A stretch of 64,000 bases of DNA from Acidobacteriota bacterium (lineage in GTDB: Bacteria; Acidobacteriota; UBA4820; DSQY01): NCBI GenBank assembly GCA_049968315.1, contig JBMFRA010000008.1, positions 662 to 64,661 of the forward strand, read 5' to 3'. The notes beneath the pieces are model-generated. The model had not been told where the DNA came from and did no database searches. It saw nothing but the letters and a program-made list of their open reading frames with translations. Positions 1 to 64,000 of the stretch are shown in pieces (positions within the stretch are counted from its first letter, which is position 1; every line of letters begins with the position of its first letter). The position numbers were made by a program, and so were the translations under genes.

Positions 1-298
1 CCGAACCCCTCGGTGCGCCATTGTTAACCTGTAGGGGACGCTACCACAACTTGCCGCGGCTGTGCAAACCCGCGGGGATGGGCCAACGGGTTAGCCCGCC
101 GGGGAGCGCCGCGTTGAAAGACGGATCGGCCGCCCCTCCCGTTCTTTCTCTGCGCTCTTTGGGCTCTCTGGGGCGAGGAGCGCCCGAAAGGCGGCAAAGC
201 CAGAACTTCTATACCTCAGCGCCGCAGCGGTGAAATCCTTCCGTTTGCCTTCGAAGGGCTGCCTTCACCTTCCTAACTTCCTCACTTCCTCACTTTCC

Positions 299-1096
299 TC
301 ACGCCTCTTCGTTTTCGCTCACGCTGGCCTCCAGCCGGCGGATGGCGAGGCACGCGAGGCCCACGAAGAGCACCCCGTAGAAGACGAGGAAGAGCAGAGC
401 GGCGGTCTTGCTCTCGGTGGAGGCGAGGAGCTGCTGGATGAGCCCCTGGGGCCCGGCCCCGTGGGGAAGCAGGGTGTGCAGGTGGAAGAGGAGGGTGAAG
501 CGCTTGAGGAAGCCGGGGATGTAGCCCACCAGGTTTTCCCAGCCGAAGCCGATGAGCAGTCCGGCGAAGAGGGGCTTCTTGAGGAGCAGGCCCAGGAGGA
601 CGAAGAGGGCCCCGTAGGCCAGGACCCCCAGCAGGAGGACGCCGAGGTCCAGGAGGAGGAAGGGGAACTCCCGGAGGAGGGCCGCGGCGCCGCCCTCCGA
701 GACCCCCAGAAGAAAGGCCCCCGCCGCCGACGCCCCGTTCAGGATCCAGAGAAAGGCCGCCGTCGCGGCGAAGCGCGTGAGGAGGAGCTTGGCGCGGGGG
801 ATGGGCCTTCCCAGGAGGTACGGGAGGGTCCCCCCCTCCCGGTCGTCGGCCAGGAGCCCCACCCCGAAGACCAGCGTGGAGAGGGGAAGGAGGAAGCCGA
901 AGAGGTACACCAGCACCACCGAGGCGTAGAGGGTGACGCCCCCCAGGGGGACGGGAACCCCCTGGAGGACCAGCAGGCGCAGGAGGAGGGTCACGGCCCA
1001 GGGGAAGGCCGCCAGCAGGGCGAAGAGGAGCCCCCGGACCGAAAGGGCCGAACGGCGGAGGGTGTGGCGGAGGAGGGCCCGGGTGGCGGCGTCCAT
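299..1096 (-). CDS. ABC-2 type transporter permease (multi-pass membrane protein)
   Basis: Hydrophobic 265-aa product with about six predicted TM segments. It lies 2 nt downstream of an ABC ATPase gene, as in ABC-2 exporter operons. Confidence 0.7.
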   Translation of the reverse strand: MDAATRALLRHTLRRSALSVRGLLFALLAAFPWAVTLLLRLLVLQGVPVPLGGVTLYASVVLVYLFGFLLPLSTLVFGVGLLADDREGGTLPYLLGRPIPRAKLLLTRFAATAAFLWILNGASAAGAFLLGVSEGGAAALLREFPFLLLDLGVLLLGVLAYGALFVLLGLLLKKPLFAGLLIGFGWENLVGYIPGFLKRFTLLFHLHTLLPHGAGPQGLIQQLLASTESKTAALLFLVFYGVLFVGLACLAIRRLEASVSENEEA

Positions 1097-1097
1097 C

Positions 1098-2012
1098 TCA
1101 GGCCACCAGGTAGGCGAAGACCGCCGAGAGGTTGTCGTCCAGGGGGTTGAGGATCTCCAGTCCCATCTCCCGCTCCGAGAGGAGGATCTTCAGGCGCTCC
1201 CGGAAGTCGGCGGCGTCCGAGACCTCCACGGTGAGGTTCCTCCCGTCTCCTCCGAAGGAGACCGAGGCCACCGACGGCCAGGCGATGAGGGCCGCCGCCA
1301 GGGCCCGGGCATCCCGGGAGCGGACGAAGACCTTGAGGGGCCTGGAGGCGATGGCCTTCCGAACCTGCGGGACCTCCCCCGAGGCCAAGACCCGGCCGTA
1401 GTGGAGGAGCAGGATGCGGCTGGTCATGGCCTCCACCTCGTGGAGCAGGTGGGAGGAGACCAGGACGCACCGGCCCTCCCGCCCCCACCGCTGGATGGTG
1501 GCGACGGCCTGGGCCCGGCTCGGGGGGTCCATCCCGTTGAGGGGCTCGTCCAACAGGAGGATCTCCGGGTCGTGGACCAGCGCCTGGGCCATCTTGACCT
1601 TCTGCCGCATCCCCTTGCTCATGGCGGCGATCTTCCGGGACCGCTCCTCCCCCAGGGAGACCTCGTCGCAGGCCCGTTCGGCGCGCTTCAGGGCCTCCCC
1701 CCGGGGAAAGCCCGAGAGGCCGGCCAGGAAGGCCACGAACTCCACCCCCGCCATCTCCTCCCAGAAGCGGTCCGCCGCGGGGCAATTCCCGATCCGGCGG
1801 AGGGCCCGGGGGTTGCCGAAGACCGGCCGGCCGTCCAGGGTCACCGACCCGGCGGTGGGGCGGAGGAGGCCCGCCAGGAGGTTCAGCAGGGTGCTCTTCC
1901 CCGCCCCGTTGACCCCCAGGAGTCCCGTGACGCCGGGTTCCAGGACCAGGGAGACCCGGTTGACCCCCACCACGAGGCCGTACCAGCGGGAGGCGTTCTC
2001 CGCTCGGATCAC
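1098..2012 (-). CDS. ABC transporter ATP-binding protein
   Basis: Walker A GVNGAGKST, ABC signature MSKGMRQK and Walker B LLLDEPLNGMDP. The start overlaps the upstream permease stop. Confidence 0.88.
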   Translation of the reverse strand: MIRAENASRWYGLVVGVNRVSLVLEPGVTGLLGVNGAGKSTLLNLLAGLLRPTAGSVTLDGRPVFGNPRALRRIGNCPAADRFWEEMAGVEFVAFLAGLSGFPRGEALKRAERACDEVSLGEERSRKIAAMSKGMRQKVKMAQALVHDPEILLLDEPLNGMDPPSRAQAVATIQRWGREGRCVLVSSHLLHEVEAMTSRILLLHYGRVLASGEVPQVRKAIASRPLKVFVRSRDARALAAALIAWPSVASVSFGGDGRNLTVEVSDAADFRERLKILLSEREMGLEILNPLDDNLSAVFAYLVA

Positions 2013-2890
2013 CGCAGCACCCCCTTTCCGCGGAAGCGGACCGCCAGGACCAGGAGGCTCGCCGCCGCCAGGGCCGGGAAGAAGAGGAGGGGTGCGCCCG
2101 GGGGCAGGACCGGCCCGCCCCGGCCGGCGATCTCGGCCCCCAGGCAGACCACCGCCAGGGTCTTCAGCTCCGTGAGGATGGAGGGGTACCAGACCACGGG
2201 CAGGCGGGTGACGGCGTAGAGGACCCCCGACGCGGCGGGGCCGAGGAAGACGATGCCGAAGTAGGTGAGGCCCGTGAGCCGTGGGTTCTTAGAGAGGGAG
2301 GAGAGGGCGAGGAGAAAGAGGACCAGGGGGCCGCACCCCAGGAGGGCGAAGAGGAAGGTGCCCCAGAGGACCCGCCCGTGGGCGAAGAGCCAGCCCAGAT
2401 CCCCCGTGAGCCCAACCTGGAAGAGACAGAGCAGGAGGACCGGAACGACGGAGAAGAGGAGGAGGAAGAGCCCCAGCGCGGCGCCCTTCGCCCAGAGGTA
2501 CGCCGGGGCCGAGAGGGCCCGGCCCAGGAAGACGCCGAGGGTCCCGTCCTTCCGGTCCCGGGCGACGAGTCCCGAGCCCACCCAGATGGTGACGAGGGTC
2601 AGGAGGAAGAGGTTGTAGCCGTTGCCCAGCAGGGTGGACACCAGTGCCTCGTCCACCTCAGGAAGTTCCGCCACGAAGGCCTTGACGCTGGGCGAATCCC
2701 CCAGCTGGGTGTGGAAGAAGGTGAGAAGGATCCCCCAGATCCAGGGCAGGAAGGCCAGGCCCAGGAGAAGGAGGAAGCGGCGTTTGCGGAGGTACGGCAG
2801 GACCTCCTCCCGGAAGAGGGGAATCCACCGCCGGGAGAGGGAAATCCGCTCTCCGCCGTACCCCTGGTACCCCTGATCAAAGACCGGCAC
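2009..2890 (-). CDS. ABC-2 type transporter permease
   Basis: 293-aa polytopic membrane protein sandwiched between two ABC ATPase genes with 4 to 14 nt overlaps. Confidence 0.7.
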   Translation of the reverse strand: MPVFDQGYQGYGGERISLSRRWIPLFREEVLPYLRKRRFLLLLGLAFLPWIWGILLTFFHTQLGDSPSVKAFVAELPEVDEALVSTLLGNGYNLFLLTLVTIWVGSGLVARDRKDGTLGVFLGRALSAPAYLWAKGAALGLFLLLFSVVPVLLLCLFQVGLTGDLGWLFAHGRVLWGTFLFALLGCGPLVLFLLALSSLSKNPRLTGLTYFGIVFLGPAASGVLYAVTRLPVVWYPSILTELKTLAVVCLGAEIAGRGGPVLPPGAPLLFFPALAAASLLVLAVRFRGKGVLR

Positions 2891-3818
2891 GGTGCTCCTC
2901 CCCGTTCTTCTCCAGGACGTCGAGGAAGACCCGCTCCAGGGAGGTGGCCTCCCGGACGAGCCGGGTGATGCCGCCCTCCACCCGCCGGCCCAGGGCGAAG
3001 ACCGCCTGCAGGGTCTCCCCGGGGGGAAGGACCACCCGGAAGAGGCCGCGCCGTCCTTCCTCCACGGTGTACCCGGCCTCCCGGAGGGCCCCCACGAAGG
3101 CGGCCCCGTCGCCCTCCCACTGGACCAGAAAGTGCTGGGCCTCGGCCCGGGTCCAGTCCTCCACGGAGGCGTCCCTCAGGAGTTGGCCTCGGTGGAGGAT
3201 GAGGACCCGCGAGCATACCGCCTCCACGTCCTTCAGGATGTGGGTGCACAGGAGGAGGCTCTTTCCCGCCTCGGCGAGGTCCTTGAGGAGGGCCAGCATC
3301 TCCTCCCGGCCCACCGGGTCCATGCCGGAGGTGGGCTCGTCCAGCAGGAGGAGGTCGGGGTCGTGGACCAGCGCCCCGGCCAGCTTCAGCCGCTGCTGCA
3401 TACCGGTGGAGTAGGTCTCCACGTTCCGGTACCGGATCTCCCCCAGGCCCACGAACTGGAGCACCTCGTGGGCCCGCTCCACCGCCGCGTTCCGCCGAAG
3501 GCCCGAGATCTCCCCCAGGAGGGCCACCCAGGCGACGCCGCTGAGGCCCGGACGGACCCCTTCCCGCTCGGGAACGTACCCCACCCGGTCGCGGAGGGCC
3601 GCCCCAGCCCCCTGGAGGGAGCCCCCCGCCCGGAGGGTCACCGAACCGCCAGCCGGCGGCACGAGGCCCAGTACGGCCCGGATCAGGGTGGACTTGCCCG
3701 CTCCGTTGGGGCCCAAGAGCCCCACCGCACCGCCGTCCAGTGCGAAGGTGACCCCCCGGAGGGCCTCCCGCTTTCCGTACCGGACGCGTAGATCCTGGAC
3801 CTCCAACATCCCGCCCAT
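2877..3818 (-). CDS. ABC transporter ATP-binding protein
   Basis: Walker A GPNGAGKST, signature YSTGMQQR and Walker B LLLDEPTSGMDP. Confidence 0.88.
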   Translation of the reverse strand: MGGMLEVQDLRVRYGKREALRGVTFALDGGAVGLLGPNGAGKSTLIRAVLGLVPPAGGSVTLRAGGSLQGAGAALRDRVGYVPEREGVRPGLSGVAWVALLGEISGLRRNAAVERAHEVLQFVGLGEIRYRNVETYSTGMQQRLKLAGALVHDPDLLLLDEPTSGMDPVGREEMLALLKDLAEAGKSLLLCTHILKDVEAVCSRVLILHRGQLLRDASVEDWTRAEAQHFLVQWEGDGAAFVGALREAGYTVEEGRRGLFRVVLPPGETLQAVFALGRRVEGGITRLVREATSLERVFLDVLEKNGEEHRAGL

Positions 3819-3827
3819 GCCCCTTCC

Positions 3828-5387
3828 TTACGGGGGAGCCGTCCCCGAGGTTTCAGGGGAAGGGGGAGGACTCCGCCGAAGCTTGCGGTAGGCCTTCCGA
3901 AAGCGCCCCAAACGCTCCCCAAGGTCCGCCCGGGCGGCGGCCGCCGACTGCCAGAACCCCTGGAGGAGCGCGCCGGCGGCCAGGAGCTCCCCCTCCGGCG
4001 CCCTCCCCGCCTCCACGGCCCTGCGAAGCCGGACGGCGGCCACCACCGCGTCCTGGTGGGCGCCGAGGGCCTCCTGGAGGTCCACCGCCGCGGCGATGAG
4101 GTCCTCCGCCTCCTGGGGAAGGACCTCTCGAAAGAACTCGGCGGCGTACCGGGCCCGCTTGAAGAGAATGCGCAGGCGGTGGAGGGCTTCGGGGGCGGGG
4201 TCGGGTCCCAGGGCCTCCGCCGCCGCCAGGGCCCGTTTCCCCGTTCGGCGGACCAGCCGGCGGGCGGCCTCCGAGGTCCTCTCCGCCGCCGCCCCCCGCG
4301 GCCTGGAGGGCGGGGGGGAGAGGACCAGCCGGCGGATTCGCTGGAGCAGCCGGTGAAAGCGGCGGCTGGAGAGGCCCTCCCTCAAGGCTTCCAGCGCCCC
4401 GGCCCGCTCCCCCGCCACCACCGCCCGCAGGGTATCGGGCCCCGGGAGCCCGGGGGGGAGCCTTGCCGCCTGCCGGTCCCAGGCCGCAAGGAAGACGTCC
4501 AGGTCCCGCACCTCCCCCAGGAGGCCCGCCGCCCACCGCAGCTCGGCCCTAAGGGACTCGGACCGCCGCGGCCCCAGGGCGGGCCCCAGTAGGCGCAGGA
4601 GGGTGCGGGCCCGCCGGGCGGCCACCCGCGCGTCGTGGACGAACTCGGGGTGAAGGTCCCCCAGGGCCCAGGGGACGTTGGCCTCCAGGCGGGAGAGCTG
4701 GCGTCCCAGGAGCCGCCTTCCGGCGGCGGAGAGGGGCTCCTCCGGCCGGAGGGGGCTCTCCGCCCGCGCCTCCCGGGAGGGATCCCCGGGGCCTTGCCCC
4801 CGCCGCAGCTGGGAAGCGAGGTCCCCCTCCGCCGGCTTGAGGCCGGCGCGGTCCCGGAGCAGGACCTCCAGATGGCCGAGGCTCGCCGCTCCTTCCGCGG
4901 AAGCCGCCGCCACCTGGAGCAGCGACGGAACCCCGCCACCCTCCCGGGGCGCGGGGGCCTGGACCTCCGCCCGAAGGGGCCTTCCCGTGGGGGAGCGGAG
5001 GGTGAAGGAGCGGATCCGGAGGTGCGCCGCCGCCAGGGGGACGAGGGGTTTCGCCCCCAGGAGCCCCCCCCGGCCCGCCGGGACCTCCCAGGAGGCGGGG
5101 TCCAGCACGGGGCCAAAGGGGGCCTTCCCCATCCCCCGGGCCAGATCCTCCTCCCGGCCCGAGGGGTGGACGAGGACGAGGCGCCAGGCCTCCCGCTCCT
5201 CCCACAGGAGCAGGCGCAGGCCTTGCCGGCCCAGCCGGCCGTCGGCGGTGTCCCAGAAGACCGCTCGCCCCGAGACCGACCCCGAGGGCGTGAGGCGGTA
5301 CCCCGCGGCGGCGAGGTGCCTCCGGGCCCGCTTCCACCCGGCCCCGCCGACTTCGAAGCGGAGGGGCGGCGGCTCAGGGGTCGTCAT
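3828..5387 (-). CDS. CYTH-domain plus CHAD-domain protein (inorganic triphosphatase / polyphosphate-granule associated, YgiF-like architecture)
   Basis: The N-terminal about 200 aa resemble the CYTH triphosphate tunnel fold (EVGGAGWK start). The C-terminal half is helical with His/Arg-rich motifs (HDARVAARRARTLLRLL, LHRLRILFKRARYAAEFF) typical of CHAD. Confidence 0.65.
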   Translation of the reverse strand: MTTPEPPPLRFEVGGAGWKRARRHLAAAGYRLTPSGSVSGRAVFWDTADGRLGRQGLRLLLWEEREAWRLVLVHPSGREEDLARGMGKAPFGPVLDPASWEVPAGRGGLLGAKPLVPLAAAHLRIRSFTLRSPTGRPLRAEVQAPAPREGGGVPSLLQVAAASAEGAASLGHLEVLLRDRAGLKPAEGDLASQLRRGQGPGDPSREARAESPLRPEEPLSAAGRRLLGRQLSRLEANVPWALGDLHPEFVHDARVAARRARTLLRLLGPALGPRRSESLRAELRWAAGLLGEVRDLDVFLAAWDRQAARLPPGLPGPDTLRAVVAGERAGALEALREGLSSRRFHRLLQRIRRLVLSPPPSRPRGAAAERTSEAARRLVRRTGKRALAAAEALGPDPAPEALHRLRILFKRARYAAEFFREVLPQEAEDLIAAAVDLQEALGAHQDAVVAAVRLRRAVEAGRAPEGELLAAGALLQGFWQSAAAARADLGERLGRFRKAYRKLRRSPPPSPETSGTAPP

Positions 5388-6108
5388 CGGAGGCTTTCCG
5401 GCCCTCGGCGAAGGCCTCGACCCCCCGGGCCCCCGCCCGCCGTTCCCGGAGGTCCCGCACCACCCGCTCCACGGGGTAGGTGAAGCGGACGATCTGCGCC
5501 CGGGCGCGGCCTCCCTGGAATTGGGCCACGGCGAAGGCTCCCCGGGGGTCGCCGTCCACCGGCTTGCCCACCGACCCGCAGTTCACCACCAGGACCCCCC
5601 CCACGCGGCGGGTGAAGGGGAGGTGGGAGTGGCCGCAGACGAGGACGTCCGGGCGCGCGCCGCCGAGGAACGCCTCCAGGGCCGCCGCCGTGAGGCTCGG
5701 GTAGAGGTAGTCGGTGTCCTTCCGCGGGCTCCCGTGGACCACCAGGACCCGATGCCCCTGGAGGTCCAACTCCAGGCGCTCGGGAAGGCCCTCGAGAAAG
5801 CGCCGCTCCTCCTCCCCGAGCTGGAGGGCTGTCCAGGCCAGGGGGCCGAGGTTCCTCTTCGGAAGAAGCTTTCGGAGTTTCCGGGGGCTCTCGGCCAGGA
5901 GGCCGAGGACCTTCCGCTCCACGTTCCCCCGGATGCAGAGGACGCCCCGCTCCTTCAGGAGCCTCAGCACCTCCACGGGGTGGGGGCCGAAGCCGACCAG
6001 GTCCCCGGCGCAGACCACCCGTTCCGCCCCCCGCCGCCTGGCGGCCTCCAGGGCCCGCCACAGGGCGGGGAAGTTGGCGTGGACGTCGGAGAGGAAGAGG
6101 ACCTTCAC
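5374..6108 (-). CDS. Calcineurin-like metallophosphoesterase (YfcE/MJ0936 family)
   Basis: Motifs LSDVHAN, GDLVGFGP, GNVE and GHSH. ATGA-type start/stop overlap with the upstream gene. Confidence 0.8.
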   Translation of the reverse strand: MKVLFLSDVHANFPALWRALEAARRRGAERVVCAGDLVGFGPHPVEVLRLLKERGVLCIRGNVERKVLGLLAESPRKLRKLLPKRNLGPLAWTALQLGEEERRFLEGLPERLELDLQGHRVLVVHGSPRKDTDYLYPSLTAAALEAFLGGARPDVLVCGHSHLPFTRRVGGVLVVNCGSVGKPVDGDPRGAFAVAQFQGGRARAQIVRFTYPVERVVRDLRERRAGARGVEAFAEGRKASDDDP

Positions 6109-6473
6109 GGCAGCAGGACCTCCTCCAGCGCCTCCAAGAAGGCCTCCAGCCGGGCGAGGTCCTTGACCCGCCCCTTGGAAGGCTTCACCTTGAGGGCCGC
6201 GGCGGCCCGCCGGAGGCGCCTCAGCCGCTCCGCCGGGGGAAGGACGGGGGGCTCGGGGAGCCCTTCTCCGGTGAGGGCCTGGAAGAGGGCCGCGGCCCGT
6301 CCCTCCAGGCGGGCGGAGACCGCTTCCCCCACCTCCCGCACGAGGCCCCGGGCCCGCTCCACCTCCCGGGCCAGGGCCAGGGCCTCCTCCCGCTTCCCAG
6401 GCCGCGCCTTGGGTTTCTTGCCCGGGAGCCCCTTCCCGGTCTCCCGCTTCACCGGGTCGGTTCGTTCGGCCAT
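6105..6473 (-). CDS. Hypothetical protein (122 aa, Lys/Arg-rich N-terminus, helical)
   Basis: ORF packed between the Tmk-like gene (4-nt gap) and the metallophosphoesterase (4-nt overlap). No recognizable domain; coding status supported only by operon packing. Confidence 0.45.
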   Translation of the reverse strand: MAERTDPVKRETGKGLPGKKPKARPGKREEALALAREVERARGLVREVGEAVSARLEGRAAALFQALTGEGLPEPPVLPPAERLRRLRRAAAALKVKPSKGRVKDLARLEAFLEALEEVLLP

Positions 6474-6477
6474 GGCG

Positions 6478-7176
6478 TCACCCCCGTCCGTCGGCCAGCA
6501 CCCGCCGCACCCCCTCCACCAGGTCCCGGTGGATGGCGGGGGCCGTGCGGTTTCCGTTCACCACCGTAAAGCCGTAGGGGCCGGCCATCCGCTGGAACTC
6601 CCGGCGGATCCGGCGCTGGTAGGCGAGAAAGCTCTGGAACCAGTCCCTCCCCAGGCCCAGGTCCATTCCCGATTCCCAGTAGTCCAGTTGGTCCCGGGAC
6701 TCGAAGGTGCGCTCGATGAGGGTGGTCATGGAGACGGAGAGGAAGAAGACCACGTCGGGCACGAGGGCCATGCCGTAGAGGGACCGCAGCCACTCGGCGT
6801 CGGCCCCCCGGACCAGGTCCCGCACCATCAGGGTGTAGATGTACCGGTCCGCCAGCACCACGAAGCCCGCCCGGAGGGAGGGGCAGATGATGTTTTCCAG
6901 CTGGTCGTAGAAGTCGGTGGCGTAGAAGAGGCTCATGGTCCTGGGGCTGAGGACGTTGCCCTGCTTGGCCCGCTCCAGCTCGGGACCCACCAGGGGGGAT
7001 CGCTTGAGGCCCACCTGGGCCACGGCGTACCCCTGCTCCTCCAGCCACTGGGAGAGGAGGGAGACGTGGGTGGACCGGCCGGAGGAGTCGGGGCCCTCCA
7101 CCACCACCAGCCATCCGGACAGCTTGGAGAGGTCCACCCCCGCCGGGGGGTGGGTGTAGCACCGCTTGCCGCTCAT
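6478..7176 (-). CDS. Thymidylate kinase (dTMP kinase)-family P-loop kinase, paralog 2, with degenerate Walker A (GPDSSGRST)
   Basis: Start MSGKRCY at 7176 with ATGA overlap to the upstream paralog stop. Motifs VVVEGPDSSGRST, YATDFYD, LADRYIYT and shared YWESGMDLGL. Confidence 0.6.
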   Translation of the reverse strand: MSGKRCYTHPPAGVDLSKLSGWLVVVEGPDSSGRSTHVSLLSQWLEEQGYAVAQVGLKRSPLVGPELERAKQGNVLSPRTMSLFYATDFYDQLENIICPSLRAGFVVLADRYIYTLMVRDLVRGADAEWLRSLYGMALVPDVVFFLSVSMTTLIERTFESRDQLDYWESGMDLGLGRDWFQSFLAYQRRIRREFQRMAGPYGFTVVNGNRTAPAIHRDLVEGVRRVLADGRG

Positions 7177-7859
7177 CGTGCGTACCTCTTGTGGAAGAAG
7201 GCCAGGTCCACCTTCTCCGCCAGGATCTTCCGGATCCACTTCTGTTGGGCGTGGACGGGGAGGGTGGCGTCCACCTCCGTGAATCCGAACTCCGGCACCA
7301 TGGCGAGGTACTGTTCCAGGACCCGCCCCTGGAAGATCCGGAAGCTCTCCTGGGGGTCCGGGTGGAGGCCCAGGTCCATCCCCGCTTCGAAGTACTTGAG
7401 CTTGGGTCTCCCTTCCAGGATGCGCCCCAGGGCCGTCACCAGGGGCAGGCGGAAGAAGAAGACCACGTCCGGCGGAACGGCGAAGCTGTAGAGGCGGCGC
7501 AGCCAGCCGCCGTCGCAACCCCGCACCGCGTCCCGGGCGAAGGAGGTGTAGATGTACCGGTCGCAGAGGACCAGGTACCCCGCCCGCAGGAGGGGATGGA
7601 TCTGGCGCTCGTACCGGTCGGCGAAGTCGGTGGCGTGGATGAGGCTGAAGGTGGTGGGGGTGAGGAGCTGCCGCTTCTTGCCCTTCCGCGTGGCCTCCCG
7701 CACCAGGACCGAGGAGTTCCACTCGGAGAAGAAGACCCGGTACCCCCGGGCACGGAGCCACTGGTTCAGGAGGTGGATCTGGGTGGACTTTCCCGACCCG
7801 TCCAGCCCCTCCACGGCGATGAGCCGGCCGGGGTAGGCGTGCTCCGGTGTTCCGTTCAT
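7173..7859 (-). CDS. Thymidylate kinase (dTMP kinase)-family P-loop kinase, paralog 1 (canonical Walker A)
   Basis: Start MNGTPEH at 7859 overlapping the ppx stop (ATGA). Motifs IAVEGLDGSGKSTQ, HATDFADRY, LCDRYIYTS and YFEAGMDLGL. Confidence 0.65.
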   Translation of the reverse strand: MNGTPEHAYPGRLIAVEGLDGSGKSTQIHLLNQWLRARGYRVFFSEWNSSVLVREATRKGKKRQLLTPTTFSLIHATDFADRYERQIHPLLRAGYLVLCDRYIYTSFARDAVRGCDGGWLRRLYSFAVPPDVVFFFRLPLVTALGRILEGRPKLKYFEAGMDLGLHPDPQESFRIFQGRVLEQYLAMVPEFGFTEVDATLPVHAQQKWIRKILAEKVDLAFFHKRYAR

Positions 7860-9502
7860 GGGGCTCCCTCCACCACCGAAACCTCCACCGCCGTTCCGAA
7901 GGTCCGCCGGAAGAGGTCGGCCTTTCGCTTCATGGACCAGCCCTCCAGCAGGAGGTCGCCCTCCCCCTCTACCGCCAGGCGAACGTGCCCTTCCTGGAAG
8001 GAGACCTCCACCCGGTGGACCCGCTGGCGGTGCTCCCGGTCCAGGGCGTCGGCCAGCCGAAGGAGGGAAGCGAGGACCCGCACGGTGCGCCTCTCCCGGC
8101 GGTCCAGGAGGGCGAAGGACTCGTGCTGGGGTTTGGGGGGACTCCTCCGGTGGTACCGTGCCACGTTGGCCACCAGGAGGGTCTCCCGGGGCGAGAAACC
8201 GGCCAGCTCGCTGTTGGCGATGAGGTAGAGGCTGTGCTTGTGGTGCCGGTTGTAGCTCACGAAGGTGCCCACGTCGTGGAGAAGGGCCGCCGCCTGCAGG
8301 ACGGCCCGTTCCGGCGGCCCGAGCCGGTGGAGCTCCTTCGTCTGGTCGAAGAGGGAGAGGGCCAGGCGGGAGACGTGGCGGCCGTGGCTCTCGTCGAAGC
8401 CGTACTTCCGCCCCACGGGAAGGGCCGCCGCCTCCACCTCGGCCTCGCTCCGGCCCCCCCCGTCTCCTCCCCCCCAGGCTTCGGCCAGTTCCAGGACCAC
8501 CCCCTCCCGCAGGCCCACGAAGGGGACCCTTATCTCCCGGGCCCCCGCCAGGCGGGCCAGGCGAAGGTACACCAGCGCCGCGGGAAGGATGACGTCCGCC
8601 CGGTCCTCGCGGATGCCCAGGGTCTCGATCCGCTCCCGGTAACCCAGGGCCGCCAGCCGGCCCGTCAGGCGCTCCAGGACGCCGACCCCCAGCCTCGCCA
8701 CACCGCCCTTCTCCCGTGGGCAGAGGGCCAGGGCGGCCAGGGCTTCGGCGTTCCCCCCGGTGGCGATGCAGCCGAGGTTCATTCCCGAGAGGTCCCGGTG
8801 GAGGCGGAGGGTCCCCACGTACTCCGACAGGAGGCGCGGCAGGCGCCCGGCGTCGTCGGCGGCGGCGGCCAGCTCCTCCAGGAGGCGGACGGCCCCCATG
8901 GTATGTGACTCGCTCCAGAGGATCCCCGCCCGGTCGGCGAGGGCCACCTCCACGCTCCCCCCCCCCACGTCCACCAAGAGCCACCGCCGGGTTCCCAGGT
9001 CCATCCGGTGCTTCACCGCCCGGTAGACCAACCGTGCCTCCTCCGATCCGCCGATGGGTTCCAGCCGGATGCCGGCGCGCTCCCGGACCTCGGCGAGGAA
9101 GGCCTCCCCGTTCCGGCTTTCCCGCACCGCACTGGTGGCCACGGCGCGGTAGCGGGCGATGCCCAGGTCCTCCATCCGGCGCCGGTACTCCGAGAGGACC
9201 GCCACCGCCCTGGCGGCGGCCTGGCCATCGAGCTCCCCCCGGACGAAGACCCCGTGCCCCAGCCTCACGGGGCTTCGGCCCGCCTCCAGGACGTCGCAGG
9301 TGCCGCCGGAGAGGAAGCGGGCGGCGAGGAACCGGATGGCGTTGGATCCCACGTCCAGGGCGGCGCACCGAAACTCTCCACCCCCCAAGCCCCCCGCCGG
9401 GGGTGCCTCCGCCGGGATTTTTCCGCCGCTGGCTTTCCGAAGCCTGGCCGCCAAGGATGCCTCCCCCGCCCTTCTGCCCGATCTTCGTTTCTTTTTCAAC
9501 AT
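7856..9502 (-). CDS. ppx: Exopolyphosphatase / guanosine pentaphosphate phosphohydrolase (Ppx/GppA N-terminal domain + HD domain)
   Basis: FRCAALDVGSNAIRF and LLVDVGGGSVEV (ASKHA-fold Ppx/GppA motifs). The C-terminal part has LLHDVG ... HHKHS (HD domain). The start chosen is MLKKKRR at 9502; an upstream in-frame Met at about 9577 is an alternative. Confidence 0.85.
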   Translation of the reverse strand: MLKKKRRSGRRAGEASLAARLRKASGGKIPAEAPPAGGLGGGEFRCAALDVGSNAIRFLAARFLSGGTCDVLEAGRSPVRLGHGVFVRGELDGQAAARAVAVLSEYRRRMEDLGIARYRAVATSAVRESRNGEAFLAEVRERAGIRLEPIGGSEEARLVYRAVKHRMDLGTRRWLLVDVGGGSVEVALADRAGILWSESHTMGAVRLLEELAAAADDAGRLPRLLSEYVGTLRLHRDLSGMNLGCIATGGNAEALAALALCPREKGGVARLGVGVLERLTGRLAALGYRERIETLGIREDRADVILPAALVYLRLARLAGAREIRVPFVGLREGVVLELAEAWGGGDGGGRSEAEVEAAALPVGRKYGFDESHGRHVSRLALSLFDQTKELHRLGPPERAVLQAAALLHDVGTFVSYNRHHKHSLYLIANSELAGFSPRETLLVANVARYHRRSPPKPQHESFALLDRRERRTVRVLASLLRLADALDREHRQRVHRVEVSFQEGHVRLAVEGEGDLLLEGWSMKRKADLFRRTFGTAVEVSVVEGAP

Positions 9503-9598
9503 AGCGGTTTTTCTCTTCCGAAGCAATCGGGGCTCCCCTTTCCACCCCTTTCCTTTCCCGGCGATCGGGCGCATACTGAACCGGATGTGAAGGAAGGG

Positions 9599-9632
9599 AT
9601 ATCCACAACCTGTGGAAATAACTGTGAATAAA
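9599..9632. promoter_or_regulatory. Three DnaA boxes immediately upstream of dnaA start (ATATCCACA; TGTGGAAAT = ATTTCCACA rc; TGTGAATAA = TTATTCACA rc)
   Basis: Direct match to the TTATCCACA consensus with 1 to 2 mismatches each, at 9599-9607, 9611-9619 and 9624-9632. The last box ends 2 nt before the dnaA ATG. Confidence 0.7.
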
Positions 9633-9634
9633 CC

Positions 9635-10975
9635 ATGAGCCACCGCCTGTGGGCCCAGATCCTGGAAAAGGTGAAATCGAGGGTACCGGAGAGCACCTAC
9701 GCCTCCTGGTTCAAGCCTCTCAAGCTCCTTCGTGTGGAGGAGTCCCAGGTGGTTCTCCTGACCCCCAACCCCCTCTTCCGGGAGTGGCTCGAGAGCCACT
9801 ACCGGGGGGTTTTGGAGGAGGCCGCCGCCGACGCCGGCCACCCTGGGCTGGCCATCTCCTTCGAGGACGGCCCCGGGGAGGAACTGGTCCTCCAGCCGGA
9901 GCCCGCCCCCAAGGCCTCCTCCCGGAAGGAGAAGGCCCCTCCCGCCTCCTCCCCTTCCGATCCCCTCTTCAACCCCCAGTACCGCTTCGACACCTTCGTG
10001 GTGGGCCCCTCCAACCGCTTCGCCTTCGCGGCCTGCCTGGCCGTGGCCCAGAATCCCTCCCGCTCCTACAATCCTCTCTACATTTACGGCGGCGTCGGTC
10101 TCGGAAAGACCCACCTCATGCAGTCCATCGGGGCGGAGATCAAGCGGAACAACCCCGATCTGAAGGTCTGCTACCTGTCCACCGAGCGGTTCATGAACGA
10201 GATGATCGCGTCCATCACCCACCGGAAGCAGCACGAGTTCCGGGAGCGCTACCGCCGGGCCGACGTGATCCTCCTCGACGACGTCCAGTTCCTTTCGGGC
10301 AAGGAGGGGACCCAGGAGGAACTCTTCCACACCTTCAACGCCCTCCACGAATCCCAGCGCCAGATCGTCCTCTCCTCTGACTGCCCTCCCCGGGATCTGC
10401 ACAGCATCGAGGAGCGCCTGCGCTCCCGCTTCGAGTGGGGCCTCATCGCCGACATCCAGCCCCCGGAGCTGGAGACCAAGGTGGCCATCCTGTACAAGAA
10501 GGCCGAGGCCTACCGGGTCGCCCTCCCGGAAGAGGTGGCCCTCTTCATCGCCGGGCGCATCAAGAGCAACATCCGGGAGCTGGAGGGTTGCCTCCTCCGG
10601 CTCATCGCCTTCTCCTCCTTCAAGGGCCTTCCCATCACCGTGGACCTGGCACGGGAGACCTTCGAGAGCCTCTTCAAGGAGGACGGCCGGGCCCCCACCA
10701 TCGAGTCCATCCAGCGCCACGTGGCGGCCTACTACAAGATGCGCCTCCAGGACCTCAAGGCCCGTACCAACAAGGCCAGCATCGTGCTGCCGCGCCAGGT
10801 GGCCATGTACCTCTGCAAGGAGCTGACCTCCTGCTCGCTGCCGGAGATCGGCCGGAAGTTCGGGGGCAAGCACCACACCACCGTCCTCCACGCCATCCGG
10901 AAGATCGACGAGCAAGCCAAGAAGGATCCCAACCTTCAACAGGCTATCCACAACCTAGTTCGTTCCATTCGCTGA
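9635..10975 (+). CDS. dnaA: Chromosomal replication initiator protein DnaA
   Basis: Full-length DnaA with AAA+ Walker [11 protein letters not shown], sensor motifs and a C-terminal DNA-binding domain (HTTVLHA). ATG at 9635. Confidence 0.97.
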
Positions 10976-10989
10976 GGAAAGGGACGTTC

Positions 10990-11140
10990 GGTGGAAAAGG
11001 TGCCTTGGAAAAACTGTGGAAAAGCCTGGGGGTGTTTCCAGGGGGGTCTTTTCCTCGCCCTCCACGGAGTTCTCCACAGTACTCCGGCGACCTGCAACTT
11101 CGGCCCGCCGGGACCTCCGGTACTTTTCCACAGATCCACA
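10990..11140. promoter_or_regulatory. DnaA-box cluster in dnaA-dnaN intergenic region (candidate oriC part)
   Basis: Boxes TGTGGAAAA (11016-11024, rc TTTTCCACA), TTCTCCACA (11070-11078), TTTTCCACA (11124-11132) and AGATCCACA (11132-11140), plus weaker GGTGGAAAA (10990-10998). A CTATCCACA also sits at 10944-10952 inside the dnaA 3' end. Confidence 0.6.
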
Positions 11141-11183
11141 GCCCCTACTACGGCTACTGCCTCTATCTAAGGGGAGAGATCCT

Positions 11184-12307
11184 ATGGAGACGAGAATCGA
11201 AGCCCGGAGCCTCCTTTCCGAACTGACGCTGGCCCAGGGGATCGTCGAGTCCAAGGCCACCATTCCCATCCTGGCCAACTTTCTGCTGAGAACCACAGAA
11301 AACGCCTTGGAGATCGCCGCCTCGGACCTGGAGGTGACCCTCCGCTGCCGCTGCCCCGCGGAGATCCTGGAGGAGGGCGGCGTCACCGTTTCGGCGAAGA
11401 AGTTCTCCTCCCTCGTCCGGGCCTTTGCGGGCCTGGAGGGGCGGCTCTCCGTCAAGACGACGGCCCAGGGAAGGCTCTTCCTCCAGCCGGAGGGGGGGCG
11501 CCAGGAGTACCACCTGCAGACCCTTCCGCAAGAAGACTTCCCCACCCTTCTCTCCCCCGACGGGGGCAAGAGCCTGGAGCTCCCCATGGAGGCCCTCAAG
11601 CGGTGCATCTCCGAAGCCCTGGTCTCGGTGGGGGTGGAGGAGAGCCGCTTCTCGGTCCGGGGGGGGCTCCTGCTCCTGGAGAGCGGGCGCCTGGCCCTGG
11701 TTTCCACCGACTCCCACCGCCTGACCTACACCGAGTGGCTGGGCCCCGTGGGGGTGGAGGAGCCCATGCGCCTTCTCGTGCCCCGGAAGACCCTGACGGA
11801 GTTCCTCAAACTGGATGGGGAGGAGAAGGTCCGGGTCTCCTTCCGGGACAGCACCATCTTCCTGGAAACGGGAAACCGCCTTCTCTACAGCCGCCTCATG
11901 GACACCACCTTCCCGGCCTGGGAAAAGGTGATCCCCCAGGGTTCGGACAAGCTGGCGGTGATGAACCGGGCGGAACTCCAGGAGCGCCTGCGGCGGGTTT
12001 CCAACGTGGCGGAGTCCAAGACCCGGGCCGTGATCCTCTCCTTCGACCCGGCGGGGAGCCTCGAGGTCCTGGCGCGGAATGCCGAGACGGGGGACGAGGG
12101 GAGGGAGTACCTCTCCTGCGAGCGGTACGAGGGCGAGGCGGTCCAGCTCCTCTTCAACGCCGACTACATTCTGGACTTCCTGGGGGCCTGCTCCGAGGAG
12201 AAGGTCCGGATGGCCATGAAGGACGGGGAACACCAGGCCCTGCTGCAGCCGGTGCGCCCCGAGGGGGCTCCCCAGCACCAGTACGTCATCATGCCGTTGA
12301 GGTTTGA

Positions 12308-12311
<4 letters not shown>
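11184..12311 (+). CDS. dnaN: DNA polymerase III beta sliding clamp
   Basis: Start METRIEAR at 11184 preceded by AGGGGAGAG; the listed ORF start at 11016 is an upstream extension. Three-domain beta-clamp sequence. Confidence 0.93.
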
Positions 12312-15804
<3,493 letters not shown>

Positions 15805-15853
15805 GCCCCCGGGCACCCCGAGACGGTGCCCCGGGCCACCGAGGAACGCGACG

Positions 15854-18382
15854 ATGAAAGAAGAGCCCCAACTCTTCGACCGCCCCCAGCCGGTGAACCT
15901 CGAGGAAGAGCTCAAGCGCAGCTACCTCGATTACGCCATGAGCGTCATCATCGGGCGGGCCCTTCCCGACGCCCGGGACGGCCTCAAGCCGGTCCACCGG
16001 CGGATCCTGTACGGCATGTACCTGGGGGGCAACCACTGGAACCGCCCCTACAAGAAGTCCGCCCGCATCGTGGGCGACGTCATGGGGAAGTTCCACCCCC
16101 ACGGCGACGCCGCCATCTACGACACCCTGGTCCGGATGGCCCAGGACTTCTCCATGCGCCACCCCCTGGTGGACGGACAGGGCAACTTCGGCTCCATCGA
16201 CGGCGACGCCCCGGCGGCCATGCGGTACACCGAGGTCCGCATGGCCAAGCTGGCCCACGCGCTGGTTTCGGATATCGAGAAGGCCACCGTGGACTTCGTC
16301 CCCAACTACGACGGGGAGGAGACGGAGCCGGTGGTCCTCCCCTGCCTCTTCCCCAACCTGCTGGTCAACGGGTCGGCGGGGATCGCCGTGGGGATGGCCA
16401 CCAACATCCCGCCCCACAACCTGGGGGAGGTGGCCGAGGCGGTGGTGGCCCTGGTGGAACGTCCGGAGATCACCACCCCCGAGCTCATGAAGATCCTGCC
16501 GGGGCCGGACTTCCCCACCGCGGGCCTCATCCTGGGGCGGGAGGGGATCCGCCAGGCGTACGAGACCGGCAAGGGACTGATCAAGGTCCGGGCCCGGGCC
16601 CACGTGGAAGAGCTGAAGAAGGACCGGGAGGCCATCGTCGTCACCGAGGTTCCCTACCAGGTCAACAAGGCGAACCTCATCGAGAAGATCGCCGGCCTGG
16701 TGAAGGAAAAGAAGATCACCGGGATCACCGACATCCGGGACGAGTCGAGCCGGGAGGGGATCCGGGTAGTTCTGGAGCTGGGCCGGGGGGAGATCGGCGA
16801 CATCGTCCTCAAGCAGCTCTACAAGTTCACGGAGATGGAGACGACCTTCGGCGTCCAGCTCCTGGCCATCTCCGGGGGCCAACCCAAAACCTTCACCCTG
16901 AAGGGGCTCCTCTCGGCCTTCGTGGACCACCGGAAGGAGGTCATCGTCCGGCGGACCCGCTTCGACCTGGAGCGGGCCAAGGAGCGGGCCCACGTCCTGG
17001 AAGGCCTCACCGTGGCCCTGGACCACCTGGACGCCGTCATCGCCCTGATCCGCGCCGCCAAGGACCCCGAAGAGGCCCGGGCCGGCCTCATGGAGAAGTT
17101 CTCCCTCTCGGAGATTCAGGCCAAGGCCATCCTGGACATGCGGCTCCAGCGGCTCACCGGACTCGAGCGGGACAAGATCCTGGCCGAGTACCGAGAGGTC
17201 CTCCAGAAGATCGCCGAGCTCTCGGAGATCCTGGGGAGCGAGGCACGGGTCAAGGCGATCCTCTGCGACGAGATGCGGGCCCTCAAGGCCGAGTTCGCCG
17301 ACGGCCGCCGGACCCAGATTGTGGACGACACGGGGGAGATCTCCATCGAAGAACTCATCGCCGACGAGGAGATGGTGATCACCGTCACCCACGGCGGCTA
17401 CATCAAGCGGACGGCGCTGGCCGAGTACCGGAGCCAGCACCGCGGCGGCAAGGGGCGTTCGGGGATGGCGCCCCGGGAGGACGACTTCGTCGAGCACCTC
17501 TTCGTCGCCATGAACCACGACCGCTTCCTCTTCTTCAGCAACCAGGGGAAAGTGTATGGCCTCAAGGTCTACGAGCTCCCCGAGGCGGGGACGGCGGCCC
17601 GGGGCCGGGCCCTGGTGAACCTCCTGGCCCTGGGGGCCGAGGAGAAGATCCTGGGCCTCCTCTCCGCCCGGGGCTGCTTCGACGCCAACCACTTCCTGGT
17701 GCTGGCCACCCGGCAAGGGCTCGTGAAGAAGACCCCCATGGACGAGTTCGAATCCATCCGGGCCAGCGGCAAGATCGCCATGACCTTCCGGGAGGGGGAC
17801 GAGCTGGTGGGGGCCGGCATTTCCGACGGTACCGGCCACATCTTCCTGGCCACCCGGGAAGGGCGGTGCATCACCTTCCCCGAGGAGGAGGTCCGCCCCA
17901 CCGGAAGGACGAGCCAGGGGGTCCAGGGGATCCGGCTCAAGGAGGGCGACGTGGTGGTGGAGATGGAGATCCTCCGGGGCACGGTGGTGGAGGCGGTGGA
18001 CGAAGAGGGTGCCGGCCGAGCCGTCTCGGGGGAGGGCGACATCCTCACCGTCACCGAAAAGGGCTTCGGCAAGCGGACGCCCCTGGCCCACTACCGCATC
18101 CAGCGCCGGGCCGGCACCGGAATCCTGAACCTCCTCATGACCCCCAAGAACGGTCCCGTGGTGGGCGGCCTCCACGTCCGGGAAGAGGACGAGATCGTGC
18201 TGGTCACCGCCCAGGGCCAGCTCATCCGCACCCCCGCCAAGGGCATCTCCCGCATCGGCCGCCGGACCCAGGGCCTCAAGGTCATCCACCTCGACGAGGG
18301 CGACAAGGTGGTGTCGGTGGCGAAGCACGCCCCCGAGGGGTCGGAGAACGGAAACGGAGAAGGCCCGCCGGAGGCCCGCTGA
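15854..18382 (+). CDS. gyrA: DNA gyrase subunit A
   Basis: The ~130-aa N-terminal segment (YAMSVIIGRALPDARDGLKPVHRRIL ... HPHGD ... AMRYTEVRMA) carries the active-site Tyr and QRDR region. C-terminal beta-pinwheel repeats follow. Confidence 0.97.
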   Translation: MKEEPQLFDRPQPVNLEEELKRSYLDYAMSVIIGRALPDARDGLKPVHRRILYGMYLGGNHWNRPYKKSARIVGDVMGKFHPHGDAAIYDTLVRMAQDFSMRHPLVDGQGNFGSIDGDAPAAMRYTEVRMAKLAHALVSDIEKATVDFVPNYDGEETEPVVLPCLFPNLLVNGSAGIAVGMATNIPPHNLGEVAEAVVALVERPEITTPELMKILPGPDFPTAGLILGREGIRQAYETGKGLIKVRARAHVEELKKDREAIVVTEVPYQVNKANLIEKIAGLVKEKKITGITDIRDESSREGIRVVLELGRGEIGDIVLKQLYKFTEMETTFGVQLLAISGGQPKTFTLKGLLSAFVDHRKEVIVRRTRFDLERAKERAHVLEGLTVALDHLDAVIALIRAAKDPEEARAGLMEKFSLSEIQAKAILDMRLQRLTGLERDKILAEYREVLQKIAELSEILGSEARVKAILCDEMRALKAEFADGRRTQIVDDTGEISIEELIADEEMVITVTHGGYIKRTALAEYRSQHRGGKGRSGMAPREDDFVEHLFVAMNHDRFLFFSNQGKVYGLKVYELPEAGTAARGRALVNLLALGAEEKILGLLSARGCFDANHFLVLATRQGLVKKTPMDEFESIRASGKIAMTFREGDELVGAGISDGTGHIFLATREGRCITFPEEEVRPTGRTSQGVQGIRLKEGDVVVEMEILRGTVVEAVDEEGAGRAVSGEGDILTVTEKGFGKRTPLAHYRIQRRAGTGILNLLMTPKNGPVVGGLHVREEDEIVLVTAQGQLIRTPAKGISRIGRRTQGLKVIHLDEGDKVVSVAKHAPEGSENGNGEGPPEAR

Positions 18383-18456
18383 GATTCGACCCGGTGGAAA
18401 GGGGGGCCGTCCCCTTGAGAAGGGGGGGGCGGAGGTGTTATACTAACCTTCTGAGC

Positions 18457-18534
<78 letters not shown>

Positions 18535-18549
18535 GCTCGGAAGGAGAGA

Positions 18550-18587
18550 GGGGAGGGCCCCACCAGCCCTCCCCTCTTCGCTTCTCC
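18550..18587 (+). terminator. Putative intrinsic terminator after tRNA-Asp
   Basis: GC hairpin GGGGAGGGC(loop)GCCCTCCCC followed by the T-rich tract TCTTCGCTTCTCC. Confidence 0.45.
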
Positions 18588-18593
18588 GCTAGA

Positions 18594-20072
18594 ATGGCTC
18601 CAGGAGTGGAGAGACCCATGGAGCGGTACGATGCGGTGATCGTCGGGGGGGGTGCCGCCGGCCAGGCGGCGGCCCGGGGTCTGGGGCGCCTGGGAGCCCG
18701 GGTCCTCCTCGTGGAGCGGGAGAGCCTGGGGGGGGACTGCATGGCCTGGGGGTGCGTCCCCAGCAAGACCTTCCTCCACCTGGCCCGGCTCCTGGTGGAG
18801 GCGCGGAAGGGCCCCGCCCGGGGGATCGGCCTCGGCGAACCCTCCTTCGATTACGCCGCCGCCCGGCGGTACGTGGCGTCCGTCCAGGCCTCCCTGGGGC
18901 GGCGGGATGTGGAGGAGGGGCTCAAGGGGGCGGGGGTGGAGCTCCACCAGGGGGCCCCCCGCTTCTTGGCCCCCGACCTCCTGGATGTGGGCGGAAAGAC
19001 CGTGAAGGCCCGCCACGTCGTCCTGGCCACCGGTGCCCACGCCGTGCCCCCCCCCATCGAAGGCCTGCCGGAGACCGGGTACCTCGACAGCCGGCGGGCC
19101 CTGGCGCTGGAGTCCCTCCCCCGCTCCCTGGTGATCCTGGGGGGCGGGCCCATCGGCGTGGAGTTCGCCCAGATGTACCGCCGGATGGGGGTAGCGGTGA
19201 CCCTGGTGGAGTCCAACCCCCGGCCCCTCCCCCGGGAGGAGCCGGAGGCCGGGGAGTACCTCCTCAAGGTCCTCCGGGACGAGGGTGTCGGCTTTCTGGG
19301 GGAGCGAAGGGCCGTCCGGGCGGTGAAGACCGCCGCGGGGAAGGGGCTGGTTCTGAGGGACGCCGCCGGGGGCGAAACGGTGGCGGAGGCGGAGGAGATC
19401 CTCATCGCCACGGGGCGTTCCCCCAACGTGGAAGGCCTCGACCTCCAGCGGGCCGGGGTGGCCCACGACCGAACGGGAATCCAGGTGGACCGGACCATGG
19501 GGACCACGGCCCCCGGAGTGTGGGCCGTCGGGGACTGCAACGGCCTGTACCAATTCGCCCACATGGCCGAGCACGAGGCGGGGGTCGCCGTCCGGAACAT
19601 CGTCCGGGGCCGCCTGCCCGCACTGTTTCACGAGCGGATGCACTTCCGGGCCGTGGCCTGGGTGACCTATACCGATCCGGAGGTGGCCCACTGCGGCCTG
19701 ACGGAGGGGGAGGCTCGGGAGCGGGGAATCCCCCACCACGTCCTCACCTACGACTTCGACCACCTGGACCGGGCGGTCATCGAGGACCGCCCCGGCGGCC
19801 TGGCCAAGGTTCTCACGGACCGAAGGGGCCGCCTGCTGGGCGCCCACATGGTGGGGGCCCACGCCGGGGAACTCCTCCAGGAGTTGGTCCTGGGGGTCCG
19901 GCTGGGCCTGAGGGTCGCCGACATCTCCCAGACGGTCCACCCCTACCCGGCTTTCGTCCAGATGGCCCGGCGGGCCGCCAACGTCTACTACGCCAGGACC
20001 CTCTACGAGAACCCCCGGCGCATCGCATTTCTGAAGCGCCTCGCCGGCTTCGAAGGCCGGGGAAAAACCTGA
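18594..20072 (+). CDS. Class I pyridine nucleotide-disulfide oxidoreductase (dihydrolipoamide dehydrogenase / glutathione reductase / MerA-like)
   Basis: FAD motif DAVIVGGGAAG, redox-active disulfide GGDCMAWGCVPSK, an NAD-binding GGGPIGVE and a C-terminal dimerization domain with HPYP. The start could also be the Met at 18618. Confidence 0.85.
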   Translation: MAPGVERPMERYDAVIVGGGAAGQAAARGLGRLGARVLLVERESLGGDCMAWGCVPSKTFLHLARLLVEARKGPARGIGLGEPSFDYAAARRYVASVQASLGRRDVEEGLKGAGVELHQGAPRFLAPDLLDVGGKTVKARHVVLATGAHAVPPPIEGLPETGYLDSRRALALESLPRSLVILGGGPIGVEFAQMYRRMGVAVTLVESNPRPLPREEPEAGEYLLKVLRDEGVGFLGERRAVRAVKTAAGKGLVLRDAAGGETVAEAEEILIATGRSPNVEGLDLQRAGVAHDRTGIQVDRTMGTTAPGVWAVGDCNGLYQFAHMAEHEAGVAVRNIVRGRLPALFHERMHFRAVAWVTYTDPEVAHCGLTEGEARERGIPHHVLTYDFDHLDRAVIEDRPGGLAKVLTDRRGRLLGAHMVGAHAGELLQELVLGVRLGLRVADISQTVHPYPAFVQMARRAANVYYARTLYENPRRIAFLKRLAGFEGRGKT

Positions 20073-20542
20073 AGCAGATTCCGCCGGAGGCGAGATCCGT
20101 TTTGCTTCGCCGGGCCTCCTCCGGTGGACCGTCCTTTCCGCCCCCGCGGTGCGGGGGTGGGGAGAGACGGAAACGGGAACCGGCAGCCGATCTCGAGGGG
20201 GCGCCCCGGAGATCCTCCGCCCAGGGGTCCCCGGGAGATCTCAACCAATAAAACTTGCTTAAAAAAGATAACCGCTTCTGGTTTTTCGTTCCGGATTCTT
20301 TCGCAGAAAAAAGTTTGTTCGACACCCGGAAAATCGGGAAGCGGGCCCCCCTTTGGAGGAGGGGCGGCTCTCCGTTTTCCCCGGCCCCCGGGGGCCGGGC
20401 CCCGGCGTTCCCCCGGCGGGACGGCTCGGGAAAGGGCCTGCCATACCCCCTCCCCATTCGCCTCCGAACCGCCTCTCGGGGCAACTGAAGGTTTGGGCCG
20501 ATTCCCGGGGAGGGGAGCCGCCGGGTTTCGAAGGGGGTGGGG

Positions 20543-20569
20543 AAAAAAAGGAGGGCCTTTCGGCCCTCC
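20543..20569 (-). terminator. Rho-independent terminator downstream of cold-shock gene
   Basis: On the minus strand GGAGGGCC-GAAA-GGCCCTCC is followed by TTTTTTT, 30 nt after the csp stop. Confidence 0.8.
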
Positions 20570-20600
20570 TCGGGGTTGTGTCCGTGCGTAGCGCGGGGCG

Positions 20601-20807
20601 TTACTCGCGGACCACCTTCACCTGGTCCGCCTGGGGACCCTTGTTCCCGTCCTTCACTTCGAAGGTGACGCGGTCGCCCTCCTGGAGCTTCCGGAAGCCG
20701 GTCCCCACGATGGCGCTGTAGTGGACGAAGACGTCCTTTCCCTCGTCCATGGTGATGAATCCGTACCCCTTCTTCTCGTCGAACCACTTCACCGTACCGC
20801 TGGCCAT
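20601..20807 (-). CDS. csp: Cold-shock protein (CspA family, S1-like cold-shock domain)
   Basis: 68 aa with the RNP1/RNP2 motifs ([15 protein letters not shown] ... VFVHYSAI). Confidence 0.95.
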
Positions 20808-20986
20808 TGCAACTCCTTGAAAAAGATCTTCCCCGGCAACCCGCTCGCCGAAGGGAAGAACGCTACCACCGGCCGCGCCGGCCTGTCAACCGGCCGCGTT
20901 GACACCCCCCCTTCCCGGAGCCTAAGATGGCTCCTCCCGAGAGGGGTGCGGCCGGGGGCGGCCCCCCGATCTCCACCGCCGAGGGA

Positions 20987-21559
20987 ATGACGATGAAACG
21001 AAAGAAGATCTTCGACGGGGCGGGCATCCAGCGCTCCCTGGGGCGGCTGGCCCTGGAGATCGCCGAGCGCCTCCAGGGTTGCCAGGACGTGGTTCTCATC
21101 GGAATCCACCGGCGGGGGGTGCCCCTGGCCCGCCGCCTGGCGGCACTCCTCCAGAAGGCCGAGGGAATCTCCCTCCCCGTGGGCTCCCTGGACATCAACC
21201 TGTACCGGGACGACTTTTCCTCGGCGGGTACCGCCCCCGTGCTGCGGGGGACCCAGGTGGACTTCTCCCTGGAGGGCAAGACGGTGGTGCTGGTGGACGA
21301 CGTCCTCTTCACCGGCCGTACGGTCCGGGCGGCCCTGGACGCCCTGGTGGACCTGGGGCGGCCGGCGCGGGTCCAGCTGGCGGTCCTGGTGGACCGGGGA
21401 CACCGGGAACTGCCCATCCAGGCCGATTACGTGGGCCTCTCCCTCTCCACCCGGCGGGAGGACCACGTGGAACTCCGGCTCCAGGAAACGGACGGCGAGG
21501 ACGCCCTCTACCTCGAGGGGCCCGAGCCCAAGACCCCCCGGGGGCGCAAGTCCCGGTAG
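20987..21559 (+). CDS. pyrR: Bifunctional pyrimidine operon regulator / uracil phosphoribosyltransferase PyrR
   Basis: PRTase motif VVLVDDVLFTGRTVRAAL. Start set at MTMKRKK (20987) because the listed ORF start at 20927 falls inside a promoter -10, and a PyrR-box-like leader lies upstream. Confidence 0.88.
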   Translation: MTMKRKKIFDGAGIQRSLGRLALEIAERLQGCQDVVLIGIHRRGVPLARRLAALLQKAEGISLPVGSLDINLYRDDFSSAGTAPVLRGTQVDFSLEGKTVVLVDDVLFTGRTVRAALDALVDLGRPARVQLAVLVDRGHRELPIQADYVGLSLSTRREDHVELRLQETDGEDALYLEGPEPKTPRGRKSR

Positions 21560-21568
21560 GAGCGGGCC

Positions 21569-22510
21569 ATGGCCATGCACCACAAGGACCTCGTGGGGAT
21601 CGAGACCCTCTCCCCCGAGGAGATCACCCTGATCCTCGACACCGCCGAGAAGATGGCGGAGGTCTCCCGCCGCCCCCTGAAGAAGGTGCCGGCCCTCCGC
21701 GGAAAGCTGGTGGTCAACCTCTTCTTCGAGAACTCCACCCGGACCCGCTCCTCCTTCGAGATCGCCGAGAAGCGCTTGTCCGCCGATACGCTGAACTTCT
21801 CCGCCTCCGCCTCCTCCCTCTCCAAGGGGGAAAGCCTGGTGGACACCGTACTGAACCTGGAGCGGATGCAGCCCGACGCCTACGTGATGCGCCACTCCAG
21901 CCCCGGGGCCTGCCAGCTCATCCGCCCGTTCACCAAGGCGGTTCTCATCAACGCCGGCGACGGTGCCCACGAGCACCCCACCCAGGCGCTGCTGGACGCC
22001 CTGACCATCCGGCAGAAAAAGGGGGACTTCCGGGGCCTCAAGGTCCTCATCGCGGGGGACATCGCCCACTCCCGGGTGGTCCGTTCCAACGTCTTTCTTT
22101 TGAAGAAGATGGGCGCCGACGTGACCCTCTGCGGGCCGGCCACCCTCCTCCCCCCCCACTTGGAGAGCCTGGGGGTGAAGGTCACCACCGACTTCGACCG
22201 GGCCCTGGAGGGCCGGGACGTGGTGATGATGCTGCGGATCCAGTTGGAGCGCCAGAAGAAGGGCCTCTTTCCTTCGCTGCTCGAGTACTACAAGTACTAC
22301 GGCCTCACCGAGGAGCGGCTCCGGAAGGCCGACCGGGAGGTCATCGTCATGCACCCCGGTCCCATCAACCGCGGGGTGGAAATCGCCTCGGAGGTGGCCG
22401 ACGGCCCCTACTCGGTGATCCTGGACCAGGTGGAAAACGGCGTTTCGGTGCGCATGGCCATCCTGTACCTCCTTCTGGGCGGGGGCGACGATGAAGCGTC
22501 TCATTCTTAA
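21569..22510 (+). CDS. pyrB: Aspartate carbamoyltransferase catalytic subunit
   Basis: [11 protein letters not shown] carbamoyl-phosphate binding motif, HPTQALLD and HPGP motifs. Confidence 0.95.
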
Positions 22511-23771
22511 GAACGGCCGGGTGGTGGACCCCGCCGGGGGGGTGGACGAGACCCTGGACCTCCTCCTGGAGGAGGGCCGCATCGCCGGGGTGGACAAGAA
22601 GATCTCCCTCAAGGGGGTGGAGGTCTTCGACGCCTCGGGCCTCGTCGTGGCGCCGGGGTTCATCGACCTGCACGTGCACCTCCGGGAGCCGGGGTACGAG
22701 CGGAAGGAGACCATCGCCACGGGGCTCCGGGCGGCGCTGGCCGGGGGCTTCACCGGCGTCTGCTGCATGCCCAACACCGACCCGGTGAACGACTGCGCCT
22801 CCGTCACCCGCTATATCCTGGAGCGTGCCCGGTCGGTCAGCCCCGTGGCCGTCTATCCCATCGGGGCCGTGACCAAGGGCTCCAAGGGGGAGGAACTGGC
22901 CCCCCTCTACGAGCTGAAGGAGGCGGGAGTCCGGGCGATCTCCGACGACGGGCAGCCCGTCCGCCGGGCCTCCATCCTCCGCCGTGCCTTGGAGTATGGG
23001 GGGTCCCTGGGCCTCCGGGTCATCGACCACTGCGAGGACCCCGATCTGGCCGAGGGGGGGGTGATGCACGAAGGGGAGGTCTCCACCCGCCTGGGGCTCA
23101 AAGGCATCCCCGCCGAGGCCGAGTCCATCCCGGTGCTCAGGGACATCGCCCTGGCCGCCATGACGGGGTACCCCGTCCACATCGCCCACGTGAGCACCCG
23201 CCTCGCCGTGGAGGCCATCCGGGCGGCCAAGAAGAAGCGGATCCCCGTCACGGCGGAAGCCACCCCCCACCACTTCACCCTGACCCACGAGGCGGTGGCC
23301 TCCTTCGACACCCGGTACAAGATGAACCCGCCCCTGAGAACCCCCGAGGACGTGGACGCCGTCATCGAGGGCCTGGCCGACGGGACCCTGGACGCCATTG
23401 CCACCGACCACGCCCCCCACACCTACGAGGAGAAGCTCCAGGAGTTCGACCGGGCCCCCAACGGGATCATCGGCCTGCAGACGGCGGTGCCCCTCGCGCT
23501 GGACCGGCTCGTGCGGACGGACCGGATCTCCCTCAAGCGGATGGTGGACGCCTTCTCCACGGCCCCCGCGCGGATCCTGGGCCTCGAGGGCAAGGGCCGC
23601 CTCGTCCCCGGCTACGACGCCGACCTGACCCTTCTCAACCTCAGGAAGGAATTCGTCTTCGAGGAGAAGGACGTCCTCAGCCTCAGCCGCAACAGCCCCT
23701 TCTTCGGCATGCGCCTCAAGGGGGCGGTGGCGGGGGTCTTCATCGCCGGGACCTTCTACGGCGCCCCGTGA
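22491..23771 (+). CDS. pyrC: Dihydroorotase (amidohydrolase superfamily, ATCase-associated type)
   Basis: [10 protein letters not shown] metal-binding motif and the MPNTDP and ATDHAPH motifs. The start overlaps the pyrB end. Confidence 0.9.
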
Positions 23772-23805
23772 GGCCGCCCCTTCCGCCGGTTTTCGAGGGG
23801 CGCGC

Positions 23806-25155
23806 ATGAGGCCGGCCACCGTCTTCGTCTGCCAGGCCTGCGGCGCCCAGAGCCCCAAGTGGCTGGGAAGGTGCCCCGAGTGCGGGGCCTGGAACAGCTT
23901 CGTGGAGGAGCGGCCGACGCCGGCCCGGGGCCCCGGCGGGACCGCCCCCGCCGCCCGCTCCGTGGGGCTCGGGGAGGTGAGTCCTTCGCCTACGGAGCGG
24001 CTCGGGACGGGAAACCCGGAGGTGGACCGCGTCCTGGGGGGCGGCCTGGTGGCCGGCGGGGTGGTCCTTCTGGGGGGGGACCCGGGGGTGGGGAAGACCA
24101 CCCTCGTCCTCCAGGTGTTGGGCCACGTGGCGCGGTCGGCGACGGTCCTCTATGCCACGGGGGAAGAGTCGCTGGAACAGGTGGCGGCGAGGGCCCGGCG
24201 TCTCGGCGTCGGCGCACCGGGGCTCCGGCTCCTGGCGGAGACGTCGGTGGAGGCGGTCCTGGAGGAGGTGGAACGGCTCTCCCCCAAGGTTCTGGCCGTG
24301 GACTCCATCCAGACATCGGCCTCGGGAGCCCTGGCGTCGGCCCCCGGCTCCCTTTCGCAGGTGCGGGAGTGCGCCGCCCGGTGGATCGAAGCGGCCAAGG
24401 GCCGGGCCATGGCCGCCCTCCTCGTGGGCCACATCACCAAGGAGGGGCTCATCGCCGGCCCCAAGGCCCTGGAGCACATGGTGGACACGGTCCTCTACCT
24501 GGAGGGGGAGCGGTACCGGCACCTCAAGGCCCTGCGGGCCCAGAAGAACCGCTTCGGGGCCACCTCGGAGCTGGCCCTCCTCGAAATGACCGCAGGGGGG
24601 CTCCTGCCGGTGGAGAACCCGTCGGCGGCCCTCCTGAAGGACCGCCCCCGGGGGGTTCCGGGCACGGTCATCGGCGTGGCGGTGCAAGGCACGCGCCCCC
24701 TTCTGGTGGAGATCCAAGCCCTCACCTCCCCCTCGGCCTTCGGCGTGGCCAAGCGCATGAGCGCCGGCCTGGACCGAAACCGGGTCCAGCTCCTCTCCGC
24801 CGTCCTGGAGCGGGCCCTCCGCGTCACCCTGGGCGACAAGGACCTCTTCGTCAACGTGGTGGGCGGCGTGGAGCTGGAGGAGCCGGCCCTGGACCTCCCC
24901 CTCTGCCTGGCGGTGGCCTCCACCTACTACGGGAAGCCGCTTCCGCCGGACCTGGCCGCCTTCGGCGAGGTGGGCCTGGCGGGGGAGGTTCGGGGGGTGG
25001 GCTCCGTGGGGGAGCGGGTCCGGGAGGCTTCGGCCCTGGGGTTCACCCGGGGGATCCTCCCCGCCTCGGACTTGGAACGGCTGGAGGACCCCCCCGCCGG
25101 CGGAGCCTGGCGGGGGGTCCGGAGCCTGGCGGAGGTGGCGGACCTCCTCTTCTGA
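23806..25155 (+). CDS. radA: DNA repair protein RadA/Sms
   Basis: N-terminal C4 zinc finger (CQACGAQSPKWLGRCPECGAW), RecA-like Walker A GGDPGVGKTTL, KNRFG motif and a Lon-like C-terminal domain. Confidence 0.95.
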   Translation: MRPATVFVCQACGAQSPKWLGRCPECGAWNSFVEERPTPARGPGGTAPAARSVGLGEVSPSPTERLGTGNPEVDRVLGGGLVAGGVVLLGGDPGVGKTTLVLQVLGHVARSATVLYATGEESLEQVAARARRLGVGAPGLRLLAETSVEAVLEEVERLSPKVLAVDSIQTSASGALASAPGSLSQVRECAARWIEAAKGRAMAALLVGHITKEGLIAGPKALEHMVDTVLYLEGERYRHLKALRAQKNRFGATSELALLEMTAGGLLPVENPSAALLKDRPRGVPGTVIGVAVQGTRPLLVEIQALTSPSAFGVAKRMSAGLDRNRVQLLSAVLERALRVTLGDKDLFVNVVGGVELEEPALDLPLCLAVASTYYGKPLPPDLAAFGEVGLAGEVRGVGSVGERVREASALGFTRGILPASDLERLEDPPAGGAWRGVRSLAEVADLLF

Positions 25156-25167
25156 CCGAGGGGGACC

Positions 25168-25653
25168 TCAGTGGGCCGAAGCCCCGTGGCCCGGCTGGGT
25201 GGCGCCCCCTTCCACGGGGGGATGGCCCGCCGGCAGGTCCGGAGAGGCCGCCCCGTGGGGGGAGGTGGTACCGGAGGGGGGCATCCCGTGGGCCTCACCG
25301 GCGGCGGGCCGCGAGGAGGCCACCGTCCAGACGCCGTCCTTCCGGACCAACTCGTAGGTGAAGGCCATGGGGGCGGCCCCGGGCATCTCCCGGAGCCCCA
25401 CCGCCACGGTACAGGTGCCCTTGTCGGCCGAGAGGTCCGCCTCCCGGATCTCCAGGGTCATCTTCTCCACGTCCATCTGCTTGGCGTCCTTAAGGTAGGC
25501 ACGGACGGCCTGAAGCGCCTCGGCGCGGGGACCCTGGGCCTCGGCGGCCGGGGCCTTCCGGGTCAGGGGGGGCGGAGGAAGGTCGGCGGTCTTCTCCGAG
25601 GAGCAGGAGGCGAAGACGAGGGCGGCGGCGGCCAAGACGATGGCGGTGCGCAT
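25168..25653 (-). CDS. Lipoprotein, hypothetical (signal peptide + lipobox FASC)
   Basis: N-terminal MRTAIVLAAAALVFASCSS; no recognizable domain in the remainder. Confidence 0.6.
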   Translation of the reverse strand: MRTAIVLAAAALVFASCSSEKTADLPPPPLTRKAPAAEAQGPRAEALQAVRAYLKDAKQMDVEKMTLEIREADLSADKGTCTVAVGLREMPGAAPMAFTYELVRKDGVWTVASSRPAAGEAHGMPPSGTTSPHGAASPDLPAGHPPVEGGATQPGHGASAH

Positions 25654-25679
25654 GGATGCTCCTTTCGGGCGGCGGGGGC

Positions 25680-26189
25680 TCAGGCCCGCAACGTCGCCAC
25701 AAGCCGGTCAGGATACAGGAAAAGCTCGAGGCCCGAAAGCGGGTCGGGAACCACGAGGCGGGCCGCCTCCCAGGCCGGCCGGGCGAGCCCCTCCGGCCCC
25801 AGGACGGCGATGCCCAGGGCGGCGGCCGCCAGCATGGGCCCGTCGTTGACGCCGTTCCCCATGGCGGCCACCCGGCCGGCCCCCAGGGCCCTCACCACCG
25901 CCTCCTTGGCGGGGCCGCCGGGCTCTCCCCGGGGAAGCGGTTCCACCGGGACGCCGGCGGCGGCGGCCACCTGGGCCGAGGTGCCGAAGGTGTCGGCGGT
26001 GAGGATCCGGACGGAGAGGATCCGAGAGACCTCCCGCAGGGCGGGGAGGACACCGGGGAGGGGCCGGCCGTCGAGGGCCAGCGTCCCGTTGAGGTCCAGG
26101 AGCAGGTACCGGAGGTCCAGGAGGGGACCTCCGGGGACGGCGATGCGCAGACCCGGCGTCTCGGCCACGGTGTGCCTCCTCCCCCCCAT
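25680..26189 (-). CDS. Soluble P-type-ATPase-like HAD-family hydrolase (COG4087-like, about 169 aa)
   Basis: HAD motif I LLDLNGTL and motif IV GNGVNDGPML. Start ATG at 26189 preceded by a G-rich RBS; the listed 357-aa ORF is an over-extension. Confidence 0.65.
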   Translation of the reverse strand: MGGRRHTVAETPGLRIAVPGGPLLDLRYLLLDLNGTLALDGRPLPGVLPALREVSRILSVRILTADTFGTSAQVAAAAGVPVEPLPRGEPGGPAKEAVVRALGAGRVAAMGNGVNDGPMLAAAALGIAVLGPEGLARPAWEAARLVVPDPLSGLELFLYPDRLVATLRA

Positions 26190-26270
26190 TGTACCCGCCG
26201 GGACCGGGGGAGGTGAAACTCTTCTGGGGCACCCTTCGTTGAAGAGGCAGGGGAACCAAGGAGGCCGACC

Positions 26271-27104
26271 ATGGACCGCCGCACCGCCCTTGCCGCCGCC
26301 CTTCTCTTCGCCTTCGCCGGCTGCACCCCGTCCATTCTGGGTTCCGCCGCGACGGAGCGGGTGGAGAAAACCTTTTCCCTGGAACCGGCCGGCGCCTTTC
26401 GGCTGGAAAACACCAACGGAGCCGTCCGGATCTCCCAGGGCGCCGAGGGCCGGGTCGTGGTCGTGGCGGAAAAGGAAGCCCGGGCCACCGACGGCGAAGC
26501 CGCCCGCCGCCTCCTCGAGGAGGTGAAGGTGGAGTCGGAGGCCGCCCCGGGGGAGGTGCACGTCTGGACGGTCCTGCCCCGGACCCGCCTCTCCGGGTTC
26601 CTTTCCAGGGGCATTGCCCTGACCGTCTCCTACCGGGTGGAGGTTCCCCGGGGGACGCGGGTGGAGGTTAAGACCGTCAACGGCGCCGTGGAGGTCCGGG
26701 TTCCCCAGGCGGACGTGCGGTGCGAGACCACCAACGGCGGCGTGGAGGTTCACGGAGCCGCCCTCCTCAACGCCACGGCGGTGAACGGGTCCATCACCTT
26801 CGACGCCGGTGAGGTGGGGGAGGTGACCACCACCAACGGCGCGGTGGAGGGCCGCATCCGCTCCACGGCGCCCCGCGGCGGGCGGGTGGAGACGGTCAAC
26901 GGAGGGGTGGAGATCTTCCTCGACCCCCGGGCCCGCCTGCGGGTGGAGGCGGAGAACGTCAACGGCGGCATCCGGTGCGAGCTGCCGGGCCTAAGGCCCG
27001 CCAAGCACGCCCTTCGGGGGGACCTCAACGGAGGGGGGGCGGCGCTGGTGGTGGAGACCGTCAACGGCGCCGTGGCCCTCAAGGCCTTGCCCGCCGAAGG
27101 TTGA
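26271..27104 (+). CDS. Lipoprotein with DUF4097/toastrack-type repeats (putative adhesin-like beta-helix)
   Basis: Signal peptide plus lipobox FAGC. At least seven repeats of TxNGxVEV / VNGGI spaced about 20 aa apart. Confidence 0.7.
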   Translation: MDRRTALAAALLFAFAGCTPSILGSAATERVEKTFSLEPAGAFRLENTNGAVRISQGAEGRVVVVAEKEARATDGEAARRLLEEVKVESEAAPGEVHVWTVLPRTRLSGFLSRGIALTVSYRVEVPRGTRVEVKTVNGAVEVRVPQADVRCETTNGGVEVHGAALLNATAVNGSITFDAGEVGEVTTTNGAVEGRIRSTAPRGGRVETVNGGVEIFLDPRARLRVEAENVNGGIRCELPGLRPAKHALRGDLNGGGAALVVETVNGAVALKALPAEG

Positions 27105-27259
27105 AGCGGCCGCCCCCGGGAGGGGGGCTCCTTTCCCGAAGGCGCCCGAAGCATCCGAGGGGGGGCCATCGGCCCCCCGGCCCCGGCGGCACGCCTGAAA
27201 AGGTCCCCTGGCGAAAAAGCCCAAATCGTGGTAGATAAGGAAGTTCGGAGTGCGCCGCG

Positions 27260-30106
27260 ATGGACGAGATCCGCATCCGGGGGGCCAGGGAGCACAACCT
27301 CAAGAACCTGAACCTCTCCCTGCCGAAAAACCGCCTGGTGGTCATCACCGGCCTCTCCGGCTCGGGGAAGTCTTCCCTGGCCTTCGACACCCTTTACGCC
27401 GAGGGCCAGCGGCGGTACGTCGAATCCCTCTCCGCCTACGCCCGCCAGTTTCTCGACCTCATGCAGAAGCCGGACGTGGACGCCATCGAGGGGCTCTCCC
27501 CCGCCATCTCCATCGAGCAGAAGTCCTCCTCCCACAACCCTCGGTCCACCGTGGGTACCGTCACGGAGATCTACGACTACCTCCGGGTCCTCTTCGCCCG
27601 GGTGGGCAGGCCTTACTGCCCCTCCTGCGGGCGTCCCATCGCCAGCCAGACCGTCCAGCAGATGGTGGACCAGATCCTGGCCCTTCCCGAGGGGGAGAAG
27701 GTCCTCATCCTCGCCCCCGTCATCCGGGGCCGGAAGGGGGAGTACCGGAAGCTCCTCCAGGACCTGTTGAAGGAGGGTTTTGTGCGGGCCCGGGTGGACG
27801 GAAAGGTCGTGGAGCTCCAGGCGGGGCTTCCTCTGGAACGGTACCGGGCCCACACCCTGGAGGTGGTGGTGGACCGCATCGCCGTGCGCGCCGGGGCCAA
27901 GGAGCGGATCACCGAATCGGTGGAGCTGGCCCTGGCCAAGGGAGAGGGGCTTCTCGTCGTCCACCGCCTTTCCGACGGGAGTGACCAGCTCTTCTCCGAG
28001 CACCTCTCCTGCCCCGCCTGCGGAACGGCCCTGCCGGAGATGGAGCCCCGGCTCTTCTCCTTCAACAGTCCCCACGGGGCCTGTCCGGAATGCGCGGGCC
28101 TGGGCGTCAAGATGGAGCCCGACCCCGCCAAGATCGTCCCCAACCCCTCCCTGAGCCTCAACCGGGGTGCCCTGGCCCCCTGGCCGGCGGAGGGGGGGTT
28201 CTGGTACCGGGAGATGCTCCAGGGCCTCGCCAAGGAGATGGGCTTCTCCATGGACGAACCCTTCGCCCGCCTTCCGGAGGAGGCGAGGCGGGCCATCCTG
28301 TACGGTACCAACGGCCGGCGCATCGCCTACGACGTGAGGCGGGACCGGAGCCGCTACCAGTTCGAGCACGCCTTCGAAGGGGTCATCCCCAACCTGATGC
28401 GGCGGTACCGGGAGACCAAGTCCGAATCCTCCCGGCAGGAGATCGAAGCCTTCATGTCCACGGCCCCCTGCCCCGCCTGCCAGGGCAGGCGGCTCAAGCC
28501 CGAGGCGCTGGCGGTGAAGGTGGGAGACTACTCCATCGCCGCCTTCACGGACCTCTCGGTACGGGAGGCCATGGGGGCCCTGGACCGCCTGGAGCTCACC
28601 CCCAAGGAACGGGAGATCGCAAAGCTTCCCCTGCGGGAGATCCGGAGCCGGCTCCACTTCCTGGACAACGTGGGCCTCGGGTACCTCACCCTCTCCCGGA
28701 CGGCCACCACCCTCTCCGGCGGGGAGAGCCAGCGGATCCGCCTGGCCACGCAGGTGGGAAGCCAGCTCACCGGGGTCCTCTACGTTCTGGACGAGCCCTC
28801 CATCGGCCTGCACCAGAAGGACAACCGGCGGCTGTTGGACACCCTCCGGGCCATGCGGGACCTCGGCAACACGGTGGTGGTGGTGGAGCACGACGAGGAG
28901 ACCATCCGGAGCGCCGACCACGTGGTGGACCTGGGGCCCGGCGCCGGCATCCACGGAGGGGAGGTGGTGGCCCAGGGGACGGTGGCGGACCTCTGCGCCG
29001 AGCCCCGTTCCCTGACCGGCGCCTACCTTTCGGGGCGGCGGGCCATCGAGGTCCCGCGGAGGCGGCGGAAGCCCAAGGGGACGCTGTGGATCCGGGGAGC
29101 GGCGGAGAACAACCTCCGCTCCATCGACGTGCCGGTTCCCCTGGGCGTCCTCACCGTCGTCGCCGGCGTCTCCGGGTCGGGGAAATCGACCCTGGTCCAC
29201 GAGGTGCTCTACAAGGGGCTGATGGCCAAGATCTACCACAGCCTGGAGCGGCCCGGAAAGCATCGGGGCCTGGAGGGGTGGGAGCGGCTGGACAAGGTGA
29301 TCGAAATCGACCAATCCCCCATCGGCAGGACGCCCCGCAGCAACCCCGCCACCTACACCGGCCTCTTCACCCCCATCCGGGACCTCTTCGCCGAAGTTCC
29401 GGAGGCCAGGGCCCGGGGCTACCGGCCCGGCCGCTTCTCCTTCAACGTGAAGGGGGGGCGGTGCGAGGCCTGCCAGGGCGACGGGGTCCTGAAGATCGAG
29501 ATGCATTTCCTCCCCGACGTGTACGTCACCTGCGACACCTGCAAGGGGAAGCGGTACAACCGGGAAACCCTGGAGGTGCGGTTCAAGGGCAGGACCATCG
29601 CCGAGGTCCTGGACATGACCGTCCGGGAGGCCCTGGAGTTCTTCGAGCGGGTGCCGCAGGTGCGGCGTAAGCTGGAACTCCTGGCGGACGTGGGGCTCGA
29701 CTACATCCACCTCGGCCAGCAGGCCACCACCCTCTCCGGGGGCGAAGCCCAGAGGATCAAGCTGGCCCGGGAACTCAGCCGCCGGGCCACCGGACAGACC
29801 CTCTACGTCCTGGACGAGCCCACGACGGGGCTGCACTTCGAAGACGTCCGCCACCTCCTGGCCGTCCTGAACCGGCTGGTGGACCAGGGGAACACCGTGG
29901 TGGTCATCGAACACAACCTGGACGTGGTGAAGTGCGCCGACGTCGTGCTGGAACTGGGACCGGAGGGCGGAGAGGGGGGCGGCCTCCTCATCGCCGCAGG
30001 GACGCCGGAGGAGGTGGCGGGGGTGGCGGACTCGCCCACCGGGGCCTACCTTCGGAACATTCTAGGGGGTTCCCATGAAGACCAGGCCCGAGCCGTACCG
30101 GATTAA
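27260..30106 (+). CDS. uvrA: Excinuclease ABC subunit A
   Basis: Two ABC ATPase modules ([14 protein letters not shown]; [11 protein letters not shown]), zinc-finger cysteines and two LSGGE signatures; 948 aa. Confidence 0.97.
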
Positions 30107-31448
30107 GATGGTGGAAGCGATCCGCCTGCCCGACCGGGCGGAGCGGGAGGAGCACCTCCAGCGGGCGGGGTACAACCTCTTCCGCGTGCCGGCAGAGGCG
30201 GTCTACGTGGACCTGCTGACCGATTCGGGAACGGGGGCCATGAGCGACCGGCAGTGGGCCTCCCTCCTCCGGGGGGACGAGTCCTACGCCCAGGCCCGCT
30301 CCTGGTTCCGCTTCTACGACGTGGTCCGCCGGCTCACCGGCATGGAGCACGTGCTTCCCACCCACCAGGGCCGGGCGGCGGAGAACATCCTCTTCTCCGA
30401 ACTCTCCGGTCCCGGCAAGGTCATCCCCAGCAACAACCACTTCGATACCACGAGGGCCAACATCGAATACTTCGGGGGGACGGCACTGGACCTGGTGATT
30501 CCCGAGGGCCGGGACGTGGCGGCCCAGCACCCCTTCAAGGGCAACATGGACCTCGGCGCCCTGGAGCGGACCCTCACGGAGTACGGCCGGGACCGGGTCC
30601 CGCTCTGCATGATGACCATCACCAACAACACCGGCGGCGGCCAGCCCGTTTCCCTGGAGAACATCCGGGGGGCCTCGGAGATCTGCCACCGCCACGGCGT
30701 ACCTTTCTTTCTCGATTGTTGCCGCTTCGCCGAGAACGCCTACTTCATCAAGAAGCGGGAGGCCGGCTGCGGGTCCATGGCCATCCCCGAGATCGCCTCC
30801 GCCATGTTCGCCTGCGCCGACGGGGCCACCATGAGCGCCAAGAAGGACGGCCTGGGGAACATCGGGGGCTTCCTGGCGCTGCGGGACGGCGCCCTGGCGG
30901 CCCGCCTCCAGAACCACCTGATCCTGAGGGAGGGCTTTCCCACCTACGGCGGCCTGGCGGGAAGGGACCTGGAGGCCCTGGCCACGGGGCTGGAGGAGGT
31001 CCAGGACGAGGCCTACCTCGAATGGCGCATCGGCCAGGTCCAGCGCTTCGGCAAGGCCCTGGCGGCGGAGGGGGTCCCCCTGTTGGAGCCGGTGGGCGGC
31101 CACGCCGTCTACCTCGACGCCCGGAGGGCCCTCCCCCACATCCCCGCCGAGGCCCTCCCCGCCCAGAGCCTGGCGGTGGAACTCTACCGGGAGGGGGCGG
31201 TACGGGGGGTGGAGATCGGATCCCTCATGTTCGGGCGGCGGGACGAGGGGGGGCGGTTCGTCCCCGCCGCCCTGGAGTTGGTCCGGCTGGCGGTGCCCCG
31301 GCGGGTCTATACCGACGCCCACCTGAGGTACGCCGCCGAGGTGGCGGGGGAGGTCCTCCGCCGGCGGGAGCGGCTCCGGGGCTTCCGCATCGTGGAAGAA
31401 CCCCCCTTTCTCCGGCACTTCACGGCGAAACTGGAGCCGCTGGCCTAG
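30075..31448 (+). CDS. Beta-eliminating lyase, tryptophanase / tyrosine phenol-lyase family (PLP-dependent)
   Basis: The N-terminal 110 aa ([13 protein letters not shown] ... [33 protein letters not shown] ... [15 protein letters not shown]) align closely to TnaA/Tpl. Confidence 0.85.
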
Positions 31449-31508
31449 GCGGAGGTCCTTGAGCGGAAGGGGCAGGTAGGCTAAGGTGGAACGGGAGAGC
31501 GCGGGCCC

Positions 31509-32159
31509 ATGATCACCGGTTTCAACCAGGACGTCACCTACCGGGGGAAGGTCTACCACGTGCAGACCGAGGACCGGGGTCTCGGGAACCCCGTCATCGA
31601 GACGCTGATCTACGTGGGCGGCGAGATCCTCGCCTCCCTCAAGACCCCCTACGGGGAACTCCTCAAGGACGGCTACGACGAAAGCAAGGTGGCGGCCCTC
31701 CTGGAACAGCAGCACAAGAGGGTGGTGGTGGACGTCCGCCTGGGAAAGTACGCCAAGGAGAAGGCCCCCCAGGCCTTCGGGGAGGGGATCATCACCTCCC
31801 GGAGCCTGGACGAGGTCATCCTGGAGTACCTGACCAGCGAATCGGAGGGAGAGAAGCTCCAGGTGGAGATCCTGGACCAGTCGCCGCTGGTGGAGGGGGA
31901 GCGGGGCTGGTTCAACCTGCGGGCCACCACCCACATCTCCGCCTCTCCCCTGGAAGGGGCTGCGGTGGAGGTGTCTCTCGTGGGCAGTGACGGCCGCAGG
32001 GCCCTCCTGTTCTCCGGGAAAACGGGGCCGCAGGGCCTCTGCTCGGCGGCCTTCTCCCTCCCGCCGGGCTCCGGCGGATCCGTCGTGCTCCTCGAGGTGG
32101 CCCACCAACGGGGAACCTTCAGCCAGAAGGCCCTGGTGACCCGGGGAGGGACGCCGTGA
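31509..32159 (+). CDS. Hypothetical protein (216 aa), translationally coupled to thiS
   Basis: No recognizable motif. Its stop overlaps the thiS GTG start (GTGA). Confidence 0.5.
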
Positions 32160-32356
32160 AGGTCCGCCTCAACGGCCAGGAGCGAGATCTCCCGGAGGGA
32201 ACGCCCCTTTTGGAGCTGATCCGGAGCCTCGGCCTCGAGGCCTCCCGGGTCGCCGTGGAGCGCAACGGCCGGGTGGTGCCCAGGACCGACTACGCCGAAG
32301 AAATTCTTCGGGAGGGGGACCGCCTGGAGATCGTCCACTTCGTGGGCGGCGGGTGA
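32156..32356 (+). CDS. thiS: Sulfur carrier protein ThiS (ubiquitin-like beta-grasp, C-terminal GG)
   Basis: 66 aa ending EIVHFVGGG, nearly identical to the Bacillus ThiS C-terminus. GTG start. Confidence 0.8.
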
Positions 32357-32394
32357 GGGGCGGCGGCGGGGGGAGCGCGGGGCGGGACGGTTCC

Positions 32395-32469
32395 TGGTGG
32401 GCGGTGGGGGATTCGAACCCGCGCCATCCTGCGTGTAAGGCAGGCGCTCTTCCGCTGAGCTAACCGCCC
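32395..32469 (-). tRNA. tRNA-Val (anticodon TAC)
   Basis: Reverse complement folds as acceptor GGGCGGT/ACCGCCC, D-arm GCTC..GAGC, anticodon stem CCTGC/GCAGG with loop CTTACAC, T-loop TTCGAAT and an encoded CCA. The T-stem has one C-C mismatch. Confidence 0.8.
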
Positions 32470-32479
32470 GGGGAGGGGC

Positions 32480-32508
32480 AGTGTATCGAATTGGTGCGCT
32501 TTCGTCAA
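32480..32508 (-). promoter_or_regulatory. Putative sigma-70 promoter for tRNA-Val
   Basis: Minus strand TTGACG, 17-nt spacer, TACACT, with the -10 ending 10 nt before the mature tRNA 5' end. Confidence 0.5.
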
Positions 32509-32538
32509 AGGGCCTTTCACCCTGTCCGGCGCCGCACC

Positions 32539-32568
32539 TTGACCCTTTCCTTGGAACCTTGATATTCT
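32539..32568 (+). promoter_or_regulatory. Putative sigma-70 promoter for the atp operon
   Basis: TTGACC, 18-nt spacer, TG-n-TATTCT (extended -10), about 45 nt upstream of the atpF' start. Confidence 0.45.
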
Positions 32569-32614
32569 TGGCCTTCTCGAGCGAGCGGCCCGAATCCTCT
32601 CTGGGGGGGAACAG

Positions 32615-33058
32615 GTGCTGGAACAGATCGCGACGTCCTGGTGGCACATCCCTATTCTCATGGGGATGATCTTCGTCTACGGGATTCTCCTCAATCTCTT
32701 CCTTTTCAAGCCGGTGCAGGCGGTGATGGCCGAGCGGAAGCGGCGGATCGAGGAGTCCTCCACCCTTTCGGTCTCCTCCCGGGAGACCCTCCAGCGGCGC
32801 CTCGAAGAGTACGAGCAGGCGGTGCTGGAAGCGCACCGGAGGGCCACCCGGGTAAAAGAGGAAGCCCGGAGCCAGGCCACGGCCCACCGGGCTGAGGTCC
32901 TGGCCGCCGCCAAGGACGAGGTGGACCGGGAGCGGCGGCGGAAGGAGGCCGACCTGCAGGCCAACGTCGCCGAGGTGAAACGGGCGCTGGAGCAGGAGAT
33001 CCCCTCCATGGCCCGCCTGCTGGCCCAGAAGATCCTGGGGAGGGAGGTGGCGGTTTGA
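32615..33058 (+). CDS. atpF': F0F1 ATP synthase subunit b' (second b-type stator subunit)
   Basis: Single N-terminal TM helix followed by a long charged coiled coil; first gene of the atp cluster. Confidence 0.75.
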   Translation: MLEQIATSWWHIPILMGMIFVYGILLNLFLFKPVQAVMAERKRRIEESSTLSVSSRETLQRRLEEYEQAVLEAHRRATRVKEEARSQATAHRAEVLAAAKDEVDRERRRKEADLQANVAEVKRALEQEIPSMARLLAQKILGREVAV

Positions 33059-33657
33059 GAGAGAAGATCCTTTCCCTCCTGCTGACCCTGGGGCCCTCCG
33101 TGGTCCTCCTCGCCGGCGAGGCCGCCGAGGGGCACGGGGAAGAGGGTGGGTGGATGGCCCCCATCTGGGGCGTGCCCACCCTCGTCTGGCAGATCGCCAA
33201 CCTCCTGCTGGTGGTGGTCCTTTTCGTCTACCTTCTGAGGCGCCCGGCGCCGGAATTCTTCGCCGGCCGGGCCAAGGAGATCCAGGAGCTCCTGGAACGG
33301 GCCCTCCGGGACAAGGAAGAGGCCCTGCTCCGCCTGAAGGAGGTGGACGAAAAGATGGCCCGCCTTTCCGGCGAGGTGGAGGCCATCGAGAAGGCCGCCA
33401 GGGAAGCGGCGGAGGCCGACCGGGCAAAGGTGGCGGAGGAGGCCGAGGCGGCGAAGGTCCGGATCCGGGAAGAGGCCGTGCAGGAGATGGAGCGGCAACT
33501 TGTCCAGGCCCGGCGGGAACTGAAGGCCTACGCGGCGGACCTGGCCATCCAGGCCGCCCGGGAGATCCTGGCCAAGAACCTGAGCCCCGAAGACGAAGCC
33601 CGGATCCAGGACCGGTTCCTCTCCCTGATGGAGGAAAGCCATGGGCGGCGTGGGTAA
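33055..33657 (+). CDS. atpF: F0F1 ATP synthase subunit b
   Basis: N-terminal TM helix plus an EEAxxxR-rich helix; the start overlaps the atpF' stop. Confidence 0.8.
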   Translation: MREKILSLLLTLGPSVVLLAGEAAEGHGEEGGWMAPIWGVPTLVWQIANLLLVVVLFVYLLRRPAPEFFAGRAKEIQELLERALRDKEEALLRLKEVDEKMARLSGEVEAIEKAAREAAEADRAKVAEEAEAAKVRIREEAVQEMERQLVQARRELKAYAADLAIQAAREILAKNLSPEDEARIQDRFLSLMEESHGRRG

Positions 33658-34174
33658 GCGGTACGCCGAGGCCCTCCTGGACGTCCTCCAAGGCGCCCCG
33701 GAAGAGGCGGTCCTCTCGGACGTGAAGGCCTTTGCGGGCTGGCTCCGGGAGGTTCCGGGGCTGCGGAAGGCGCTGGAGAACCCCGGCGTTCCCGCGGCGG
33801 TGAAAGAGAAGGTCGTCCGGGAGCTGGCCGCCCGGGGCGGTTTCCAGGAGGCCACCACCCGGTTCGTCCTGCTGGTGGTGGCCCACCGGCGGATCCGCCA
33901 GTGGGACGAGATCGTGGCGGCCTTCCAGACCCTGCTGGACGACCGCCACGGGATCCTCCGGGGCCAGGTGGTGACGGCCCGTCCCCTGGAGGGGGCGCGC
34001 CTGGCGGCCCTGGCCGCCCGCCTGGAGAAGGTCTTCGGAAAGCCCGTGCGGCTGGACGCGCGGGTGGCCCCCGAAGTGCTGGGGGGCATCCAGCTCCAGA
34101 TCGGTTCGACGGTGTACGACGGCTCCGTGGCGGGGGCCCTTCGCTCCCTCCGCGACGTCCTCGTGAAGGGGTAG
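33641..34174 (+). CDS. atpH: F0F1 ATP synthase subunit delta (OSCP)
   Basis: Typical delta N-terminus (YAEALLDV) and C-terminal LDGSVAG-type motif. Confidence 0.88.
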   Translation: MGGVGKRYAEALLDVLQGAPEEAVLSDVKAFAGWLREVPGLRKALENPGVPAAVKEKVVRELAARGGFQEATTRFVLLVVAHRRIRQWDEIVAAFQTLLDDRHGILRGQVVTARPLEGARLAALAARLEKVFGKPVRLDARVAPEVLGGIQLQIGSTVYDGSVAGALRSLRDVLVKG

Positions 34175-34180
34175 GCGAGC

Positions 34181-35701
<1,521 letters not shown>

Positions 35702-35704
35702 GCC

Positions 35705-36568
35705 ATGCCGAACCTGAGGGATATCCGGCGGCGGATCCGGTCGGTCCAGAGCACCCAGCAGATCACCAAGGCCATGAAGATGGTGGCCGCGGCGAGGCTG
35801 CGGCGGGCCCAAGACCGGATGCTCTCCGCCCGCCCGTACGCCGACAAGATGCTGGAGGTGCTCAACTCCCTGGCCTCCAGAACCGATCCCCAGGTCCATC
35901 CCCTGTTGGCCCTCCGGGAGGAGAAGCGGGTTCGGCTGGTGGTCTACACCGGCGACCGGGGGCTCTGCGGCGCCTTCAACACCAACATCCTGAGGTTCAC
36001 CCTCAAGCAGGTGGCCGAACTCCAGGCCGCCGGGCGGGAGGTGACCCTCGACTTCGTGGGCCGCAAGGGGCGGGACTTCTTCCGGCGCCGGTCCTACGAG
36101 ATGGGCGGACAGTGGGTGGGGAAGTTCACCAAGGTCCGCTACGAAGACGCCGAGGAGATCGCCGGCGTCCTCACCGGCCACTTCGTGGAAGGCCGGTGCG
36201 ACGCGGTGTACCTCATCTACAACCACTTCAAGAGCGTCATCGCCCAGAAGGTCGTGGTGGAGCGGCTCCTCCCCATCCCGCGTCTGGAGCCGGAGGAGAA
36301 GGCCCCCTTCCTGGACTACCTCTACGAGCCGACCCCCGAGGAGCTGTTCGGAACGCTCCTTCCTCGGCACGTCACCTTCCAGGTGTATCGGGCCATGCTG
36401 GAGTCGGCGGCGGCGGAGCACGCTGCCCGCATGACGGCGATGGAGAGCGCCACCAACAACGCCCGGGACATGATCGACCGCTTGACCCTCTACGCCAACC
36501 GGGTGCGTCAGGCGGCGATCACCAAGGAGATCATCGAAGTCGTGAGCGGTGCCCAGGCGCTGGGCTGA
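35705..36568 (+). CDS. atpG: F0F1 ATP synthase subunit gamma
   Basis: Conserved N-terminus IRRRIRSVQSTQQITKAMKMVAAARLRRAQ and the C-terminal helix. Confidence 0.95.
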   Translation: MPNLRDIRRRIRSVQSTQQITKAMKMVAAARLRRAQDRMLSARPYADKMLEVLNSLASRTDPQVHPLLALREEKRVRLVVYTGDRGLCGAFNTNILRFTLKQVAELQAAGREVTLDFVGRKGRDFFRRRSYEMGGQWVGKFTKVRYEDAEEIAGVLTGHFVEGRCDAVYLIYNHFKSVIAQKVVVERLLPIPRLEPEEKAPFLDYLYEPTPEELFGTLLPRHVTFQVYRAMLESAAAEHAARMTAMESATNNARDMIDRLTLYANRVRQAAITKEIIEVVSGAQALG

Positions 36569-38104
<1,536 letters not shown>

Positions 38105-38107
38105 GCC

Positions 38108-38536
38108 ATGGCGACCTTCGAGATCCCGAAGAAGCTCCTCCTGACCATCGTCACCCCCGAGAGGCACCTCGTCCACGAGAGCGTGGACGAGGTGGTCCTT
38201 CCGGGGGTGGAGGGGTACCTCGGAGCCCTCCCCGGACACACCGAACTCTTGACGTCCCTCCGGATTGGTGAGATAAAATACAGGGTCGGGAAAGAGTGGC
38301 GGTACCTCGCCGTGTCCTGGGGCTTCGTCGAGATCCTCCCGGACCGGGTGACGGTGCTGGCCGACCTGGCGGAAAAGGCCGAGGAGATCGACCTCGAGCA
38401 GGCCAGAGTGGAAGCCGAATCGGCCCGGGCGCGCCTGAAGCACCCCGACGCCGATTTCATGAAGGCCCAGATCGCCCTGGAGCAGGCGCTGGTGCGGATG
38501 CAGGTGGCCGCCAAGGCGGCTCCCCTGCCGCGGTGA
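38108..38536 (+). CDS. atpC: F0F1 ATP synthase subunit epsilon
   Basis: Beta-sandwich N-terminus and a C-terminal helical hairpin. Confidence 0.9.
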   Translation: MATFEIPKKLLLTIVTPERHLVHESVDEVVLPGVEGYLGALPGHTELLTSLRIGEIKYRVGKEWRYLAVSWGFVEILPDRVTVLADLAEKAEEIDLEQARVEAESARARLKHPDADFMKAQIALEQALVRMQVAAKAAPLPR

Positions 38537-38563
38537 TCCCGGGGCCAGTCAGGAAGTGAAGGC

Positions 38564-38701
38564 ATGAAACGAACCTACCAGCCGAACCGGCACCGTCGCG
38601 CGAAAACCCACGGGTTCCGGGCCCGTATGGCCACCCGGGGAGGCCGAGAGGTGCTCGCCCGGCGGCGGGCGAAGGGGCGCTGGCGCCTGACGCCGGCGTG
38701 A
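38564..38701 (+). CDS. rpmH: 50S ribosomal protein L34
   Basis: 45-aa [48 protein letters not shown]. It is below the ORF-track size cut-off and was found by reading the sequence directly upstream of rnpA. Confidence 0.9.
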
Positions 38702-39054
38702 CCCTCCCGACGGGACCCTTCCGCAAAGAAGACCGGATCCGCTCCCGCGCCGAATACCGGGCCATCTATGCCGAGAGCCGTCCCCTCCACGTGGGGCGTC
38801 TGGTGGTGTACGCCGCACCGGGCGAAGGTCCCGTGCGGTTGGGGGTGACCGTTCCCCGGAAGGTGGGCGGGTCGGTGGTGCGAAACCGGGTCAAGCGGCT
38901 GATTCGGGAGGCCTTTCGGTTGGAGCGGGGGGCCTTCCCCCAGGGGACGCGGGTGGTGGTGAACGCCCGCCACTCCGCCGGGGCCCTGACCTTGGAAGAG
39001 GCACGGGAAAGCCTGCGCCGGGCGGCGGGGCTGCTCCAGGGGGGTTCGCCATGA
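38698..39054 (+). CDS. rnpA: Ribonuclease P protein component
   Basis: RNR motif region [26 protein letters not shown] start overlapping the rpmH stop. Confidence 0.92.
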
Positions 39055-39302
39055 GGAGGCTTGCCCTGTGGGCCATCCGGGCCTACCAGTGGACCCTCTC
39101 GCCCTATCTCGGGGGGGCCTGCCGGTACGTCCCCTCCTGCTCCCAGTACACCTACGAGGCGGTGGCCCGCTTCGGGCTGCTGCGGGGCCTCTGGCTGGGG
39201 CTGCGGCGCCTCAGCCGGTGCCACCCCTTCGCCGAAGGGGGGTACGACCCCTGTCCCGGCGGCCCCGGTCCTTCCGCTGGAACGGGAGGGGTCCTGGAGT
39301 AA
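39051..39302 (+). CDS. yidD: Membrane protein insertion efficiency factor YidD
   Basis: DUF37 signature with conserved Cys residues ([13 protein letters not shown] ... [11 protein letters not shown]). Confidence 0.9.
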
Positions 39303-39440
39303 GGGGGAAGGCCCCGCCGGCGCCGGGGGGAGACCGGGGAGGGGATGGGCCCTTCCCGGAGGAGAAGAGGAAGCGGGATGGCAGGTTGGCGGCGGGGCCC
39401 CCGCCGCCCACAGGGGCGCAGGAAAAGGCAGGAGGAAGCC

Positions 39441-41189
39441 ATGGAACAACTGGGACAGGAAGACCCGAAGAGCACCCAGCGCTTTCTGCTGGCCATGGTG
39501 GCCATGATGGCCGTCTTGGGCCTCTGGTCCCTCTTCATGGGGGGGCCCGCCGCGCCGCCCCCCGCGGCCCCCGAACCCCGCACCGCCGCCCCGGCGGAGA
39601 AGCCCGCCGCCGTGGAGCCGGCGCCGGCGCCCGGCGCCGGCGAGGCGGCGGTGGCCGATACGGAGGAGCGGCGGGTGATCCTGGAGAACGACGATCTCCT
39701 GGTGGAGGTGTCCAACCGGGGCGCCGTCCTGACCCGGGTGGTGCTGAAGAAGTACCGCATGCCCGGGGCCGACCCCGACGACCTCGTCTCGCCCCTGGCC
39801 CGGATCACCGGCCGCTACCCCCTGGCGGTGGAGACGGGGGATCCGGCCTTCGACCAGGCCGTGTCCAAGGCGCTGTTCCACGTGGAACGCAAAACGGGTC
39901 CCGCGGGGGAGCAGGTGGTGGAGCTGGCGTGGGCCGACGGGGCGGGCAACGCCCTTCGGAAGGTCCTGACGCTCCCCGCCGCGGGGTACCTCGCGGGCCT
40001 GGAGACCAGCGGCCGGAAGGGCGGCACCGTCCTCTCCCCCATTCCGCTGCGCTGGGGTCCCGGTTTCGGAACCCTCCAGAAGAGCCAGGCCAAGAACCGG
40101 TACTACCAGCAGGAGTACGTGGGACTCTTGGAGGGGACCTCCTTCCGTAAGGTCAAGCGGGCGGGGAAGGTGACGGGGGACCGCCCCCGGGAGGTGGAGG
40201 GCTTCGGGGAGAAGGCTCCGGTGGCCTGGGCCGCCATCAGCAACAACTACTTCGCCGCCGCCTTTTTGCCCGAGGGGACCCTGCCGCGGGTGAAGGTGGT
40301 GACGGAGGCCCTCTCTCCCGAGCTGCAGAAGGTGCACCCCGCCGAAAACGACGTGACCCTGGTGGTGGCCTTCCCCGGCCGGGGGCGTCTCTTCATGGGA
40401 CCCAAGCAGTGGGGCCTCCTGGCGGGCGTGGCGCCCCAGTTCAACCGCCTCACCGACTGGGGGTGGCTCACCCCCATCTGCGGCGCCCTCCTCTGGGGCC
40501 TGAAGTCCCTGTACCGGTGGGTGGGCAACTACGGCATCGCCATCATCCTCATCACGCTGGTCATCAAGCTGGCCTTCTACCCCCTCACCCAGGGCAGCAT
40601 GGTGAAGATGAAGCAGATGGGCGACGCCATGAAGCGGCTCAAGCCCCAGATCGACCGGATCAAGGCCAAGTACAAGAAGATGGGCCTGGACATGGCCACC
40701 CGCCAAAAGATGAACGAGGAGATGATGGCCCTCTACCAGAAGGAGGGCATCAACCCCCTGGGCCAGATGAGCGGGTGCCTCCCCCTCCTCCTCCAGATGC
40801 CCATCTTCTTCGCCCTCTTCGAGCTCCTGCCGCGGGCCATCGAGCTCCGGGGAGCGCCCTTCTTCGGCTGGATCCAGGACCTCTCGGTTCCGGACCCCTA
40901 CTACATCACCCCCATCCTCATGGGGGTCTCCATGATCGCCTCCACCCGCATGACCGGCTCCCAGGGACTGGAGGGGGCGCAGAAGGTCATGCTCTGGTTC
41001 ATGCCCCTCATGTTCACCTGGTTCTGCCTCTGGGCCCCGGCGGGGCTCACCCTCTACTGGCTCGCCAACAACCTGCTGACCATGGGCCAGCAGGCCCTCA
41101 TCAACCGGCAGGCGGCGGCCAGGGCGGCCGAAGCCGAGAAGGGGCGGCGGTCCACCCCCAAGGGCCCTTCCCGGCCTTCCCGTGGTTGA
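39441..41189 (+). CDS. yidC: Membrane protein insertase YidC
   Basis: Start MEQLGQE at 39441 with an AGGAGG RBS. N-terminal TM, periplasmic domain and the conserved C-terminal 5-TM core (GCLPLLLQMPIFFALF). Confidence 0.93.
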   Translation: MEQLGQEDPKSTQRFLLAMVAMMAVLGLWSLFMGGPAAPPPAAPEPRTAAPAEKPAAVEPAPAPGAGEAAVADTEERRVILENDDLLVEVSNRGAVLTRVVLKKYRMPGADPDDLVSPLARITGRYPLAVETGDPAFDQAVSKALFHVERKTGPAGEQVVELAWADGAGNALRKVLTLPAAGYLAGLETSGRKGGTVLSPIPLRWGPGFGTLQKSQAKNRYYQQEYVGLLEGTSFRKVKRAGKVTGDRPREVEGFGEKAPVAWAAISNNYFAAAFLPEGTLPRVKVVTEALSPELQKVHPAENDVTLVVAFPGRGRLFMGPKQWGLLAGVAPQFNRLTDWGWLTPICGALLWGLKSLYRWVGNYGIAIILITLVIKLAFYPLTQGSMVKMKQMGDAMKRLKPQIDRIKAKYKKMGLDMATRQKMNEEMMALYQKEGINPLGQMSGCLPLLLQMPIFFALFELLPRAIELRGAPFFGWIQDLSVPDPYYITPILMGVSMIASTRMTGSQGLEGAQKVMLWFMPLMFTWFCLWAPAGLTLYWLANNLLTMGQQALINRQAAARAAEAEKGRRSTPKGPSRPSRG

Positions 41190-42534
41190 AGCCGGAGGAA
41201 CCCTGGTGGCGGAGGCCACCCCGCCCGGTCGGGGCGGCCTCCGGGTGGTTCGGGTGAGCGGCCCCCTGGCCGCCCCCATCCTCCAGCGGCACTTCCGCCC
41301 CGCGGGGCCCCGCTCCCCCTGGGAGGCTCCCCGCAGGTTGTGCGCCGGGGACGTTCTGTCGGCGGACGGCCGGCTCCTGGACCGGGCGCTGGCGGTCTTC
41401 CTGCGGGCACCCCGCTCCTTTACGGGGGAGGACACGGCGGAGTTCCACCTCCACGGCTCCGGCGGCGTCGTGGAGGCGGTGGTCGCCCTGTGCCTCGAAG
41501 CGGGGTGCCGGCGGGCGGCCCCCGGAGAGTTCTCCTGGCGGGCCTTCCTCAACGGCAAGCTGGGCCTCCTGGAAGCCGAGGCCCTGGACGGATTGGCCGC
41601 CGCCTCCACCCGGGAGGCGGCCCAGCGGGCCGCCGCCGTCCTGGCCGGTGACCTGAGGCGCAAGCTCGAGGGCCTTCGGGAGGGGATTCTGGACCTCCAG
41701 GCACGGTGGGAGGCCCAGGTGGACTTCCCGGAGGACGCCGGGGAGGGGGCCCCCGAAGAGGAGCGGGCGCTCCTGGGCCGCCTCGTCGCGGAAGCCGATG
41801 CCCTGGACCGGTCGGGGCAGGCCCTTCCGCGCCTGCGGGAGGGCTGGTCCGTGGCCCTGGCGGGCCCCCCCAACTCGGGAAAGTCTTCCCTCTTCAACGC
41901 CCTCTTGAACCGCGAGCGCGCCCTGGTCAGCCCCCACCCGGGGACCACCCGGGACGTGTTGGAGGAGACCCTGGAGGTGGACGGCCTTCCCCTGGTGCTC
42001 CGGGACACGGCGGGCCTTCGGCAGGAGCCGGGGGAGGAGGTGGAGGCCCTGGGTATGGAGGTGGGGCTGCGGGCCGCCGCCACCGCCGATGCCGTCCTTT
42101 TCGTCTACGACGGGGCCCGGGGGTGGGACGGCGAGGCCCAACGGGCCCTCCGGATCCTCCCGGCCCCGCCCCGCTGGATCGCCGGCAACAAGGGCGACCT
42201 CTTTGTGGGTCCGGTCCCTCCGGGGCACCTTCGGCTCAGCGCCCGGACGGGGGAGGGGCTCGCCGCGCTGGTCCGGGAGATGGGGCGCTGGCTCCGGGGG
42301 CAGCTCCCTCGGGTGGAGGCGGGACCGGTCTCCCTGCGGCAGGCGGAGGCGGTAGGGCGCCTTCGGCGGGCCCTCGGGGAGGCGGAGGGCGACCTGGCGG
42401 GGGGGGCGGGGATCGAGGTGGCCGCCGACGCGTTGGCCCGCGCCCGGCGGGCCGTGGAGGAGGCCCTCTTCGGGGAGGGAAGACCCGACGACCTCTACGG
42501 GCGGATCTTTTCCCGCTTCTGCATTGGAAAGTGA
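41182..42534 (+). CDS. mnmE: tRNA modification GTPase MnmE (TrmE)
   Basis: G-domain GPPNSGKSSLFNALL ... DTAGLR and the C-terminal CIGK motif. Confidence 0.93.
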   Translation: MVEAGGTLVAEATPPGRGGLRVVRVSGPLAAPILQRHFRPAGPRSPWEAPRRLCAGDVLSADGRLLDRALAVFLRAPRSFTGEDTAEFHLHGSGGVVEAVVALCLEAGCRRAAPGEFSWRAFLNGKLGLLEAEALDGLAAASTREAAQRAAAVLAGDLRRKLEGLREGILDLQARWEAQVDFPEDAGEGAPEEERALLGRLVAEADALDRSGQALPRLREGWSVALAGPPNSGKSSLFNALLNRERALVSPHPGTTRDVLEETLEVDGLPLVLRDTAGLRQEPGEEVEALGMEVGLRAAATADAVLFVYDGARGWDGEAQRALRILPAPPRWIAGNKGDLFVGPVPPGHLRLSARTGEGLAALVREMGRWLRGQLPRVEAGPVSLRQAEAVGRLRRALGEAEGDLAGGAGIEVAADALARARRAVEEALFGEGRPDDLYGRIFSRFCIGK

Positions 42535-42618
42535 CCGCCGCCGCGCCGCAGGCCCCGGGCCTGCAGGGGGCGGGGGCGGGCTTTCCCCGGCCCGTATCCC
42601 CTGTGGTTCAATGGTGCC

Positions 42619-44451
42619 ATGGCGAAGGAGACCTGCGACGCGGTGGTGGTGGGCGGCGGGCACGCGGGGGCGGAGGCGGCCCGCGTGCTGGCCCTCAAGG
42701 GCCTCGATACCGTCCTGGTCACCGATTCCCTGAAGGCCGTGGGGCGCATGTCCTGCAACCCCTCCATCGGCGGGCTGGGGAAGGGGCACCTCGTGCGGGA
42801 GCTGGACGCCCTGGGGGGCCTCATGGCCCGGGCGGCCGACGGGACCGGCATCCACTTCCGGCTGCTGAACGCCAGCAAGGGGCCGGCGGTCCAGGGGCTG
42901 CGAAGCCAGAACGACCGGGAGGCCTACGCCCGGGCGGTGGCGGAGGCCCTTGAGAAGACGGCGGGGCTCAGGCTCCGGGAGGGCCGGGTCCGGGACCTCC
43001 TCCTGTCGGGGGGGAGGGTTCACGGCGTGGGCCTGGAAGACGGCACGGAGCTCCGGGCCCGGGTGGTGGTGGTCACGGCGGGGACCTTTCTGGGCGGCCT
43101 GCTCCACGTGGGGGAAGAGCGGACCGCCGGGGGCCGCGTGGGGGAGTTCGCCGCCGAAGACCTCTCCCGTTCCCTCCGGGCGGCGGGGCTTCCCCTGATT
43201 CGGCTCAAGACGGGAACTCCCCCCCGGCTCCACCGCCGCTCCATCCAATGGGAGCGCACCCTCCCCCAGCCGGGGGACCCGGCCCCCGAGCCCTTTTCCC
43301 TCCTCTCCGAGCCCTTTCCGGCGCTCCCGCAGGTTCCCTGCCACCTGACCCGGACCACGGAGGAGACGCGCCGCATCATCCTGGCCAACCTCCACCGGTC
43401 GCCCCTCTTCTCTGGGGCCATCCAGGGGCGGGGCCCCCGGTACTGCCCCTCCATCGAGGACAAGGTGGTGCGCTTTCCCCACAACGAGAGCCACCAGGTC
43501 TTCCTGGAGCCCGACGGCCTCGGCAGCGAGGAGGTCTACCCCAACGGAATCTCCACGTCCCTCCCGCGGGACGTCCAGGAGGCGGTGGTCCGCTCCATCC
43601 CCGGCCTGGAGGAGGCCCGCATCGTCCGGTACGGCTACGCCGTGGAGTACGACGCGGTGGATCCGACGGCGCTCCGGCTGACCCTGGAAGCCAAGGGCGT
43701 GGCGGGCCTCTACCTGGCGGGGCAGGTGGTGGGGACCACGGGGTACGAGGAGGCGGCGGCGCTGGGGTTCTGGGCGGGCCTCAACGCCGCCAGGGCCCTC
43801 CGGGGGGAGGAGCCCTTCGTGCTGGGGCGGGAGGAGGCCTACCTGGGGGTGATGGTGGACGACCTGGTGACCCGGGGCGTTACCGAGCCTTACCGCATGC
43901 TCACCTCCCGGGCGGAGTACCGGCTCCTCCTGGACCGCCACAGCGCCTACCGGCGGCTCCTGCCCCGTACCGCCGCCGACGGCCTTTGCCCTCCCGGGGA
44001 CCGGAAGCGCCTCCAGGAACGGGAGCGGCGGGTGGCGGCGGCGCGGCGCACCCTGGAGGAGACCCGGGTGGAGGTGGGGGGGGAGGTCCTTTCCCTGGCC
44101 CGGATCCTCTCCCGTCCCCAAGTCGGGATGGAGGACCTGCCGGTCCACCCGCCGGAGCTTCGGGCCCTCGACCGGTGGGAGGTCCTCTACGTGGAGTCGG
44201 AGGTGAAGGGGGAGGGCTACCGGGAGCGGGCCCGGGCCGAGGCCCGGCGCCTCCTGGCGGCGCGGCGGACCCGCATCCCCCCCGGTTTCGACTTCGGGGC
44301 CCTGCCGGGCCTCAGCCGGGAGGTGCGGGAAGTGCTGCAGCGGGTGGCCCCCGCCAACCTGGACCAGGCCTCGCGGATCCCGGGGATGACGCCGGCGGCG
44401 CTCCTCCGGCTCCACTACGCCCTGGACCGCGGAGGCTCCCATGGAGAATGA
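42619..44451 (+). CDS. mnmG: tRNA uridine 5-carboxymethylaminomethyl modification enzyme MnmG (GidA)
   Basis: FAD-binding [15 protein letters not shown] and the PSIGG motif; 610 aa. Confidence 0.96.
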
Positions 44452-45019
44452 CCCGCGCCTCGAGGCCTACCTGGATCTCCTCTTCGCCTGGAACCGCGCG
44501 GCGGGCCTCACCGCCTTCCGCAGCCGCCGGGAGGTCCTGGAGCGGGGGGTCGCCCCCTCGCGGCTGGCCCTTCCCTTTCTCCCGGAGGAAGGGCGGGTCC
44601 TGGACGTCGGATCGGGGGGCGGCATCCCCGCCCTCCCCCTCGCCCTGGCCCGCCCGCGCCTTTCGTGGGTGCTGGCCGAACCGGCGCCGGCCAAGGCGGT
44701 CTTCCTGGAGGAGGTGGCCCGGCGGCTGAACCTGGCCTGGGAGGTCCGGGCCCGTCCGGCGGAGGAGGTCCTCCGGAGCGGGGAGCGCTGGCGTGCGGCG
44801 ACCCTCCGCGGGATCTTCCCCCGAAAGGGGACCTTCCGGCGGCTGGCCTCGGCGCTGGAGCCGGGGGGGGTCCTGCTGGTGTGGACCGGCGGGGCGCGCC
44901 TCGAAGCCTGCCGGGAAATCTTCGGCGGATTGGGCCTTGCGGCGGAGGAGCACCCCTGCCCGGGGGCCGGGGTGGTCCTTTTGGCCGGCCGTGTTCCACG
45001 TGGAACATCCGGAGGCTGA
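44441..45019 (+). CDS. rsmG: 16S rRNA (guanine527-N7)-methyltransferase RsmG (GidB)
   Basis: SAM motif [15 protein letters not shown] and the typical N-terminus ([12 protein letters not shown]). Confidence 0.9.
44992..45007. other. parS: parS centromere-like site (TGTTCCACGTGGAACA, perfect 16-bp palindrome)
   Basis: Matches the parS consensus tGTTnCACGTGaAACa at 15 of 16 positions. It lies inside the last codons of rsmG, 100 nt upstream of parA. Confidence 0.8.
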
Positions 45020-45107
45020 GAGCCCGGCGGGAGGGCCGGGGCGGGATTCGACCCCGGCGTCTTTCCCTCGGCCTTCCGGTATGGCACAATGCGCCGGGAG
45101 GAGCGCC

Positions 45108-45869
45108 GTGGGAACCATCATCGCCGTCGCCAACCAAAAGGGCGGGGTCGGAAAGACCACCACCGTCATCAACTTGGGAGCCTCCTTGGCCGCCGCGGAA
45201 AAGCGGATCCTTCTGGTGGACTTCGACCCCCAATCCAACTGTACGTCGGGGCTGGGGGTGTCCTCCCCCGACGGCCGGAACGTCTACGGGTGCCTCTCGG
45301 GCTCCGCCGGCCCGGAGGAAGTGCTAGTGTCCTGCGGCCTGCCCAACCTCCAGCTCCTTCCCGGAGCCGTCTCCCTGGCGGGGGCCGAGGTAGAACTGGC
45401 CGGGGTTCCCCAGCGGGAGTTCGTCCTCCGGAACCTCCTGGGGCCCCTCAAGGACCGCTACGACTACATCCTGGTGGACTGCCCCCCCTCCCTGGGCCTG
45501 CTCACCCTCAACGCCCTGGTGGCGGCGGACGGGGTGCTCATCCCCATCCAGGCGGAGTTCTTCGCCATGGAGGGGGTTTCGCTCCTCCTGCGTACCCTGG
45601 AACGGGTCCGCGAGTCCCTCAACCCCGAGCTGGCCGTCACCGGCGTCCTCCTCACCATGGTGGACGAGCGGACCAACCTCGCCCGCCAGGTCTCCGCCGA
45701 GGTCCAGCGCTTCTTCGGGGGGCGGGTCTTCCGGGCCTCCATCCCCCGCAACGTCAAGCTCGCCGAGGCCCCCTCCTTCGGAAAGCCGGCCCTCCTGTAC
45801 GATGTGGCCTCCCGGGGGGCCCAGGCCTACCTGCACGTGGCCAAGGAGTTCCTCTCCCATGAACCCTAA
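45108..45869 (+). CDS. parA: Chromosome partitioning ATPase ParA (Soj)
   Basis: Deviant Walker A ANQKGGVGKTTT. GTG start at 45108, 5 nt after AGGAGG; an upstream in-frame ATG at 45081 is an alternative. Confidence 0.93.
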   Translation: MGTIIAVANQKGGVGKTTTVINLGASLAAAEKRILLVDFDPQSNCTSGLGVSSPDGRNVYGCLSGSAGPEEVLVSCGLPNLQLLPGAVSLAGAEVELAGVPQREFVLRNLLGPLKDRYDYILVDCPPSLGLLTLNALVAADGVLIPIQAEFFAMEGVSLLLRTLERVRESLNPELAVTGVLLTMVDERTNLARQVSAEVQRFFGGRVFRASIPRNVKLAEAPSFGKPALLYDVASRGAQAYLHVAKEFLSHEP

Positions 45870-46704
45870 GAACGTCCTGGGACGGGGCCTGGACGCCCTC
45901 ATCGGCGCGCCGGGTCCCGAAGCCAAGCGGGTCCTCGAGGTGGAGATCCACCGCCTGAAGCCCAACCCCCGGCAGCCCCGCACCGCCTTCGATTCGGAGG
46001 CCCTGGACGAGCTGGCGCGCTCCATCGCCGAGAACGGGATCCTCCAGCCCATCCTGGTGCGCCCCGCCGACGGGGGCTACGAGATCATCGCCGGGGAGCG
46101 CCGGTGGCGGGCGGCCCAGCAGGCCGGCCTCCACCGTGTCCCTGTCCTGGTCCGGGAGGCCGCCGATCCCCAGTTGCTGGAACTGGCGCTGGTGGAAAAC
46201 CTCCAGAGGGCGGACCTCAACCCCGTGGAGGAGGCCCGGGCCTACCGGCTCCTGGTGGAGGATCTGGGGCTGACCCAGGAGGAGGTGGCCCGAAAGGTGG
46301 GGAAGGACCGGGCTACGGTGGCCAACGTGCTTCGGCTCCTCCACCTCCCCGAGCCGGCCCTCCGGGCCCTGGAGGAAGGGCGCCTCACCGTGGGCCACGC
46401 CAAGGCCCTCCTCTCCCGGCGGCGCCGGGAGGAGCAGGCCGCCCTCCTGGAGGCCATCCTTCGCAGGGGCCTTTCGGTCCGGGAGGCGGAGGCCTTCCAG
46501 CTCCCCGCCAAGGCGGCCGCCCCTGAGCGGAGAAGCGACCCGGACACCGCCGCGGCGGAGAAGACCCTGAGCCGCCACCTGGGGCTTCCCGTCACCATCC
46601 GGCGCCGGGGGAAGGGCGGGCGCCTGGAGGTGGCCTTCCGCAACGAAGAGGAGTTGCAGGGGCTCTACGAGCGGCTTCTCGGCGAGAGGAGGAGGACCCC
46701 ATGA
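45859..46704 (+). CDS. parB: Chromosome partitioning protein ParB (Spo0J)
   Basis: ParB box [10 protein letters not shown] and an HTH region. ATG at 45859 overlapping the parA end. Confidence 0.93.
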
Positions 46705-47108
46705 TGGGAAAGAAGGTCTCCGACGCCGTCCAGGTGGGCGGCATGCTGGGAGAAGGGGTAACGGTGGAGGGGACGCTGACCTTCACCCAGACCTTCCGCG
46801 TGGACGGAGAGTTCAAAGGGAAGATCCTCCGCTCCGACCGCCTGGTGGTGGGGGAGAAGGGCAAGGTCTCCGGGGAGGTGGAGGTCAATTCCCTGGTGGT
46901 CTACGGCCGCCTGGAGGGCAAGGCCCTGGTGAAGGGGCCGGTGGAGGTCCACCCCAAAGGCCGGGTGGTGGGCGAGCTGACCCTCACGGCGCCCCTCCTG
47001 ACGGTGATGGACGGAGGGTTCCTCGAGGGGACCCTGCGGCTCCAGGAGAAGGGTGCTCCGCCGCCGGAGAAGCCCGAGAAGAAGGCCGCCGGGGAGGAAC
47101 CCCGGTGA
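46701..47108 (+). CDS. Bactofilin (DUF583 polymer-forming cytoskeletal protein)
   Basis: Repetitive beta-helical G-x-V/L pattern typical of the bactofilin domain. Start overlaps the parB stop. Confidence 0.8.
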   Translation: MMGKKVSDAVQVGGMLGEGVTVEGTLTFTQTFRVDGEFKGKILRSDRLVVGEKGKVSGEVEVNSLVVYGRLEGKALVKGPVEVHPKGRVVGELTLTAPLLTVMDGGFLEGTLRLQEKGAPPPEKPEKKAAGEEPR

Positions 47109-48394
47109 GGGCCCCGGCCGCACGGGGGATCGGTCCCCGGGTGTCGCCGGCGGTGCTGGCCCGGCGCCGGGAGGCCTTCCGGAAGAAGCTCCTGGAACGG
47201 GCCGCCGGCAGGCCGGGGATCGCCGCCCTCTTCGCCGGCGAAGAGGCGGGCCTGGACGGCTTCCGGGTCTCCCCCAACTTCTACTACCTCACCGGTCTGG
47301 TGGTGGAGGGGGCGGCCCTCCTCGTGGCCTTGGGTGGGGACCGGGCGGAGGAGATCCTCCTCTTGCCCCTGCCCGACCCCGCCAAGGACCGGTGGAAGGG
47401 GCCTGGCCCCGACCCCGGCGGCCTCACCCCCGAGGCGGCACCCGACGCCCGCCGCCGGCGGCTCCAGAAGGCCACGGGGTTCGACCGGATCCTCTACGCC
47501 CACCAGGCGGAGGAGGCGCTGGCCCGTCCCCTCCGGCAGGCGGAACTGCTTTTTCTGGACTTTCCCATGGACGCCCCCGATCCCCGGCCCGACCACCCCC
47601 TGGCCCGCCGGCTCCTGGAGCGCCACCCCTACCTGGAGGTCCACCACGCGGGCCGGCTCCTGGGCGAGCTTCGGCGGGTGAAGGACCCGGCGGAGATCGC
47701 CGCCATGGAGCGTGCGGCGGCGGTGACCGACGCCGCCCACGAAGCCCTCCTCCGCCACCTCCGGCCCGGCATGGCGGAGTACGAGGCCCAGGCCCTGGCG
47801 GAGTACGTCTTCACCGCATCGGGCGCCCGGGACCGGGCCTTCGCCACCATCGTGGGTTCCGGCCCCAACAGCTGCCTGCTTCACTACGGCCGCAACGACC
47901 GGCGGATGGAGGAGGGGGACCTGGTGGTCTGCGACATGGGGGCCAGGGTGGACCAGTACTGCGCCGACGAGACGCGGACCTTCCCCGTCTCCGGGCGTTT
48001 CACCCGCCGCCAGGCGGAGATCTACGACCTGGTCCTCGAGGCCCACGACGCCGCCCTGGCCGCGGCCAAGCCGGGGGCCACCACGCGGGAGGTCCACGAA
48101 GCGGCCGCATCGGTCATCCGAAAGGGTGGCCACGAGGCCCACTTCTTCCACGGAACCAGCCATTACCTGGGTCTGGAGGCCCACGACCCTGGTCCCTACG
48201 ACCGGCCCCTGGAACCGGGGGTCGTCATCACCGTGGAGCCGGGGGTCTACATCGCCCGGGAGGCCCTGGGCGTACGGATCGAGGACGACGTGCTGGTCAC
48301 GGAGACGGGGTGCCGCCTCCTGACCCGGGCCCCCCGGACCCGGCGGGAGATCGAGCGCCGCATGGCGGCGAAGCGCCGGCGCCTCGTCGTCTGA
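47105..48394 (+). CDS. Xaa-Pro aminopeptidase (M24B family metallopeptidase)
   Basis: Pita-bread fold metal ligands (DMGARVDQYCAD, HGTSHYLGLEAHD, EPGVY, IEDDVLVT). GTG start. Confidence 0.88.
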   Translation: MRAPAARGIGPRVSPAVLARRREAFRKKLLERAAGRPGIAALFAGEEAGLDGFRVSPNFYYLTGLVVEGAALLVALGGDRAEEILLLPLPDPAKDRWKGPGPDPGGLTPEAAPDARRRRLQKATGFDRILYAHQAEEALARPLRQAELLFLDFPMDAPDPRPDHPLARRLLERHPYLEVHHAGRLLGELRRVKDPAEIAAMERAAAVTDAAHEALLRHLRPGMAEYEAQALAEYVFTASGARDRAFATIVGSGPNSCLLHYGRNDRRMEEGDLVVCDMGARVDQYCADETRTFPVSGRFTRRQAEIYDLVLEAHDAALAAAKPGATTREVHEAAASVIRKGGHEAHFFHGTSHYLGLEAHDPGPYDRPLEPGVVITVEPGVYIAREALGVRIEDDVLVTETGCRLLTRAPRTRREIERRMAAKRRRLVV

Positions 48395-48400
48395 GGGCCT

Positions 48401-50227
48401 TCACTCCACCGTCACGCTCTTGGCCAGGTTGCGGGGTTGGTCCACGTCGGCTCCCCGCGTGACCGCCACGTGGTAGGCCAGCAACTGCAGCGGGACGACC
48501 GTCAGGATGGGCATGAAGAGCGGGTCGGTCTCCGGCACCAGGAAGACCTCGTCGGCCAGGGTCCTCAGGCGGGCGTCGGCCTCGTTGCAGACGGCCAGGA
48601 CCTTGCCCTCCCGGGCCTTCACCTCCTCCAGGTTGGAGAGCAGCTTCCCGTAGACCTCGTCCCGGGGGGCCACGGCCACCACGGGGAGGTTTTCGTCGAT
48701 GAGGGCGATGGGGCCGTGCTTCATCTCCCCCGAGGGGTACCCCTCGGCGTGGATGTAGGAGATCTCCTTGAGCTTGAGGGCCCCCTCCAGGGCGATGGGG
48801 TACTGGATGCCCCGCCCAAGGTAGAGAAAGTCCTTGTACCGGTGGTATTTGCGGGCGGCCTCCTCCACCTGGGGTTCCAGGGCCAGGGCCTGCTCCATGA
48901 GGGAGGAGATCTGGTTCAGGGACGCCAGGCGCCGGCGCAGGGCCTCGGCGGAGAGGGTCCCCCGGACCTCCCCCAGGTGGAGGGCCAGAAGGGCCAGGGC
49001 GGTGAGCTGGGTGGTGAAGGCCTTGGTGGAGGCCACGCTGATCTCCGGTCCCGCGTGGGTGTAGAGGGTCCCCTCCGCCTCCCGGGTGAGCATGCTCCCC
49101 ACCACGTTGCAGACGGCCAGCGTGTGGGCCCCCTTGGCCTTGGCCTCCCGCAGGGCGGCGAGGGTGTCCGCCGTCTCCCCCGACTGGGAGATGAAGATGC
49201 AGAGCGTCCGGGAATCCACCAGGGGGTCCCGGTAGCGGAACTCCGATCCGTAGTCCACCTCGGCGTGGAGGCGGGCCAGTCCCTCGATCATGTACCGGGC
49301 GCAGAGGGCGGCGTGCCAGGAGGTGCCGCAGGCCACCAGGACCACCCGCTCCACCGAAGCGAGGACCTCCCGGCCGACCTCCACCTCCTCCAGGCAGACC
49401 TGGCCGCGGTCCAGGGAGATCCTTCCCACCAAGGTGTCGGCCACCGCCCGCGGCTGCTCGAAGATCTCCTTCTGCATGAAGTGCTTGAACCCCGCCTTCT
49501 CCGCCTGGATCGGGTCCCAGGTGATGCGGGTGGGGGCCTTGGTCCTCGGGCGGCCGGAGAAGTCGGTGAAGCGGGCGGAGCCGGCCTCCACCACCGCCAT
49601 CTCGCCGTCGTCCAGAAAGACCATCTCCCGGGTGTGGGCCAGGATGGCGGGGATGTCGCTGGCCACGAAGTTCTCCCCGTTCCCCAGCCCCACCACCAGC
49701 GGGGGGCCCTGGCGGGCGGCCACGATGCGGAAGGGGTTCCGGGTGCTCACGGCGGCGAGGGCGAAGATTCCCGTCAGCCGGCGGGCCACGGCCCCCATGG
49801 CCGCCTCCAGGTCGTCCCCCTGCTCTTCCAGGAGGTGGGCCACCACCTCCGTGTCGGTCTCCGTTCGGAAGCGGTGGCCGCGGGCCAGGAGTTCTTCCTT
49901 GAGCGCGAGGTAGTTCTCGATGATCCCGTTGTGGACCACCACCACCTCCCCCTTGCAGTCGGTGTGGGGGTGGGCGTTCTCCTCGGTGGGGCGCCCGTGG
50001 GTGGCCCACCGGGTGTGGCCCAGGCCGTAGACGCCCTTGAGGGGGTTGAGGCGCAGCTTCTCTTCCAGGTGGAGGATCTTCCCGGCGGCCCGCTCCGTCC
50101 GCAGGGCCGAACCGTCGAAGACCGCCAGCCCCGCCGAATCGTACCCCCGGTACTCCAGCCTTCTGAGCCCCTCCATCAGGATGGGGACGGGGTCCTTGGG
50201 CCCGATGTAACCCACGATGCCGCACAT
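48401..50227 (-). CDS. glmS: Glutamine--fructose-6-phosphate aminotransferase (isomerizing)
   Basis: N-terminal nucleophile MCGIVGY, two SIS domains, C-terminal VTVE; 608 aa. Confidence 0.97.
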   Translation of the reverse strand: MCGIVGYIGPKDPVPILMEGLRRLEYRGYDSAGLAVFDGSALRTERAAGKILHLEEKLRLNPLKGVYGLGHTRWATHGRPTEENAHPHTDCKGEVVVVHNGIIENYLALKEELLARGHRFRTETDTEVVAHLLEEQGDDLEAAMGAVARRLTGIFALAAVSTRNPFRIVAARQGPPLVVGLGNGENFVASDIPAILAHTREMVFLDDGEMAVVEAGSARFTDFSGRPRTKAPTRITWDPIQAEKAGFKHFMQKEIFEQPRAVADTLVGRISLDRGQVCLEEVEVGREVLASVERVVLVACGTSWHAALCARYMIEGLARLHAEVDYGSEFRYRDPLVDSRTLCIFISQSGETADTLAALREAKAKGAHTLAVCNVVGSMLTREAEGTLYTHAGPEISVASTKAFTTQLTALALLALHLGEVRGTLSAEALRRRLASLNQISSLMEQALALEPQVEEAARKYHRYKDFLYLGRGIQYPIALEGALKLKEISYIHAEGYPSGEMKHGPIALIDENLPVVAVAPRDEVYGKLLSNLEEVKAREGKVLAVCNEADARLRTLADEVFLVPETDPLFMPILTVVPLQLLAYHVAVTRGADVDQPRNLAKSVTVE

Positions 50228-50239
50228 GGTTCCCTCCCG

Positions 50240-51661
50240 TCAGCTCCCCGGGTTCCCCTCCGGAGGGGAAGAGGCCTCCGGCCCCTTGGGGCCCTTCTTC
50301 TTCCGGGCCACCCACCCTTCGATGTTGCGCTGGGGAACCCGGGAAACCGCCAGGGCCCCCGGCGGGACCGCATGGGTCACCGTGGTTCCCGCGCCGATGT
50401 AGGCCCCGTCGCCCACGGTGACGGGGGCGACGAGCTGGGTATCGCTGCCCACGAAGACCCGTTCCCCCAGGACGGTCCGGTGTTTCTTCTCGCCGTCGTA
50501 GTTGCAGGTGATGGTTCCGGCGCCGATGTTGGATCCGGCGCCCACGGTGGCATCCCCCAGGTAGGAGAGGTGGTTGGCCTTGACCCCGCGCCCCAGGGCC
50601 GCCTTCTTGGTCTCGACGAAGTTCCCCAGGTGGACGCCCTCCCCCAGGACGGTCCCCTCCCGGGTCCGGCTGAAGGGGCCCACGATGCACCGGGGCCCCA
50701 CGGCGGTCTTTTCAAGGACGCAGTGTTCCTTCACGAGGGTCCCCGCGCCCACTTCCGTATCGGAGAGGACGGAGAAACTCCGCACCTCCACGCCCTCATC
50801 CAGGCGGGTCGTCCCCTGAAGGCGGACGAAGGGGTGGAGCAGAACCCCCGGCGCCAGGCGCACGGCGGGCTCGATCCAGGTGGTGCCGGGGTCCAGGACG
50901 GTGACGCCGGCGTCCATCCAGGCCTCCACCAGGGAGGCCCGCAGGCGGGCGTTGGCCCGGGCCAGTTCCCGCTGGCTGTTGATGCCCAGAAAGGCCTCGG
51001 GATCGGAGGTCCGGAAGAGGACCGCCGGCCTTCCCTCTCGGTGGAGCAGGGCGAAGAGGTCGGTGAGGTAGTACTCCCGTTGGGCGTTGTTCCGGCCGAT
51101 GGCCGAGAGGAGGGAAAAAACCTCGGGGGACCGGAGGAAGTACACGCCGGTGTTGACCTCGGGGATGGCGCGCTCCTCCGGGGAGCAGTCCTTGGCCTCC
51201 CGGATGGCCCGGAGGCGTTCCCCTTCCCGCAGCACGCGCCCGTAGGTCCCCGGCTCCGGAAGGACCATGGAGACCACCGCCGCCGGAAGCCGGGAGGCGG
51301 TGAAGCCACCCCAGAACCCTGCCAACTCGTCCATGGGCAGCAGCGGGGCGTCCCCCGGAACCACCAGCACCTCCGCCTCCCCCTCGGCCTCCAGCGGTTC
51401 GCGGCAGAGGGAGAGGGCGTGTCCGGTCCCGAGCTGGGGCTCCTGGATCACGGGCACGGCGCCGAAGGCCTCCGCCAGGGGGACCACCTCGTCGCGCTGG
51501 TGGCCGGCCACGACGAAGATCCTCGAGGGCTCCAGCCGGGAGAGGGCCTCCAGCAGGTGGGCCAGCAGGGGGCGCCCCAGGAGCGGGTGGAGGACCTTGG
51601 CCCGGGGGGACTTCATGCGGGTGCCGAGACCGGCGGCGAGGACGACGGCGAGGCGCTTCAT
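50240..51661 (-). CDS. glmU: Bifunctional UDP-N-acetylglucosamine pyrophosphorylase / glucosamine-1-phosphate N-acetyltransferase
   Basis: N-terminal LAAGLGTRMKS nucleotidyltransferase motif and C-terminal left-handed beta-helix hexapeptide repeats. Confidence 0.95.
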   Translation of the reverse strand: MKRLAVVLAAGLGTRMKSPRAKVLHPLLGRPLLAHLLEALSRLEPSRIFVVAGHQRDEVVPLAEAFGAVPVIQEPQLGTGHALSLCREPLEAEGEAEVLVVPGDAPLLPMDELAGFWGGFTASRLPAAVVSMVLPEPGTYGRVLREGERLRAIREAKDCSPEERAIPEVNTGVYFLRSPEVFSLLSAIGRNNAQREYYLTDLFALLHREGRPAVLFRTSDPEAFLGINSQRELARANARLRASLVEAWMDAGVTVLDPGTTWIEPAVRLAPGVLLHPFVRLQGTTRLDEGVEVRSFSVLSDTEVGAGTLVKEHCVLEKTAVGPRCIVGPFSRTREGTVLGEGVHLGNFVETKKAALGRGVKANHLSYLGDATVGAGSNIGAGTITCNYDGEKKHRTVLGERVFVGSDTQLVAPVTVGDGAYIGAGTTVTHAVPPGALAVSRVPQRNIEGWVARKKKGPKGPEASSPPEGNPGS

Positions 51662-51677
51662 GAACGCTGTCTCCTTC

Positions 51678-52928
51678 TCAGGGGGCCGTCCAGGCGGGGA
51701 CGCCCCCGATGTAGACCGCCCGGAGGCCGCCTTCGCCGTAAGGGTAGAAGAGGTGCAGGTAATCGGGGCGGTCCCAGAGGGTGAAGTCGGCCCGCTTGCC
51801 CTCCTCGAGGGAGCCGGCCTCGCCGTGGATCCGAAGGGCGTAGGCGGCGTTGAGGGTCACCCCCCAGATGGCCTCCTCCGGGAGGAGCCCCATGCCGAAG
51901 ACGGCGAGGGTCACGGCTTCCCAGAGGTTGGTGGTGTAGGACGAGCCGGGGTTGCAGTCGGTGGAGAGGGCCACGGCGCACCCGCCCTCCAGGAGGGCCC
52001 GGGCCGGCGCGAAGGCCTTGCGGAGGTAGAAGGAGGTTCCAGGCAGGAGGGTGGCCACGACCCCCTCCCGGGCCAGGGCGGCGATTCCCTCGGGGGAAAC
52101 GGCCATGAGGTGGTCGGCGCTCACGGCCCCCACCTCCGCCGCCAGGGCCGCCCCGCCGGTGTCCACGATCTCGTCGGCGTGGAGGCGGGGGAGGAGGCCG
52201 AGGGCCTTTGCCTCCAGGAGGATGCGGCGGGACTGCTCCGGCGTAAAGGCCCCCTCCTCGCAGAAGACGTCGCAGAAGCGGGCGAGCCCCAGGGCCGCCA
52301 CCTCCGGCAGGATCTCCCCGCAGAGAAGGTCCACGTAGGCCTCCGGGGAATGGCGGAACTCCGGCGGCACGAAGTGGGCGCCCAGGAAGGTGGCCACCAC
52401 CCGCTGGGGGCCCCGGCGATCCAGAGCGGCGATCACCCGGAGCTGTTTGAGTTCCGCCTCGCGGCAGAGGCCGTATCCGCTCTTGGCCTCGAAGGCCGTG
52501 ACGCCGTGCCGGAGGAAGCGCCGGGCCAGGTCCCCCCCGGCCCCCAGGAGCTCCTCTTCCGGAGCCGCCCGCACCGCCTCCATGGTGGAGAGAATTCCGC
52601 CACCGGCCCGGGCGATCTCCATGTAGGTGGCGCCCTTCAGGCGTAGGGCCAGCTCGTGGGCGCGGTCGCCGAGGAAGGGAACGTGGGTGTGGGGGTCCAC
52701 CAGGCCCGGAAGGACCGTTGCCCGGGGAGCCTCCAGGCGGTGGGCGGCGGAGGCGCCGCGGACCTCCCTCCAGGGCCCCGCGAAGGCCACCCGCCCGTTT
52801 CGGATCCCCAGGGCCCCCTCCCCGAGGGCCGGCAGCTCCGAAGCGGCGGGCCCGCGCCGGGGCGCTTCCCCAGCGCAGGTCACCAGGCACCCGATGGGGC
52901 CCACCAAGAGGTCGAAGTCGGCGCCCAT
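51678..52928 (-). CDS. Imidazolonepropionase-like amidohydrolase (HutI family)
   Basis: Start MGADFDLL at 52928; the listed 766-aa ORF is an extension. Motifs GLVDPHTHVPF, FEAKSGYGL and RLHADE. Confidence 0.65.
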   Translation of the reverse strand: MGADFDLLVGPIGCLVTCAGEAPRRGPAASELPALGEGALGIRNGRVAFAGPWREVRGASAAHRLEAPRATVLPGLVDPHTHVPFLGDRAHELALRLKGATYMEIARAGGGILSTMEAVRAAPEEELLGAGGDLARRFLRHGVTAFEAKSGYGLCREAELKQLRVIAALDRRGPQRVVATFLGAHFVPPEFRHSPEAYVDLLCGEILPEVAALGLARFCDVFCEEGAFTPEQSRRILLEAKALGLLPRLHADEIVDTGGAALAAEVGAVSADHLMAVSPEGIAALAREGVVATLLPGTSFYLRKAFAPARALLEGGCAVALSTDCNPGSSYTTNLWEAVTLAVFGMGLLPEEAIWGVTLNAAYALRIHGEAGSLEEGKRADFTLWDRPDYLHLFYPYGEGGLRAVYIGGVPAWTAP

Positions 52929-53428
52929 CAGGATTCCCGGCCCAGCGTGGCCACGTTCTCCCGCTTCTCCTCCTCCGAGAGGGCCTCCACCAGGGCCGAA
53001 AGGCGGGAGACCAGATCCTGGAGGCCCTGGACCAGCGCCCGGCGCTCGGTGCGCAGGTCCAGGATCTGGCGTTCGATGGCGGTGGCCCGGAGCTGGGCCT
53101 GCTGGATCAGGGCCTGGCCCTTGATTTCCGCCTCCTGGACGGTGCTCTGGGCCTCCCGCAAGGCCTGGGCCTTCAGGTCGTCGGAAACCTTCTGGGCGGT
53201 GTAGAGGGCCTCCCGCAGGAGCCCCTCCCGGTGGCGGAACTCCTCCAGGGCGGCCTCCAGGTGTTCCTTGTCCTTGAGGAGCCGCTGGTTCTCCAAGGTG
53301 AGGGCCTGGTAGGACTCGGCGGCGGCCTGGAGGAAGAGCTGGACCTCGTCGGGGTCGAAACCCCGGAAGACCCGGCGGAAGGTGGCCGACTGGACCTCGA
53401 TGGGGGACAGGGGTTTGCGCGTGGTCAT
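52928..53428 (-). CDS. divIVA: Cell division protein DivIVA (coiled-coil)
   Basis: N-terminal DivIVA signature PIEVQSATFRRVFRGFDPDEVQLFL followed by a coiled coil. Confidence 0.85.
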   Translation of the reverse strand: MTTRKPLSPIEVQSATFRRVFRGFDPDEVQLFLQAAAESYQALTLENQRLLKDKEHLEAALEEFRHREGLLREALYTAQKVSDDLKAQALREAQSTVQEAEIKGQALIQQAQLRATAIERQILDLRTERRALVQGLQDLVSRLSALVEALSEEEKRENVATLGRES

Positions 53429-54145
53429 TCAAGCCTCCCGGGGGCCGAAGAGGGACGTACCCAGGCGCACCAGGGTTGCGCCCTCCTCCACGGCCACCTC
53501 GAAGTCGTGGCTCATCCCCATGGAGAGCCATCGGAAGGCCTCCCGTTGGGGGTGAAGGCCGAGGATCTCCTCGAAAAGGGACCGAAGGCGGCGGAAGTGG
53601 GGGCGGGAGGCTTCCGGATCGGGATCGTAGGGGGGGACTCCCAGAAGCCCCGTCAGGCTCAGGTTGGGGAGGGAAAGGACCAACCGGGCCAAGGAGACGG
53701 CCTCCCCGGGGGCGACGCCCCCCTTCTGGGACTCCTCGCCGAGGTTCACCTCCAGCATGACCTCCCGCTGGAGCCGCTCCTCGCCGGCGATCCGGGAGAG
53801 CCGGAGGGCCAGCTCCTCCGAATCCACGGTGTCCAGGCTGTGGAAGAGGCGCAGCGCCCGGCGGGCCTTGTTGGCCTGCAGGCGCCCGATGAAGTGGAAG
53901 CGTCGGGAACGGAAGAAGTCCGGCCCCAGGGCCCGGGCGTGGCCCTCCCCCTCCTGGACCCGGTTTTCTCCGAAACAATCGACCCCCGCCCGGGCGGCCG
54001 CCTCCACTTGGGCGGCGGTCCGTCCCTTCACGGCGGCCATGAGGACCACCTCTCCGGGGGCCCTCCCGGCCCGGCGGGCCGCCGCCTCCAGGGCCGCCTT
54101 CGCATCCCCGACCCGCTCCTCGATGGAGTTTCCGCCGCGAACCAT
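53429..54145 (-). CDS. yggS: PLP homeostasis protein YggS/YlmE (alanine-racemase-fold PLP enzyme)
   Basis: Motifs KGRTAAQVEAA, FGENRVQE, HFIGRLQANK and SMGMSHDFEVA. Confidence 0.88.
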   Translation of the reverse strand: MVRGGNSIEERVGDAKAALEAAARRAGRAPGEVVLMAAVKGRTAAQVEAAARAGVDCFGENRVQEGEGHARALGPDFFRSRRFHFIGRLQANKARRALRLFHSLDTVDSEELALRLSRIAGEERLQREVMLEVNLGEESQKGGVAPGEAVSLARLVLSLPNLSLTGLLGVPPYDPDPEASRPHFRRLRSLFEEILGLHPQREAFRWLSMGMSHDFEVAVEEGATLVRLGTSLFGPREA

Positions 54146-54214
54146 GGCCCTACGGTAGGCAAGGCCCCGCCGGTTGTCAAGGAAGGGGGTTGGAGGGGGG
54201 TCCCGGGCGGGGGT

Positions 54215-55030
54215 ATGCTGGAACGGGAGGCGACGTTGGCCGAAGGTTCCACCCTGCGCTACGAGGGAATTCCCCTGGCGGACTTTCTGGCGGCCCTGGG
54301 CCTCCGGGAGAGGCCCGGCCTTCTCCCCGCACCGTCCGCCCTTAAGGAGGCCCTCCTCTCGGCCTCCTGGAGCCCCGTCCCCGGCGAGGCCTCGCCCCTG
54401 TCCCTCTACCTCTTGGAGGAACGGGACGCCCTGACCCAGACGCGGGAGGCCTACCTCCTGGTGAAGGGGGAGGGGCGCTACGCCCGCCCGCTCAGGGAGT
54501 TGGTCCTCCGCCTCGGCCGCTTTTTCCGGGGCCGGAACCTTCCCGTCCTCTTCCGGATCGATCCCCGCTACGGCCTCCTGGTGGGAAGCGCCCTGGAACC
54601 GCTGGACCCCGCCGTCAAATGGGACCGCCCCAGGGTCTACGCCGCCCTGGCCTTCACCGCCGACCCCGCCTCTCCCTCCCTCGCCCTCCTGGAGTACGTT
54701 CCCGCCTCCCAGCAGGCGGCCTACCGGGCGCTCTTCGTCAAGTACAACGGGGTGGAACCGGCCCGCCCGGGGCTTCTGACCCAGGTCTTTCGGCGGTGGA
54801 AGGGTTCCCGGGCCGAAGGAGAGGCAGGTCCCGGAGGGCTCACCTACGGGATGTTGGCCACCCTGGGGGCCTTTCTCCAGCGGGAGAGCGTGGAGAAGGC
54901 TTCCCTTTCGCTGATCTTCAAGGGGATTTCCCCGTCGGAGGCCGCCGGCTTCGTCCTGGACCCCGGACGGGCCACCTTCTACCCCTCCGGCTACGACCGT
55001 TTCTTCGCCTCCCTGGGGGAGCTGGCGTGA
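54215..55030 (+). CDS. Hypothetical protein (271 aa)
   Basis: In-frame C-terminal portion of a long ORF; ATG at 54215 sits 70 nt from the divergent yggS start. No recognizable domain. Confidence 0.45.
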   Translation: MLEREATLAEGSTLRYEGIPLADFLAALGLRERPGLLPAPSALKEALLSASWSPVPGEASPLSLYLLEERDALTQTREAYLLVKGEGRYARPLRELVLRLGRFFRGRNLPVLFRIDPRYGLLVGSALEPLDPAVKWDRPRVYAALAFTADPASPSLALLEYVPASQQAAYRALFVKYNGVEPARPGLLTQVFRRWKGSRAEGEAGPGGLTYGMLATLGAFLQRESVEKASLSLIFKGISPSEAAGFVLDPGRATFYPSGYDRFFASLGELA

Positions 55031-55659
55031 GGACCGCCCGCCTCGTGACGGCCCTCGGCCTGCTGGTGGCCTCCGCCGCCGCCCACGGCATGGAGCTGGT
55101 GGTCTTCCGGTCGGAGCGCTCCCTGGTGGTGGAACGGGTGGAACGGGACGAGGGGCTCCTGGTTCTCGTCCTTCCCGGCGGCGGAAGGCTTGGGGTCCCG
55201 GAGGAAGAGATCCTCCAGCGCTTCGAGGGGTACGTCCCCCCGCCCGAGGAGCGGGAACCGGAGAAGCCCCTCCCGCCCTCCCTGCCCTACCGGGAGATCA
55301 TCGCCCGGGCCTGCCAGGAAAACCAGGTGGACTGGAAGCTGGTGGCGGCCCTCATCCGGGTGGAATCCAACTTCAACCCCCGGGCCGTCTCCCCCAAGGG
55401 CGCCCAGGGGCTCATGCAGCTCATGCCTTCCACCCAGGCCGACCTGGGGGTGAAGGACCCCTTCTCGCCGGAGGAGAACATCCAGGGCGGCGTCCGCTAC
55501 CTGAGGTGGCTCCTCGATGCCTTTCAGGGAGACCTGGAGCTCACCCTGGCGGCCTACAACGCCGGAATCCGCAGGGTCCAGGCGATCCAGGCCGTACCAC
55601 CCATCCCCGAGACCCAGCGCTACGTCGCCCGGATCCTGGCGCTCTACCCCACCCTCTGA
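55027..55659 (+). CDS. Lytic transglycosylase (SLT domain), secreted
   Basis: GTG start with a signal-like RTARLVTALGLLVASAAAHG. SLT motifs ESNFNPRAVSPKGAQGLMQLMPST and AYNAG. Confidence 0.8.
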   Translation: MRTARLVTALGLLVASAAAHGMELVVFRSERSLVVERVERDEGLLVLVLPGGGRLGVPEEEILQRFEGYVPPPEEREPEKPLPPSLPYREIIARACQENQVDWKLVAALIRVESNFNPRAVSPKGAQGLMQLMPSTQADLGVKDPFSPEENIQGGVRYLRWLLDAFQGDLELTLAAYNAGIRRVQAIQAVPPIPETQRYVARILALYPTL

Positions 55660-55665
55660 CCGCCC

Positions 55666-56850
55666 ATGGCCCCAAGCCCCCCCCGGGTTCTCCACCTCAA
55701 CACGGAGCGGTCCTACCGGGGGGGGGAGGTACAGACCCTGGGCCTCCTCCGGGAGCTGGCCCGCCGGGGTTACGCACCGCTCCTCGCCGCCCCCCCGGGG
55801 GCGCCCCTGGCCCGGCTGGCGGCGGAGGGGGGGATCCCCGTCCTCCCCTGGTCCCTCCGGGGGGAGGCCGACCCCGTTGCCGCCTTCAGGATCCTCCGGT
55901 GGGCCCGGCGGGAGGGGGTGGCCCTCCTCCACGCCCACACGGCCCACGCCCTCACCCCGGCCCTGGTGGCGGGGTTTTGGGGGGGCCTTCCGGTGGTGGC
56001 CACCCGCCGGGTCTCCTTCCCCCTCCGGGGCCCCCTCTCCCGCTGGAAGTACCGGAGGGCCTCGGCGGTGGTGGCGGTGAGCGGCGCCATCGCCGGGCAA
56101 CTGGCGGCGGCGGGGGTCCCGGCGGACCGCCTTCGGGTGATCCACAGCGCGGTGGATCTCGGGCGGCTCCTCCCGCTGCCGTCCCGGGAGGAGGCGCGCC
56201 GGCGCCTGGGACTCTCGGGGGGGGACCGGGTCTTGGGGGTGGCGGCGGCCCTGGCCCCCCACAAGGGCCACGCCGTCCTCTTCGAGGCCCTGGCCGGCCT
56301 GTCGGAGGTGCAACCGCACCTGGTGGTCCTGCTGGCGGGAGAGGGCTCCCTGCGGCGGGAGCTGGAGGAACAGGCGCGGCGGCGGGGCCTGCCGGTCCGC
56401 TTTCTCGGCCACCTCCAAGACCTTCGAGACTTCTTCGCCTCCCTGGACCTCCTGGTCCTGCCCTCCCTTTCCGGCGAGGGGTCCCCCGGGGCGGTCAAGG
56501 AGGCGGCGGCCTCGGGGGTGCCGGTGGTGGCCACCCGGGTGGGGGGCACGGAGGAGGTCCTTCGGGAGGGCCGGGAGGCCCTCCTCGTCCCCCCTGGGGA
56601 CTCCCGGGCCCTGGCCCGGGCCATCCTCCGCCTCCTCGAGGACCGGGAGCTGGCCGTGAGCCTCGCGGCCCGGGCCCGGGAGCGCTCCCTGGACTTCGGA
56701 ATGGACCGGATGGCCGAGGCCTACCTCCTCCTCTACGGCCGCCTTACGGGGCAGGGGGCCCGTTCCGCCGCCGTTGGGGCCTCCACCGACAGTGGGGGAA
56801 GAGCTTCCGCAGGTAGCGGCGGAGAAGGGCCGGTTCCACCGGAAGGGTGA
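55666..56850 (+). CDS. Glycosyltransferase family 4 (GT-B, group 1)
   Basis: The C-terminal domain carries an EGSPGAVKEAAASGVPVVAT-type motif. The 3' end overlaps the convergent regulator by about 100 nt, so the true stop may be earlier. Confidence 0.75.
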   Translation: MAPSPPRVLHLNTERSYRGGEVQTLGLLRELARRGYAPLLAAPPGAPLARLAAEGGIPVLPWSLRGEADPVAAFRILRWARREGVALLHAHTAHALTPALVAGFWGGLPVVATRRVSFPLRGPLSRWKYRRASAVVAVSGAIAGQLAAAGVPADRLRVIHSAVDLGRLLPLPSREEARRRLGLSGGDRVLGVAAALAPHKGHAVLFEALAGLSEVQPHLVVLLAGEGSLRRELEEQARRRGLPVRFLGHLQDLRDFFASLDLLVLPSLSGEGSPGAVKEAAASGVPVVATRVGGTEEVLREGREALLVPPGDSRALARAILRLLEDRELAVSLAARARERSLDFGMDRMAEAYLLLYGRLTGQGARSAAVGASTDSGGRASAGSGGEGPVPPEG

Positions 56851-57358
56851 AGTGGCCCTGCACCCCCGATTCCTCCAAGGCTTCCAGCGTCTCGGCGTCC
56901 TCCGAGGGGAGGAGGACGGCCACTCGGACGCTCGCCGTCTCCGCCGAGCGGTAGAGCCGGCGGCAGACCTCCAGGCCGTCCCACCGGCGGTCCGAGAGGT
57001 CCACCAGGACGAAGTGGGGGCGGAAGGCCAGGAAGGCGAAGCCCGCCTCGAAGGCCGAGGAGGGGACCTCCACCTCGAAGTCGGGGCTCCACCGGGCCGC
57101 CGCCTCCGCCAGGCCCCGCTGCCCCGGGGCCACCAGGAAGAGGAGGCGGCGTCCCCCCGCCCGGAATTCGGCGGGCAGGGGCATGGCGTGGGCCTCCAGG
57201 AAGGCGTCCAGATCCTGCCGCCGGATCCGCCGGTGGCCTCCGGGGGTCCGGAAGGCACGAAGGCGCCCGCTGTTCACCCAGTTTCGGACGGTGTAGGGGC
57301 TCACGCCGCAGTAGCGGGCGGCCTGCCAGGTGGTGAGGAGGTGCGGGCCCTCCGCCAT
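56744..57358 (-). CDS. Excisionase/MerR-family HTH DNA-binding domain fused to a receiver-like (pseudo-receiver) domain
   Basis: HTH LTTWQAARYCGVSPYTVRNWVNSGRL, then a CheY-like fold with VLVDLSDRRWDGLEV but lacking the N-terminal acidic pair (LFLVAPGQ). Start MAEGPHLL at 57358. Confidence 0.6.
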   Translation of the reverse strand: MAEGPHLLTTWQAARYCGVSPYTVRNWVNSGRLRAFRTPGGHRRIRRQDLDAFLEAHAMPLPAEFRAGGRRLLFLVAPGQRGLAEAAARWSPDFEVEVPSSAFEAGFAFLAFRPHFVLVDLSDRRWDGLEVCRRLYRSAETASVRVAVLLPSEDAETLEALEESGVQGHFTLPVEPALLRRYLRKLFPHCRWRPQRRRNGPPAP

Positions 57359-57359
57359 C

Positions 57360-57707
57360 TCAGCGCCCCCCGCCGGAGGTCTCCCCCGCGAGGACCCGCC
57401 CCTGGACCACGGCGCCGTCCTCCACGAGGATATGGCCGGCCCGGATGTCCCCCGCCACCCGCCCGCCGCTCCGAATGGCCACCCACCCGGTGGCGGTGAC
57501 GGGACCTTCCACCGTCCCCCCCACCTCCACATCCCGGGCGGAGAGGGGCCCCTCCAGCCGTGCCCCCCGGGCGATGACGACCCGGGCCGTGGAGCGGACC
57601 TCCCCCACGAGGACACCCTCCAGAAGGAGATCGTCGGCGGTCTCGAGGGTTCCCTTCAGGCGGGATCCGGCGTCGATTCGCGTCTCCAACGAAGCCTCCC
57701 CCTCCAT
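57360..57707 (-). CDS. Bactofilin family protein
   Basis: Start MEGEASLE at 57707; beta-helical repeats (GTLETADDLLLEGVLVGEV ... GPLSARDVEVGGTVEG ... GDIRAGHILVEDGAVVQG). One nt upstream of the HTH-receiver gene. Confidence 0.75.
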   Translation of the reverse strand: MEGEASLETRIDAGSRLKGTLETADDLLLEGVLVGEVRSTARVVIARGARLEGPLSARDVEVGGTVEGPVTATGWVAIRSGGRVAGDIRAGHILVEDGAVVQGRVLAGETSGGGR

Positions 57708-57774
57708 GATACGGCCAACGGGGAAGGCTGGGGAGGGGCTTCGCCCGCCGCGGCGGGGTGGGTATACTGGGCCC

Positions 57775-58215
57775 ATGCGACGCGCCCTCTCTCCGGTCCT
57801 CTCGGCCTTCCTGCTGGCAGCCGTCCCAGCGGTTCCCCCATGGAGCCAGGAGACGCCGCCGCCGGCGGCGGCCCGGGAGGGGTCCTCCGGCCTGGCCCTC
57901 CAGTGGGAGAAGGACTTCGACCTGCTCTACGACCTAGAGGGCGCCGACCCGGTACGGGAGGCGGCGGAGACCCGCCGGAAGGCCCTGGAGCTGGAACGGC
58001 AGGGGCTCGACGTCCGTATCGGAGAGCTCCGGGAGCGGCTCCGCTCCCTGGAGGGAAGCTACAGCACCGAACTCCTCCTCCGGGAGATGCTGGCCCTCGA
58101 CGTGGGGACCCTCCAGGAGGTCCAGGCGGTGCTCCGGAGGGAGCTGGCCGCCGCGGAAGGGCGCCGGAAAGAGGTGGAGGAGGCCCTACGCCGGCTGCCG
58201 GGGGGCAGGCCGTGA
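57775..58215 (+). CDS. Secreted coiled-coil protein, hypothetical (146 aa)
   Basis: Signal peptide MRRALSPVLSAFLLAAVPAVPPWS, then charged helical sequence. A TATACT -10 lies 6 nt upstream of the ATG, possibly a leaderless transcript. The stop overlaps the downstream GTG. Confidence 0.55.
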   Translation: MRRALSPVLSAFLLAAVPAVPPWSQETPPPAAAREGSSGLALQWEKDFDLLYDLEGADPVREAAETRRKALELERQGLDVRIGELRERLRSLEGSYSTELLLREMLALDVGTLQEVQAVLRRELAAAEGRRKEVEEALRRLPGGRP

Positions 58216-59576
58216 GGGGGCGCCTCCTGCTGGCGGAGGACCGGGCGGGCCTCCGCAGGGCCCTTTCGGAAGTCCTGGCCCGCGAGGGCTACGAGGTCCT
58301 GGAGGCACCCGACGGGCGGGCGGGCCTCCAACGGGTCGAGGCCGGGGGGTACGACCTGGGGCTCTTCGACCTGAAGCTCCCCCACCACGACGGCCTGGAA
58401 CTGCTGAAGGCCAGCCGGGAGCGGTGGCCCCTGGTGCCGGTGGTGCTCCTCACCGCCTACGGTTCGGTGGAGTCGGCGGTGGCCGCCATGAAGGGGGGGG
58501 CCGCCGATTTCCTCCAGAAGCCGGTGGACCCCGGGCACCTCCTCCTGGTGGTCCAGCGGGTCCTCCAGGCTTCCCGGCGGGACCGCCTGGAAGAGGTCCG
58601 GGCCATGGACGCCGAGCGCCTCGCCGCCTTCCGCCCGATCCTCGGCCGAAGCGCCGTCCTTCGGGCCGCGCAGGAGCAGGCCGCCCGGGTGGCGCCCACC
58701 TCCGCCACCTGCCTCCTTCTCGGCGAGACGGGGGTGGGCAAGGAACTCTTCGCCCGGGCCATCCACGCGGCGGGCCCCCGCCGGGACCACCCCTTCGTGG
58801 CCGTCAACTGCGCCGCCATCCCCGAAAGCCTTCTGGAGAACGAGCTCTTCGGCCACGAGAAGGGGGCCTTCACCGGGGCGCACGCCGCCGCCGTGGGAAA
58901 GGTGGAGTACGCCCACGGGGGGACCCTGTTCCTCGACGAGATCGGCGAGATGGGGCCCGCCCTCCAGGCCAAGCTCCTCCGCGTCATCGAGGAGAAGACC
59001 TTCACCCGGGTGGGCTCCGCCCGCCCCATCCAGGTGGACGTGCGGGTCATCTGCGCCACCCACCGGGACCTCTCCGCCATGGTCCGGGAGGGGGCCTTCC
59101 GGGAGGACCTCTACTACCGCCTCGGCGCCTTTCCCATCCGAATTCCGCCGCTTCGGGAGCGCCCCGAGGACATCCCCCTCTTGGCGGAGCACTTCCTCGG
59201 CCTCTTCCGAAAGGAAACCGGGAGGCCGGAGCTGACCCTTTCGGAGGAGGCCCACAGGGCCCTGGCGGCGTACCGGTGGCCCGGCAACGTGCGGGAACTC
59301 ATGAACCGTCTGGAGCGGGCCGCCATCCTGGCCCCCCCCGACGGGCGGGTGGGCCCAGCCCTGTTGGCTCTGGAGGCGTCGCCCTCCTCCGAAAGCCCGC
59401 CGCCGGCGCCCGAGTCCACCCCCGACCCCGAACGGTGGCTCCAGGAGGAGGAACGGTGGCGCGCCCGGGAACTCCTGCGCCTCTGCGGGGGGGACCGCCG
59501 CCGGACCGCCCGTCTGCTGGAGTGGCCCCTCTCCCGGCTGGAGGCCGCCCTGAAGGGGGGAGGTCCGAAACTTTGA
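58212..59576 (+). CDS. Sigma-54-dependent response regulator (NtrC family: REC + AAA+ + Fis HTH)
   Basis: Receiver LLAEDRAGLR ... DLGLFDLKLP, sigma-54 activator GETGVGKE, GAFTGA-type ELFGHEKGAFTGA and C-terminal RTARLLEWPLSRL. GTG start. Confidence 0.9.
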   Translation: MRGRLLLAEDRAGLRRALSEVLAREGYEVLEAPDGRAGLQRVEAGGYDLGLFDLKLPHHDGLELLKASRERWPLVPVVLLTAYGSVESAVAAMKGGAADFLQKPVDPGHLLLVVQRVLQASRRDRLEEVRAMDAERLAAFRPILGRSAVLRAAQEQAARVAPTSATCLLLGETGVGKELFARAIHAAGPRRDHPFVAVNCAAIPESLLENELFGHEKGAFTGAHAAAVGKVEYAHGGTLFLDEIGEMGPALQAKLLRVIEEKTFTRVGSARPIQVDVRVICATHRDLSAMVREGAFREDLYYRLGAFPIRIPPLRERPEDIPLLAEHFLGLFRKETGRPELTLSEEAHRALAAYRWPGNVRELMNRLERAAILAPPDGRVGPALLALEASPSSESPPPAPESTPDPERWLQEEERWRARELLRLCGGDRRRTARLLEWPLSRLEAALKGGGPKL

Positions 59577-59619
59577 GGGGCCCGCTTTCGTTTCACCTTC
59601 GTTGGAGAGGAGCGCGTCC

Positions 59620-61437
59620 ATGAACGAGCCCGTCAACGTCCCGCCGCCCCGCCGCGTCCGCTGGGGCCTCATCGCCCTCCTGGTTGTCCTGGCCGCCCTG
59701 GTCCTCGGAGTCCTGCTGGTGGCGGCGGGCCTCTCGTCCCTGATGAAGGGTCCCGCCGTCGCCGTCAAGCCCGACAGCACCCTGGTGGTGAGCTTCGACC
59801 GGCCCCTCCAGGAGCTGTCCCCCGACCCGCTGATGACCCAGCTCTTCCACGTGAAGGTCTACTCGGTCTACGAGGTGGAGGAGGCCCTCGACCGGGCGGC
59901 CCAGGACGACCGGATCAAATCGGTGCTGGTCGAGGTCGGGTCCGTTCCGGCGGGCTTCGGCAAGATTCAGGAGATGGCCGATGCCCTGCGCCGCTTCAAG
60001 AAGAGCGGCAAACCCGTCTGGGCCTACTTCGAGAGCGCCGGAAACGGGGGCTACTACCTGGCGGCCTCGGCGGACCGGGTTCTCGCCCCCCCGTCCGGGA
60101 GCCTGATGCTCACCGGGCTTCTGGCGGAGGTGCCCTTCTACCGGGGCGTTCTGGACAAGCTCAAGGTAGAGCCCCAGCTCTACCACATCGGCGCCTACAA
60201 GTCCTACTCCGACAGCTTCATGCGCAAGGAGATGTCCGAGGCCCACCGCGAGGCCATGAACGCGGTGCTCGACAGCCTGTACGGCCAGATGGTCGAGGGG
60301 GTGGCACAGGGACGGAAGCTCTCCCCGGAGGCCGTCCGGGGCCTGGTGGACCGCGGCTTCTTCTGGGGGCCCGAGTTGAAGGCCAAGGGGCTGGTGGACG
60401 ACCTCCTCTACAGGGACCAGGTGGAAGCGGAACTCCGCAAGGCCAACGGCAACGGGGAGAAGTGGAACCACGTCTCCCTGGAGGCCTACCTCAAGGACCG
60501 CCGGGTGGACCCCTCCCGGGGGGCCCGGAAGACCATCGCCCTGGTGATCGCCAGCGGGGGCATCGTCTCCGGCGAGGGGGACGGTACCCAGGCGGCCTCC
60601 GGCGGCAACATCGGCTCCGACACGGTGGTGAAGTGGCTCCGGAAGGCGGGGGAGGACCGGGACGTGTCGGCGGTGGTGCTGCGGGTGGACAGCCCCGGAG
60701 GCTCAGGCCTGGCCTCCGACGTCATCTGGCGCCAGGTCCAGGTGCTCCGCAAGAGCAAGCCGGTGGTCGTATCCATGTCCGACGTGGCGGCCTCCGGCGG
60801 GTACTACATCTCCATGGGGGCCGACGGCATCGTGGCCCAGCCAGGGACCATCACCGGCTCCATCGGGGTCGTCACCGGAAAATTCGTCCTCAGGGGCCTC
60901 TACGACTGGATCGACTACCGGGAGGAGGTGATGAAGCGGGGAGCCAACGCCGACATGCTCAGCGCCTCGGTCCGCTTCTCCCCCGAACAGGAGGCCCTCC
61001 TGATGGAGCACATGGGCGCCTTCTACCGCGATTTCGTCGCCAAGGCCGCCGAGGGGCGGCACCTCTCCTTCGACGAGGTTGACCGGGTGGCCCAGGGCCG
61101 CATCTGGACCGGCGAGGACGCCCGGAAGCTCGGCCTGGTGGACCGGCTCGGCGGGATTTCCGAAGCCCTGGACCTCGCCCGGGAGAAGGCCGGCATTCCC
61201 AAGGACCAGCGGGTGAAGGTCCGCGTCCTGCCCCGGCCCAAGAACTTCCTGGAGGCCTTCCTGCAGAGCGACGCCGACAGCCTGGCCCGGCTCCGCCAGA
61301 CGGCGGCCCTCCCGCCAGAGCTGGCGCGCCTCTACGCGGAGTACGAGTACCTCCGGCCCCTGGCCTCCGAGCCCTTCGTCCTGGTGGCTCCGGAGGTCCT
61401 GCCGGGGGGGGCGGCCCGCTTCGCCGCCGGGCCCTGA
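59620..61437 (+). CDS. sppA: Signal peptide peptidase SppA (protease IV, 67K type, two S49 domains)
   Basis: N-terminal TM anchor and duplicated ClpP/crotonase-like S49 domains with SDVAASGGYYIS. ATG at 59620 after GGAGAGGAG. Confidence 0.88.
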   Translation: MNEPVNVPPPRRVRWGLIALLVVLAALVLGVLLVAAGLSSLMKGPAVAVKPDSTLVVSFDRPLQELSPDPLMTQLFHVKVYSVYEVEEALDRAAQDDRIKSVLVEVGSVPAGFGKIQEMADALRRFKKSGKPVWAYFESAGNGGYYLAASADRVLAPPSGSLMLTGLLAEVPFYRGVLDKLKVEPQLYHIGAYKSYSDSFMRKEMSEAHREAMNAVLDSLYGQMVEGVAQGRKLSPEAVRGLVDRGFFWGPELKAKGLVDDLLYRDQVEAELRKANGNGEKWNHVSLEAYLKDRRVDPSRGARKTIALVIASGGIVSGEGDGTQAASGGNIGSDTVVKWLRKAGEDRDVSAVVLRVDSPGGSGLASDVIWRQVQVLRKSKPVVVSMSDVAASGGYYISMGADGIVAQPGTITGSIGVVTGKFVLRGLYDWIDYREEVMKRGANADMLSASVRFSPEQEALLMEHMGAFYRDFVAKAAEGRHLSFDEVDRVAQGRIWTGEDARKLGLVDRLGGISEALDLAREKAGIPKDQRVKVRVLPRPKNFLEAFLQSDADSLARLRQTAALPPELARLYAEYEYLRPLASEPFVLVAPEVLPGGAARFAAGP

Positions 61438-61448
61438 AGGCCTCCGCC

Positions 61449-61477
61449 TTGACCGTCCGAGGGGGCTGTGGTAAGCT
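61449..61477 (+). promoter_or_regulatory. Putative sigma-70 promoter giving a leaderless transcript for the SLT gene at 61484
   Basis: TTGACC, 17-nt spacer, TAAGCT, then 6 nt to the ATG with no SD. Confidence 0.45.
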
Positions 61478-61483
61478 AACTCC

Positions 61484-62125
61484 ATGATCGGACGGAAGAA
61501 AGGCTTTCTGGAACATGTCGCGGCCCTCTCTGCGGCCGCCGCGGGCCTCTTCCTCGTCAACGTGTGGAGCAAGCCCGCCCAATGGGCCGCCCAATCGGCC
61601 CAGCCGTCACCCAAGGCGTACCTTTGCCGGGGGAACCTCTTCCCGGCGGAGATCCTTCTGACCAAGGCCCTGGCCGACTGCCGCCAGCGGTGGCCCCGCC
61701 CCCTCTTCGACCGGACGGTGGCGGCCATCGAGGAGGTGCGGGCCCGGTACGGCTACGACCCCGCTTTCATCGTGAGCCTCATCGAGCGCGAGAGCGCCTT
61801 CGAGGTGGGGGCCGTCTCCCCCCAGGGGGCGGTGGGCCTCATGCAGATCCTGCCGGCCACCGCCCGCCGGGTGGCGGCCCAGGAGGGGGTGTCCCTGCAG
61901 GGGGCCAGCCTCTTCGACCCGGAGGTCAACCTCCGGTTGGGCTTTGCCTACCTGGCGGACCTCCAACGCCGGTACGGCGGGCTCGAGGAGGCACTGGTGG
62001 TGTACAACGCCGGCCCGCAGGCTCTCCGCTCCCAGCAGAAGGGCGAGGTGCTGCGGCGAAGGATCTACCGCCGGGGGATCCGGGAGGCCCAGGCCCGCTA
62101 CGACCGCTGGTTGAAAAGCCGCTGA
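61484..62125 (+). CDS. Lytic transglycosylase (SLT domain)
   Basis: ERESAFEVGAVSPQGAVGLMQILPATA and VYNAG motifs; hydrophobic N-terminus. Confidence 0.8.
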   Translation: MIGRKKGFLEHVAALSAAAAGLFLVNVWSKPAQWAAQSAQPSPKAYLCRGNLFPAEILLTKALADCRQRWPRPLFDRTVAAIEEVRARYGYDPAFIVSLIERESAFEVGAVSPQGAVGLMQILPATARRVAAQEGVSLQGASLFDPEVNLRLGFAYLADLQRRYGGLEEALVVYNAGPQALRSQQKGEVLRRRIYRRGIREAQARYDRWLKSR

Positions 62126-62202
62126 CCCTCCCCCCGGAACCGGGGGGGCTCTCCCCTCCGGCCCCCTTCGGCGCTATGCTGGCCCCTGGAGGAGGAACAC
62201 CC

Positions 62203-62433
62203 ATGGCCGAAAGTTTCGAGACCCGCGTCCGGGAGGTCATCGCCCGCATCCGTCCGGCCCTGCAGATGGACGGCGGGGACATCGAGATCGTGGAGATCGC
62301 CGAGCCCAACCTGAAGGTCCGCCTGGTGGGGGCCTGCCACGGCTGCCCCAGCGCCGTGTACACGCTCTACCAGGGGGTCTACGGCGAATTGAAGCGGACC
62401 ATCCCCGAGTTCGGTGAGCTCATTGCCGTCTGA
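62203..62433 (+). CDS. NifU C-terminal-like / Nfu-type Fe-S cluster assembly scaffold (76 aa)
   Basis: GACHGCPS CxxC motif with flanking DGGDIE. ATG at 62203 after GGAGGAGG; the listed 289-aa ORF is an extension. Confidence 0.75.
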   Translation: MAESFETRVREVIARIRPALQMDGGDIEIVEIAEPNLKVRLVGACHGCPSAVYTLYQGVYGELKRTIPEFGELIAV

Positions 62434-62995
62434 GGGCGCCGGAGCCATCCCGGCGGAGGTCCGCCGGGAGCTCCTGGCCCTGGCCCGCCGCTCTGTGGAG
62501 ACCTTCCTCGGGGAAGGGCGCCGGCTCCGCAAGGGCAAGGACTACCCCGATCTGGCCCCCGAACCCCGGGGGGCTTTCGTCACCCTAAAAACGGGGGAGG
62601 GAGACCTGCGGGGCTGCATCGGCACGATCCTTCCGGCGGGCCCCCTGGACGAGACGGTGGTCCGCATGGCCGTGGCGGCGGCGGTGGAGGACCCCCGCTT
62701 TCCGGCGGTGCGCCTTTCGGAACTACCCCGCCTCCGTTTCGAAATCTCCGCCCTCACCGTCCCCGAGCCCGTTCCCGACCTCCGCCGGATCGAGGTGGGC
62801 CGCCACGGCCTCATCGTGACCCGGGGGAGCCGCAAGGGGCTCCTCCTCCCCCAGGTGGCCCCCGAGTGGGGGTGGGACCGGGAGGAGTTCCTACGCCACA
62901 CGTGCCTCAAGGCCGGCCTCCCGGAGGAGGCCTGGCGGGACCCTGGCACCCGGGTGGAGTGGTTCGAGGCGGAGGTCTGGGGGGAGGAGCCGTAG
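62414..62995 (+). CDS. AMMECR1 domain protein (AmmeMemoRadiSam system protein A-like)
   Basis: Signature GAFVTLK ... LRGCIGT. Confidence 0.8.
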   Translation: MSSLPSEGAGAIPAEVRRELLALARRSVETFLGEGRRLRKGKDYPDLAPEPRGAFVTLKTGEGDLRGCIGTILPAGPLDETVVRMAVAAAVEDPRFPAVRLSELPRLRFEISALTVPEPVPDLRRIEVGRHGLIVTRGSRKGLLLPQVAPEWGWDREEFLRHTCLKAGLPEEAWRDPGTRVEWFEAEVWGEEP

Positions 62996-63001
62996 GGCCC
63001 C

Positions 63002-63898
63002 CTACCGGATCTCCACCTGCACGGTGAGCGTCTCCTTGCTCTTGATGTCCACGGACTTGCCGTCCCCCGAGAGGATCTTTCCCCACAGGTCCGTCACCGT
63101 CGTAGTGGTTCGCCGGGAGCGGTGGGAGGCACGGTCGGCGGCGATCCAGAGATCCTCAGTGACCTCGACGCCGAAGGTTCCCACGAACTTGGGAATCTTG
63201 AGTTCGCTGGCCTTCACCCTCGTGCGGAGGACGAGGCCGGGCTGGCCCTCCCAGGCCTCTTCGCCGACGTAGGTGGCCGTACCCTCCAGGCGGGCCGACT
63301 TGGCCATCTCCTCCTGATCCTTGGGAAAGATCGCTTGGGCCAGCCTCTCGGGGGAGAGGCTCCAGCTCTCGCCGGGGGCCACCGGCCGGCCGGGGCCCAA
63401 CAGGGCGTCCTCGTCCAACGCATCGGGGGCGGGGAAGGCCTGGGGTAGGAGGCCGAGAAGTTCCTTGGGAAGCTCCTTGCCGTCCCGGCGGACGAAGCGG
63501 GGCTTGCCGCCGGGGAAGGAGATGCCCAGCTCCGCGCCGTCGAGGTCCAGGGCCCTCTCCTTGTCCTCCTGCCAAAGGCGGGCGGTGGCCACCTGGAAGA
63601 GCATGAGGGAGGGCTCGCCGCGGTCGGTCACCGAAAGGACCCGGGCCTTGCCCTGGAGGTGGAAGGAGACCTTGTGGCTGGAGCCCGAGGTCGCCTCGCC
63701 GATGCCGAAGGTGCCCTTCCCCGAACCCTGGAGGTCGAAGACCATCTCGAAGGCCTCCCCTCGGGCAAAGGGCTGGTGGAGCACAATCTCCCGGGCCGCA
63801 CCTTCCCGGGGGACGGGCGGTGCCTCCTGCCCCAACGCCGTAAGCGCCACCGCTACAACCAAGACCACAAGTCCGGCGCGCCGTGCTGCCTTTTCCAT
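63002..63898 (-). CDS. Secreted hypothetical protein (298 aa, signal peptide)
   Basis: N-terminal MEKAARRAGLVVLVVAVALTALGQEAP signal. No recognizable domain. Confidence 0.5.
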   Translation of the reverse strand: MEKAARRAGLVVLVVAVALTALGQEAPPVPREGAAREIVLHQPFARGEAFEMVFDLQGSGKGTFGIGEATSGSSHKVSFHLQGKARVLSVTDRGEPSLMLFQVATARLWQEDKERALDLDGAELGISFPGGKPRFVRRDGKELPKELLGLLPQAFPAPDALDEDALLGPGRPVAPGESWSLSPERLAQAIFPKDQEEMAKSARLEGTATYVGEEAWEGQPGLVLRTRVKASELKIPKFVGTFGVEVTEDLWIAADRASHRSRRTTTTVTDLWGKILSGDGKSVDIKSKETLTVQVEIR

Positions 63899-64000
63899 GT
63901 CTCCCTCCTCTCTCCCCCATTTTGACCGTCCCCAATGCGAGCGGCAAGGGCGCCGGAGCCACGGCCTTGGAAGCCGGGAAAGCGGCCGGGAACCCTGGGC

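Follow-up and report, generated by a model that had tools for sequence, protein, structure and literature searches.

A bacterial polyphosphate operon adjoining dnaA, likely centred on a heteromeric kinase of the PPK3 type

Background

PPK3 is the heteromeric polyphosphate (polyP) kinase of Sulfolobus acidocaldarius (Hofmann et al., JBC 2026, PMC12995831; bioRxiv preprint 2024). Its catalytic subunit, cPPK3 (Saci_2019), has PPK activity and no dTMP kinase (dTMPK) activity; the regulatory subunit, rPPK3 (Saci_2020), is inactive alone and likewise devoid of dTMPK activity, and raises the activity of Saci_2019 about 10-fold in a heterotetramer. Saci_0893 does have dTMPK activity (PMC12995831). SaPPK3 mainly makes ATP, the reaction polyP + ADP -> ATP being strongly favoured. 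The same study found that PPK3 gene neighbourhoods resemble those of PPK1, and already predicted that bacterial paralogues lying in PPX/CHAD operons are PPKs (PMC12995831). In an earlier report (Biswas 2017), STK_15430, a cPPK3 homologue, was described as an unusual thymidylate kinase.

Two other arrangements bear comparison. Like PPK3, the class II two-domain PPK2 enzymes, such as P. aeruginosa PPK2C, are polyP-using P-loop kinases that pair an active module with an inactive paralogue supporting it, and both types favour polyP-driven nucleotide phosphorylation. However, PPK2 belongs to another family (PF03976) and carries both modules on a single polypeptide, unlike PPK3, and compared with PPK3 its ADP and polyP sites have changed places (PMC12995831). 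The 'PPK3' of Ruegeria pomeroyi that appears in biocatalysis papers is a PPK2-family protein, outside the PPK3 family discussed here. The classical bacterial ppk1-ppx operon follows the same logic as the locus described below, a polyP kinase being co-transcribed with an exopolyphosphatase, but the kinase of our locus is predicted to be heteromeric and is unrelated to PPK1.

Results

Ten co-directional genes occupy positions 299-9502 of the minus strand of the window, that is, the whole 64,000-nucleotide stretch analysed, as delimited by GC3 frame analysis and inspection of ORFs and start codons (Table 1). All are joined to their neighbours by overlaps of 4-14 nt or gaps of 1-9 nt. The ppx/tmk1 and tmk1/tmk2 junctions are ATGA overlaps of 4 nt, followed by a 4-nt gap (tmk2/hyp), a 4-nt GTGA overlap (hyp/MPE), a 14-nt overlap (MPE/CHAD), a 9-nt gap (CHAD/ATPase1), a second 14-nt overlap (ATPase1/permease1), a GTGA overlap (permease1/ATPase2) and a 1-nt gap (ATPase2/permease2). 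An earlier note on this DNA had described nine packed minus-strand genes divergent from dnaA; packing, strand and divergence stand, but the count is ten with the small protein included.

Table 1. Features of the operon and of the adjoining dnaA region, in window positions
Feature	Position	Strand	Description
ppx	7856-9502	-	operon's first gene
tmk1	7173-7859	-	cPPK3-like catalytic subunit (predicted)
tmk2	6478-7176	-	rPPK3-like regulatory subunit (predicted)
hyp (small protein)	6105-6473	-	
MPE	5374-6108	-	YfcE/MJ0936-type metallophosphoesterase
CHAD gene	3828-5387	-	CYTH-like barrel + CHAD
ATPase1	2877-3818	-	ABC_tran
permease1	2009-2890	-	ABC2_membrane
ATPase2	1098-2012	-	ABC_tran
permease2	299-1096	-	ABC2_membrane
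dnaA	9635-10975	+	divergent from ppx
ppx-dnaA spacer	9503-9634		inverted DnaA box pair

The 132-bp spacer that parts the operon from dnaA contains DnaA boxes at 9599-9607 (ATATCCACA) and, on the minus strand, at 9623-9631 (TTATTCACA), and a comparable box pair is found upstream of dnaA in three related loci (L003, L004 and L092). Seven near-consensus boxes occur in the 64 kb, compared to 1.7 expected, and six of the seven lie at 9599-9631 and 10944-11132. This agrees with the description of the operon as origin-proximal. The larger cluster of boxes lies in the dnaA-dnaN spacer, so that the operon start adjoins the dnaA promoter boxes and a start at oriC itself, as had been proposed, is not demonstrable.

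Judged by their sequences, tmk1 and tmk2 are most likely orthologues of cPPK3 and rPPK3 of S. acidocaldarius. Tmk1 (228 aa) has an intact P-loop (GLDGSGKST), which it shares with the Sulfolobus c subunit together with the DRY and EWNSS motifs, H75, R82 and K155. It matches STK_15430 (PDB 2plr/5h70) with E = 8.8e-59, compared to 2.5e-13 for the best true Tmk. Tmk2 (232 aa) matches the same structures with 4.7e-38; its P-loop reads GPDSSGRST, with Arg in place of Lys, the DRY motif is intact, and G46, Y75, Q82 and D155 (tmk1 numbering) stand in place of the c-specific residues. Identity to the characterised homologues is 47% for the c subunit (STK_15430) and 32% for the r subunit. Against the bacterial profiles, Saci_2019 scored 251 bits for Tmk1 versus 179 for Tmk2, and Saci_2020 scored 131 bits on the Tmk2 profile versus 86 on the Tmk1 profile. 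K24, E46-W47-N48-S49, H75, R82 and K155 never vary among the c subunits of bacteria and archaea and are replaced in r subunits; at four of these sites (G46, Y75, Q82 and D155) the bacterial r subunit has the same residue as Saci_2020. The locus would hold one catalytic and one regulatory subunit, rather than the duplicated nucleoside-monophosphate kinases first proposed.

The bacterial and Sulfolobus r subunits also differ. Saci_2020 keeps the P-loop lysine and has DGY, whereas the window's Tmk2 has DRY and the Lys-to-Arg change. The P-loop arginine and, as in Tmk2, Asp-Arg occur in all 76 bacterial r copies retained after filtering, the latter almost invariably within DRY. The DRX arginine, whose loss the paper gives as a feature of rPPK3 inactivity, is present in these bacterial r subunits. 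As these keep DRY and carry the P-loop change, the bacterial second subunit could retain some nucleotide-dependent function.

The core order ppx, c, r, CHAD is identical to that of the SaPPK3 operon (saci_2017-2021: sixA-ppx-cPPK3-rPPK3-CHAD; PMC12995831), and short ppx/c and c/r overlaps are found in both. The host is bacterial here, SixA is absent, the small basic protein and the YfcE-type MPE are inserted ahead of CHAD, and the operon is flanked by an ABC-2 cassette downstream and dnaA upstream. Ppx, placed as saci_2018 is in Sulfolobus, is a long form (548 aa, compared to 411 aa) with Ppx/GppA N-terminal domains and a domain III/HD-like region (Pfam PF02541, 5.5e-40; PF21447, 2.8e-31; TIGR03706, 194 bits, under its cut-off of 307).

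The CHAD protein (519 aa, compared to about 206 aa and CHAD only in Sulfolobus) consists of an N-terminal CYTH/TTM-like beta-barrel (residues ~1-200) and a CHAD helical domain (226-455 and beyond; PF05235, 5.4e-53). Pfam failed to detect CYTH even at E <= 10, and this domain was recovered only as a fold, from the AlphaFold model (AF2, pLDDT 89.8). Foldseek matched the model to a CHAD protein with polyP (6qva, 9e-12), to CYTH enzymes (1e-4 to 1e-3) and, over its full length, to E. coli YgiF (PDB 5a60; E = 1.6e-9, 503 columns), which has the same two-domain architecture of CYTH/triphosphate tunnel metalloenzyme and CHAD. Unlike YgiF, the window protein has neither ExExK nor the remaining charged residues of the tunnel; together with the missing Pfam match, this indicates that it is probably not a triphosphatase. 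The barrel, as modelled, has lost its catalytic residues and probably serves in binding or plays a structural role. Pfam and NCBIfam searches otherwise returned the domains called earlier (Ppx-GppA, two Thymidylate_kin, Metallophos_2/YfcE, CHAD, two ABC_tran and two ABC2_membrane), and what was termed a CYTH-CHAD protein is confirmed for CHAD, its CYTH part being a degenerate fold.

The small protein (122 aa) has a disordered Lys/Arg/Pro-rich N-terminal tail, a three-helix body and a nearly invariant K-P-x-K-G-R-x-K-D motif at residues 97-105 (KVKPxKGRxKDL in the family). It had no Pfam or NCBIfam match, and a fold search with its AF2 model (pLDDT 90) gave no match at E < 1; 66 stand-alone representatives of the family were found among 1.84 billion. 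From its gene context, it may serve as an accessory factor that binds polyP or associates with PPK3. The MPE (244 aa) shows the motifs D8-x-H10, G35-D36, G61-N62 (GNVE in place of GNHD/E), VHGS and GHSH; it matches PF12850 (7.8e-28), TIGR00040 (60.3 bits, over the cut-off of 56.25) and, as best PDB entry, 3rqz (1.7e-19). It is present in 8 of the 83 PPK3 loci, seven of which also have CHAD, and by this context may act on polyP or short phosphoanhydride products.

A scan of species-representative genomes yielded at least 539 confirmed stretches encoding a relative. In 78 of 83 related loci the kinase pair is in tandem, the other five being contig ends beside the c gene. Within about 7-9 kb of the pair, 37 loci have ppx, 27 have a ROK kinase, 17 have CHAD and five have PPK2; one or more of these neighbours occur in 46 of the 83. 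Metagenomic and MAG contigs of independent origin show the order ppx-tmk-tmk-hyp-MPE-CHAD(-ABC) again, which argues for an arrangement beyond chance; the co-location across genomes is genuine.

The ABC-2 cassette gave ABC_tran and ABC2_membrane_2/4 matches, the nearest NCBIfam models being DrrA and GldA, all below cut-off. Linkage of the cassette to CHAD was confined to close relatives within the acidobacteria (L002-L004, L085, L086, L090, L092, L095 and L099), and homologues at 26-31% identity occur in separate, unrelated contexts without polyP genes.

Discussion

With the orthology of both subunits, their conserved tandem arrangement, the conserved polyP gene context and the folds established here, the region, which comes from an Acidobacteriota MAG, is likely to be a bacterial polyP-metabolism operon centred on PPK3, in which Tmk1 would be catalytic and Tmk2 regulatory or scaffolding. 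That tmk1 and tmk2 are instead genuine duplicated dTMP kinases of nucleotide metabolism that happen to adjoin polyP genes is very improbable. Such a reading could invoke the Pfam Thymidylate_kin scores (1.8e-20 and 2.3e-16), the 82.9 bits of Tmk1 on TIGR00041, just below the cut-off of 83.25, the 'dTMP kinase' source annotations and the former naming of STK_15430. The pair does share fold, P-loop and DRY with canonical Tmk (TIGR00041), and PF02223 matches both proteins, but similarity to true Tmks is only at the level of E~1e-13, and the genes lie in a polyP setting instead of one of nucleotide metabolism. The Tmk dTMP site, LLFSADR...AYQ, aligns to LIHATDF...ARD in Tmk1: neither the thymine-stacking Phe nor the LLFSADR Arg nor the AYQ motif is retained, in agreement with the reported lack of conservation of dTMP-binding residues in PPK3 (PMC12995831). 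Tmk2 moreover lacks the P-loop lysine, Saci_2019 and Saci_2020 differ from Saci_0893 in dTMPK activity, and pairing and polyP context are conserved across phyla, over which the c subunit keeps 65-83% identity. Slimmer still is the chance that ppx encodes a pppGpp phosphohydrolase of the GppA type, in a cluster devoted to stringent-response/alarmone metabolism instead of polyP. Pfam does not separate Ppx from GppA, and the NF008260 (GppA) and NF008108 (PPX) scores, 137 and 131 bits, are both far under their cut-offs; yet the best model is TIGR03706 ('exo_poly_only'), its syntenic counterpart in Sulfolobus is a PPX, and the CHAD, PPK3, PPK2 and ROK context points to polyP throughout.

The ABC-2 cassette raises another question, namely whether the ten genes form one unit coupling polyP turnover to export by two ABC-2 pumps, which we consider improbable. 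The specific forms this could take, efflux of Ppx-released metal-phosphate complexes or export of polyP or nucleotides, are equally doubtful, even if polyP-dependent metal detoxification through phosphate release is an established idea (context of PMC10892726). The packing is close all along, including the short CHAD/ATPase1 gap, and the cassette is probably co-transcribed with the operon here. Every close permease1 relative with CHAD-side sequence where CHAD could be scored (the relatives listed above) has CHAD or the complete polyP cluster immediately upstream, and in L002 this linkage outlasts gene insertions. However, it is restricted to a single acidobacterial subclade, most members of which have dnaA linked as well, so that common descent, and not function, may account for it. 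The cassette is absent from L001, whose Tmk1 is 76% identical, and from those further PPK3 loci with CHAD whose sequence reaches far enough downstream (L009, L013, L015, L016 and L055); its four-gene homologues lie beside genes for an S9 peptidase, a flavoprotein, a methyltransferase and HflX; and Pfam and NCBIfam revealed no substrate-binding or polyP-related domain in the ABC proteins. The cassette is a clade-specific neighbour outside the conserved polyP core, and the dedicated exporter of the earlier note is not borne out; nor did its detoxification module find support.

For the PPK3 operon itself, activity and stoichiometry are predicted from homology. By analogy with the Sulfolobus enzyme, Tmk1 and Tmk2 would assemble as an alpha2-beta2 complex that moves the terminal phosphate reversibly between ATP and polyP. 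At low energy charge it would run mainly polyP + ADP -> ATP, with polyP synthesis limited to conditions of high ATP/ADP ratio; Ppx would strip terminal phosphates off polyP, to which the CHAD domain would tether its protein. The initial guess of a polyP-driven nucleotide phosphorylation fits the preference of SaPPK3 (PMC12995831). The accompanying remark that this is not a named pathway has been overtaken by publication of the PPK3 family (bioRxiv 2024, JBC 2026), with its predicted bacterial PPX/CHAD operons.

The system is thus real and coherent, and of a kind already published rather than a new pathway. The new details are a putative bacterial rPPK3 that combines a retained DRY with a constant P-loop Lys-to-Arg change, and a family of small basic proteins without a Pfam model that directly follows the r subunit in 19 of the 83 loci.

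Gene content and layout of the operon

The minus-strand region that diverges from dnaA is a real, coherent polyphosphate (polyP) operon centred on a bacterial PPK3. As the window has a G+C content of about 70%, raw ORF lists were crowded with shadow frames; the ORFs were filtered by GC3/GC2 and their start codons checked. Ten same-direction genes remained, where the earlier note had counted nine. The tight packing that it described was borne out: at every junction, the neighbouring genes either overlap (ATGA, GTGA or 14 nt) or lie 1 to 9 nt apart. A scan for promoters and terminators gave no promoter, and all terminator-like matches fell within coding sequence. Of the proposed domains, Pfam and NCBIfam searches returned Ppx-GppA, Thymidylate_kin (twice), Metallophos_2/YfcE, CHAD, ABC_tran (twice) and ABC-2 (twice), and left CYTH undetected.

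Features of the operon and of the adjoining dnaA side
Feature	Position	Strand	Match or content
ATPase/permease pair 2	1098-2012 with 299-1096	-	ABC_tran + ABC-2 permease
ATPase/permease pair 1	2877-3818 with 2009-2890	-	ABC_tran + ABC-2 permease
CHAD protein	3828-5387	-	CHAD (Pfam/NCBIfam); CYTH undetected
Metallophosphoesterase	5374-6108	-	Metallophos_2/YfcE (Pfam/NCBIfam)
Small protein, 122 aa	6105-6473	-	without Pfam/NCBIfam match
tmk2	6478-7176	-	Thymidylate_kin (Pfam/NCBIfam)
tmk1	7173-7859	-	Thymidylate_kin (Pfam/NCBIfam)
ppx	7856-9502	-	Ppx-GppA + domain III (Pfam/NCBIfam)
Inverted pair of DnaA boxes	9599-9631		ppx-dnaA spacer
dnaA	9635-10975		divergent from ppx
Four DnaA boxes	10944-11132		dnaA 3' end and dnaA-dnaN spacer
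dnaN, longest ORF	11016-12311
Pyrimidine genes	20927-23771		phosphoribosyltransferase (PyrR/Upp-like), aspartate carbamoyltransferase, dihydroorotase

The ppx product matches PF02541 (5.5e-40) and PF21447 (2.8e-31), so that both the ASKHA domains and domain III are present. All Ppx equivalog models score below cut-off, and the sequence therefore leaves the choice between PPX and GppA undecided. The metallophosphoesterase scores 60.3 bits against TIGR00040 (YfcE/MJ0936; cut-off 56.25), and inspection of its translation showed the metal-ligand motifs DxH, GD, GN, H and GHxH all in place. It is of the YfcE type with its metal ligands, and may act on polyP or on short phosphoanhydrides. No metallophosphoesterase is mentioned in a 2026 paper that describes a new polyP-degrading enzyme.

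The tandem kinases as PPK3 subunits

The heteromeric polyphosphate kinase PPK3 of Sulfolobus acidocaldarius is the product of the operon sixA-ppx-saci_2019-saci_2020-CHAD (Hofmann et al., J Biol Chem 2026; PMC12995831; preprint 10.1101/2024.08.28.610084). Saci_2019 (cPPK3) is the catalytic subunit; Saci_2020 (rPPK3) is inactive alone and boosts Saci_2019 about ten-fold within an alpha2-beta2 complex. Neither has dTMP kinase activity, and the direction polyP + ADP -> ATP is strongly favoured (PMC12995831). Bacterial dTMPK paralogues make up most of the PPK3 clade, and a role as polyP kinases is predicted for those whose operons also hold PPX, CHAD, SixA or the like (PMC12995831); Acidobacteriota are among the predicted hosts according to the preprint. 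What the earlier note took for a combination outside any named pathway has thus since been named, with bacterial operons predicted, and the present operon is a further case of the PPK3 system. The guess of a polyP-driven nucleotide phosphorylation was close to what the Sulfolobus enzyme does (PMC12995831).

The products of tmk1 and tmk2, whose genes overlap by 4 nt, both match PF02223. An exact look-up of Tmk1 gave no recorded gene, although an NCBI protein 100% identical to it exists. The two genes could be read as genuine duplicated thymidylate kinases, and the shared Pfam family fits such a reading, as does the TIGR00041 score of Tmk1 (82.9 bits for a cut-off of 83.25). Against the crystal structure of the cPPK3 homologue STK_15430 (2plr/5h70), Tmk1 gave E = 8.8e-59, compared to 2.5e-13 for the best true Tmk; Tmk2 gave 4.7e-38 with the same structure. 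The dTMP-site residues are lost in Tmk1, where 'LLFSADR...AYQ' of the Thermus Tmk aligns with 'LIHATDF...ARD'. Tmk1 accordingly grouped, in sequence comparisons, with the characterised cPPK3 (Saci_2019/STK_15430) and apart from canonical dTMPK. The reading as duplicated Tmks was rejected, and the 64-kb window holds no third Tmk-like ORF.

The assignment of each gene to a PPK3 subunit comes from profiles built on bacterial first genes (83 loci) and second genes (76 loci), scored on the retrieved S. acidocaldarius locus. Saci_2019 scored 251 bits on the Tmk1 profile and 179 bits on the Tmk2 profile, while Saci_2020 scored 131 bits on the Tmk2 profile and 86 bits on the Tmk1 profile; by BLASTP, Tmk2 and Saci_2020 are 32% identical (2e-34). 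The catalytic (c) subunits have an invariant GLDGSGKST P-loop, DRY, and the basic lid residues R146 and K155. In a joint alignment, K24, EWNS 46-49, H75, R82 and K155 do not vary among the c subunits of bacteria and archaea and are replaced in the regulatory (r) ones, the replacements G46, Y75, Q82 and D155 being common to the bacterial r subunit and Saci_2020. Given the reciprocal profile scores and these common replacements, Tmk1 is, as far as sequence can tell, orthologous to cPPK3 and Tmk2 to rPPK3.

The r subunit has a signature of its own. Loss of the arginine of the DRX motif, an rPPK3 feature (Saci_2020 has DGY), does not apply to Tmk2 of the window, which reads LADRYIYT. Asp-Arg is kept in all 76 bacterial r copies left after filtering, nearly always as DRY, and in the same copies the P-loop Lys is invariably changed to Arg (GSGRST or SSGRST). 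A kept DRY with a P-loop Arg argues for a variant mode of inactivation, which would not contradict orthology to rPPK3. Since the P-loop Arg is always joined to an intact DRY, the bacterial r subunit could also be nucleotide-sensing or partly active, rather than a dead scaffold.

Distribution and conserved neighbours

Tmk1 belongs to a family of very large size and strong conservation, in which E was 1e-5 or lower for each of the 8000 candidates scored; the 120 listed were 71-100% identical. One genome per GTDB species was scanned, and at least 539 of the 600 stretches that matched were confirmed to encode a relative. Verrucomicrobiota supplied most of the best 80 loci; also represented were Acidobacteriota, Sumerlaeota, Goldbacteria, Planctomycetota, Desulfobacterota, Myxococcota and Gemmatimonadota, with Planctomycetota and Sumerlaeota among the phyla that had one locus each. 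The c gene was followed by the r gene in 78 of the 83 related loci compared, and the remaining five were contig ends beside the c gene.

Neighbours were counted within about 7-9 kb of the pair at these 83 loci. Ppx was found at 37 of them, a ROK-family kinase at 27, the small protein at 19, CHAD at 17, the metallophosphoesterase at eight and a two-domain PPK2 at five; 46 had one or more of Ppx, ROK kinase, CHAD and PPK2. In the window, the polyP context consists of Ppx upstream and CHAD downstream of the kinase pair. The ROK-family sugar kinase follows the pair in Verrucomicrobiota and other phyla (loci within L007-L083, for example L078:11689-12675 and L012:12482-13477), often accompanied by a short Ppx of about 330 aa. 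As the ROK family includes polyP glucokinases, this suggests a polyP-to-glucose-6-phosphate branch tied to PPK3. [quoted passage not shown]

Chance adjacency would explain the whole cluster without any common function. It was rejected because the synteny recurs in many contigs: the order Tmk-Tmk-small ORF-metallophosphoesterase-CHAD is kept in three long contigs, with or without the Ppx and ABC genes. An obligatory link to the exporter, which the earlier note had taken for a dedicated one, has in its favour that all close relatives of permease 1 with scorable CHAD-side sequence have CHAD or the whole cluster upstream (L085, L086, L090, L092, L095, L099 and L002-L004). The link was rejected, as no such cassette occurs in L001 or in any other PPK3 locus with CHAD whose downstream sequence is long enough, and four-gene cassettes of 26-31% identity stand in unrelated contexts. 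What joins the ABC genes to the cluster is synteny at the level of a clade; nothing connects the pumps with polyP. In a paper on CHAD and copper, neither metal nor ABC genes are reported in the vicinity of CHAD. At the related locus L002, an Imm10 immunity-protein gene lies between CHAD and the ABC cassette (the two insertions being L002:14415-14804 and L002:17943-18332), and a 23S_rRNA_IVP-family gene separates ATPase2 from permease2, without a break in the order of the genes as a whole.

The CHAD protein and the small basic protein

The polyP-binding CHAD domain is clear, with its helical bundle fold (PF05235, 180.7 bits for a cut-off of 25.6), and the His and basic residues H251, R254, R258, R259, R261, H403, R406, K410 and R413 are invariant among 36 CHAD-protein sequences. 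In an AlphaFold model built with 36 homologues (pLDDT 89.8), Foldseek matched the CHAD-polyP complex 6qva (9e-12, TM 0.83) and full-length E. coli YgiF, a CYTH-CHAD protein (1.6e-9).

The CYTH half was harder to place. Pfam found no CYTH in the N-terminal 223 residues at E <= 10, nor in seven of eight orthologues from related loci. Alignment of the acidobacterial N-domains with the sole Pfam-CYTH orthologue by hhalign gave E = 0.025 and a probability of 1.9%, and a profile search of PDB sequences gave non-significant CYTH matches only (2gfg, E = 0.36; 3n0y, E = 2). The question was settled only by AlphaFold2 and Foldseek: the N-terminal domain, mostly with pLDDT above 80, matched ThTPase, CyaB, SaTTM and YgiF (E 1e-4 to 1e-3, TM 0.5-0.6). 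Of the CYTH domain previously proposed, the eight-stranded tunnel fold stands in the model, while the ExExK motif and the Pfam match are absent. In the alignment, ExExK has become RFEVGG, 'W.lK.P' RLVLVHP and 'FREvEvE' LLQVAA, and 'pKl' is lost; the clade of the window is without ExExK and the other charged tunnel residues, required to bind metal and triphosphate, which CYTH-positive relatives retain. Because these residues are gone, the N-domain is a degenerate, probably non-catalytic CYTH fold.

The small protein counts 66 stand-alone representatives among 1.84 billion. A Pfam search with 47 family members yielded noise and no family, and a confident model, with a disordered basic tail and three helices, had no Foldseek match at E < 1. 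A K-P-x-K-G-R-x-K-D motif is nearly invariant in the family, which can be named for the longer form KVKPxKGRxKDL. From its position and charge, we infer a polyP- or PPK3-associated role for this protein.

The dnaA side

The operon had been described as starting at the origin. ppx and dnaA are divergent, 132 bp apart, and dnaA is followed by dnaN, a recF-like gene, gyrB and gyrA. Near-consensus DnaA boxes number seven in the 64 kb, compared to 1.7 expected, and six of them flank dnaA: an inverted pair just upstream of the dnaA start and four on its other side. A similar inverted pair lies upstream of dnaA at the related loci L003, L004 and L092. The dnaN Pfam domain starts 56 codons into the longest ORF, and the true start is probably near 11180; the dnaA-dnaN spacer is thereby enlarged to about 200 bp. 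On account of the DnaA boxes and of the dnaA to gyrA run lying beside it, the operon adjoins the origin region. The claim thus holds as adjacency; from the box positions, oriC itself is more likely to be in the dnaA-dnaN spacer than at the start of the operon. The dnaA adjacency is common to the close relatives L003, L004, L085, L086 and L092, and is not seen in L001 or L002. Downstream of gyrA, the pyrimidine genes are followed by a RadA/Sms-like gene and then uvrA, ordinary housekeeping genes unrelated to the operon.

Implications for bacterial PPK3

PPK3 itself and the predicted bacterial PPX/CHAD operons were already known (PMC12995831). Beyond the published archaeal work are the invariant Lys-to-Arg change of the r subunit and a small protein family without a Pfam model; the r signature of this change with a kept DRY, the small protein family and the breadth in uncultured bacteria are absent from the main text of the published account (supplement aside). 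A speculative reading, which we consider rather improbable as a whole, is that bacterial PPK3 would be a distinct, larger module rather than an archaeal copy, with a sensing or partly active r subunit and the small protein as a dedicated third component. Together with the metallophosphoesterase and the catalytically dead CYTH-CHAD protein, this small protein could act as a primer, scaffold or regulator that binds polyP; the DnaA-box-bearing promoter region shared with dnaA could couple polyP energy buffering to replication initiation in this clade.

The source records that carry a name, among the database entries matching Tmk1 (P0001-P0120), call the c subunit 'dTMP kinase'. With its TIGR00041 score so near the cut-off, the c subunit is easily mis-annotated in a systematic way, and may enter metabolic reconstructions as a Tmk; the present assignment corrects this widespread error. 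Uncultured bacteria of soil and freshwater commonly have PPK3-type polyP kinases, which are not confined to 'a few bacteria'. This bears on those studies of phosphorus cycling and of enhanced biological phosphorus removal (EBPR) in which ppk1/ppk2 are the only genes used to score polyP potential. These kinases are of relevance for the supply of polyP-driven ATP-regeneration enzymes, and for phosphate storage and energy buffering in these organisms.

Follow-up and report, generated by a model that had tools for sequence, protein, structure and literature searches.

A predicted two-subunit family-3 polyphosphate kinase encoded in an Acidobacteriota polyphosphate operon

Two adjacent genes in a 64-kb window (the whole stretch of DNA analysed here) from an Acidobacteriota bacterium encode clearly diverged proteins of the thymidylate kinase (Tmk) family and lie directly beside an exopolyphosphatase gene. 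This raises the question of what such a pair does in this location, and why one of its members has exchanged the Walker A lysine for arginine. The initial annotation, made from the sequence alone, proposed that the second protein is a regulatory or inactive partner of the first, possibly in a heterodimer, and doubted that the genes are a duplicated housekeeping tmk. Our comparisons suggest that both ORFs very likely encode the subunits of a family-3 polyphosphate kinase (PPK3), with paralog 1 (c) as the catalytic and paralog 2 (r) as the regulatory subunit. The pair is most likely a new, misannotated member of this known family, located in a polyphosphate (polyP) operon.

The gene pair and its operon

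The gene order in the window is ppx-c-r-orf122-phosphoesterase-CHAD (Table 1). Three junctions, ppx-c, c-r and orf122-phosphoesterase, show 4-nt overlaps; the shared stop/start sequence is ATGA at the first two and GTGA at the third. The c and r genes are found side by side within an operon containing the polyP genes ppx and CHAD, a feature of the PPK3 holoenzyme and its operon.

Table 1. Coordinates of genes and sequence motifs of the polyphosphate operon in the window.
Feature	Position	Strand	Remarks
ppx, exopolyphosphatase (Ppx/GppA + HD domain III)	7856..9502	-	start uncertain: 9502 or further downstream
Paralog 1, predicted cPPK3, 228 aa	7173..7859	-	MGC8762590.1, NCBI label 'dTMP kinase'
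cPPK3 P-loop GLDGSGKST	7782..7808	-	Lys24 codon AAG at 7788..7790
cPPK3 DRY motif, D100-R101-Y102	7554..7562	-	
Paralog 2, predicted rPPK3, 232 aa	6478..7176	-	MGC8762589.1, NCBI label 'dTMP kinase'
rPPK3 P-loop GPDSSGRST	7069..7095	-	Arg34 codon CGG at 7075..7077 replaces Walker A Lys
rPPK3 DRY motif, D110-R111-Y112, retained	6841..6849	-	
orf122, small basic helix-rich conserved protein	6105..6473	-	begins 4 nt past r stop
YfcE-type metallophosphoesterase, 244 aa	5374..6108	-	PF12850 97.9 bits
CHAD-domain protein, 519 aa	3828..5387	-	PF05235 CHAD 180.7 bits, residues 226-455

The product of the gene upstream of c matched PF02541 (138 bits) and PF21447 (109 bits) in Pfam, in agreement with the ppx neighbor recognized in the initial annotation. 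The phosphoesterase scored 60.3 bits on TIGR00040, above the cut-off of 56.25, and its gene is kept downstream of the pair in Acidobacteriota-type loci. No Pfam or NCBIfam match was obtained for orf122. An equivalent small ORF with the motif LK(V/L)KPxKGRxKDLxRIE occupies the same position in 16 loci from several phyla, which makes orf122 a candidate extra component of the PPK3 operon. The N-terminal domain of the CHAD protein (~220 aa) had no Pfam match in the window protein and nine orthologs; it gave a weak profile match to PDB 2gfg (E 0.058), and its AF2 model from the single sequence had a pLDDT of 33.8. A promoter and terminator scan of positions 1..10200 returned nothing exceeding shuffled expectation.

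Relationship to family-3 polyphosphate kinases

Both ORFs matched the Thymidylate_kin family PF02223 (73.9 bits for paralog 1 and 60.5 bits for paralog 2) and share 44% identity with one another (167 bits, E 1e-56), well above what chance would give. The features on which the initial annotation was based were all read as described: tandem diverged paralogs, a canonical P-loop in the first and a Lys-to-Arg replacement in the second, a shared DRY motif and a shared YxExGMDLGL segment, which reads KYFEAGMDLGL in the first protein and DYWESGMDLGL in the second. The best solved relative of both proteins is STK_15430 (ST1543) of Sulfurisphaera tokodaii (PDB 2plr, 4nzy, 4rzx, 5h70), which was deposited as a dTMP kinase and has been reinterpreted as a cPPK3 homolog. 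Paralog 1 matched 2plr/5h70 with 202 bits (E 9e-59) compared to 53 bits for the best canonical Tmk (phmmer), and paralog 2 with 134 bits compared to 47 or less, which bears out the earlier doubt about a duplicated housekeeping tmk. STK_15430 is 47% identical to c but 34-35% identical to r. Because it is a catalytic-type subunit, the r subunit and the c-r complex are without a solved structure. The AF2 model of paralog 2 reached a pLDDT of 88.5 and had 5h70 as its best PDB match (TM 0.81-0.93).

The initial annotation had named Tmk, dNK and PPK2 as families for comparison; the closest protein of solved structure was the cPPK3 homolog. Neither protein matched PF03976 (PPK2) or PF01712 (dNK/dGK) at E <= 0.01, and TIGR03708 gave only a 15-bit P-loop match. 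Membership in PPK2 or dNK was ruled out by the missing Pfam matches. A role in anti-phage defence was also rejected, as PADLOC returned only weak P-loop-level matches to PDC-M51B (25 and 20 bits).

The PPK3 family was first described in archaea in 2026 by Hofmann et al. (J Biol Chem, PMC12995831). The Sulfolobus acidocaldarius enzyme, SaPPK3, is an alpha2-beta2 tetramer of Saci_2019 (cPPK3) and Saci_2020 (rPPK3), encoded in the operon sixA-ppx-Saci_2019-Saci_2020-CHAD (PMC12995831). Saci_2019 made polyP from ATP and did not make dTDP, while Saci_2020 alone had neither PPK nor dTMPK activity and gave only trace ADP formation; the archaeal PPK3 favors the reaction polyP + ADP -> ATP (PMC12995831).

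Paralog 1 is 48% identical to Saci_2019. Profiles for c and r were built only from the window and loci L001-L080, without Sulfolobales sequences. On these profiles Saci_2019 scored 262 bits for c vs 182 for r, and Saci_2020 showed the opposite preference, with 134 bits for r vs 90 for c. The r subunits of S. acidocaldarius, Metallosphaera sedula and S. tokodaii together ranged from 134 to 153 bits on the r-profile and from 88 to 90 on the c-profile, while Tmk of Thermus thermophilus scored ~55 bits on both. In direct comparison Saci_2020 matched paralog 2 with 110 bits and paralog 1 with 72 bits. A neighbor-joining tree rooted on Tmk recovered the c clade with 90% bootstrap and an r clade including Saci_2020 with 54.5%, which gives moderate support for the latter grouping.

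The motifs follow the same division. The ATP-site motifs of c are intact: GLDGSGKST, DRY and the lid R146 are each present in 99-100% of 79 c sequences, with the P-loop Lys in 100%. Conservation of six basic residues, K61, R82, R85, R151, K155 and R210, is confined to c, and Saci_2019 is also basic at all six positions. This agrees with the proposal that residues of a polyP cleft are conserved in cPPK3 and not in rPPK3 (PMC12995831). In r, Q92 and N95 stand at the positions of c R82 and R85, and D165 at that of c K155; positions matching K61, R151 and R210 are variable. Paralog 2 and Saci_2020 have in common the r-specific states DQxEN in place of DRYER and an Asp replacing the lid Lys155.

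The window pair therefore resembles SaPPK3 in gene order, with c directly after ppx, r next and CHAD at some distance downstream, in the P-loop Lys, DRY and specific basic residues of c, and in the DQxEN and lid Asp states of r. The profile scores back orthology for both subunits. It differs in several respects. The window r has an Arg Walker A with DRY, whereas Saci_2020 has Lys with DGY; the window r is also longer at the N-terminus by a conserved stretch of ~20 aa. The operon is without sixA and contains orf122 and the YfcE-type phosphoesterase instead, and the host is a bacterium. The function is predicted from a single characterized archaeal enzyme, with which c shares ~48% and r ~32% identity, and we infer PPK3 activity, its direction and its stoichiometry for the window pair from the Sulfolobus enzyme.

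By analogy, cPPK3 would bind ATP or ADP through the unaltered Lys of its P-loop together with the Arg of DRY and the lid Arg. The dTMP pocket would be replaced by a cleft of c-specific Lys and Arg residues facing the end of the polyP chain, so that a phosphoryl group could be transferred reversibly between ATP and polyP. The rPPK3 subunit, which has neither the Walker A Lys nor the basic cleft residues typical of c, would be a non-catalytic partner that assembles with c, as alpha2-beta2 in the archaeal enzyme, and boosts its activity. Translational coupling may provide c and r in a fixed ratio, and the same operon would supply Ppx, the CHAD protein, the YfcE-type phosphoesterase and the conserved small protein. 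The earlier idea of a catalytic and a regulatory partner is thus essentially right, with the Arg-P-loop copy as the probable counterpart of the regulatory, non-catalytic subunit in the orthologous S. acidocaldarius architecture, but it did not name polyphosphate:ADP/ATP phosphotransfer. A two-partner complex is likewise suggested by orthology to SaPPK3, although as a tetramer rather than the proposed heterodimer.

A comparable arrangement is the two-domain class II PPK2 of Pseudomonas aeruginosa (PA3455), which also combines an inactive and an active P-loop-kinase module for polyP-driven nucleotide phosphorylation. The analogy was drawn in the PPK3 paper (PMC12995831). PA3455 belongs to another family, its modules are fused instead of being separate subunits, and its substrate is AMP and not ADP.

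Arginine in the Walker A motif of the predicted regulatory subunit

The Lys-to-Arg Walker A is a mark of nearly all r subunits and is not peculiar to the window locus. Arg was found in 99% of 82 r sequences, in r of Nitrososphaera, and in r of M. sedula and S. tokodaii, two of the three Sulfolobales. Among r-class representatives at 50% identity, 72 of the 84 P-loops that could be read contained Arg and six contained Cys. The best 120 homologs of paralog 2 are 64-94% identical to it and all have both the Arg P-loop and DRY, which shows that paralog 2 is not the degraded pseudogene that the initial annotation had considered as a counter-explanation. Neither the main text of the PPK3 paper (PMC12995831) nor its preprint mentions that r subunits carry Arg in Walker A.

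The DRY motif has a similar distribution: 99% of the 82 r sequences have it, as does r of Nitrososphaera, and DGY is confined to the three r subunits from Sulfolobales. Replacement of the DRX Arg, the reason stated in the paper for inactivity, is absent from the window r, which retains ADRYIYT. Loss of this Arg describes the Sulfolobales r subunits and not the whole family. Since r elsewhere keeps DRY, the only biochemically tested r (Saci_2020, with Lys kept and DRY lost) is atypical. The typical r, with a Walker A Arg and intact DRY, differs from the one studied and poses a concrete question about the mechanism of the regulatory subunit.

One possibility, less likely than a purely non-catalytic partner, is that the pair is a PPK3 in which the Arg-type r is not a dead scaffold, and its pocket, formed by the Arg-P-loop, DRY, lid Arg and K58/R59, binds a phosphate ligand. 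This ligand could be a nucleotide, with r acting as an energy-charge sensor, or a polyP chain; r might regulate, hold substrate or carry out a slow second catalytic step. Several observations fit such a role. Mean pairwise identity over the same genomes is nearly as high for r as for c (0.62 vs 0.67). The residues D30, R34, T36, D88, D91, D110-R111-Y112, R119, R123, R156, E168 and D172 are each conserved in r at 96% or more. The Lys is replaced nearly always by Arg and not at random, and where c has EWNSS, r carries GLKRS with a conserved pair of basic residues, K58/R59. Proteins with a Walker A Lys-to-Arg replacement usually still bind nucleotide. Because all catalytic motifs are kept at 98% or more, the Lys-to-Arg change aside, r is not established as an inactive scaffold.

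Other observations favor the non-catalytic reading: the lack of PPK and dTMPK activity in isolated Saci_2020, with its trace ADP, and the absence from r of the six basic residues conserved in c. Moreover, the Lys position is occupied by Cys, Val or His in part of the r class, and fusion proteins contain degenerate r domains, which indicates that catalysis is dispensable in r. We would only tentatively propose that r had an Arg P-loop ancestrally and has kept it almost universally, in a pocket whose other features (DRY, lid Arg and the r-specific Lys/Arg pair) are fully conserved, and that r is a functional phosphate-binding module rather than the inert oligomerisation scaffold inferred from the atypical Saci_2020. 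Such a module might sense nucleotides or energy charge, or it might hold polyP and so determine direction or processivity. In the same speculative proposal, PPK3 would not be limited to 'a few bacteria' but could rank among the major polyP enzymes of uncultured Verrucomicrobiota, Acidobacteriota and Gemmatimonadota.

Distribution of the pair and nucleotide-kinase alternatives

Of 80 related genome loci, 78 have c immediately followed by r on the same strand; in the other two a contig end interrupts the locus. At 56 of 79 c-r junctions the start and stop codons overlap as NTGA. Carriers of the pair include closed genomes such as OY843751.1 (locus L059). The adjacent c-then-r pair spans many phyla; ppx is directly upstream of c in loci of Acidobacteriota, Gemmatimonadota, Spirochaetota and Thermoplasmata, and linkage to Ppx, CHAD or both recurs across phyla. 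Natural c-r fusion proteins were detected (P0241, Alicyclobacillaceae), as were fusions of c/r to Ppx domain III (P0246, P0283, P0296 and P0305). The c-r fusions and the NTGA overlaps hint indirectly at a physical c-r complex. When the P0241 fusion was included in a MAFFT alignment, r homologs fell on its c half.

It is improbable, in our view, that the pair is instead a (d)NMP kinase of other specificity, for example a heteromeric one, that lies near ppx by chance and is unrelated to polyP. The Tmk fold, the PF02223 matches and the original deposition of STK_15430 as 'dTMP kinase' would agree with such a kinase. However, Saci_2019 makes polyP from ATP and no dTDP, the Ppx/CHAD linkage recurs across phyla with some relatives fused to Ppx domain III, and dNK or PPK2 Pfam matches are missing. 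The NMP-site motifs are also replaced in both ORFs. In Tmk, the dTMP site includes the TREPGG loop and the thymine-stacking Phe and the Arg of the F-x-x-x-R motif. Opposite the TREPGG and LLFSADR segments of T. thermophilus Tmk, the alignments place SEWNSS and LIHATDF for c and VGLKRS and LFYATDF for r, and the Phe and Arg that contact dTMP are therefore gone. The window proteins share the fold, P-loop, DR(Y/H) motif and lid Arg with canonical Tmk (TIGR00041, PF02223), but identity is only ~20-27% and they form an obligate c/r gene pair tied to polyP genes.

The least probable reading, a housekeeping thymidylate kinase in paralog 1 with a degenerating tandem duplicate in paralog 2, would be in line with the NCBI labels of both proteins, with the closeness of paralog 1 to the TIGR00041 cut-off and with the absence of another Tmk-like ORF or canonical tmk from the 64-kb window, but is contradicted by r conservation and synteny: paralog 2 shares 56-70% identity with counterparts in distant phyla, and its Arg is invariant, which is incompatible with decay, and the c/r order is kept as described above. 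On TIGR00041, the NCBIfam dTMP-kinase equivalog with a curated cut-off of 83.25 bits, paralog 1 scored 82.9 bits, marginally under the cut-off, and paralog 2 scored 69.8 bits. This model is a weak discriminator, because Saci_2019, which groups with paralog 1 and is a proven non-dTMPK, exceeds the cut-off with 105.8 bits. Genomes with PPK3 carry a canonical dTMPK elsewhere (PMC12995831).

The bacterial range of PPK3 was described as 'a few taxonomically scattered bacteria' (PMC12995831). Our results indicate that the c/r pair is widespread in phyla of soil and freshwater and routinely labelled 'dTMP kinase'. Correct annotation would change what is inferred from metagenomes about polyP metabolism, phosphate cycling and energy buffering. 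Among species-representative genomes, at least 559 stretches encode relatives of the pair.

Orthology of the tandem genes to archaeal PPK3

In Sulfolobus acidocaldarius, two 'thymidylate kinase' genes beside ppx encode the heteromeric polyphosphate kinase PPK3 (Hofmann et al., J Biol Chem 2026, PMC12995831). Saci_2019 (cPPK3) is the catalytic subunit, and Saci_2020 (rPPK3) has no activity alone but increases that of cPPK3 in an alpha2-beta2 complex; the real dTMP kinase is a third gene, Saci_0893, at another locus (PMC12995831). The two minus-strand ORFs that the initial annotation described as diverged thymidylate-kinase-family paralogs are present at exactly the positions it gave. Both match Pfam Thymidylate_kin (73.9 bits for paralog 1, 60.5 bits for paralog 2), they are 44% identical (E 1e-56), and each carries a P-loop, a DRY motif and the segment (K/D)Y(F/W)E(A/S)GMDLGL. 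NCBI places both on a 65,586-bp contig, under the name 'MAG: dTMP kinase [Acidobacteriota bacterium]'.

Features of the polyphosphate locus and its surroundings (window positions)
Feature	Position	Strand	Description
Paralog 1 (c)	7173..7859	-	228 aa; P-loop GLDGSGKST; DRY; MGC8762590.1
Paralog 2 (r)	6478..7176	-	232 aa; P-loop GPDSSGRST; DRY; MGC8762589.1
Arg codon CGG of paralog 2 P-loop	7075..7077	-	
orf122	6105..6473	-	122 aa; 'hypothetical protein ACP5VN_02975' in NCBI; 4 nt after rPPK3
CHAD protein	3828..5387	-	
CHAD-protein N-terminal domain	4713..5387	-	about 220 aa, in front of CHAD
ABC-transporter genes	299..3818	-	two ATPase genes and an ABC-2 type permease gene; 9 nt 3' of the CHAD gene
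dnaA	9635..10975	+	
dnaN	11016..12311	+	

Against all PDB sequences, the best match of paralog 1 is STK_15430 (2plr/5h70), the cPPK3 homolog of Sulfurisphaera tokodaii (202 bits, E 9e-59), with canonical Tmk at 53 bits or less; paralog 2 matches the same protein at 134 bits and canonical Tmk at 47 bits or less. Paralog 1 shares 48% identity with Saci_2019 (locus L081), and Saci_2020 is matched at 110 bits by paralog 2 and at only 72 bits by paralog 1. Profile HMMs trained only on the window and 80 non-Sulfolobales loci classed Saci_2019, M. sedula c and STK_15430 as c (c-profile 248-265 vs r-profile 171-182 bits), and Saci_2020, M. sedula r and S. tokodaii r as r (r-profile 134-153 vs c-profile 88-90 bits), while T. 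thermophilus Tmk scored about 55 bits on both. A neighbor-joining tree rooted on this Tmk recovered the c clade with a bootstrap of 90%; bootstrap support for the r clade, to which Saci_2020 belongs, was a moderate 54.5%. The fold agrees: paralog 2 as modelled by AF2 (pLDDT 88.5) is nearest to 5h70 (TM 0.81-0.93), with canonical Tmks behind. The genes are orthologs of cPPK3 and rPPK3, and the pair adds a member to a family published in 2026. The earlier suggestion of a catalytic and a regulatory partner was essentially right, though polyphosphate went unnamed. Judged from sequence, the locus is most likely an operon for a bacterial PPK3 whose two subunit genes, cPPK3 and rPPK3, have been misannotated as dTMP kinases.

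Both proteins fall under the 83.25 cut-off of the NCBIfam dTMP-kinase equivalog TIGR00041 (82.9 for paralog 1, 69.8 for paralog 2) and the dTMP-site motifs are replaced: T. thermophilus Tmk TREPGG aligns to SEWNSS in c and VGLKRS in r, and LLFSADR to LIHATDF and LFYATDF, respectively. In Tmk structures, the latter segment holds the Phe that stacks on thymine and the Arg that contacts dTMP. The database name can be explained because TIGR00041 also scores Saci_2019 (L081:5001-5639), experimentally not a dTMP kinase, above its cut-off (105.8 bits); the 'dTMP kinase' names that cPPK3/rPPK3 genes systematically bear in MAGs probably stem from this model. That neither duplicate is a housekeeping tmk, as the initial annotation suggested, is borne out by the replaced motifs and by the lead in bits of the cPPK3 homolog over canonical Tmks. 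Within the 64-kb window there is no third Tmk-like ORF, and PADLOC gave no meaningful match. PPK2 or dNK membership was rejected, as neither paralog has a Pfam match to either family.

Residues that distinguish the two subunits

Paralog 2 does carry the reported Lys-to-Arg Walker A. Among 50%-identity representatives, the r class with readable P-loops has Arg in 72, Cys in 6, Lys in 1 and other residues in 5, and the c class has Lys in 35 and Thr in 1. Archaeal r subunits read GPDASGRST with DRY in Nitrososphaera, and GSEGSGRTY (M. sedula), GIEGSGRTA (S. tokodaii) and GIMSSGKTT (Saci_2020), all three with DGY. From these tallies and archaeal states, loss of the Walker A Lys, in most cases to Arg, is the family-wide mark of the r subunit, and the motif first singled out was therefore the right diagnostic. 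The inactivity of rPPK3 has been ascribed to a lost DRX Arg in the main text of PMC12995831 and its preprint, which make no mention of the Walker A residue of r. Among the r sequences compared, the DRY-to-DGY change is confined to Sulfolobales. Saci_2020, the sole r subunit assayed, is atypical, and its Walker A Lys looks secondary. Walker A Arg with retained DRY is added here to the known family as a general r-subunit hallmark.

In a comparison of 79 c and 82 r sequences, the Walker A Lys was present in 100% of c and replaced by Arg in 99% of r. Other positions conserved only in c are E46-W-N-S-S, K61, H75, R82-Y-E-R85 (DRYER; DQLEN in r, DQTEN in Saci_2020), R151, K155 (Asp in 99% of r and in Saci_2020), Q206 and R210, and Saci_2019 has basic residues at all six c-only basic positions. 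By sequence these basic residues fit the statement that polyphosphate-cleft residues are conserved in c and not in r (PMC12995831). Both subunits keep (c numbering) the D of GxDxxG, DRY, R109, R113, lid R146, E158 and D162. Conservation of r almost equals that of c, the mean pairwise identities being 0.62 and 0.67. The idea that paralog 2 might be a degraded, unconserved copy is contradicted by its thousands of homologs, the top 120 of which are 64-94% identical and all (120/120) have the P-loop Arg and DRY. The pocket of Arg-type r subunits is strongly constrained, so nucleotide or polyphosphate binding is plausible, and r may not be truly inert, although this reading is less likely than not.

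Distribution and gene neighborhood

PPK3 was reported from 'few taxonomically scattered bacteria' in a sample of 47,545 GenBank genomes (PMC12995831). Our survey, with one genome per species, found at least 559 relative-encoding stretches, of which the best 80 were analyzed. These 80 came from Acidobacteriota, Verrucomicrobiota (the largest group), Gemmatimonadota, Spirochaetota, Planctomycetales, Myxococcales, Fibrobacteres, Bacteroidota, Sumerlaeota and Goldiibacteriota, and from archaeal MAGs of Thermoplasmata and Halobacteriales. In a 1.84-billion-protein representative library, 197 cluster representatives also match paralog 2 at E < 1e-30. PPK3 is therefore far more widespread than stated, and this breadth is a further addition to what was known of it. 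One Verrucomicrobiota-like pair lies on a contig labelled 'MAG: Klebsiella pneumoniae' (L077, CALQJI020000019.1), probably a mislabelled or contaminated bin.

Adjacency of the subunits is obligate: a c-type gene lies directly 5' of an r-type gene on the same strand in 78 of these best 80 loci, the other two being cut by contig ends. Translational coupling is common, with c stop and r start overlapping (NTGA) in 56/79 loci. In the window (G+C about 70%), ATGA overlaps join ppx to paralog 1 and paralog 1 to paralog 2. After a further 4 nt comes orf122, which is joined by a GTGA overlap to the gene of a YfcE-type metallophosphoesterase, and a CHAD-domain protein is encoded next; the S. acidocaldarius order is sixA-ppx-c-r-CHAD (PMC12995831). 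Among the best 80, ppx is directly 5' of the pair in Acidobacteriota-like, Gemmatimonadota, Spirochaetota and Thermoplasmata loci, Verrucomicrobiota loci have a weaker Ppx-like gene downstream, and the orf122-phosphoesterase-CHAD module recurs in Acidobacteriota-type loci.

The orf122 product has a Lys/Arg/Pro-rich N-terminus, a helical C-terminal part and no match in Pfam or NCBIfam. Distant homologs sharing the motif LK(V/L)KPxKGRxKDLxRIE occupy the same position in 16 loci (Acidobacteriota, Gemmatimonadota, Spirochaetota, Goldiibacteriota, Sumerlaeota, Bacteroidota and a Halobacteriales MAG). This conserved small ORF, new to the PPK3 operon, is a candidate extra component in bacteria. The N-terminal domain of the CHAD protein has no Pfam match in the window or in nine orthologs, and its single-sequence AF2 model is unusable (pLDDT 33.8). 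Its weak top match in a PDB profile search is BH2851 (2gfg; E 0.058, over a 'DTxDGrL..rG.rLR' segment), which we take to be a CYTH-like protein, so the domain may be a CYTH domain that has degenerated and shows no clear ExExK motif.

Divergent dnaA and dnaN lie upstream of ppx, followed by further large plus-strand ORFs. The operon starts about 60-130 bp from dnaA and so adjoins the likely replication origin region. Just two MAGs, the nearest ones from Acidobacteriota (L002/L003 6201..7649), retain this adjacency, which is therefore probably lineage-specific.

Predicted complex and natural fusions

By analogy with SaPPK3, c would transfer phosphate reversibly between ATP/ADP and polyphosphate, favouring polyP + ADP -> ATP, and r would join it as an alpha2-beta2 complex, activating it about ten-fold. 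Only one possible fusion is mentioned in PMC12995831. In the representative library, P0241 (Alicyclobacillaceae, 460 aa) is a natural fusion of c then r, with an r-domain P-loop GSDYSGHY, and P0246, P0283, P0296 and P0305 (620-696 aa) join c, a degenerate r and Ppx/GppA domain III (HD). Such c/r fusions give indirect support to a physical c-r complex.

Three other fusion proteins (P0368, P0382 and P0378; query, window 6481..7176) contain a cPPK3-like domain without an r domain, 47-48% identical to paralog 1, with WNSS, KKxK and a normal P-loop. All three have DUF2252/APH-like regions, alone in P0378 (Elusimicrobiota) and with an MFS transporter in P0382 (a metagenome protein). P0368, a transcript of the protist Ancoracysta twista (EukProt EP00164), has an additional N-terminal SPX domain; this is a candidate fusion, possibly contamination or mis-assembly, and if true would tie a PPK3-type kinase to eukaryotic phosphate sensing.

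Follow-up and report, generated by a model that had tools for sequence, protein, structure and literature searches.

The DNA upstream of dnaA in this Acidobacteriota genome raises the question of where, relative to that gene, the chromosome opens for replication. The original prediction placed a candidate oriC (9481-9634) at the ppx-dnaA spacer and took an AT-rich stretch at 9481-9530 to be a plausible DNA unwinding element (DUE). Analysis of the window (the entire 64,000-nucleotide stretch of contig JBMFRA010000008.1) favors, with moderate confidence, a different assignment: the flagged segment is an upstream, dnaA-proximal DnaA-binding module, the origin region flanks dnaA on both sides, and opening occurs downstream. 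A limited literature search found no paper characterizing an Acidobacteriota origin or its oriC architecture, and a search for TTTTCCACA, the clade's consensus DnaA box, returned irrelevant papers only. The genes that frame the question are these:

7856-9502, minus strand: ppx (Ppx/GppA-like, with a DVGSNA motif in its translation; divergent from dnaA, start uncertain)
9635-10975, plus strand: dnaA, 446 aa (Pfam DnaA_N, Bac_DnaA and Bac_DnaA_C)
11184-12311, plus strand: dnaN, the beta clamp (Pfam DNA_pol3_beta domains and sequence)

The gene order at the locus is ppx(-)/dnaA-dnaN-recF-gyrB-gyrA(+), Pfam matches placing the last five genes on the plus strand. The reported flip in gene orientation is borne out: GC3-supported ORFs to the left of 9.5 kb are all on the minus strand and supported ORFs between 9.6 and 20 kb are on the plus strand. 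Adjacency of dnaA and dnaN at such a switch is what is looked for in an origin region. The 132-bp length given for the ppx-dnaA spacer is correct if ppx starts at the ATG at 9500-9502 (minus strand). The spacer may nevertheless be as long as ~246 bp, since the first ~43 ppx codons lack the GC3 periodicity of this genome (GC3 of ~70% there, by our own count, compared with ~90% for the genome) and the true start is possibly further in. Cumulative GC skew, calculated within the 64 kb only, bottoms out at 16.4 kb, inside a broad trough that extends between 12 and 24 kb. GC3 skew tracks the coding strand (+0.066 for minus-strand genes on the left, +0.094 for minus-strand genes and -0.083 for plus-strand genes on the right); because skew follows the coding strand and its minimum is broad, it cannot separate an upstream from a downstream site within this distance.

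Near-consensus DnaA boxes (at most 1 mismatch to TTATCCACA) number 7 in the window against 1.72 expected, a count that is reached in 0 of 100 shuffles; allowing 2 mismatches yields 62 boxes against 34.4 expected. Six of the 7 near-consensus boxes fall in the 1.5 kb around dnaA (9599-11132), and clusters flank the gene on both sides (9599-9631 and 10944-11140), both being kept in relatives. Gene layout, orientation flip and significant box clustering all support the proposed origin neighborhood, and the locus is an ordinary origin region whose flagged unwinding site was probably mis-assigned. The features immediately upstream of dnaA are:

9599-9607, plus strand: box 1, ATATCCACA, 1 mismatch to TTATCCACA; first in a conserved triple module
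9611-9619, minus strand: box 2, TGTGGAAAT (reverse complement ATTTCCACA), 1 mismatch to the clade consensus
9623-9631, minus strand: box 3, TGTGAATAA (reverse complement TTATTCACA), from sequence and pattern search
9572-9577, plus strand: CATACT, the best, weak, candidate -10 element for dnaA, read from the sequence

These three boxes, correctly described as abutting the dnaA start, were located by reading the sequence and by pattern searches, and are almost certainly real DnaA sites. Boxes 1 and 2 constitute an inverted pair with a 3-bp spacer (inverted repeat I6; folded as a single strand, the palindrome is weak, at -4.8 kcal/mol and z = -1.65). Box 3 is in tandem with box 2, again at a spacing of 3 bp, and 3 nt separate it from the dnaA ATG (9635). 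In E. coli ChIP-seq, the target that DnaA prefers is a tandem pair of boxes 2-3 bp apart (PMC11317965).

The +,-,- module with its 11- and 12-bp offsets is found upstream of dnaA in 72/81 related loci, among which it stands anywhere from 1 to 282 nt from the dnaA start while the 11/12-bp register stays fixed. In metagenome contigs it lies directly upstream of dnaA, in the same orientation, in all 91 assessable cases, at a distance of 2-221 nt in 90 of them (in the remaining one, the same estimate gives 1074 nt). It spans Acidobacteriota and some Rokubacteria- and Nitrospirota-like lineages; throughout the phylum and in these neighboring lineages, its linkage to the 5' side of dnaA is strict. 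A limited literature search yielded no description of a fixed +,-,- three-box module in this register.

The three close-packed boxes follow the likely dnaA promoter and precede the start codon, and the module is probably an autoregulatory operator, the second half of an origin, or both. Scanning 9300-11300 for sigma-70 promoters returned none, and thus no consensus promoter upstream of the boxes in the window, so that the case for an operator draws on relatives: L002, L003, L007 and L011 have TGnTAGAAT or TAAAAT 9-17 nt upstream of box 1 (TGnTAGAAT being an extended -10 element). (Rfam and tRNA scans of the same 9300-11300 segment gave no match, and a single weak terminator-like hairpin was found at 11025-11042.) In the window's clade, the boxes are in the dnaA leader, overlapping the ribosome-binding position. 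DnaA bound at 9599-9631 would then repress or tune dnaA transcription; autoregulation through promoter boxes is established for dnaA in several phyla (PMC8203912). Placement in the leader or likely promoter region would be shared with the dnaA operators of E. coli, B. subtilis, Streptomyces and mycobacteria, but the end of box 3 only 3 nt from the ATG, with no Shine-Dalgarno sequence left, sets the present module apart from them.

A second and larger cluster of boxes, in the dnaA-dnaN spacer (10976-11183), was missed in the original prediction. Together with a box within the end of dnaA, its elements are:

10944-10952, plus strand: DnaA box CTATCCACA inside the dnaA 3' end, from a consensus search
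10990-11023, minus strand: three leftward-facing boxes after the dnaA stop codon, from a pattern search, GGTGGAAAA (10990-10998), CTTGGAAAA (11004-11012) and TGTGGAAAA (11015-11023)
11070-11078, plus strand: central rightward-facing box TTCTCCACA, aligned with TTATCCACA/TTTTCCACA of relatives, with one invariant column
11124-11140, plus strand: tandem co-oriented boxes TTTTCCACA (11124-11132) and aGATCCACA (AGATCCACA; 11132-11140), the putative anchor of a basal unwinding system
11141-11144, plus strand: GC cluster GCCC
11145-11168, plus strand: trio array CTA CTA CGG CTA CTG CCT CTA TCT, where DnaA is predicted to load onto single-stranded DNA and the strands to open
11169-11178, plus strand: dnaN ribosome-binding site AAGGGGAGAG, directly 3' of the trio array

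The basal unwinding system (BUS), a combination of DnaA boxes with DnaA-trios, was reportedly worked out by Richardson (2016 and 2019) and Pelliciari (2021 and 2023). The spacer cluster has the layout of such a DnaA-trio system. Its putative anchor is a co-oriented tandem pair with at most 2 mismatches (TTTTCCACA at 11124 has 1 mismatch to TTATCCACA and 0 to the clade consensus; AGATCCACA has 2), although its two boxes share one base where a gap of 0-3 bp would be expected. The published rules specify a box-to-trio spacer of at most 16 bp and a minimum of three consecutive NAN trios (PMC8287927). The distance from the first tandem box to the first trio is 12 bp, inclusive of the 4-bp GC cluster, and 3'-GAT-5' trios are nearest the box, as they are in the BUS. 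The complementary strand of the array reads 3'-GAT GAT GCC GAT GAC GGA GAT AGA-5'; in GAT GAT GCC GAT GAC GGA GAT the central A is present in 5/7 trios, GAT is perfect in 4/7, and the longest run is 2. Two uninterrupted trios are thus followed by the GCC interruption, and the array fails the three-consecutive-trio minimum on account of CGG at trio 3 and CCT at trio 6. It is the only in-phase array with at least 3 YTA among 6 triplets in 128 kb (both strands of the window). No long AT-rich tract lies 3' of the trios, where the region passes directly into the dnaN ribosome-binding site (45-50% GC). As to the initiator, residues 5-441 of the encoded protein align with B. subtilis DnaA (8btg), whose residues for trio capture, single-stranded DNA binding and oligomerization have been named (PMC10721633). 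Equivalents of Asn187, Ile190, Lys222/Glu223 and Arg264 are conserved, so that this DnaA has, by sequence alignment, the ISM residues, trio capture included, and the arginine finger of a BUS initiator.

Synteny of dnaA and dnaN, with a spacer of roughly 190-370 bp, extends to nearly all relatives, in which an aligned array (TGTGGAAAA...TGTnGAAAA...TGTGGAAAT) is homologous to the boxes at 10990-11023. The box-box-GC-CTA layout occupies the same place in L001-L003, L075, L078 and L079, is more degenerate in L007 and L011, and is partial in Bryobacterales loci. Consecutive trios number 5-6 in the arrays of L001-L003 and L078, and L075 and L079 share the CGN interruption seen in the window. Alignment of 8 spacer sequences places 4 of 11 invariant columns in trios 1-3 (11146, 11147, 11149 and 11151). 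In 54/66 related loci it is the dnaA-dnaN spacer that holds the least stable DNA; in 7/66 the least stable DNA is upstream of dnaA. A control is provided by L073, whose dnaA-dnaN spacer is 24 bp and whose trio array and predicted opening site are both upstream of dnaA.

An arrangement in which box clusters flank dnaA and unwinding is confined to the downstream side is known from H. pylori (PMC3479198), C. difficile (PMC7561715) and B. subtilis (PMC6669920). The B. subtilis (incAB/incC) and C. difficile (oriC1/oriC2) origins resemble the present locus in having an upstream cluster over the dnaA leader or (here likely) promoter and a spacer cluster in which co-oriented boxes lead into a GC cluster and then, on the dnaA-sense strand, into repeats of 5'-CTA-3'; in C. 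difficile the oriC2 trio, 5'-CACCTACTACTATTACTACTATGA-3', has the same form as the window's array (PMC7561715). On the other hand, upstream boxes are many in Firmicutes and only three here, the array is interrupted and is not followed by a 27-mer-like AT-rich tract, and, in a genome of ~70% GC, predicted instability is higher upstream than downstream. In H. pylori also, a high-affinity upstream cluster, in the dnaA promoter region, was once taken to be oriC, and unwinding takes place only downstream of dnaA. There, however, prediction of stress-induced destabilization (SIDD) matched the downstream DUE, whereas a simplified SIDD calculation points upstream here; moreover, dnaN is not beside dnaA in H. 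pylori, and oriC2 binding requires supercoiling.

The simplified SIDD result directs attention back to the stretch originally proposed for unwinding:

9481-9530: AT-rich, T-rich stretch proposed as DUE, 35-36% GC, with the lowest opening energy near dnaA
9493-9501, plus strand: weak box TTTTCAACA, 1 mismatch to the clade consensus, then GTT TTT CTC TTC

Its low GC content is confirmed: the 39-mer originally quoted (9481-9519) has 36% GC by our own count, and the 40-mer at 9488-9527 has 35%, the second-lowest value in the window, against a mean of 70.5% for all its 40-mers. (An origin at 20247-20286, where the AT content of the window is highest, was rejected, there being no box with at most 1 mismatch nearby.) In the SIDD calculation, which is a simplified, single-run approximation, the easiest opening near dnaA falls at 9479-9528 and 9571-9642 whichever of three domain sizes is used. 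Opening the most favorable run of the dnaA-dnaN spacer, at sigma -0.06, takes ~3.7 kcal/mol more than upstream, and opening that of the trio site ~4.8 kcal/mol more. Trio architecture points downstream and intrinsic instability upstream; the two predictions conflict in this genome.

Resolving that conflict in favor of instability would make the ppx-dnaA spacer the origin proper: DnaA at 9599-9631 and at the weak 9493-9501 box would open 9481-9530, with replication forks diverging there. This is an unlikely reading, but one with specific attractions. It coincides exactly with the flip in gene orientation and with the second most AT-rich 40-mer and the highest SIDD opening probability near dnaA; the 7/66 loci with the least stable site upstream include L002 and L007, of the closest clade; and Vicinamibacterales have the TTTTCAACA box type beside their predicted unwinding site. 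The weak box, a 5-bp spacer and the four consecutive NTN triplets of GTT TTT CTC TTC also pass a permissive published BUS search pattern (PMC8287927), but since that pattern has 13 matches in the window, the match is weak evidence, and none of the 4 triplets conforms to the GAT consensus. The geometry is likewise non-canonical. At a DUE, the adjacent box would be aimed at the tract with the other boxes on the far side; here the 9493-9501 box is at the outer end of the stretch, pointing towards the strong boxes ~100 bp away, and box 1 (9599, plus strand), the strong box nearest the stretch, faces away from it. The stretch contains the ppx start codon and a putative ppx ribosome-binding site, GGAAGAG (minus strand); the weak box is made by ppx codons 1-3, and the T-run reads, on the opposite strand, as the putative ribosome-binding site and Lys/Arg codons of ppx. 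The five closest relatives (L001-L003, L007 and L011) have no conserved counterpart of 9481-9530, as they carry different, non-homologous genes upstream, and, phylum-wide, both instability and trio architecture are in the dnaA-dnaN spacer. Helical instability is therefore the part of the DUE proposal that stands; box orientation and conservation go against it. The stretch is best read as the ribosome-binding site of ppx together with its start codon and promoter, and not as an unwinding element, a shift of the unwinding site to the upstream spacer in this genome being a secondary possibility. Of the larger claim, that oriC is in the ppx-dnaA spacer, the neighborhood and the boxes survive; the unwinding site probably does not, and the downstream cluster has to be added.

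If opening is downstream, the part played by the triple module can be construed in several ways. The module might be an indispensable half of a true bipartite origin, looping to the dnaA-dnaN complex, with control of transcription a by-product. Such an origin would be expected to have a box cluster on each side of dnaA, as is seen in this locus and in nearly all relatives, and both halves are essential in vivo and form loops visible by EM in H. pylori (PMC3479198) and B. subtilis (PMC6669920); the fixed register combined with a variable (1-282 nt) distance to the dnaA start suggests selection on a DnaA complex, not on one promoter geometry. Yet boxes lying in the leader, over the ribosome-binding position, are typical of an operator, and strict linkage to dnaA is equally expected of a pure operator, which leaves this a possible but clearly less probable construction. 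More doubtful still is a dedicated, hitherto undescribed cis element, more than a generic operator, that would act by a DARS-like mechanism or as a loop anchor and in which the head-to-head dimer and its tandem partner would sense the nucleotide state of DnaA and couple expression to firing. [quoted passage not shown] A dispersed DARS-like element was rejected as the main reading, given that 91/91 assessable metagenome copies adjoin dnaA.

In the preferred reading, that of an origin region flanking dnaA and opening downstream, strand opening is most likely ~1.5 kb to the right of the flagged segment, in the dnaA-dnaN spacer. An ATP-DnaA oligomer anchored at 11124-11140 would grow along one strand and open the duplex just before dnaN. 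DnaA bound upstream may loop to DnaA bound downstream, on the model of incAB/incC of B. subtilis and oriC1/oriC2 of H. pylori.

The locus and its relatives suggest that the phylum has the widespread arrangement in which a box cluster lies on each side of dnaA and a DnaA-trio unwinding module precedes dnaN. A call of 'boxes and AT-rich DNA upstream of dnaA', whether automated or made by eye, can pick the wrong side of dnaA, as the H. pylori precedent illustrates. Upstream instability set against downstream trios at 70% GC provides a small and clean test of which signal predicts the opening site, and the conserved triple-box module is a compact, testable handle on dnaA autoregulation and its coupling to the origin in a phylum that is hard to culture.

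All GC3-supported open reading frames left of 9.5 kb in this window of ~70% overall GC lie on the minus strand, and almost all of those from 9.6 to ~46 kb lie on the plus strand. The elements around dnaA are as follows (upstream boxes by sequence reading and pattern search).

7856-9502, minus strand: Ppx/GppA-like gene (ppx), from translation
9599-9607, plus strand: upstream DnaA box 1, ATATCCACA
9611-9619, minus strand: upstream DnaA box 2, TGTGGAAAT
9623-9631, minus strand: upstream DnaA box 3, TGTGAATAA
9635-10975, plus strand: dnaA (Pfam)
10944, plus strand: DnaA box CTATCCACA, in the last codons of dnaA
10990, 11004 and 11015, minus strand: three leftward-facing DnaA boxes
11070, plus strand: DnaA box TTCTCCACA
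11124-11132 and 11132-11140, plus strand: tandem co-oriented DnaA boxes TTTTCCACA and aGATCCACA
11145-11168, directly after the tandem pair and GCCC: trio array CTA CTA CGG CTA CTG CCT CTA TCT
11184-12311, plus strand: dnaN (Pfam)
downstream of dnaN, plus strand: recF, gyrB and gyrA (Pfam)

The three upstream boxes of the original prediction are exactly positioned, with the dnaA ATG next at 9635. Seven boxes with ≤1 mismatch occur in the window against 1.72 expected (none of 100 shuffles reaches 7), and six of the seven fall within 9599-11132. Boxes 2 and 3 are tandem at 3-bp spacing, as are the pairs for which E. coli DnaA shows a genome-wide preference (PMC11317965). All three very likely function as DnaA sites, and the segment containing them belongs to the replication-origin neighborhood.

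Four of the six clustered boxes (≤1 mismatch) belong to a second cluster at the far end of dnaA, which the original prediction had missed. Toward its dnaN end the 208-bp dnaA-dnaN spacer carries the trio array, directly 3' of which lie the dnaN ribosome-binding site and ATG. The complementary strand of the array reads 3'-GAT GAT GCC GAT GAC GGA GAT-5'. Judged by its sequence, the array is a DnaA-trio motif, placed and oriented as published for the basal unwinding system (BUS: DnaA boxes, then a GC cluster, then DnaA-trios, 3'-GAT-5'; PMC8287927, PMC10721633), and it is very similar to the C. difficile oriC2 trio 5'-CACCTACTACTATTACTACTATGA-3' (PMC7561715). It departs from the three-consecutive-trios rule of the published BUS pattern. 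No other in-phase array on either strand of the 64 kb has at least three CTA/TTA per six triplets. In the DnaA encoded here, residues matching B. subtilis Asn187, Ile190, Lys222/Glu223 and Arg264 are conserved. (A terminator-like hairpin at 11025-11050, CCTGGGGGTGTTTCCAGG then GGGGTCTTTT, separates the leftward from the rightward boxes of the spacer; it may stop dnaA transcription ahead of the unwinding module.)

The closest relatives of this DnaA in the genome collection are from Acidobacteriota MAGs (62-68% identity); Thermoanaerobaculum and many Vicinamibacterales come next (~50-55%). Among related loci dnaA-dnaN synteny is near-universal, with a spacer of roughly 190-370 bp. In loci L001-L003 the layout is preserved: leftward boxes, a central rightward box, a tandem pair, a GC cluster and, immediately ahead of the dnaN ribosome-binding site, CTA repeats. 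Its BUS end is retained in L075, L078 and L079, and L007 and L011 have the layout in more degenerate form. Of the 11 invariant columns in an eight-sequence spacer alignment, trios 1-3 hold four (11146, 11147, 11149 and 11151). Five to six uninterrupted trios are found in L001-L003 and L078, and the CGN interruption of the window's array is common to the high-GC L075 and L079.

The original prediction had put a plausible unwinding element at 9481-9530, overlapping the first codons of ppx. That stretch is indeed AT-rich (at 35% GC, 40-mer 9488-9527 ranks second lowest in the window), and a simplified, single-run calculation of stress-induced destabilisation (SIDD) predicts that this genome opens at 9479-9528 and 9571-9642, whichever of the three domain sizes is used and with sigma set to -0.06 or -0.07. 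For sigma -0.06, opening the most favorable run of the dnaA-dnaN spacer is ~3.7 kcal/mol costlier, and opening that of the trio site ~4.8 kcal/mol costlier. The stretch also matches a permissive published BUS pattern (TTTTCAACA at 9493-9501, tagcg, then GTT TTT CTC TTC), but that pattern has 13 matches in the window, and GAT does not occur among these four triplets. The weak box at 9493-9501 is, moreover, built from ppx codons 1-3, and the T-run is the complement of the purine-rich ppx ribosome-binding site and Lys/Arg codons. The geometry is opposite to that of known origins, the weak box lying outermost and aimed at the strong boxes, and relatives have no comparable conserved stretch. Opening at 9481-9530 is unlikely, and less probable than opening in the dnaA-dnaN spacer, which probably holds the unwinding element.

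In 54 of 66 related loci, the DNA that is least stable by simplified SIDD lies within the dnaA-dnaN spacer, usually 70-130 bp ahead of dnaN. A Nitrospiraceae MAG (L073) serves as internal control: its spacer is only 24 bp, and a perfect box with a perfect trio array (TTATGCACA ... TTA CTA TTA CTA CTA TTA) lies upstream of dnaA (~3700-3990), as does its predicted opening site. In related lineages, therefore, the unwinding module can lie upstream or downstream of dnaA.

The upstream boxes are one copy of a strongly conserved module of nearly invariant 11/12-bp register, TTTTCCACA-NN-TGTGGAAAA-NNN-TGTGGAAAA (+,-,-), found in 72 of 81 loci no more than 400 bp upstream of dnaA, with a first-pair offset of 11 bp in 64 and 12 bp in eight, and a second-pair offset of 12 bp in 68 and 11 bp in four; Rokubacteria-like L075 and L079, and L078, have a TTATCCACA version. 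An exact-pattern scan returned 120 metagenome contigs, 91 with enough flanking sequence: dnaA lies downstream in the same orientation in all 91, at 2-221 nt in 90 and, by the same estimate, at 1074 nt in one, and every contig with 450 nt or more of room had it. The gap to the start codon is 1-4 nt in the window's clade. An extended -10 element (TGnTAGAAT/TAAAAT) precedes box 1 by 9-17 nt in L002, L003, L007 and L011; the boxes therefore probably sit in the transcribed leader. The most economical reading of these sequences is that the module would be a dnaA autoregulatory operator, for which there is precedent (PMC8203912). No description of the module was found in the literature searched.

In Vicinamibacterales (L005, L015, L024, L025 and others) a 100-220-nt leader with recurring GGGGCGAAAG / GGCGAAGG motifs separates the triple box from the dnaA start, and a conserved TTTGGTCTCTCCCCAAAG-like segment lies upstream of box 1. 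These elements, absent from the window, may be extra regulatory sites or RNA structure.

Elsewhere in the window, the first ~43 ppx codons (9389-9502, minus strand; MLKKKRRSGRRAGEASLAARLRK...) have a GC3 of ~70% vs ~90% in the genome, with GC1, GC2 and GC3 roughly equal, and so without the genome's codon-position pattern; an internal TTG near 9388 may be the true start, in which case the ppx-dnaA spacer would reach ~246 bp. The minus-strand cluster 3828-9502, including genes for a CHAD-domain protein (3828-5387) and a metallophosphoesterase (5374-6108), two consecutive thymidylate-kinase-like frames (within 6478-7761 and 7173-~7850) and ppx, is possibly polyphosphate- or nucleotide-related. 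The sole Rfam and ARAGORN matches are tRNA-Asp (18457-18534, plus strand), between gyrA and an lpdA-like gene, and tRNA-Val (32395-32469, minus strand). The most AT-rich 40-mer (20247-20286, 28% GC, AATAAAACTTGCTTAAAAAAGATAACCGCTTCTGGTTTTT) lies in a 528-bp noncoding gap (20073-20600) between a dihydrolipoyl-dehydrogenase-like gene (plus strand) and a cold-shock protein gene (20601-20807, minus strand), with no DnaA box (≤1 mismatch) or Rfam match nearby.

GC skew does not discriminate between the two candidate opening sites, which are just 1.6 kb apart; within the 64 kb it tracks the coding strand. Third-position skew of all window genes likewise depends on coding strand (C-rich sense strand) and not on position relative to dnaA, minus-strand genes to its left and right having the same sign. 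Origin calling by skew in this lineage would require whole-chromosome data.

The locus falls in the known class of origins flanking dnaA. By analogy with the bipartite origins of B. subtilis (PMC6669920), H. pylori (PMC3479198) and C. difficile (PMC7561715), the triple-box module may also serve as one half, the second, of such an origin; its phylum-wide occurrence is the most interesting by-product of this analysis.

Follow-up and report, generated by a model that had tools for sequence, protein, structure and literature searches.

We found that the 208-nt spacer between dnaA and dnaN, at positions 10976-11183 of the window (the whole 64,000-nt stretch of DNA that was analysed), is very probably the DnaA-dependent unwinding part of the chromosomal origin, organised as a basal unwinding system (BUS) of the Bacillus subtilis incC type. 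We base this assignment on the gene context, the clustering of DnaA boxes, the succession of a 9-mer box, an 8-mer box, and a 4-bp GC spacer (9+8+4), the unique phasing of CTA triplets, the conservation footprint, a minimum of duplex stability, and the capture residues of the DnaA protein. The predicted module belongs, as a genuine but unexceptional case, to a class that is known and has already been catalogued in the same phylum, and its novelty is limited to a minor natural deviation (a third trio that is not adenine-centred, with the phase kept) and a compact layout without an AT-rich block. The observations leave the current understanding of initiation unchanged, and a specialist would not be surprised by them; their use is that the likely origin-opening site has been pinned down in an uncultured, GC-rich acidobacterial lineage.

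A search of the window with NCBIfam profiles gave the canonical gene order dnaA-dnaN-recF-gyrB. Upstream of dnaA lies a divergent gene of the Ppx/GppA family, which was assigned from the Pfam families that its syntenic counterpart has in relatives. The window is about 70% GC. In a protein search, the closest matches of its DnaA were from uncultured Acidobacteriota (96%, 81%, and 72% identity), and the nearest named genus was Thermoanaerobaculum (55%). All open reading frames with coding-type GC3 to the left of 9.5 kb are on the minus strand, and to the right about 30 consecutive ones are on the plus strand, up to about 45 kb. The switch of the coding strand falls exactly in the intergenic region upstream of dnaA, and a switch beside dnaA is the pattern expected of a replication origin. 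The GC skew across the 64-kb window was too noisy to locate an origin; the gene-strand bias was informative instead.

The features of the region are given below. Mismatches of DnaA boxes were counted against TTATCCACA, the preferred box of this lineage is TTTTCCACA, and conservation is the majority-base fraction in an alignment of 14 sequences (see below).

9599-9607, plus strand: first box of the cluster upstream of dnaA (9599-9631), ATATCCACA
9611-9619, minus strand: second box of this cluster, ATTTCCACA
9623-9631, minus strand: third box of this cluster, TTATTCACA
9635-10975, plus strand: dnaA, replication initiator gene (TIGR00362, 548 bits)
10944-10952, plus strand: box CTATCCACA within the 3' end of dnaA, 1 mismatch, retained in only part of the lineage
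10976-11183: dnaA-dnaN spacer, 208 nt
10990-10998, minus strand: box R1, TTTTCCACC, 2 mismatches, conservation 0.86
11004-11012, minus strand: box R2, TTTTCCAAG, weak, 3 mismatches to TTATCCACA and 2 to TTTTCCACA
11015-11023, minus strand: box R3, TTTTCCACA, 1 mismatch, exact lineage consensus, conservation 0.83
11070-11078, plus strand: box F1, TTCTCCACA, 1 mismatch, conservation 0.87
11124-11132, plus strand: box F2, TTTTCCACA, 1 mismatch to TTATCCACA and none to the lineage consensus, conservation 0.83
11133-11140, plus strand: box F3, GATCCACA, 8-mer fused to F2, conservation 0.84
11141-11144: 4-bp GC spacer GCCC, read from the sequence, conservation 0.79
11145-11159, minus strand: core DnaA-trio array, CTA CTA CGG CTA CTG on the plus strand, which is 3'-GAT GAT GCC GAT GAC-5' on the minus strand
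11160-11168, minus strand: distal in-phase triplets CCT CTA TCT, weak, conservation 0.47, only the middle triplet being trio-like
11161-11190: least stable 30-mer of the spacer in a nearest-neighbour profile, 47% GC against 70% GC in the genome
11171-11178: Shine-Dalgarno sequence of dnaN, GGGGAGAG; both this sequence and the ATG (11184) are inside the least stable 30-mer
11184-12311, plus strand: dnaN, beta sliding clamp gene (TIGR00663, 228 bits, alignment from residue 3)

The spacer holds six position-conserved DnaA boxes, with R1-R3 opposed to F1-F3. The original prediction had reported a second cluster of boxes between dnaA and dnaN, and every box that it listed is present. Those at 11070-11078, 11124-11132, and 11132-11140 indeed have 2 or fewer mismatches to TTATCCACA (1, 1, and 2, respectively), and the one listed inside the 3' end of dnaA is that at 10944-10952. 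The box placed at 11016-11024 also exists, with its coordinates corrected to 11015-11023 on the minus strand. R1 was absent from the earlier list. R2 is aligned with boxes of the TGTGGAAA type in the relatives; its conservation of 0.76 was computed over 11003-11011, which is shifted by 1 nt from the box itself. Two columns of F1 (T96 and T98 of the alignment) are invariant. Read as a 9-mer, F3 is AGATCCACA on the plus strand. The CTATCCACA box in dnaA overlaps conserved codons (Q-A-I-H-N); thus, selection on the box is inseparable from selection on the protein.

The boxes are strongly concentrated at this locus. Seven boxes with at most 1 mismatch were found in 64 kb (1.7 were expected window-wide), six of them inside 9599-11132, and none of 100 shuffles reached seven. 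Exact copies of TTTTCCACA occur twice in the window, both times in the dnaA-dnaN spacer. With at most 2 mismatches, the 208-nt spacer contains five boxes against about 0.2 expected from the density in the window (62 per 64 kb), which corresponds to a Poisson probability of about 2e-6. A terminator-like hairpin at 11025-11052 is no more than chance would give, and it is unconserved.

F2, which would anchor the unwinding module, corresponds to DnaA-box 6 of B. subtilis, and F3 corresponds to DnaA-box 7 (AATCCACA). The spacer from F2 to the first trio is 12 nt. The whole periodic run, CTA CTA CGG CTA CTG CCT CTA TCT A, occupies 11145-11169; the earlier reading gave the same sequence one nucleotide to the right (11146-11170). 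The array is interrupted, in that the central adenine is missing from trios 3, 6, and 8. A site with at least four CTA among seven in-phase triplets occurs once in the window when both strands (128 kb in all) are searched, whereas 200 first-order Markov simulations of the window yielded none (mean 0.0, maximum 0). The array at 11145 is also the sole site in the window where five or more C[T/G]N triplets in a row adjoin a box. Another site, at 19985, where three of seven in-phase triplets are CTA, was rejected as out-of-frame coding sequence.

The original prediction had read the minus strand here as DnaA-trio-like 3'-GAT-5' repeats, and this reading is supported: the BUS layout, the polarity, and the 12-nt spacer agree with those of B. 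subtilis to the nucleotide, and the capture residues of DnaA are the same. In the published catalogue (Pelliciari 2021 Table S1, PMC8287927), BUS are listed as the complement strand, and we converted them to the top strand for the following comparison of box, second box, GC spacer, and trios. The three published sequences are from PMC8287927.

Window: TTTTCCACA, GATCCACA, GCCC, CTA CTA CGG CTA CTG
B. subtilis: TTATCCACA, AATCCACA, GGCC, CTA CTA TTA CTT CTA CTA
Deinococcus radiodurans: TTTTCCACA, GTATCCACA, GGCC, CTA CTA CTG CTA CTA CTG
Koribacter versatilis Ellin345: TTTTCCACT, TTTCCGCA, AGAC, CTA CTG TTA CTA CTG

A GC spacer of 4-5 bp is typical, and 5'-CTA-3' is the top-strand convention (PMC8235120). 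The BUS of B. subtilis, Listeria, S. aureus, and Koribacter also have a 12-nt spacer (Pelliciari 2021 Table S1, PMC8287927), and in form the layout of the window is the same as in these entries and in that of D. radiodurans. In 57% of predicted BUS, a second, co-oriented box of lower conservation stands in tandem with the first, directly ahead of the trios, and BUS are predicted in 85% of bacterial origins, the other 15% being reported without one.

The incC BUS of B. subtilis (Richardson 2016/2019; Pelliciari 2021/2023) shares with the window its place in the dnaA-dnaN spacer, the 9+8+4 layout, the 12-nt spacer, and the polarity, and in both there are more boxes upstream, some of them oppositely oriented. 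The two differ in that trio 3 of the window has a central C, not A, on the bound strand and only about five trios are conserved; in addition, the window lacks the AT-rich 27-mer, and the ribosome-binding site of dnaN follows at most about 10 nt past the last trio-like triplet. Furthermore, the window belongs to a genome with 70% GC, and its module is a predicted one. The BUS predicted in Koribacter is in the same phylum, is also just after dnaA, and has the same box consensus (TTTTCCACA); its trio pattern is that of the relatives L169 and L166 of the window. However, all trios of Koribacter have a central A and are followed by an A/T run, whereas the window has CGG at trio 3 and no A/T run. 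The D. radiodurans BUS, which was tested in vitro (Pelliciari 2021), likewise comes from a high-GC host and has TTTTCCACA as the first box and trios of the GAT/GAC types; it differs in its unbroken array, its A-rich tail, and a 9-mer second box that results in a 13-nt spacer.

We then examined conservation with an alignment of the window and 13 further distinct spacers of the lineage (14 sequences), with DnaA identities of 62-96%. These closer relatives were gathered by protein search and subsequent look-up of the contigs. Scans of genome and metagenome contigs gave mostly Vicinamibacterales relatives (DnaA identity 50-55%), in which the spacers are organised differently. The mean column identity of the 14-sequence alignment is 58%, and the majority-base fractions are as follows.

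Six boxes: 0.76-0.87
Trios 1-2: 0.94
Trio 3: 0.52 (background level)
Trios 4-5: 0.83
Trios 6-8: 0.47
Two inter-box stretches: 0.46-0.50

Sixteen columns of the spacer are invariant: five in R1, R3, and F1, four in the CACA of F3 (14/14 sequences), and seven in the trios, namely CTA CT of trios 1-2 and CT of trio 4. Trio 1 is CTA and trio 2 is CT[A/G] in all 14 sequences, trio 4 is CT[A/T] in all 14, and trio 5 has its central T in 13. Because trios 1, 2, 4, and 5 are constant, the 3-nt phase is kept across the variable third position, which is the outcome that the check proposed with the original prediction, an alignment of the spacer across relatives, had looked for. That the CTA periodicity is a functionless product of chance or composition, as could be argued from the three of eight triplets that break the pattern and from the failure of the strict search rule (below), is effectively refuted by this conservation (CTA CT and the CT of trio 4 invariant in 14 diverged sequences that are not near-identical in DNA, at 58% mean column identity, beside neighbouring DNA conserved at about 50%) and is further opposed by the single occurrence in 128 kb of strand sequence and in none of 200 simulations, so that we give it hardly any probability.

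Conservation could also reflect an RNA element in the leader of dnaN, such as a fold acting on translation. The conserved block, 18-39 nt ahead of the dnaN ATG, would be part of the mRNA if dnaA and dnaN share a transcript. However, the RNAalifold consensus of 12 sequences over 11105-11200 was only -0.61 kcal/mol with a positive covariation term, which means no conserved structure, and no Rfam match was found at the block, the sole Rfam matches of the window being two tRNAs elsewhere. Since there is neither a conserved fold nor an Rfam match, we exclude an RNA element for practical purposes.

The published BUS search rule asks for three or more 3'-NAN-5' trios in a row and, 0-16 bp away from them, a box with no more than 2 mismatches (PMC8287927). 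We re-implemented this strict (NAN)x3 rule and ran it on 78 dnaA-dnaN spacers and on 9300-11300 of the window. It gave no candidate in the spacer of the window, where two consecutive trios are followed by GCC; the origin is missed because trio 3 (3'-GCC-5') has no central adenine. Several other BUS features are found: a box within the 2-mismatch limit, a tandem second box, a GC spacer, 3'-GAT-5' nearest the box, and the correct polarity. When a central A or C was allowed, the window yielded five consecutive trios. Nine of the 14 lineage sequences have three or more NAN trios in a row at the homologous position. Trios without a central A were anticipated by the authors of the rule (PMC8287927), and later work by the same authors showed that cytosine is able to replace the trio adenine in vitro and in vivo (PMC10721633). 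The window's origin fails the search rule solely through one non-adenine trio and thus provides a concrete test case for relaxing the rule.

The centre of trio 3 on the top strand is T in nine of the 14 sequences, G in three (CGG in the window and relative L161, CGA in L167), and C in two. On the bound strand the deviating trios read 3'-GCC-5' in the window, 3'-GCT-5' in L167, and 3'-NGA-5' in L171 and L081. The interrupting triplets within this clade thus have G against C at 3 to 2 (top strand). A wider scan of 171 loci, in which the phases were ambiguous in T-rich arrays and the statistical power was little, did not support a preference for central C on the bound strand at interrupting triplets: the non-T centres on the top strand were G in 8 cases, C in 10, and A in 17. 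The simpler reading would be that position 3 is unconstrained, rather than that cytosine is preferred there.

We tentatively propose, as a possibility that we regard as doubtful, that this lineage has a naturally interrupted trio array, in which trio 3 is free while trios 1-2 and 4-5 keep sequence and phase, and that the unwinding zone doubles as the translation-initiation region of dnaN. If this is true, a DnaA filament tolerates a triplet without adenine, by bridging or accepting it, and the C-centred trios are natural counterparts of the A-to-C substitutions that are functional in B. subtilis. The (NAN)x3 rule would then under-count unwinding modules, above all in genomes of high GC, and some of the origins reported to lack a BUS (15%) could be explained in this way. 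Origin opening would also be coupled with clamp expression in this lineage.

The duplex stability of the 30-mer at 11161-11190 is -36.7 kcal/mol, the mean of the window being -47.2 (sd 2.9; z = 3.6), and only three distinct sites in 64 kb are less stable. There is no separate AT-rich element in the spacer, and just 24 nt lie between trio 5 and the dnaN ATG. We infer that 11161-11190 stands in for a separate AT-rich block as the unwinding element. The stability minimum of the spacer, again taken over 30 nt, begins between -2 and +29 nt from the trio start in 12 of the 14 sequences. The distance from the first trio to the dnaN ATG is 39 nt in the window and 32-39 nt in the 12 sequences in which the start of dnaN was placed exactly. 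With the ribosome-binding site and the ATG of dnaN in the predicted bubble, this compact origin would be a small natural substrate for asking how much instability a BUS needs.

The DnaA protein encoded in the window was aligned with the B. subtilis DnaA chain 8btg_A, from the cryo-EM entry of the BUS complex, at 437 bits. The residues that capture or flank the trio bases in B. subtilis are N187, I190, I193, R202, and E228 (PMC10721633). The corresponding residues here are N188, I191, I194, R203, and E229, and all five are identical.

From these data the following course of events may be proposed. Domain IV of DnaA would bind the tandem, co-oriented boxes F2 and F3 (11124-11140), both of which are seen in the sequence and conserved. 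Past the GC spacer, the AAA+ domains of the F2- and F3-bound protomers and of further DnaA protomers would polymerise on the minus strand, with one protomer per triplet; by analogy, the minus strand of 11145-11159 is the strand predicted to be bound by the AAA+ filament. To judge from the B. subtilis cryo-EM model and the five identical residues, the filament would capture the 3'-GA-5' dinucleotides of trios 1, 2, 4, and 5. Trio 3 (3'-GCC-5') may be tolerated, either with the cytosine amine replacing the adenine or with the filament bridging the triplet. Opening would then spread into the 30 bp of low stability that contain the ribosome-binding site and start codon of dnaN, where the helicase may be loaded. 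R1-R3, F1, and possibly the operator before dnaA would supply or stabilise extra DnaA, as the distal boxes do in B. subtilis.

Clusters of boxes flank dnaA on both sides (three boxes at 9599-9631 and six at 10990-11140), and both are conserved in relatives. The original prediction had compared this with the bipartite arrangement of incA/B plus incC in Bacillus. The topology agrees; the upstream part, on the other hand, has only three boxes, is without trios, and resembles an operator. The upstream cluster ends 3 nt short of the dnaA ATG, and a -10-like CATACT is present about 22 nt upstream. No Shine-Dalgarno sequence was found within 15 nt of the dnaA ATG, and no trio array is present beside the upstream boxes. 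The forward-reverse-reverse layout of boxes against the dnaA ATG was found in all relatives examined, Thermoanaerobaculum included. The upstream three-box cluster is probably an autoregulatory operator of dnaA. By analogy with B. subtilis or Helicobacter pylori, it is possibly an auxiliary half of the origin or a distal DnaA donor; its placement against the ATG and downstream of CATACT would fit autoregulation equally well.

Two other explanations of the locus were considered. In one, the boxes of the dnaA-dnaN spacer would be transcriptional operators only, for the regulation of dnaN or for the termination or attenuation of dnaA, and the origin would be elsewhere. DnaA boxes are commonly operators, the cluster before dnaA in the same locus resembles one, the GC skew is uninformative, and only 64 kb of the genome are in view, so that a second or different origin in the remainder is conceivable. 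An operator has, however, no need of a phased CTA array of correct polarity at the exact BUS spacing behind tandem boxes, and no sigma-70-type promoter was detected in a scan of 9400-11300. The coding-strand switch adjoins dnaA, and the homologous spacer of Koribacter is an origin predicted in DoriC with a catalogued BUS (PMC8287927). We thus consider it quite unlikely that the spacer serves as an operator only.

In the other explanation, unwinding would occur upstream of dnaA, at 9488-9517 or 9610-9639, and the spacer would be the auxiliary DnaA-binding half of a bipartite origin. By instability, these two sites rank second and third among the 30-mers of the window, and the sole candidate of the strict rule in 9300-11300 is also there (TTTTCAACA at 9493, followed by GTT TTT CTC TTC). 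This candidate, however, is confined to the window and the 96% relative and is missing from all other relatives, and it lies within or adjoining the 5' end of the divergent ppx gene, the start codon of which is uncertain; we rejected it as a chance match. Moreover, the conserved upstream boxes have no adjoining trios and occupy the dnaA leader, and the characterised bipartite origins open on the dnaN side (B. subtilis) or in the oriC2 half (H. pylori). The probability of unwinding upstream of dnaA is accordingly low in our estimation, and the spacer is preferred as the opening site.

The origin of H. pylori (oriC1/oriC2) is similar to the locus studied here in having box clusters on both sides of dnaA, and its downstream cluster consists of fused boxes (ts1, ts2), a GC spacer, and trios where opening begins (PMC8235120). 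In contrast, it possesses an AT-rich unwinding element, about 50 nt long, and the interaction of its halves has been proven experimentally, whereas the upstream half in the window is the putative three-box operator. E. coli oriC shares with the window the closely spaced, co-oriented boxes in two opposed arrays (R1-R3 against F1-F3 in the window). It differs in being located away from dnaA, in its IHF dependence and AT-rich 13-mers, and in its weak BUS score.

A literature search that paired DnaA-trio with the names of the taxa gave nothing relevant. The retention of the Bacillus-defined BUS layout to the nucleotide in a distant phylum supports the view that the module is ancestral. Two more distant sequences, L075 and L079, which are labelled Rokubacteria, have the same box, a GCCC/GGCC spacer, and CTA CTA CGA CG[A/G] CTA.

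Trio arrays with the same kind of interruption as that of the window, in which CGG stands at the third trio, were also found in a different high-GC phylum. Directly 5' of dnaN in two MAGs labelled Rokubacteria (loci L075 and L079), a DnaA box is followed by a GCCC/GGCC spacer and then by CTA CTA CGA CG[A/G] CTA C.., that is, two canonical trios, two in-phase CGN triplets, and a resumption of the trios. In the more distant relatives, Vicinamibacterales and similar (loci L005-L068 and L083-L160), the region about 75-110 nt 5' of dnaN shows the last DnaA box, TTTTC[C/A]ACA, followed by gcac and then by a run of T-centred triplets with GTTATAATT or GTATAAT. Both motifs resemble the consensus extended -10 promoter element. 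The presence of such a motif inside the triplet run suggests a possible double role, and, judging from the sequence, the predicted trio and unwinding zone of these loci may also serve as the dnaN promoter.

We re-implemented the published strict rule for the basal unwinding system (BUS), which demands a box with at most two mismatches, a spacer of at most 16 nt, and at least three consecutive NAN trios. Within 9300-11300, the rule gave a single match:

9493-9518, strict-rule candidate: TTTTCAACA, then tagcg, then GTT TTT CTC TTC

This match, located at the 5' end of ppx, a divergent gene of the Ppx/GppA family, was found only in the window and in the relative with the closest DnaA (96%); as a BUS, it is probably a false positive of the rule. 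A sharp switch of the coding strand was observed at 9505-9634 (examined over 1-45000 of the window). To the left of the switch, every ORF with coding-type GC3 is on the minus strand, and to the right, about 30 consecutive ORFs are on the plus strand.

In the dnaA leader (9572-9637), three DnaA boxes occupy the 36 nt preceding the dnaA ATG, and no Shine-Dalgarno sequence was found within 15 nt of this codon. The first two boxes form the inverted repeat ATATCCACAaccTGTGGAAAT, and in the dnaA mRNA this repeat would fold into a hairpin as well. The three boxes are immediately preceded by the purine run GAAGGAAGGG; farther upstream, at a distance of about 22 nt, is a CATACT that resembles a -10 element. 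This entire layout is kept as far as Thermoanaerobaculum, the DnaA of which is 55% identical.

The spacer between dnaA and dnaN also contains the following element, 3' of dnaA and between the boxes R3 (11015-11023, minus strand) and F1 (11070-11078, plus strand):

11025-11052, terminator-like hairpin and T run: CCTGGGGGTGTTTCCAGG GGGGTCTTTT

It sits in a poorly conserved stretch, and its occurrence is within chance expectation (1 found versus 1.5 expected).

In the whole window, the only Rfam matches at the gathering threshold were two tRNA genes:

18457-18531, plus strand, tRNA gene
32398-32469, minus strand, tRNA gene

Two genes flank about 530 nt that appear to be non-coding and in which neither an Rfam match nor a DnaA-box cluster was observed:

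ending at 20072, plus strand, neighbouring gene
20073-20600, apparently non-coding stretch
20601-20807, minus strand, cold-shock protein gene, its 3' end facing the stretch

This stretch includes the least stable 30-mer of the entire window (20243-20272, 23% GC).
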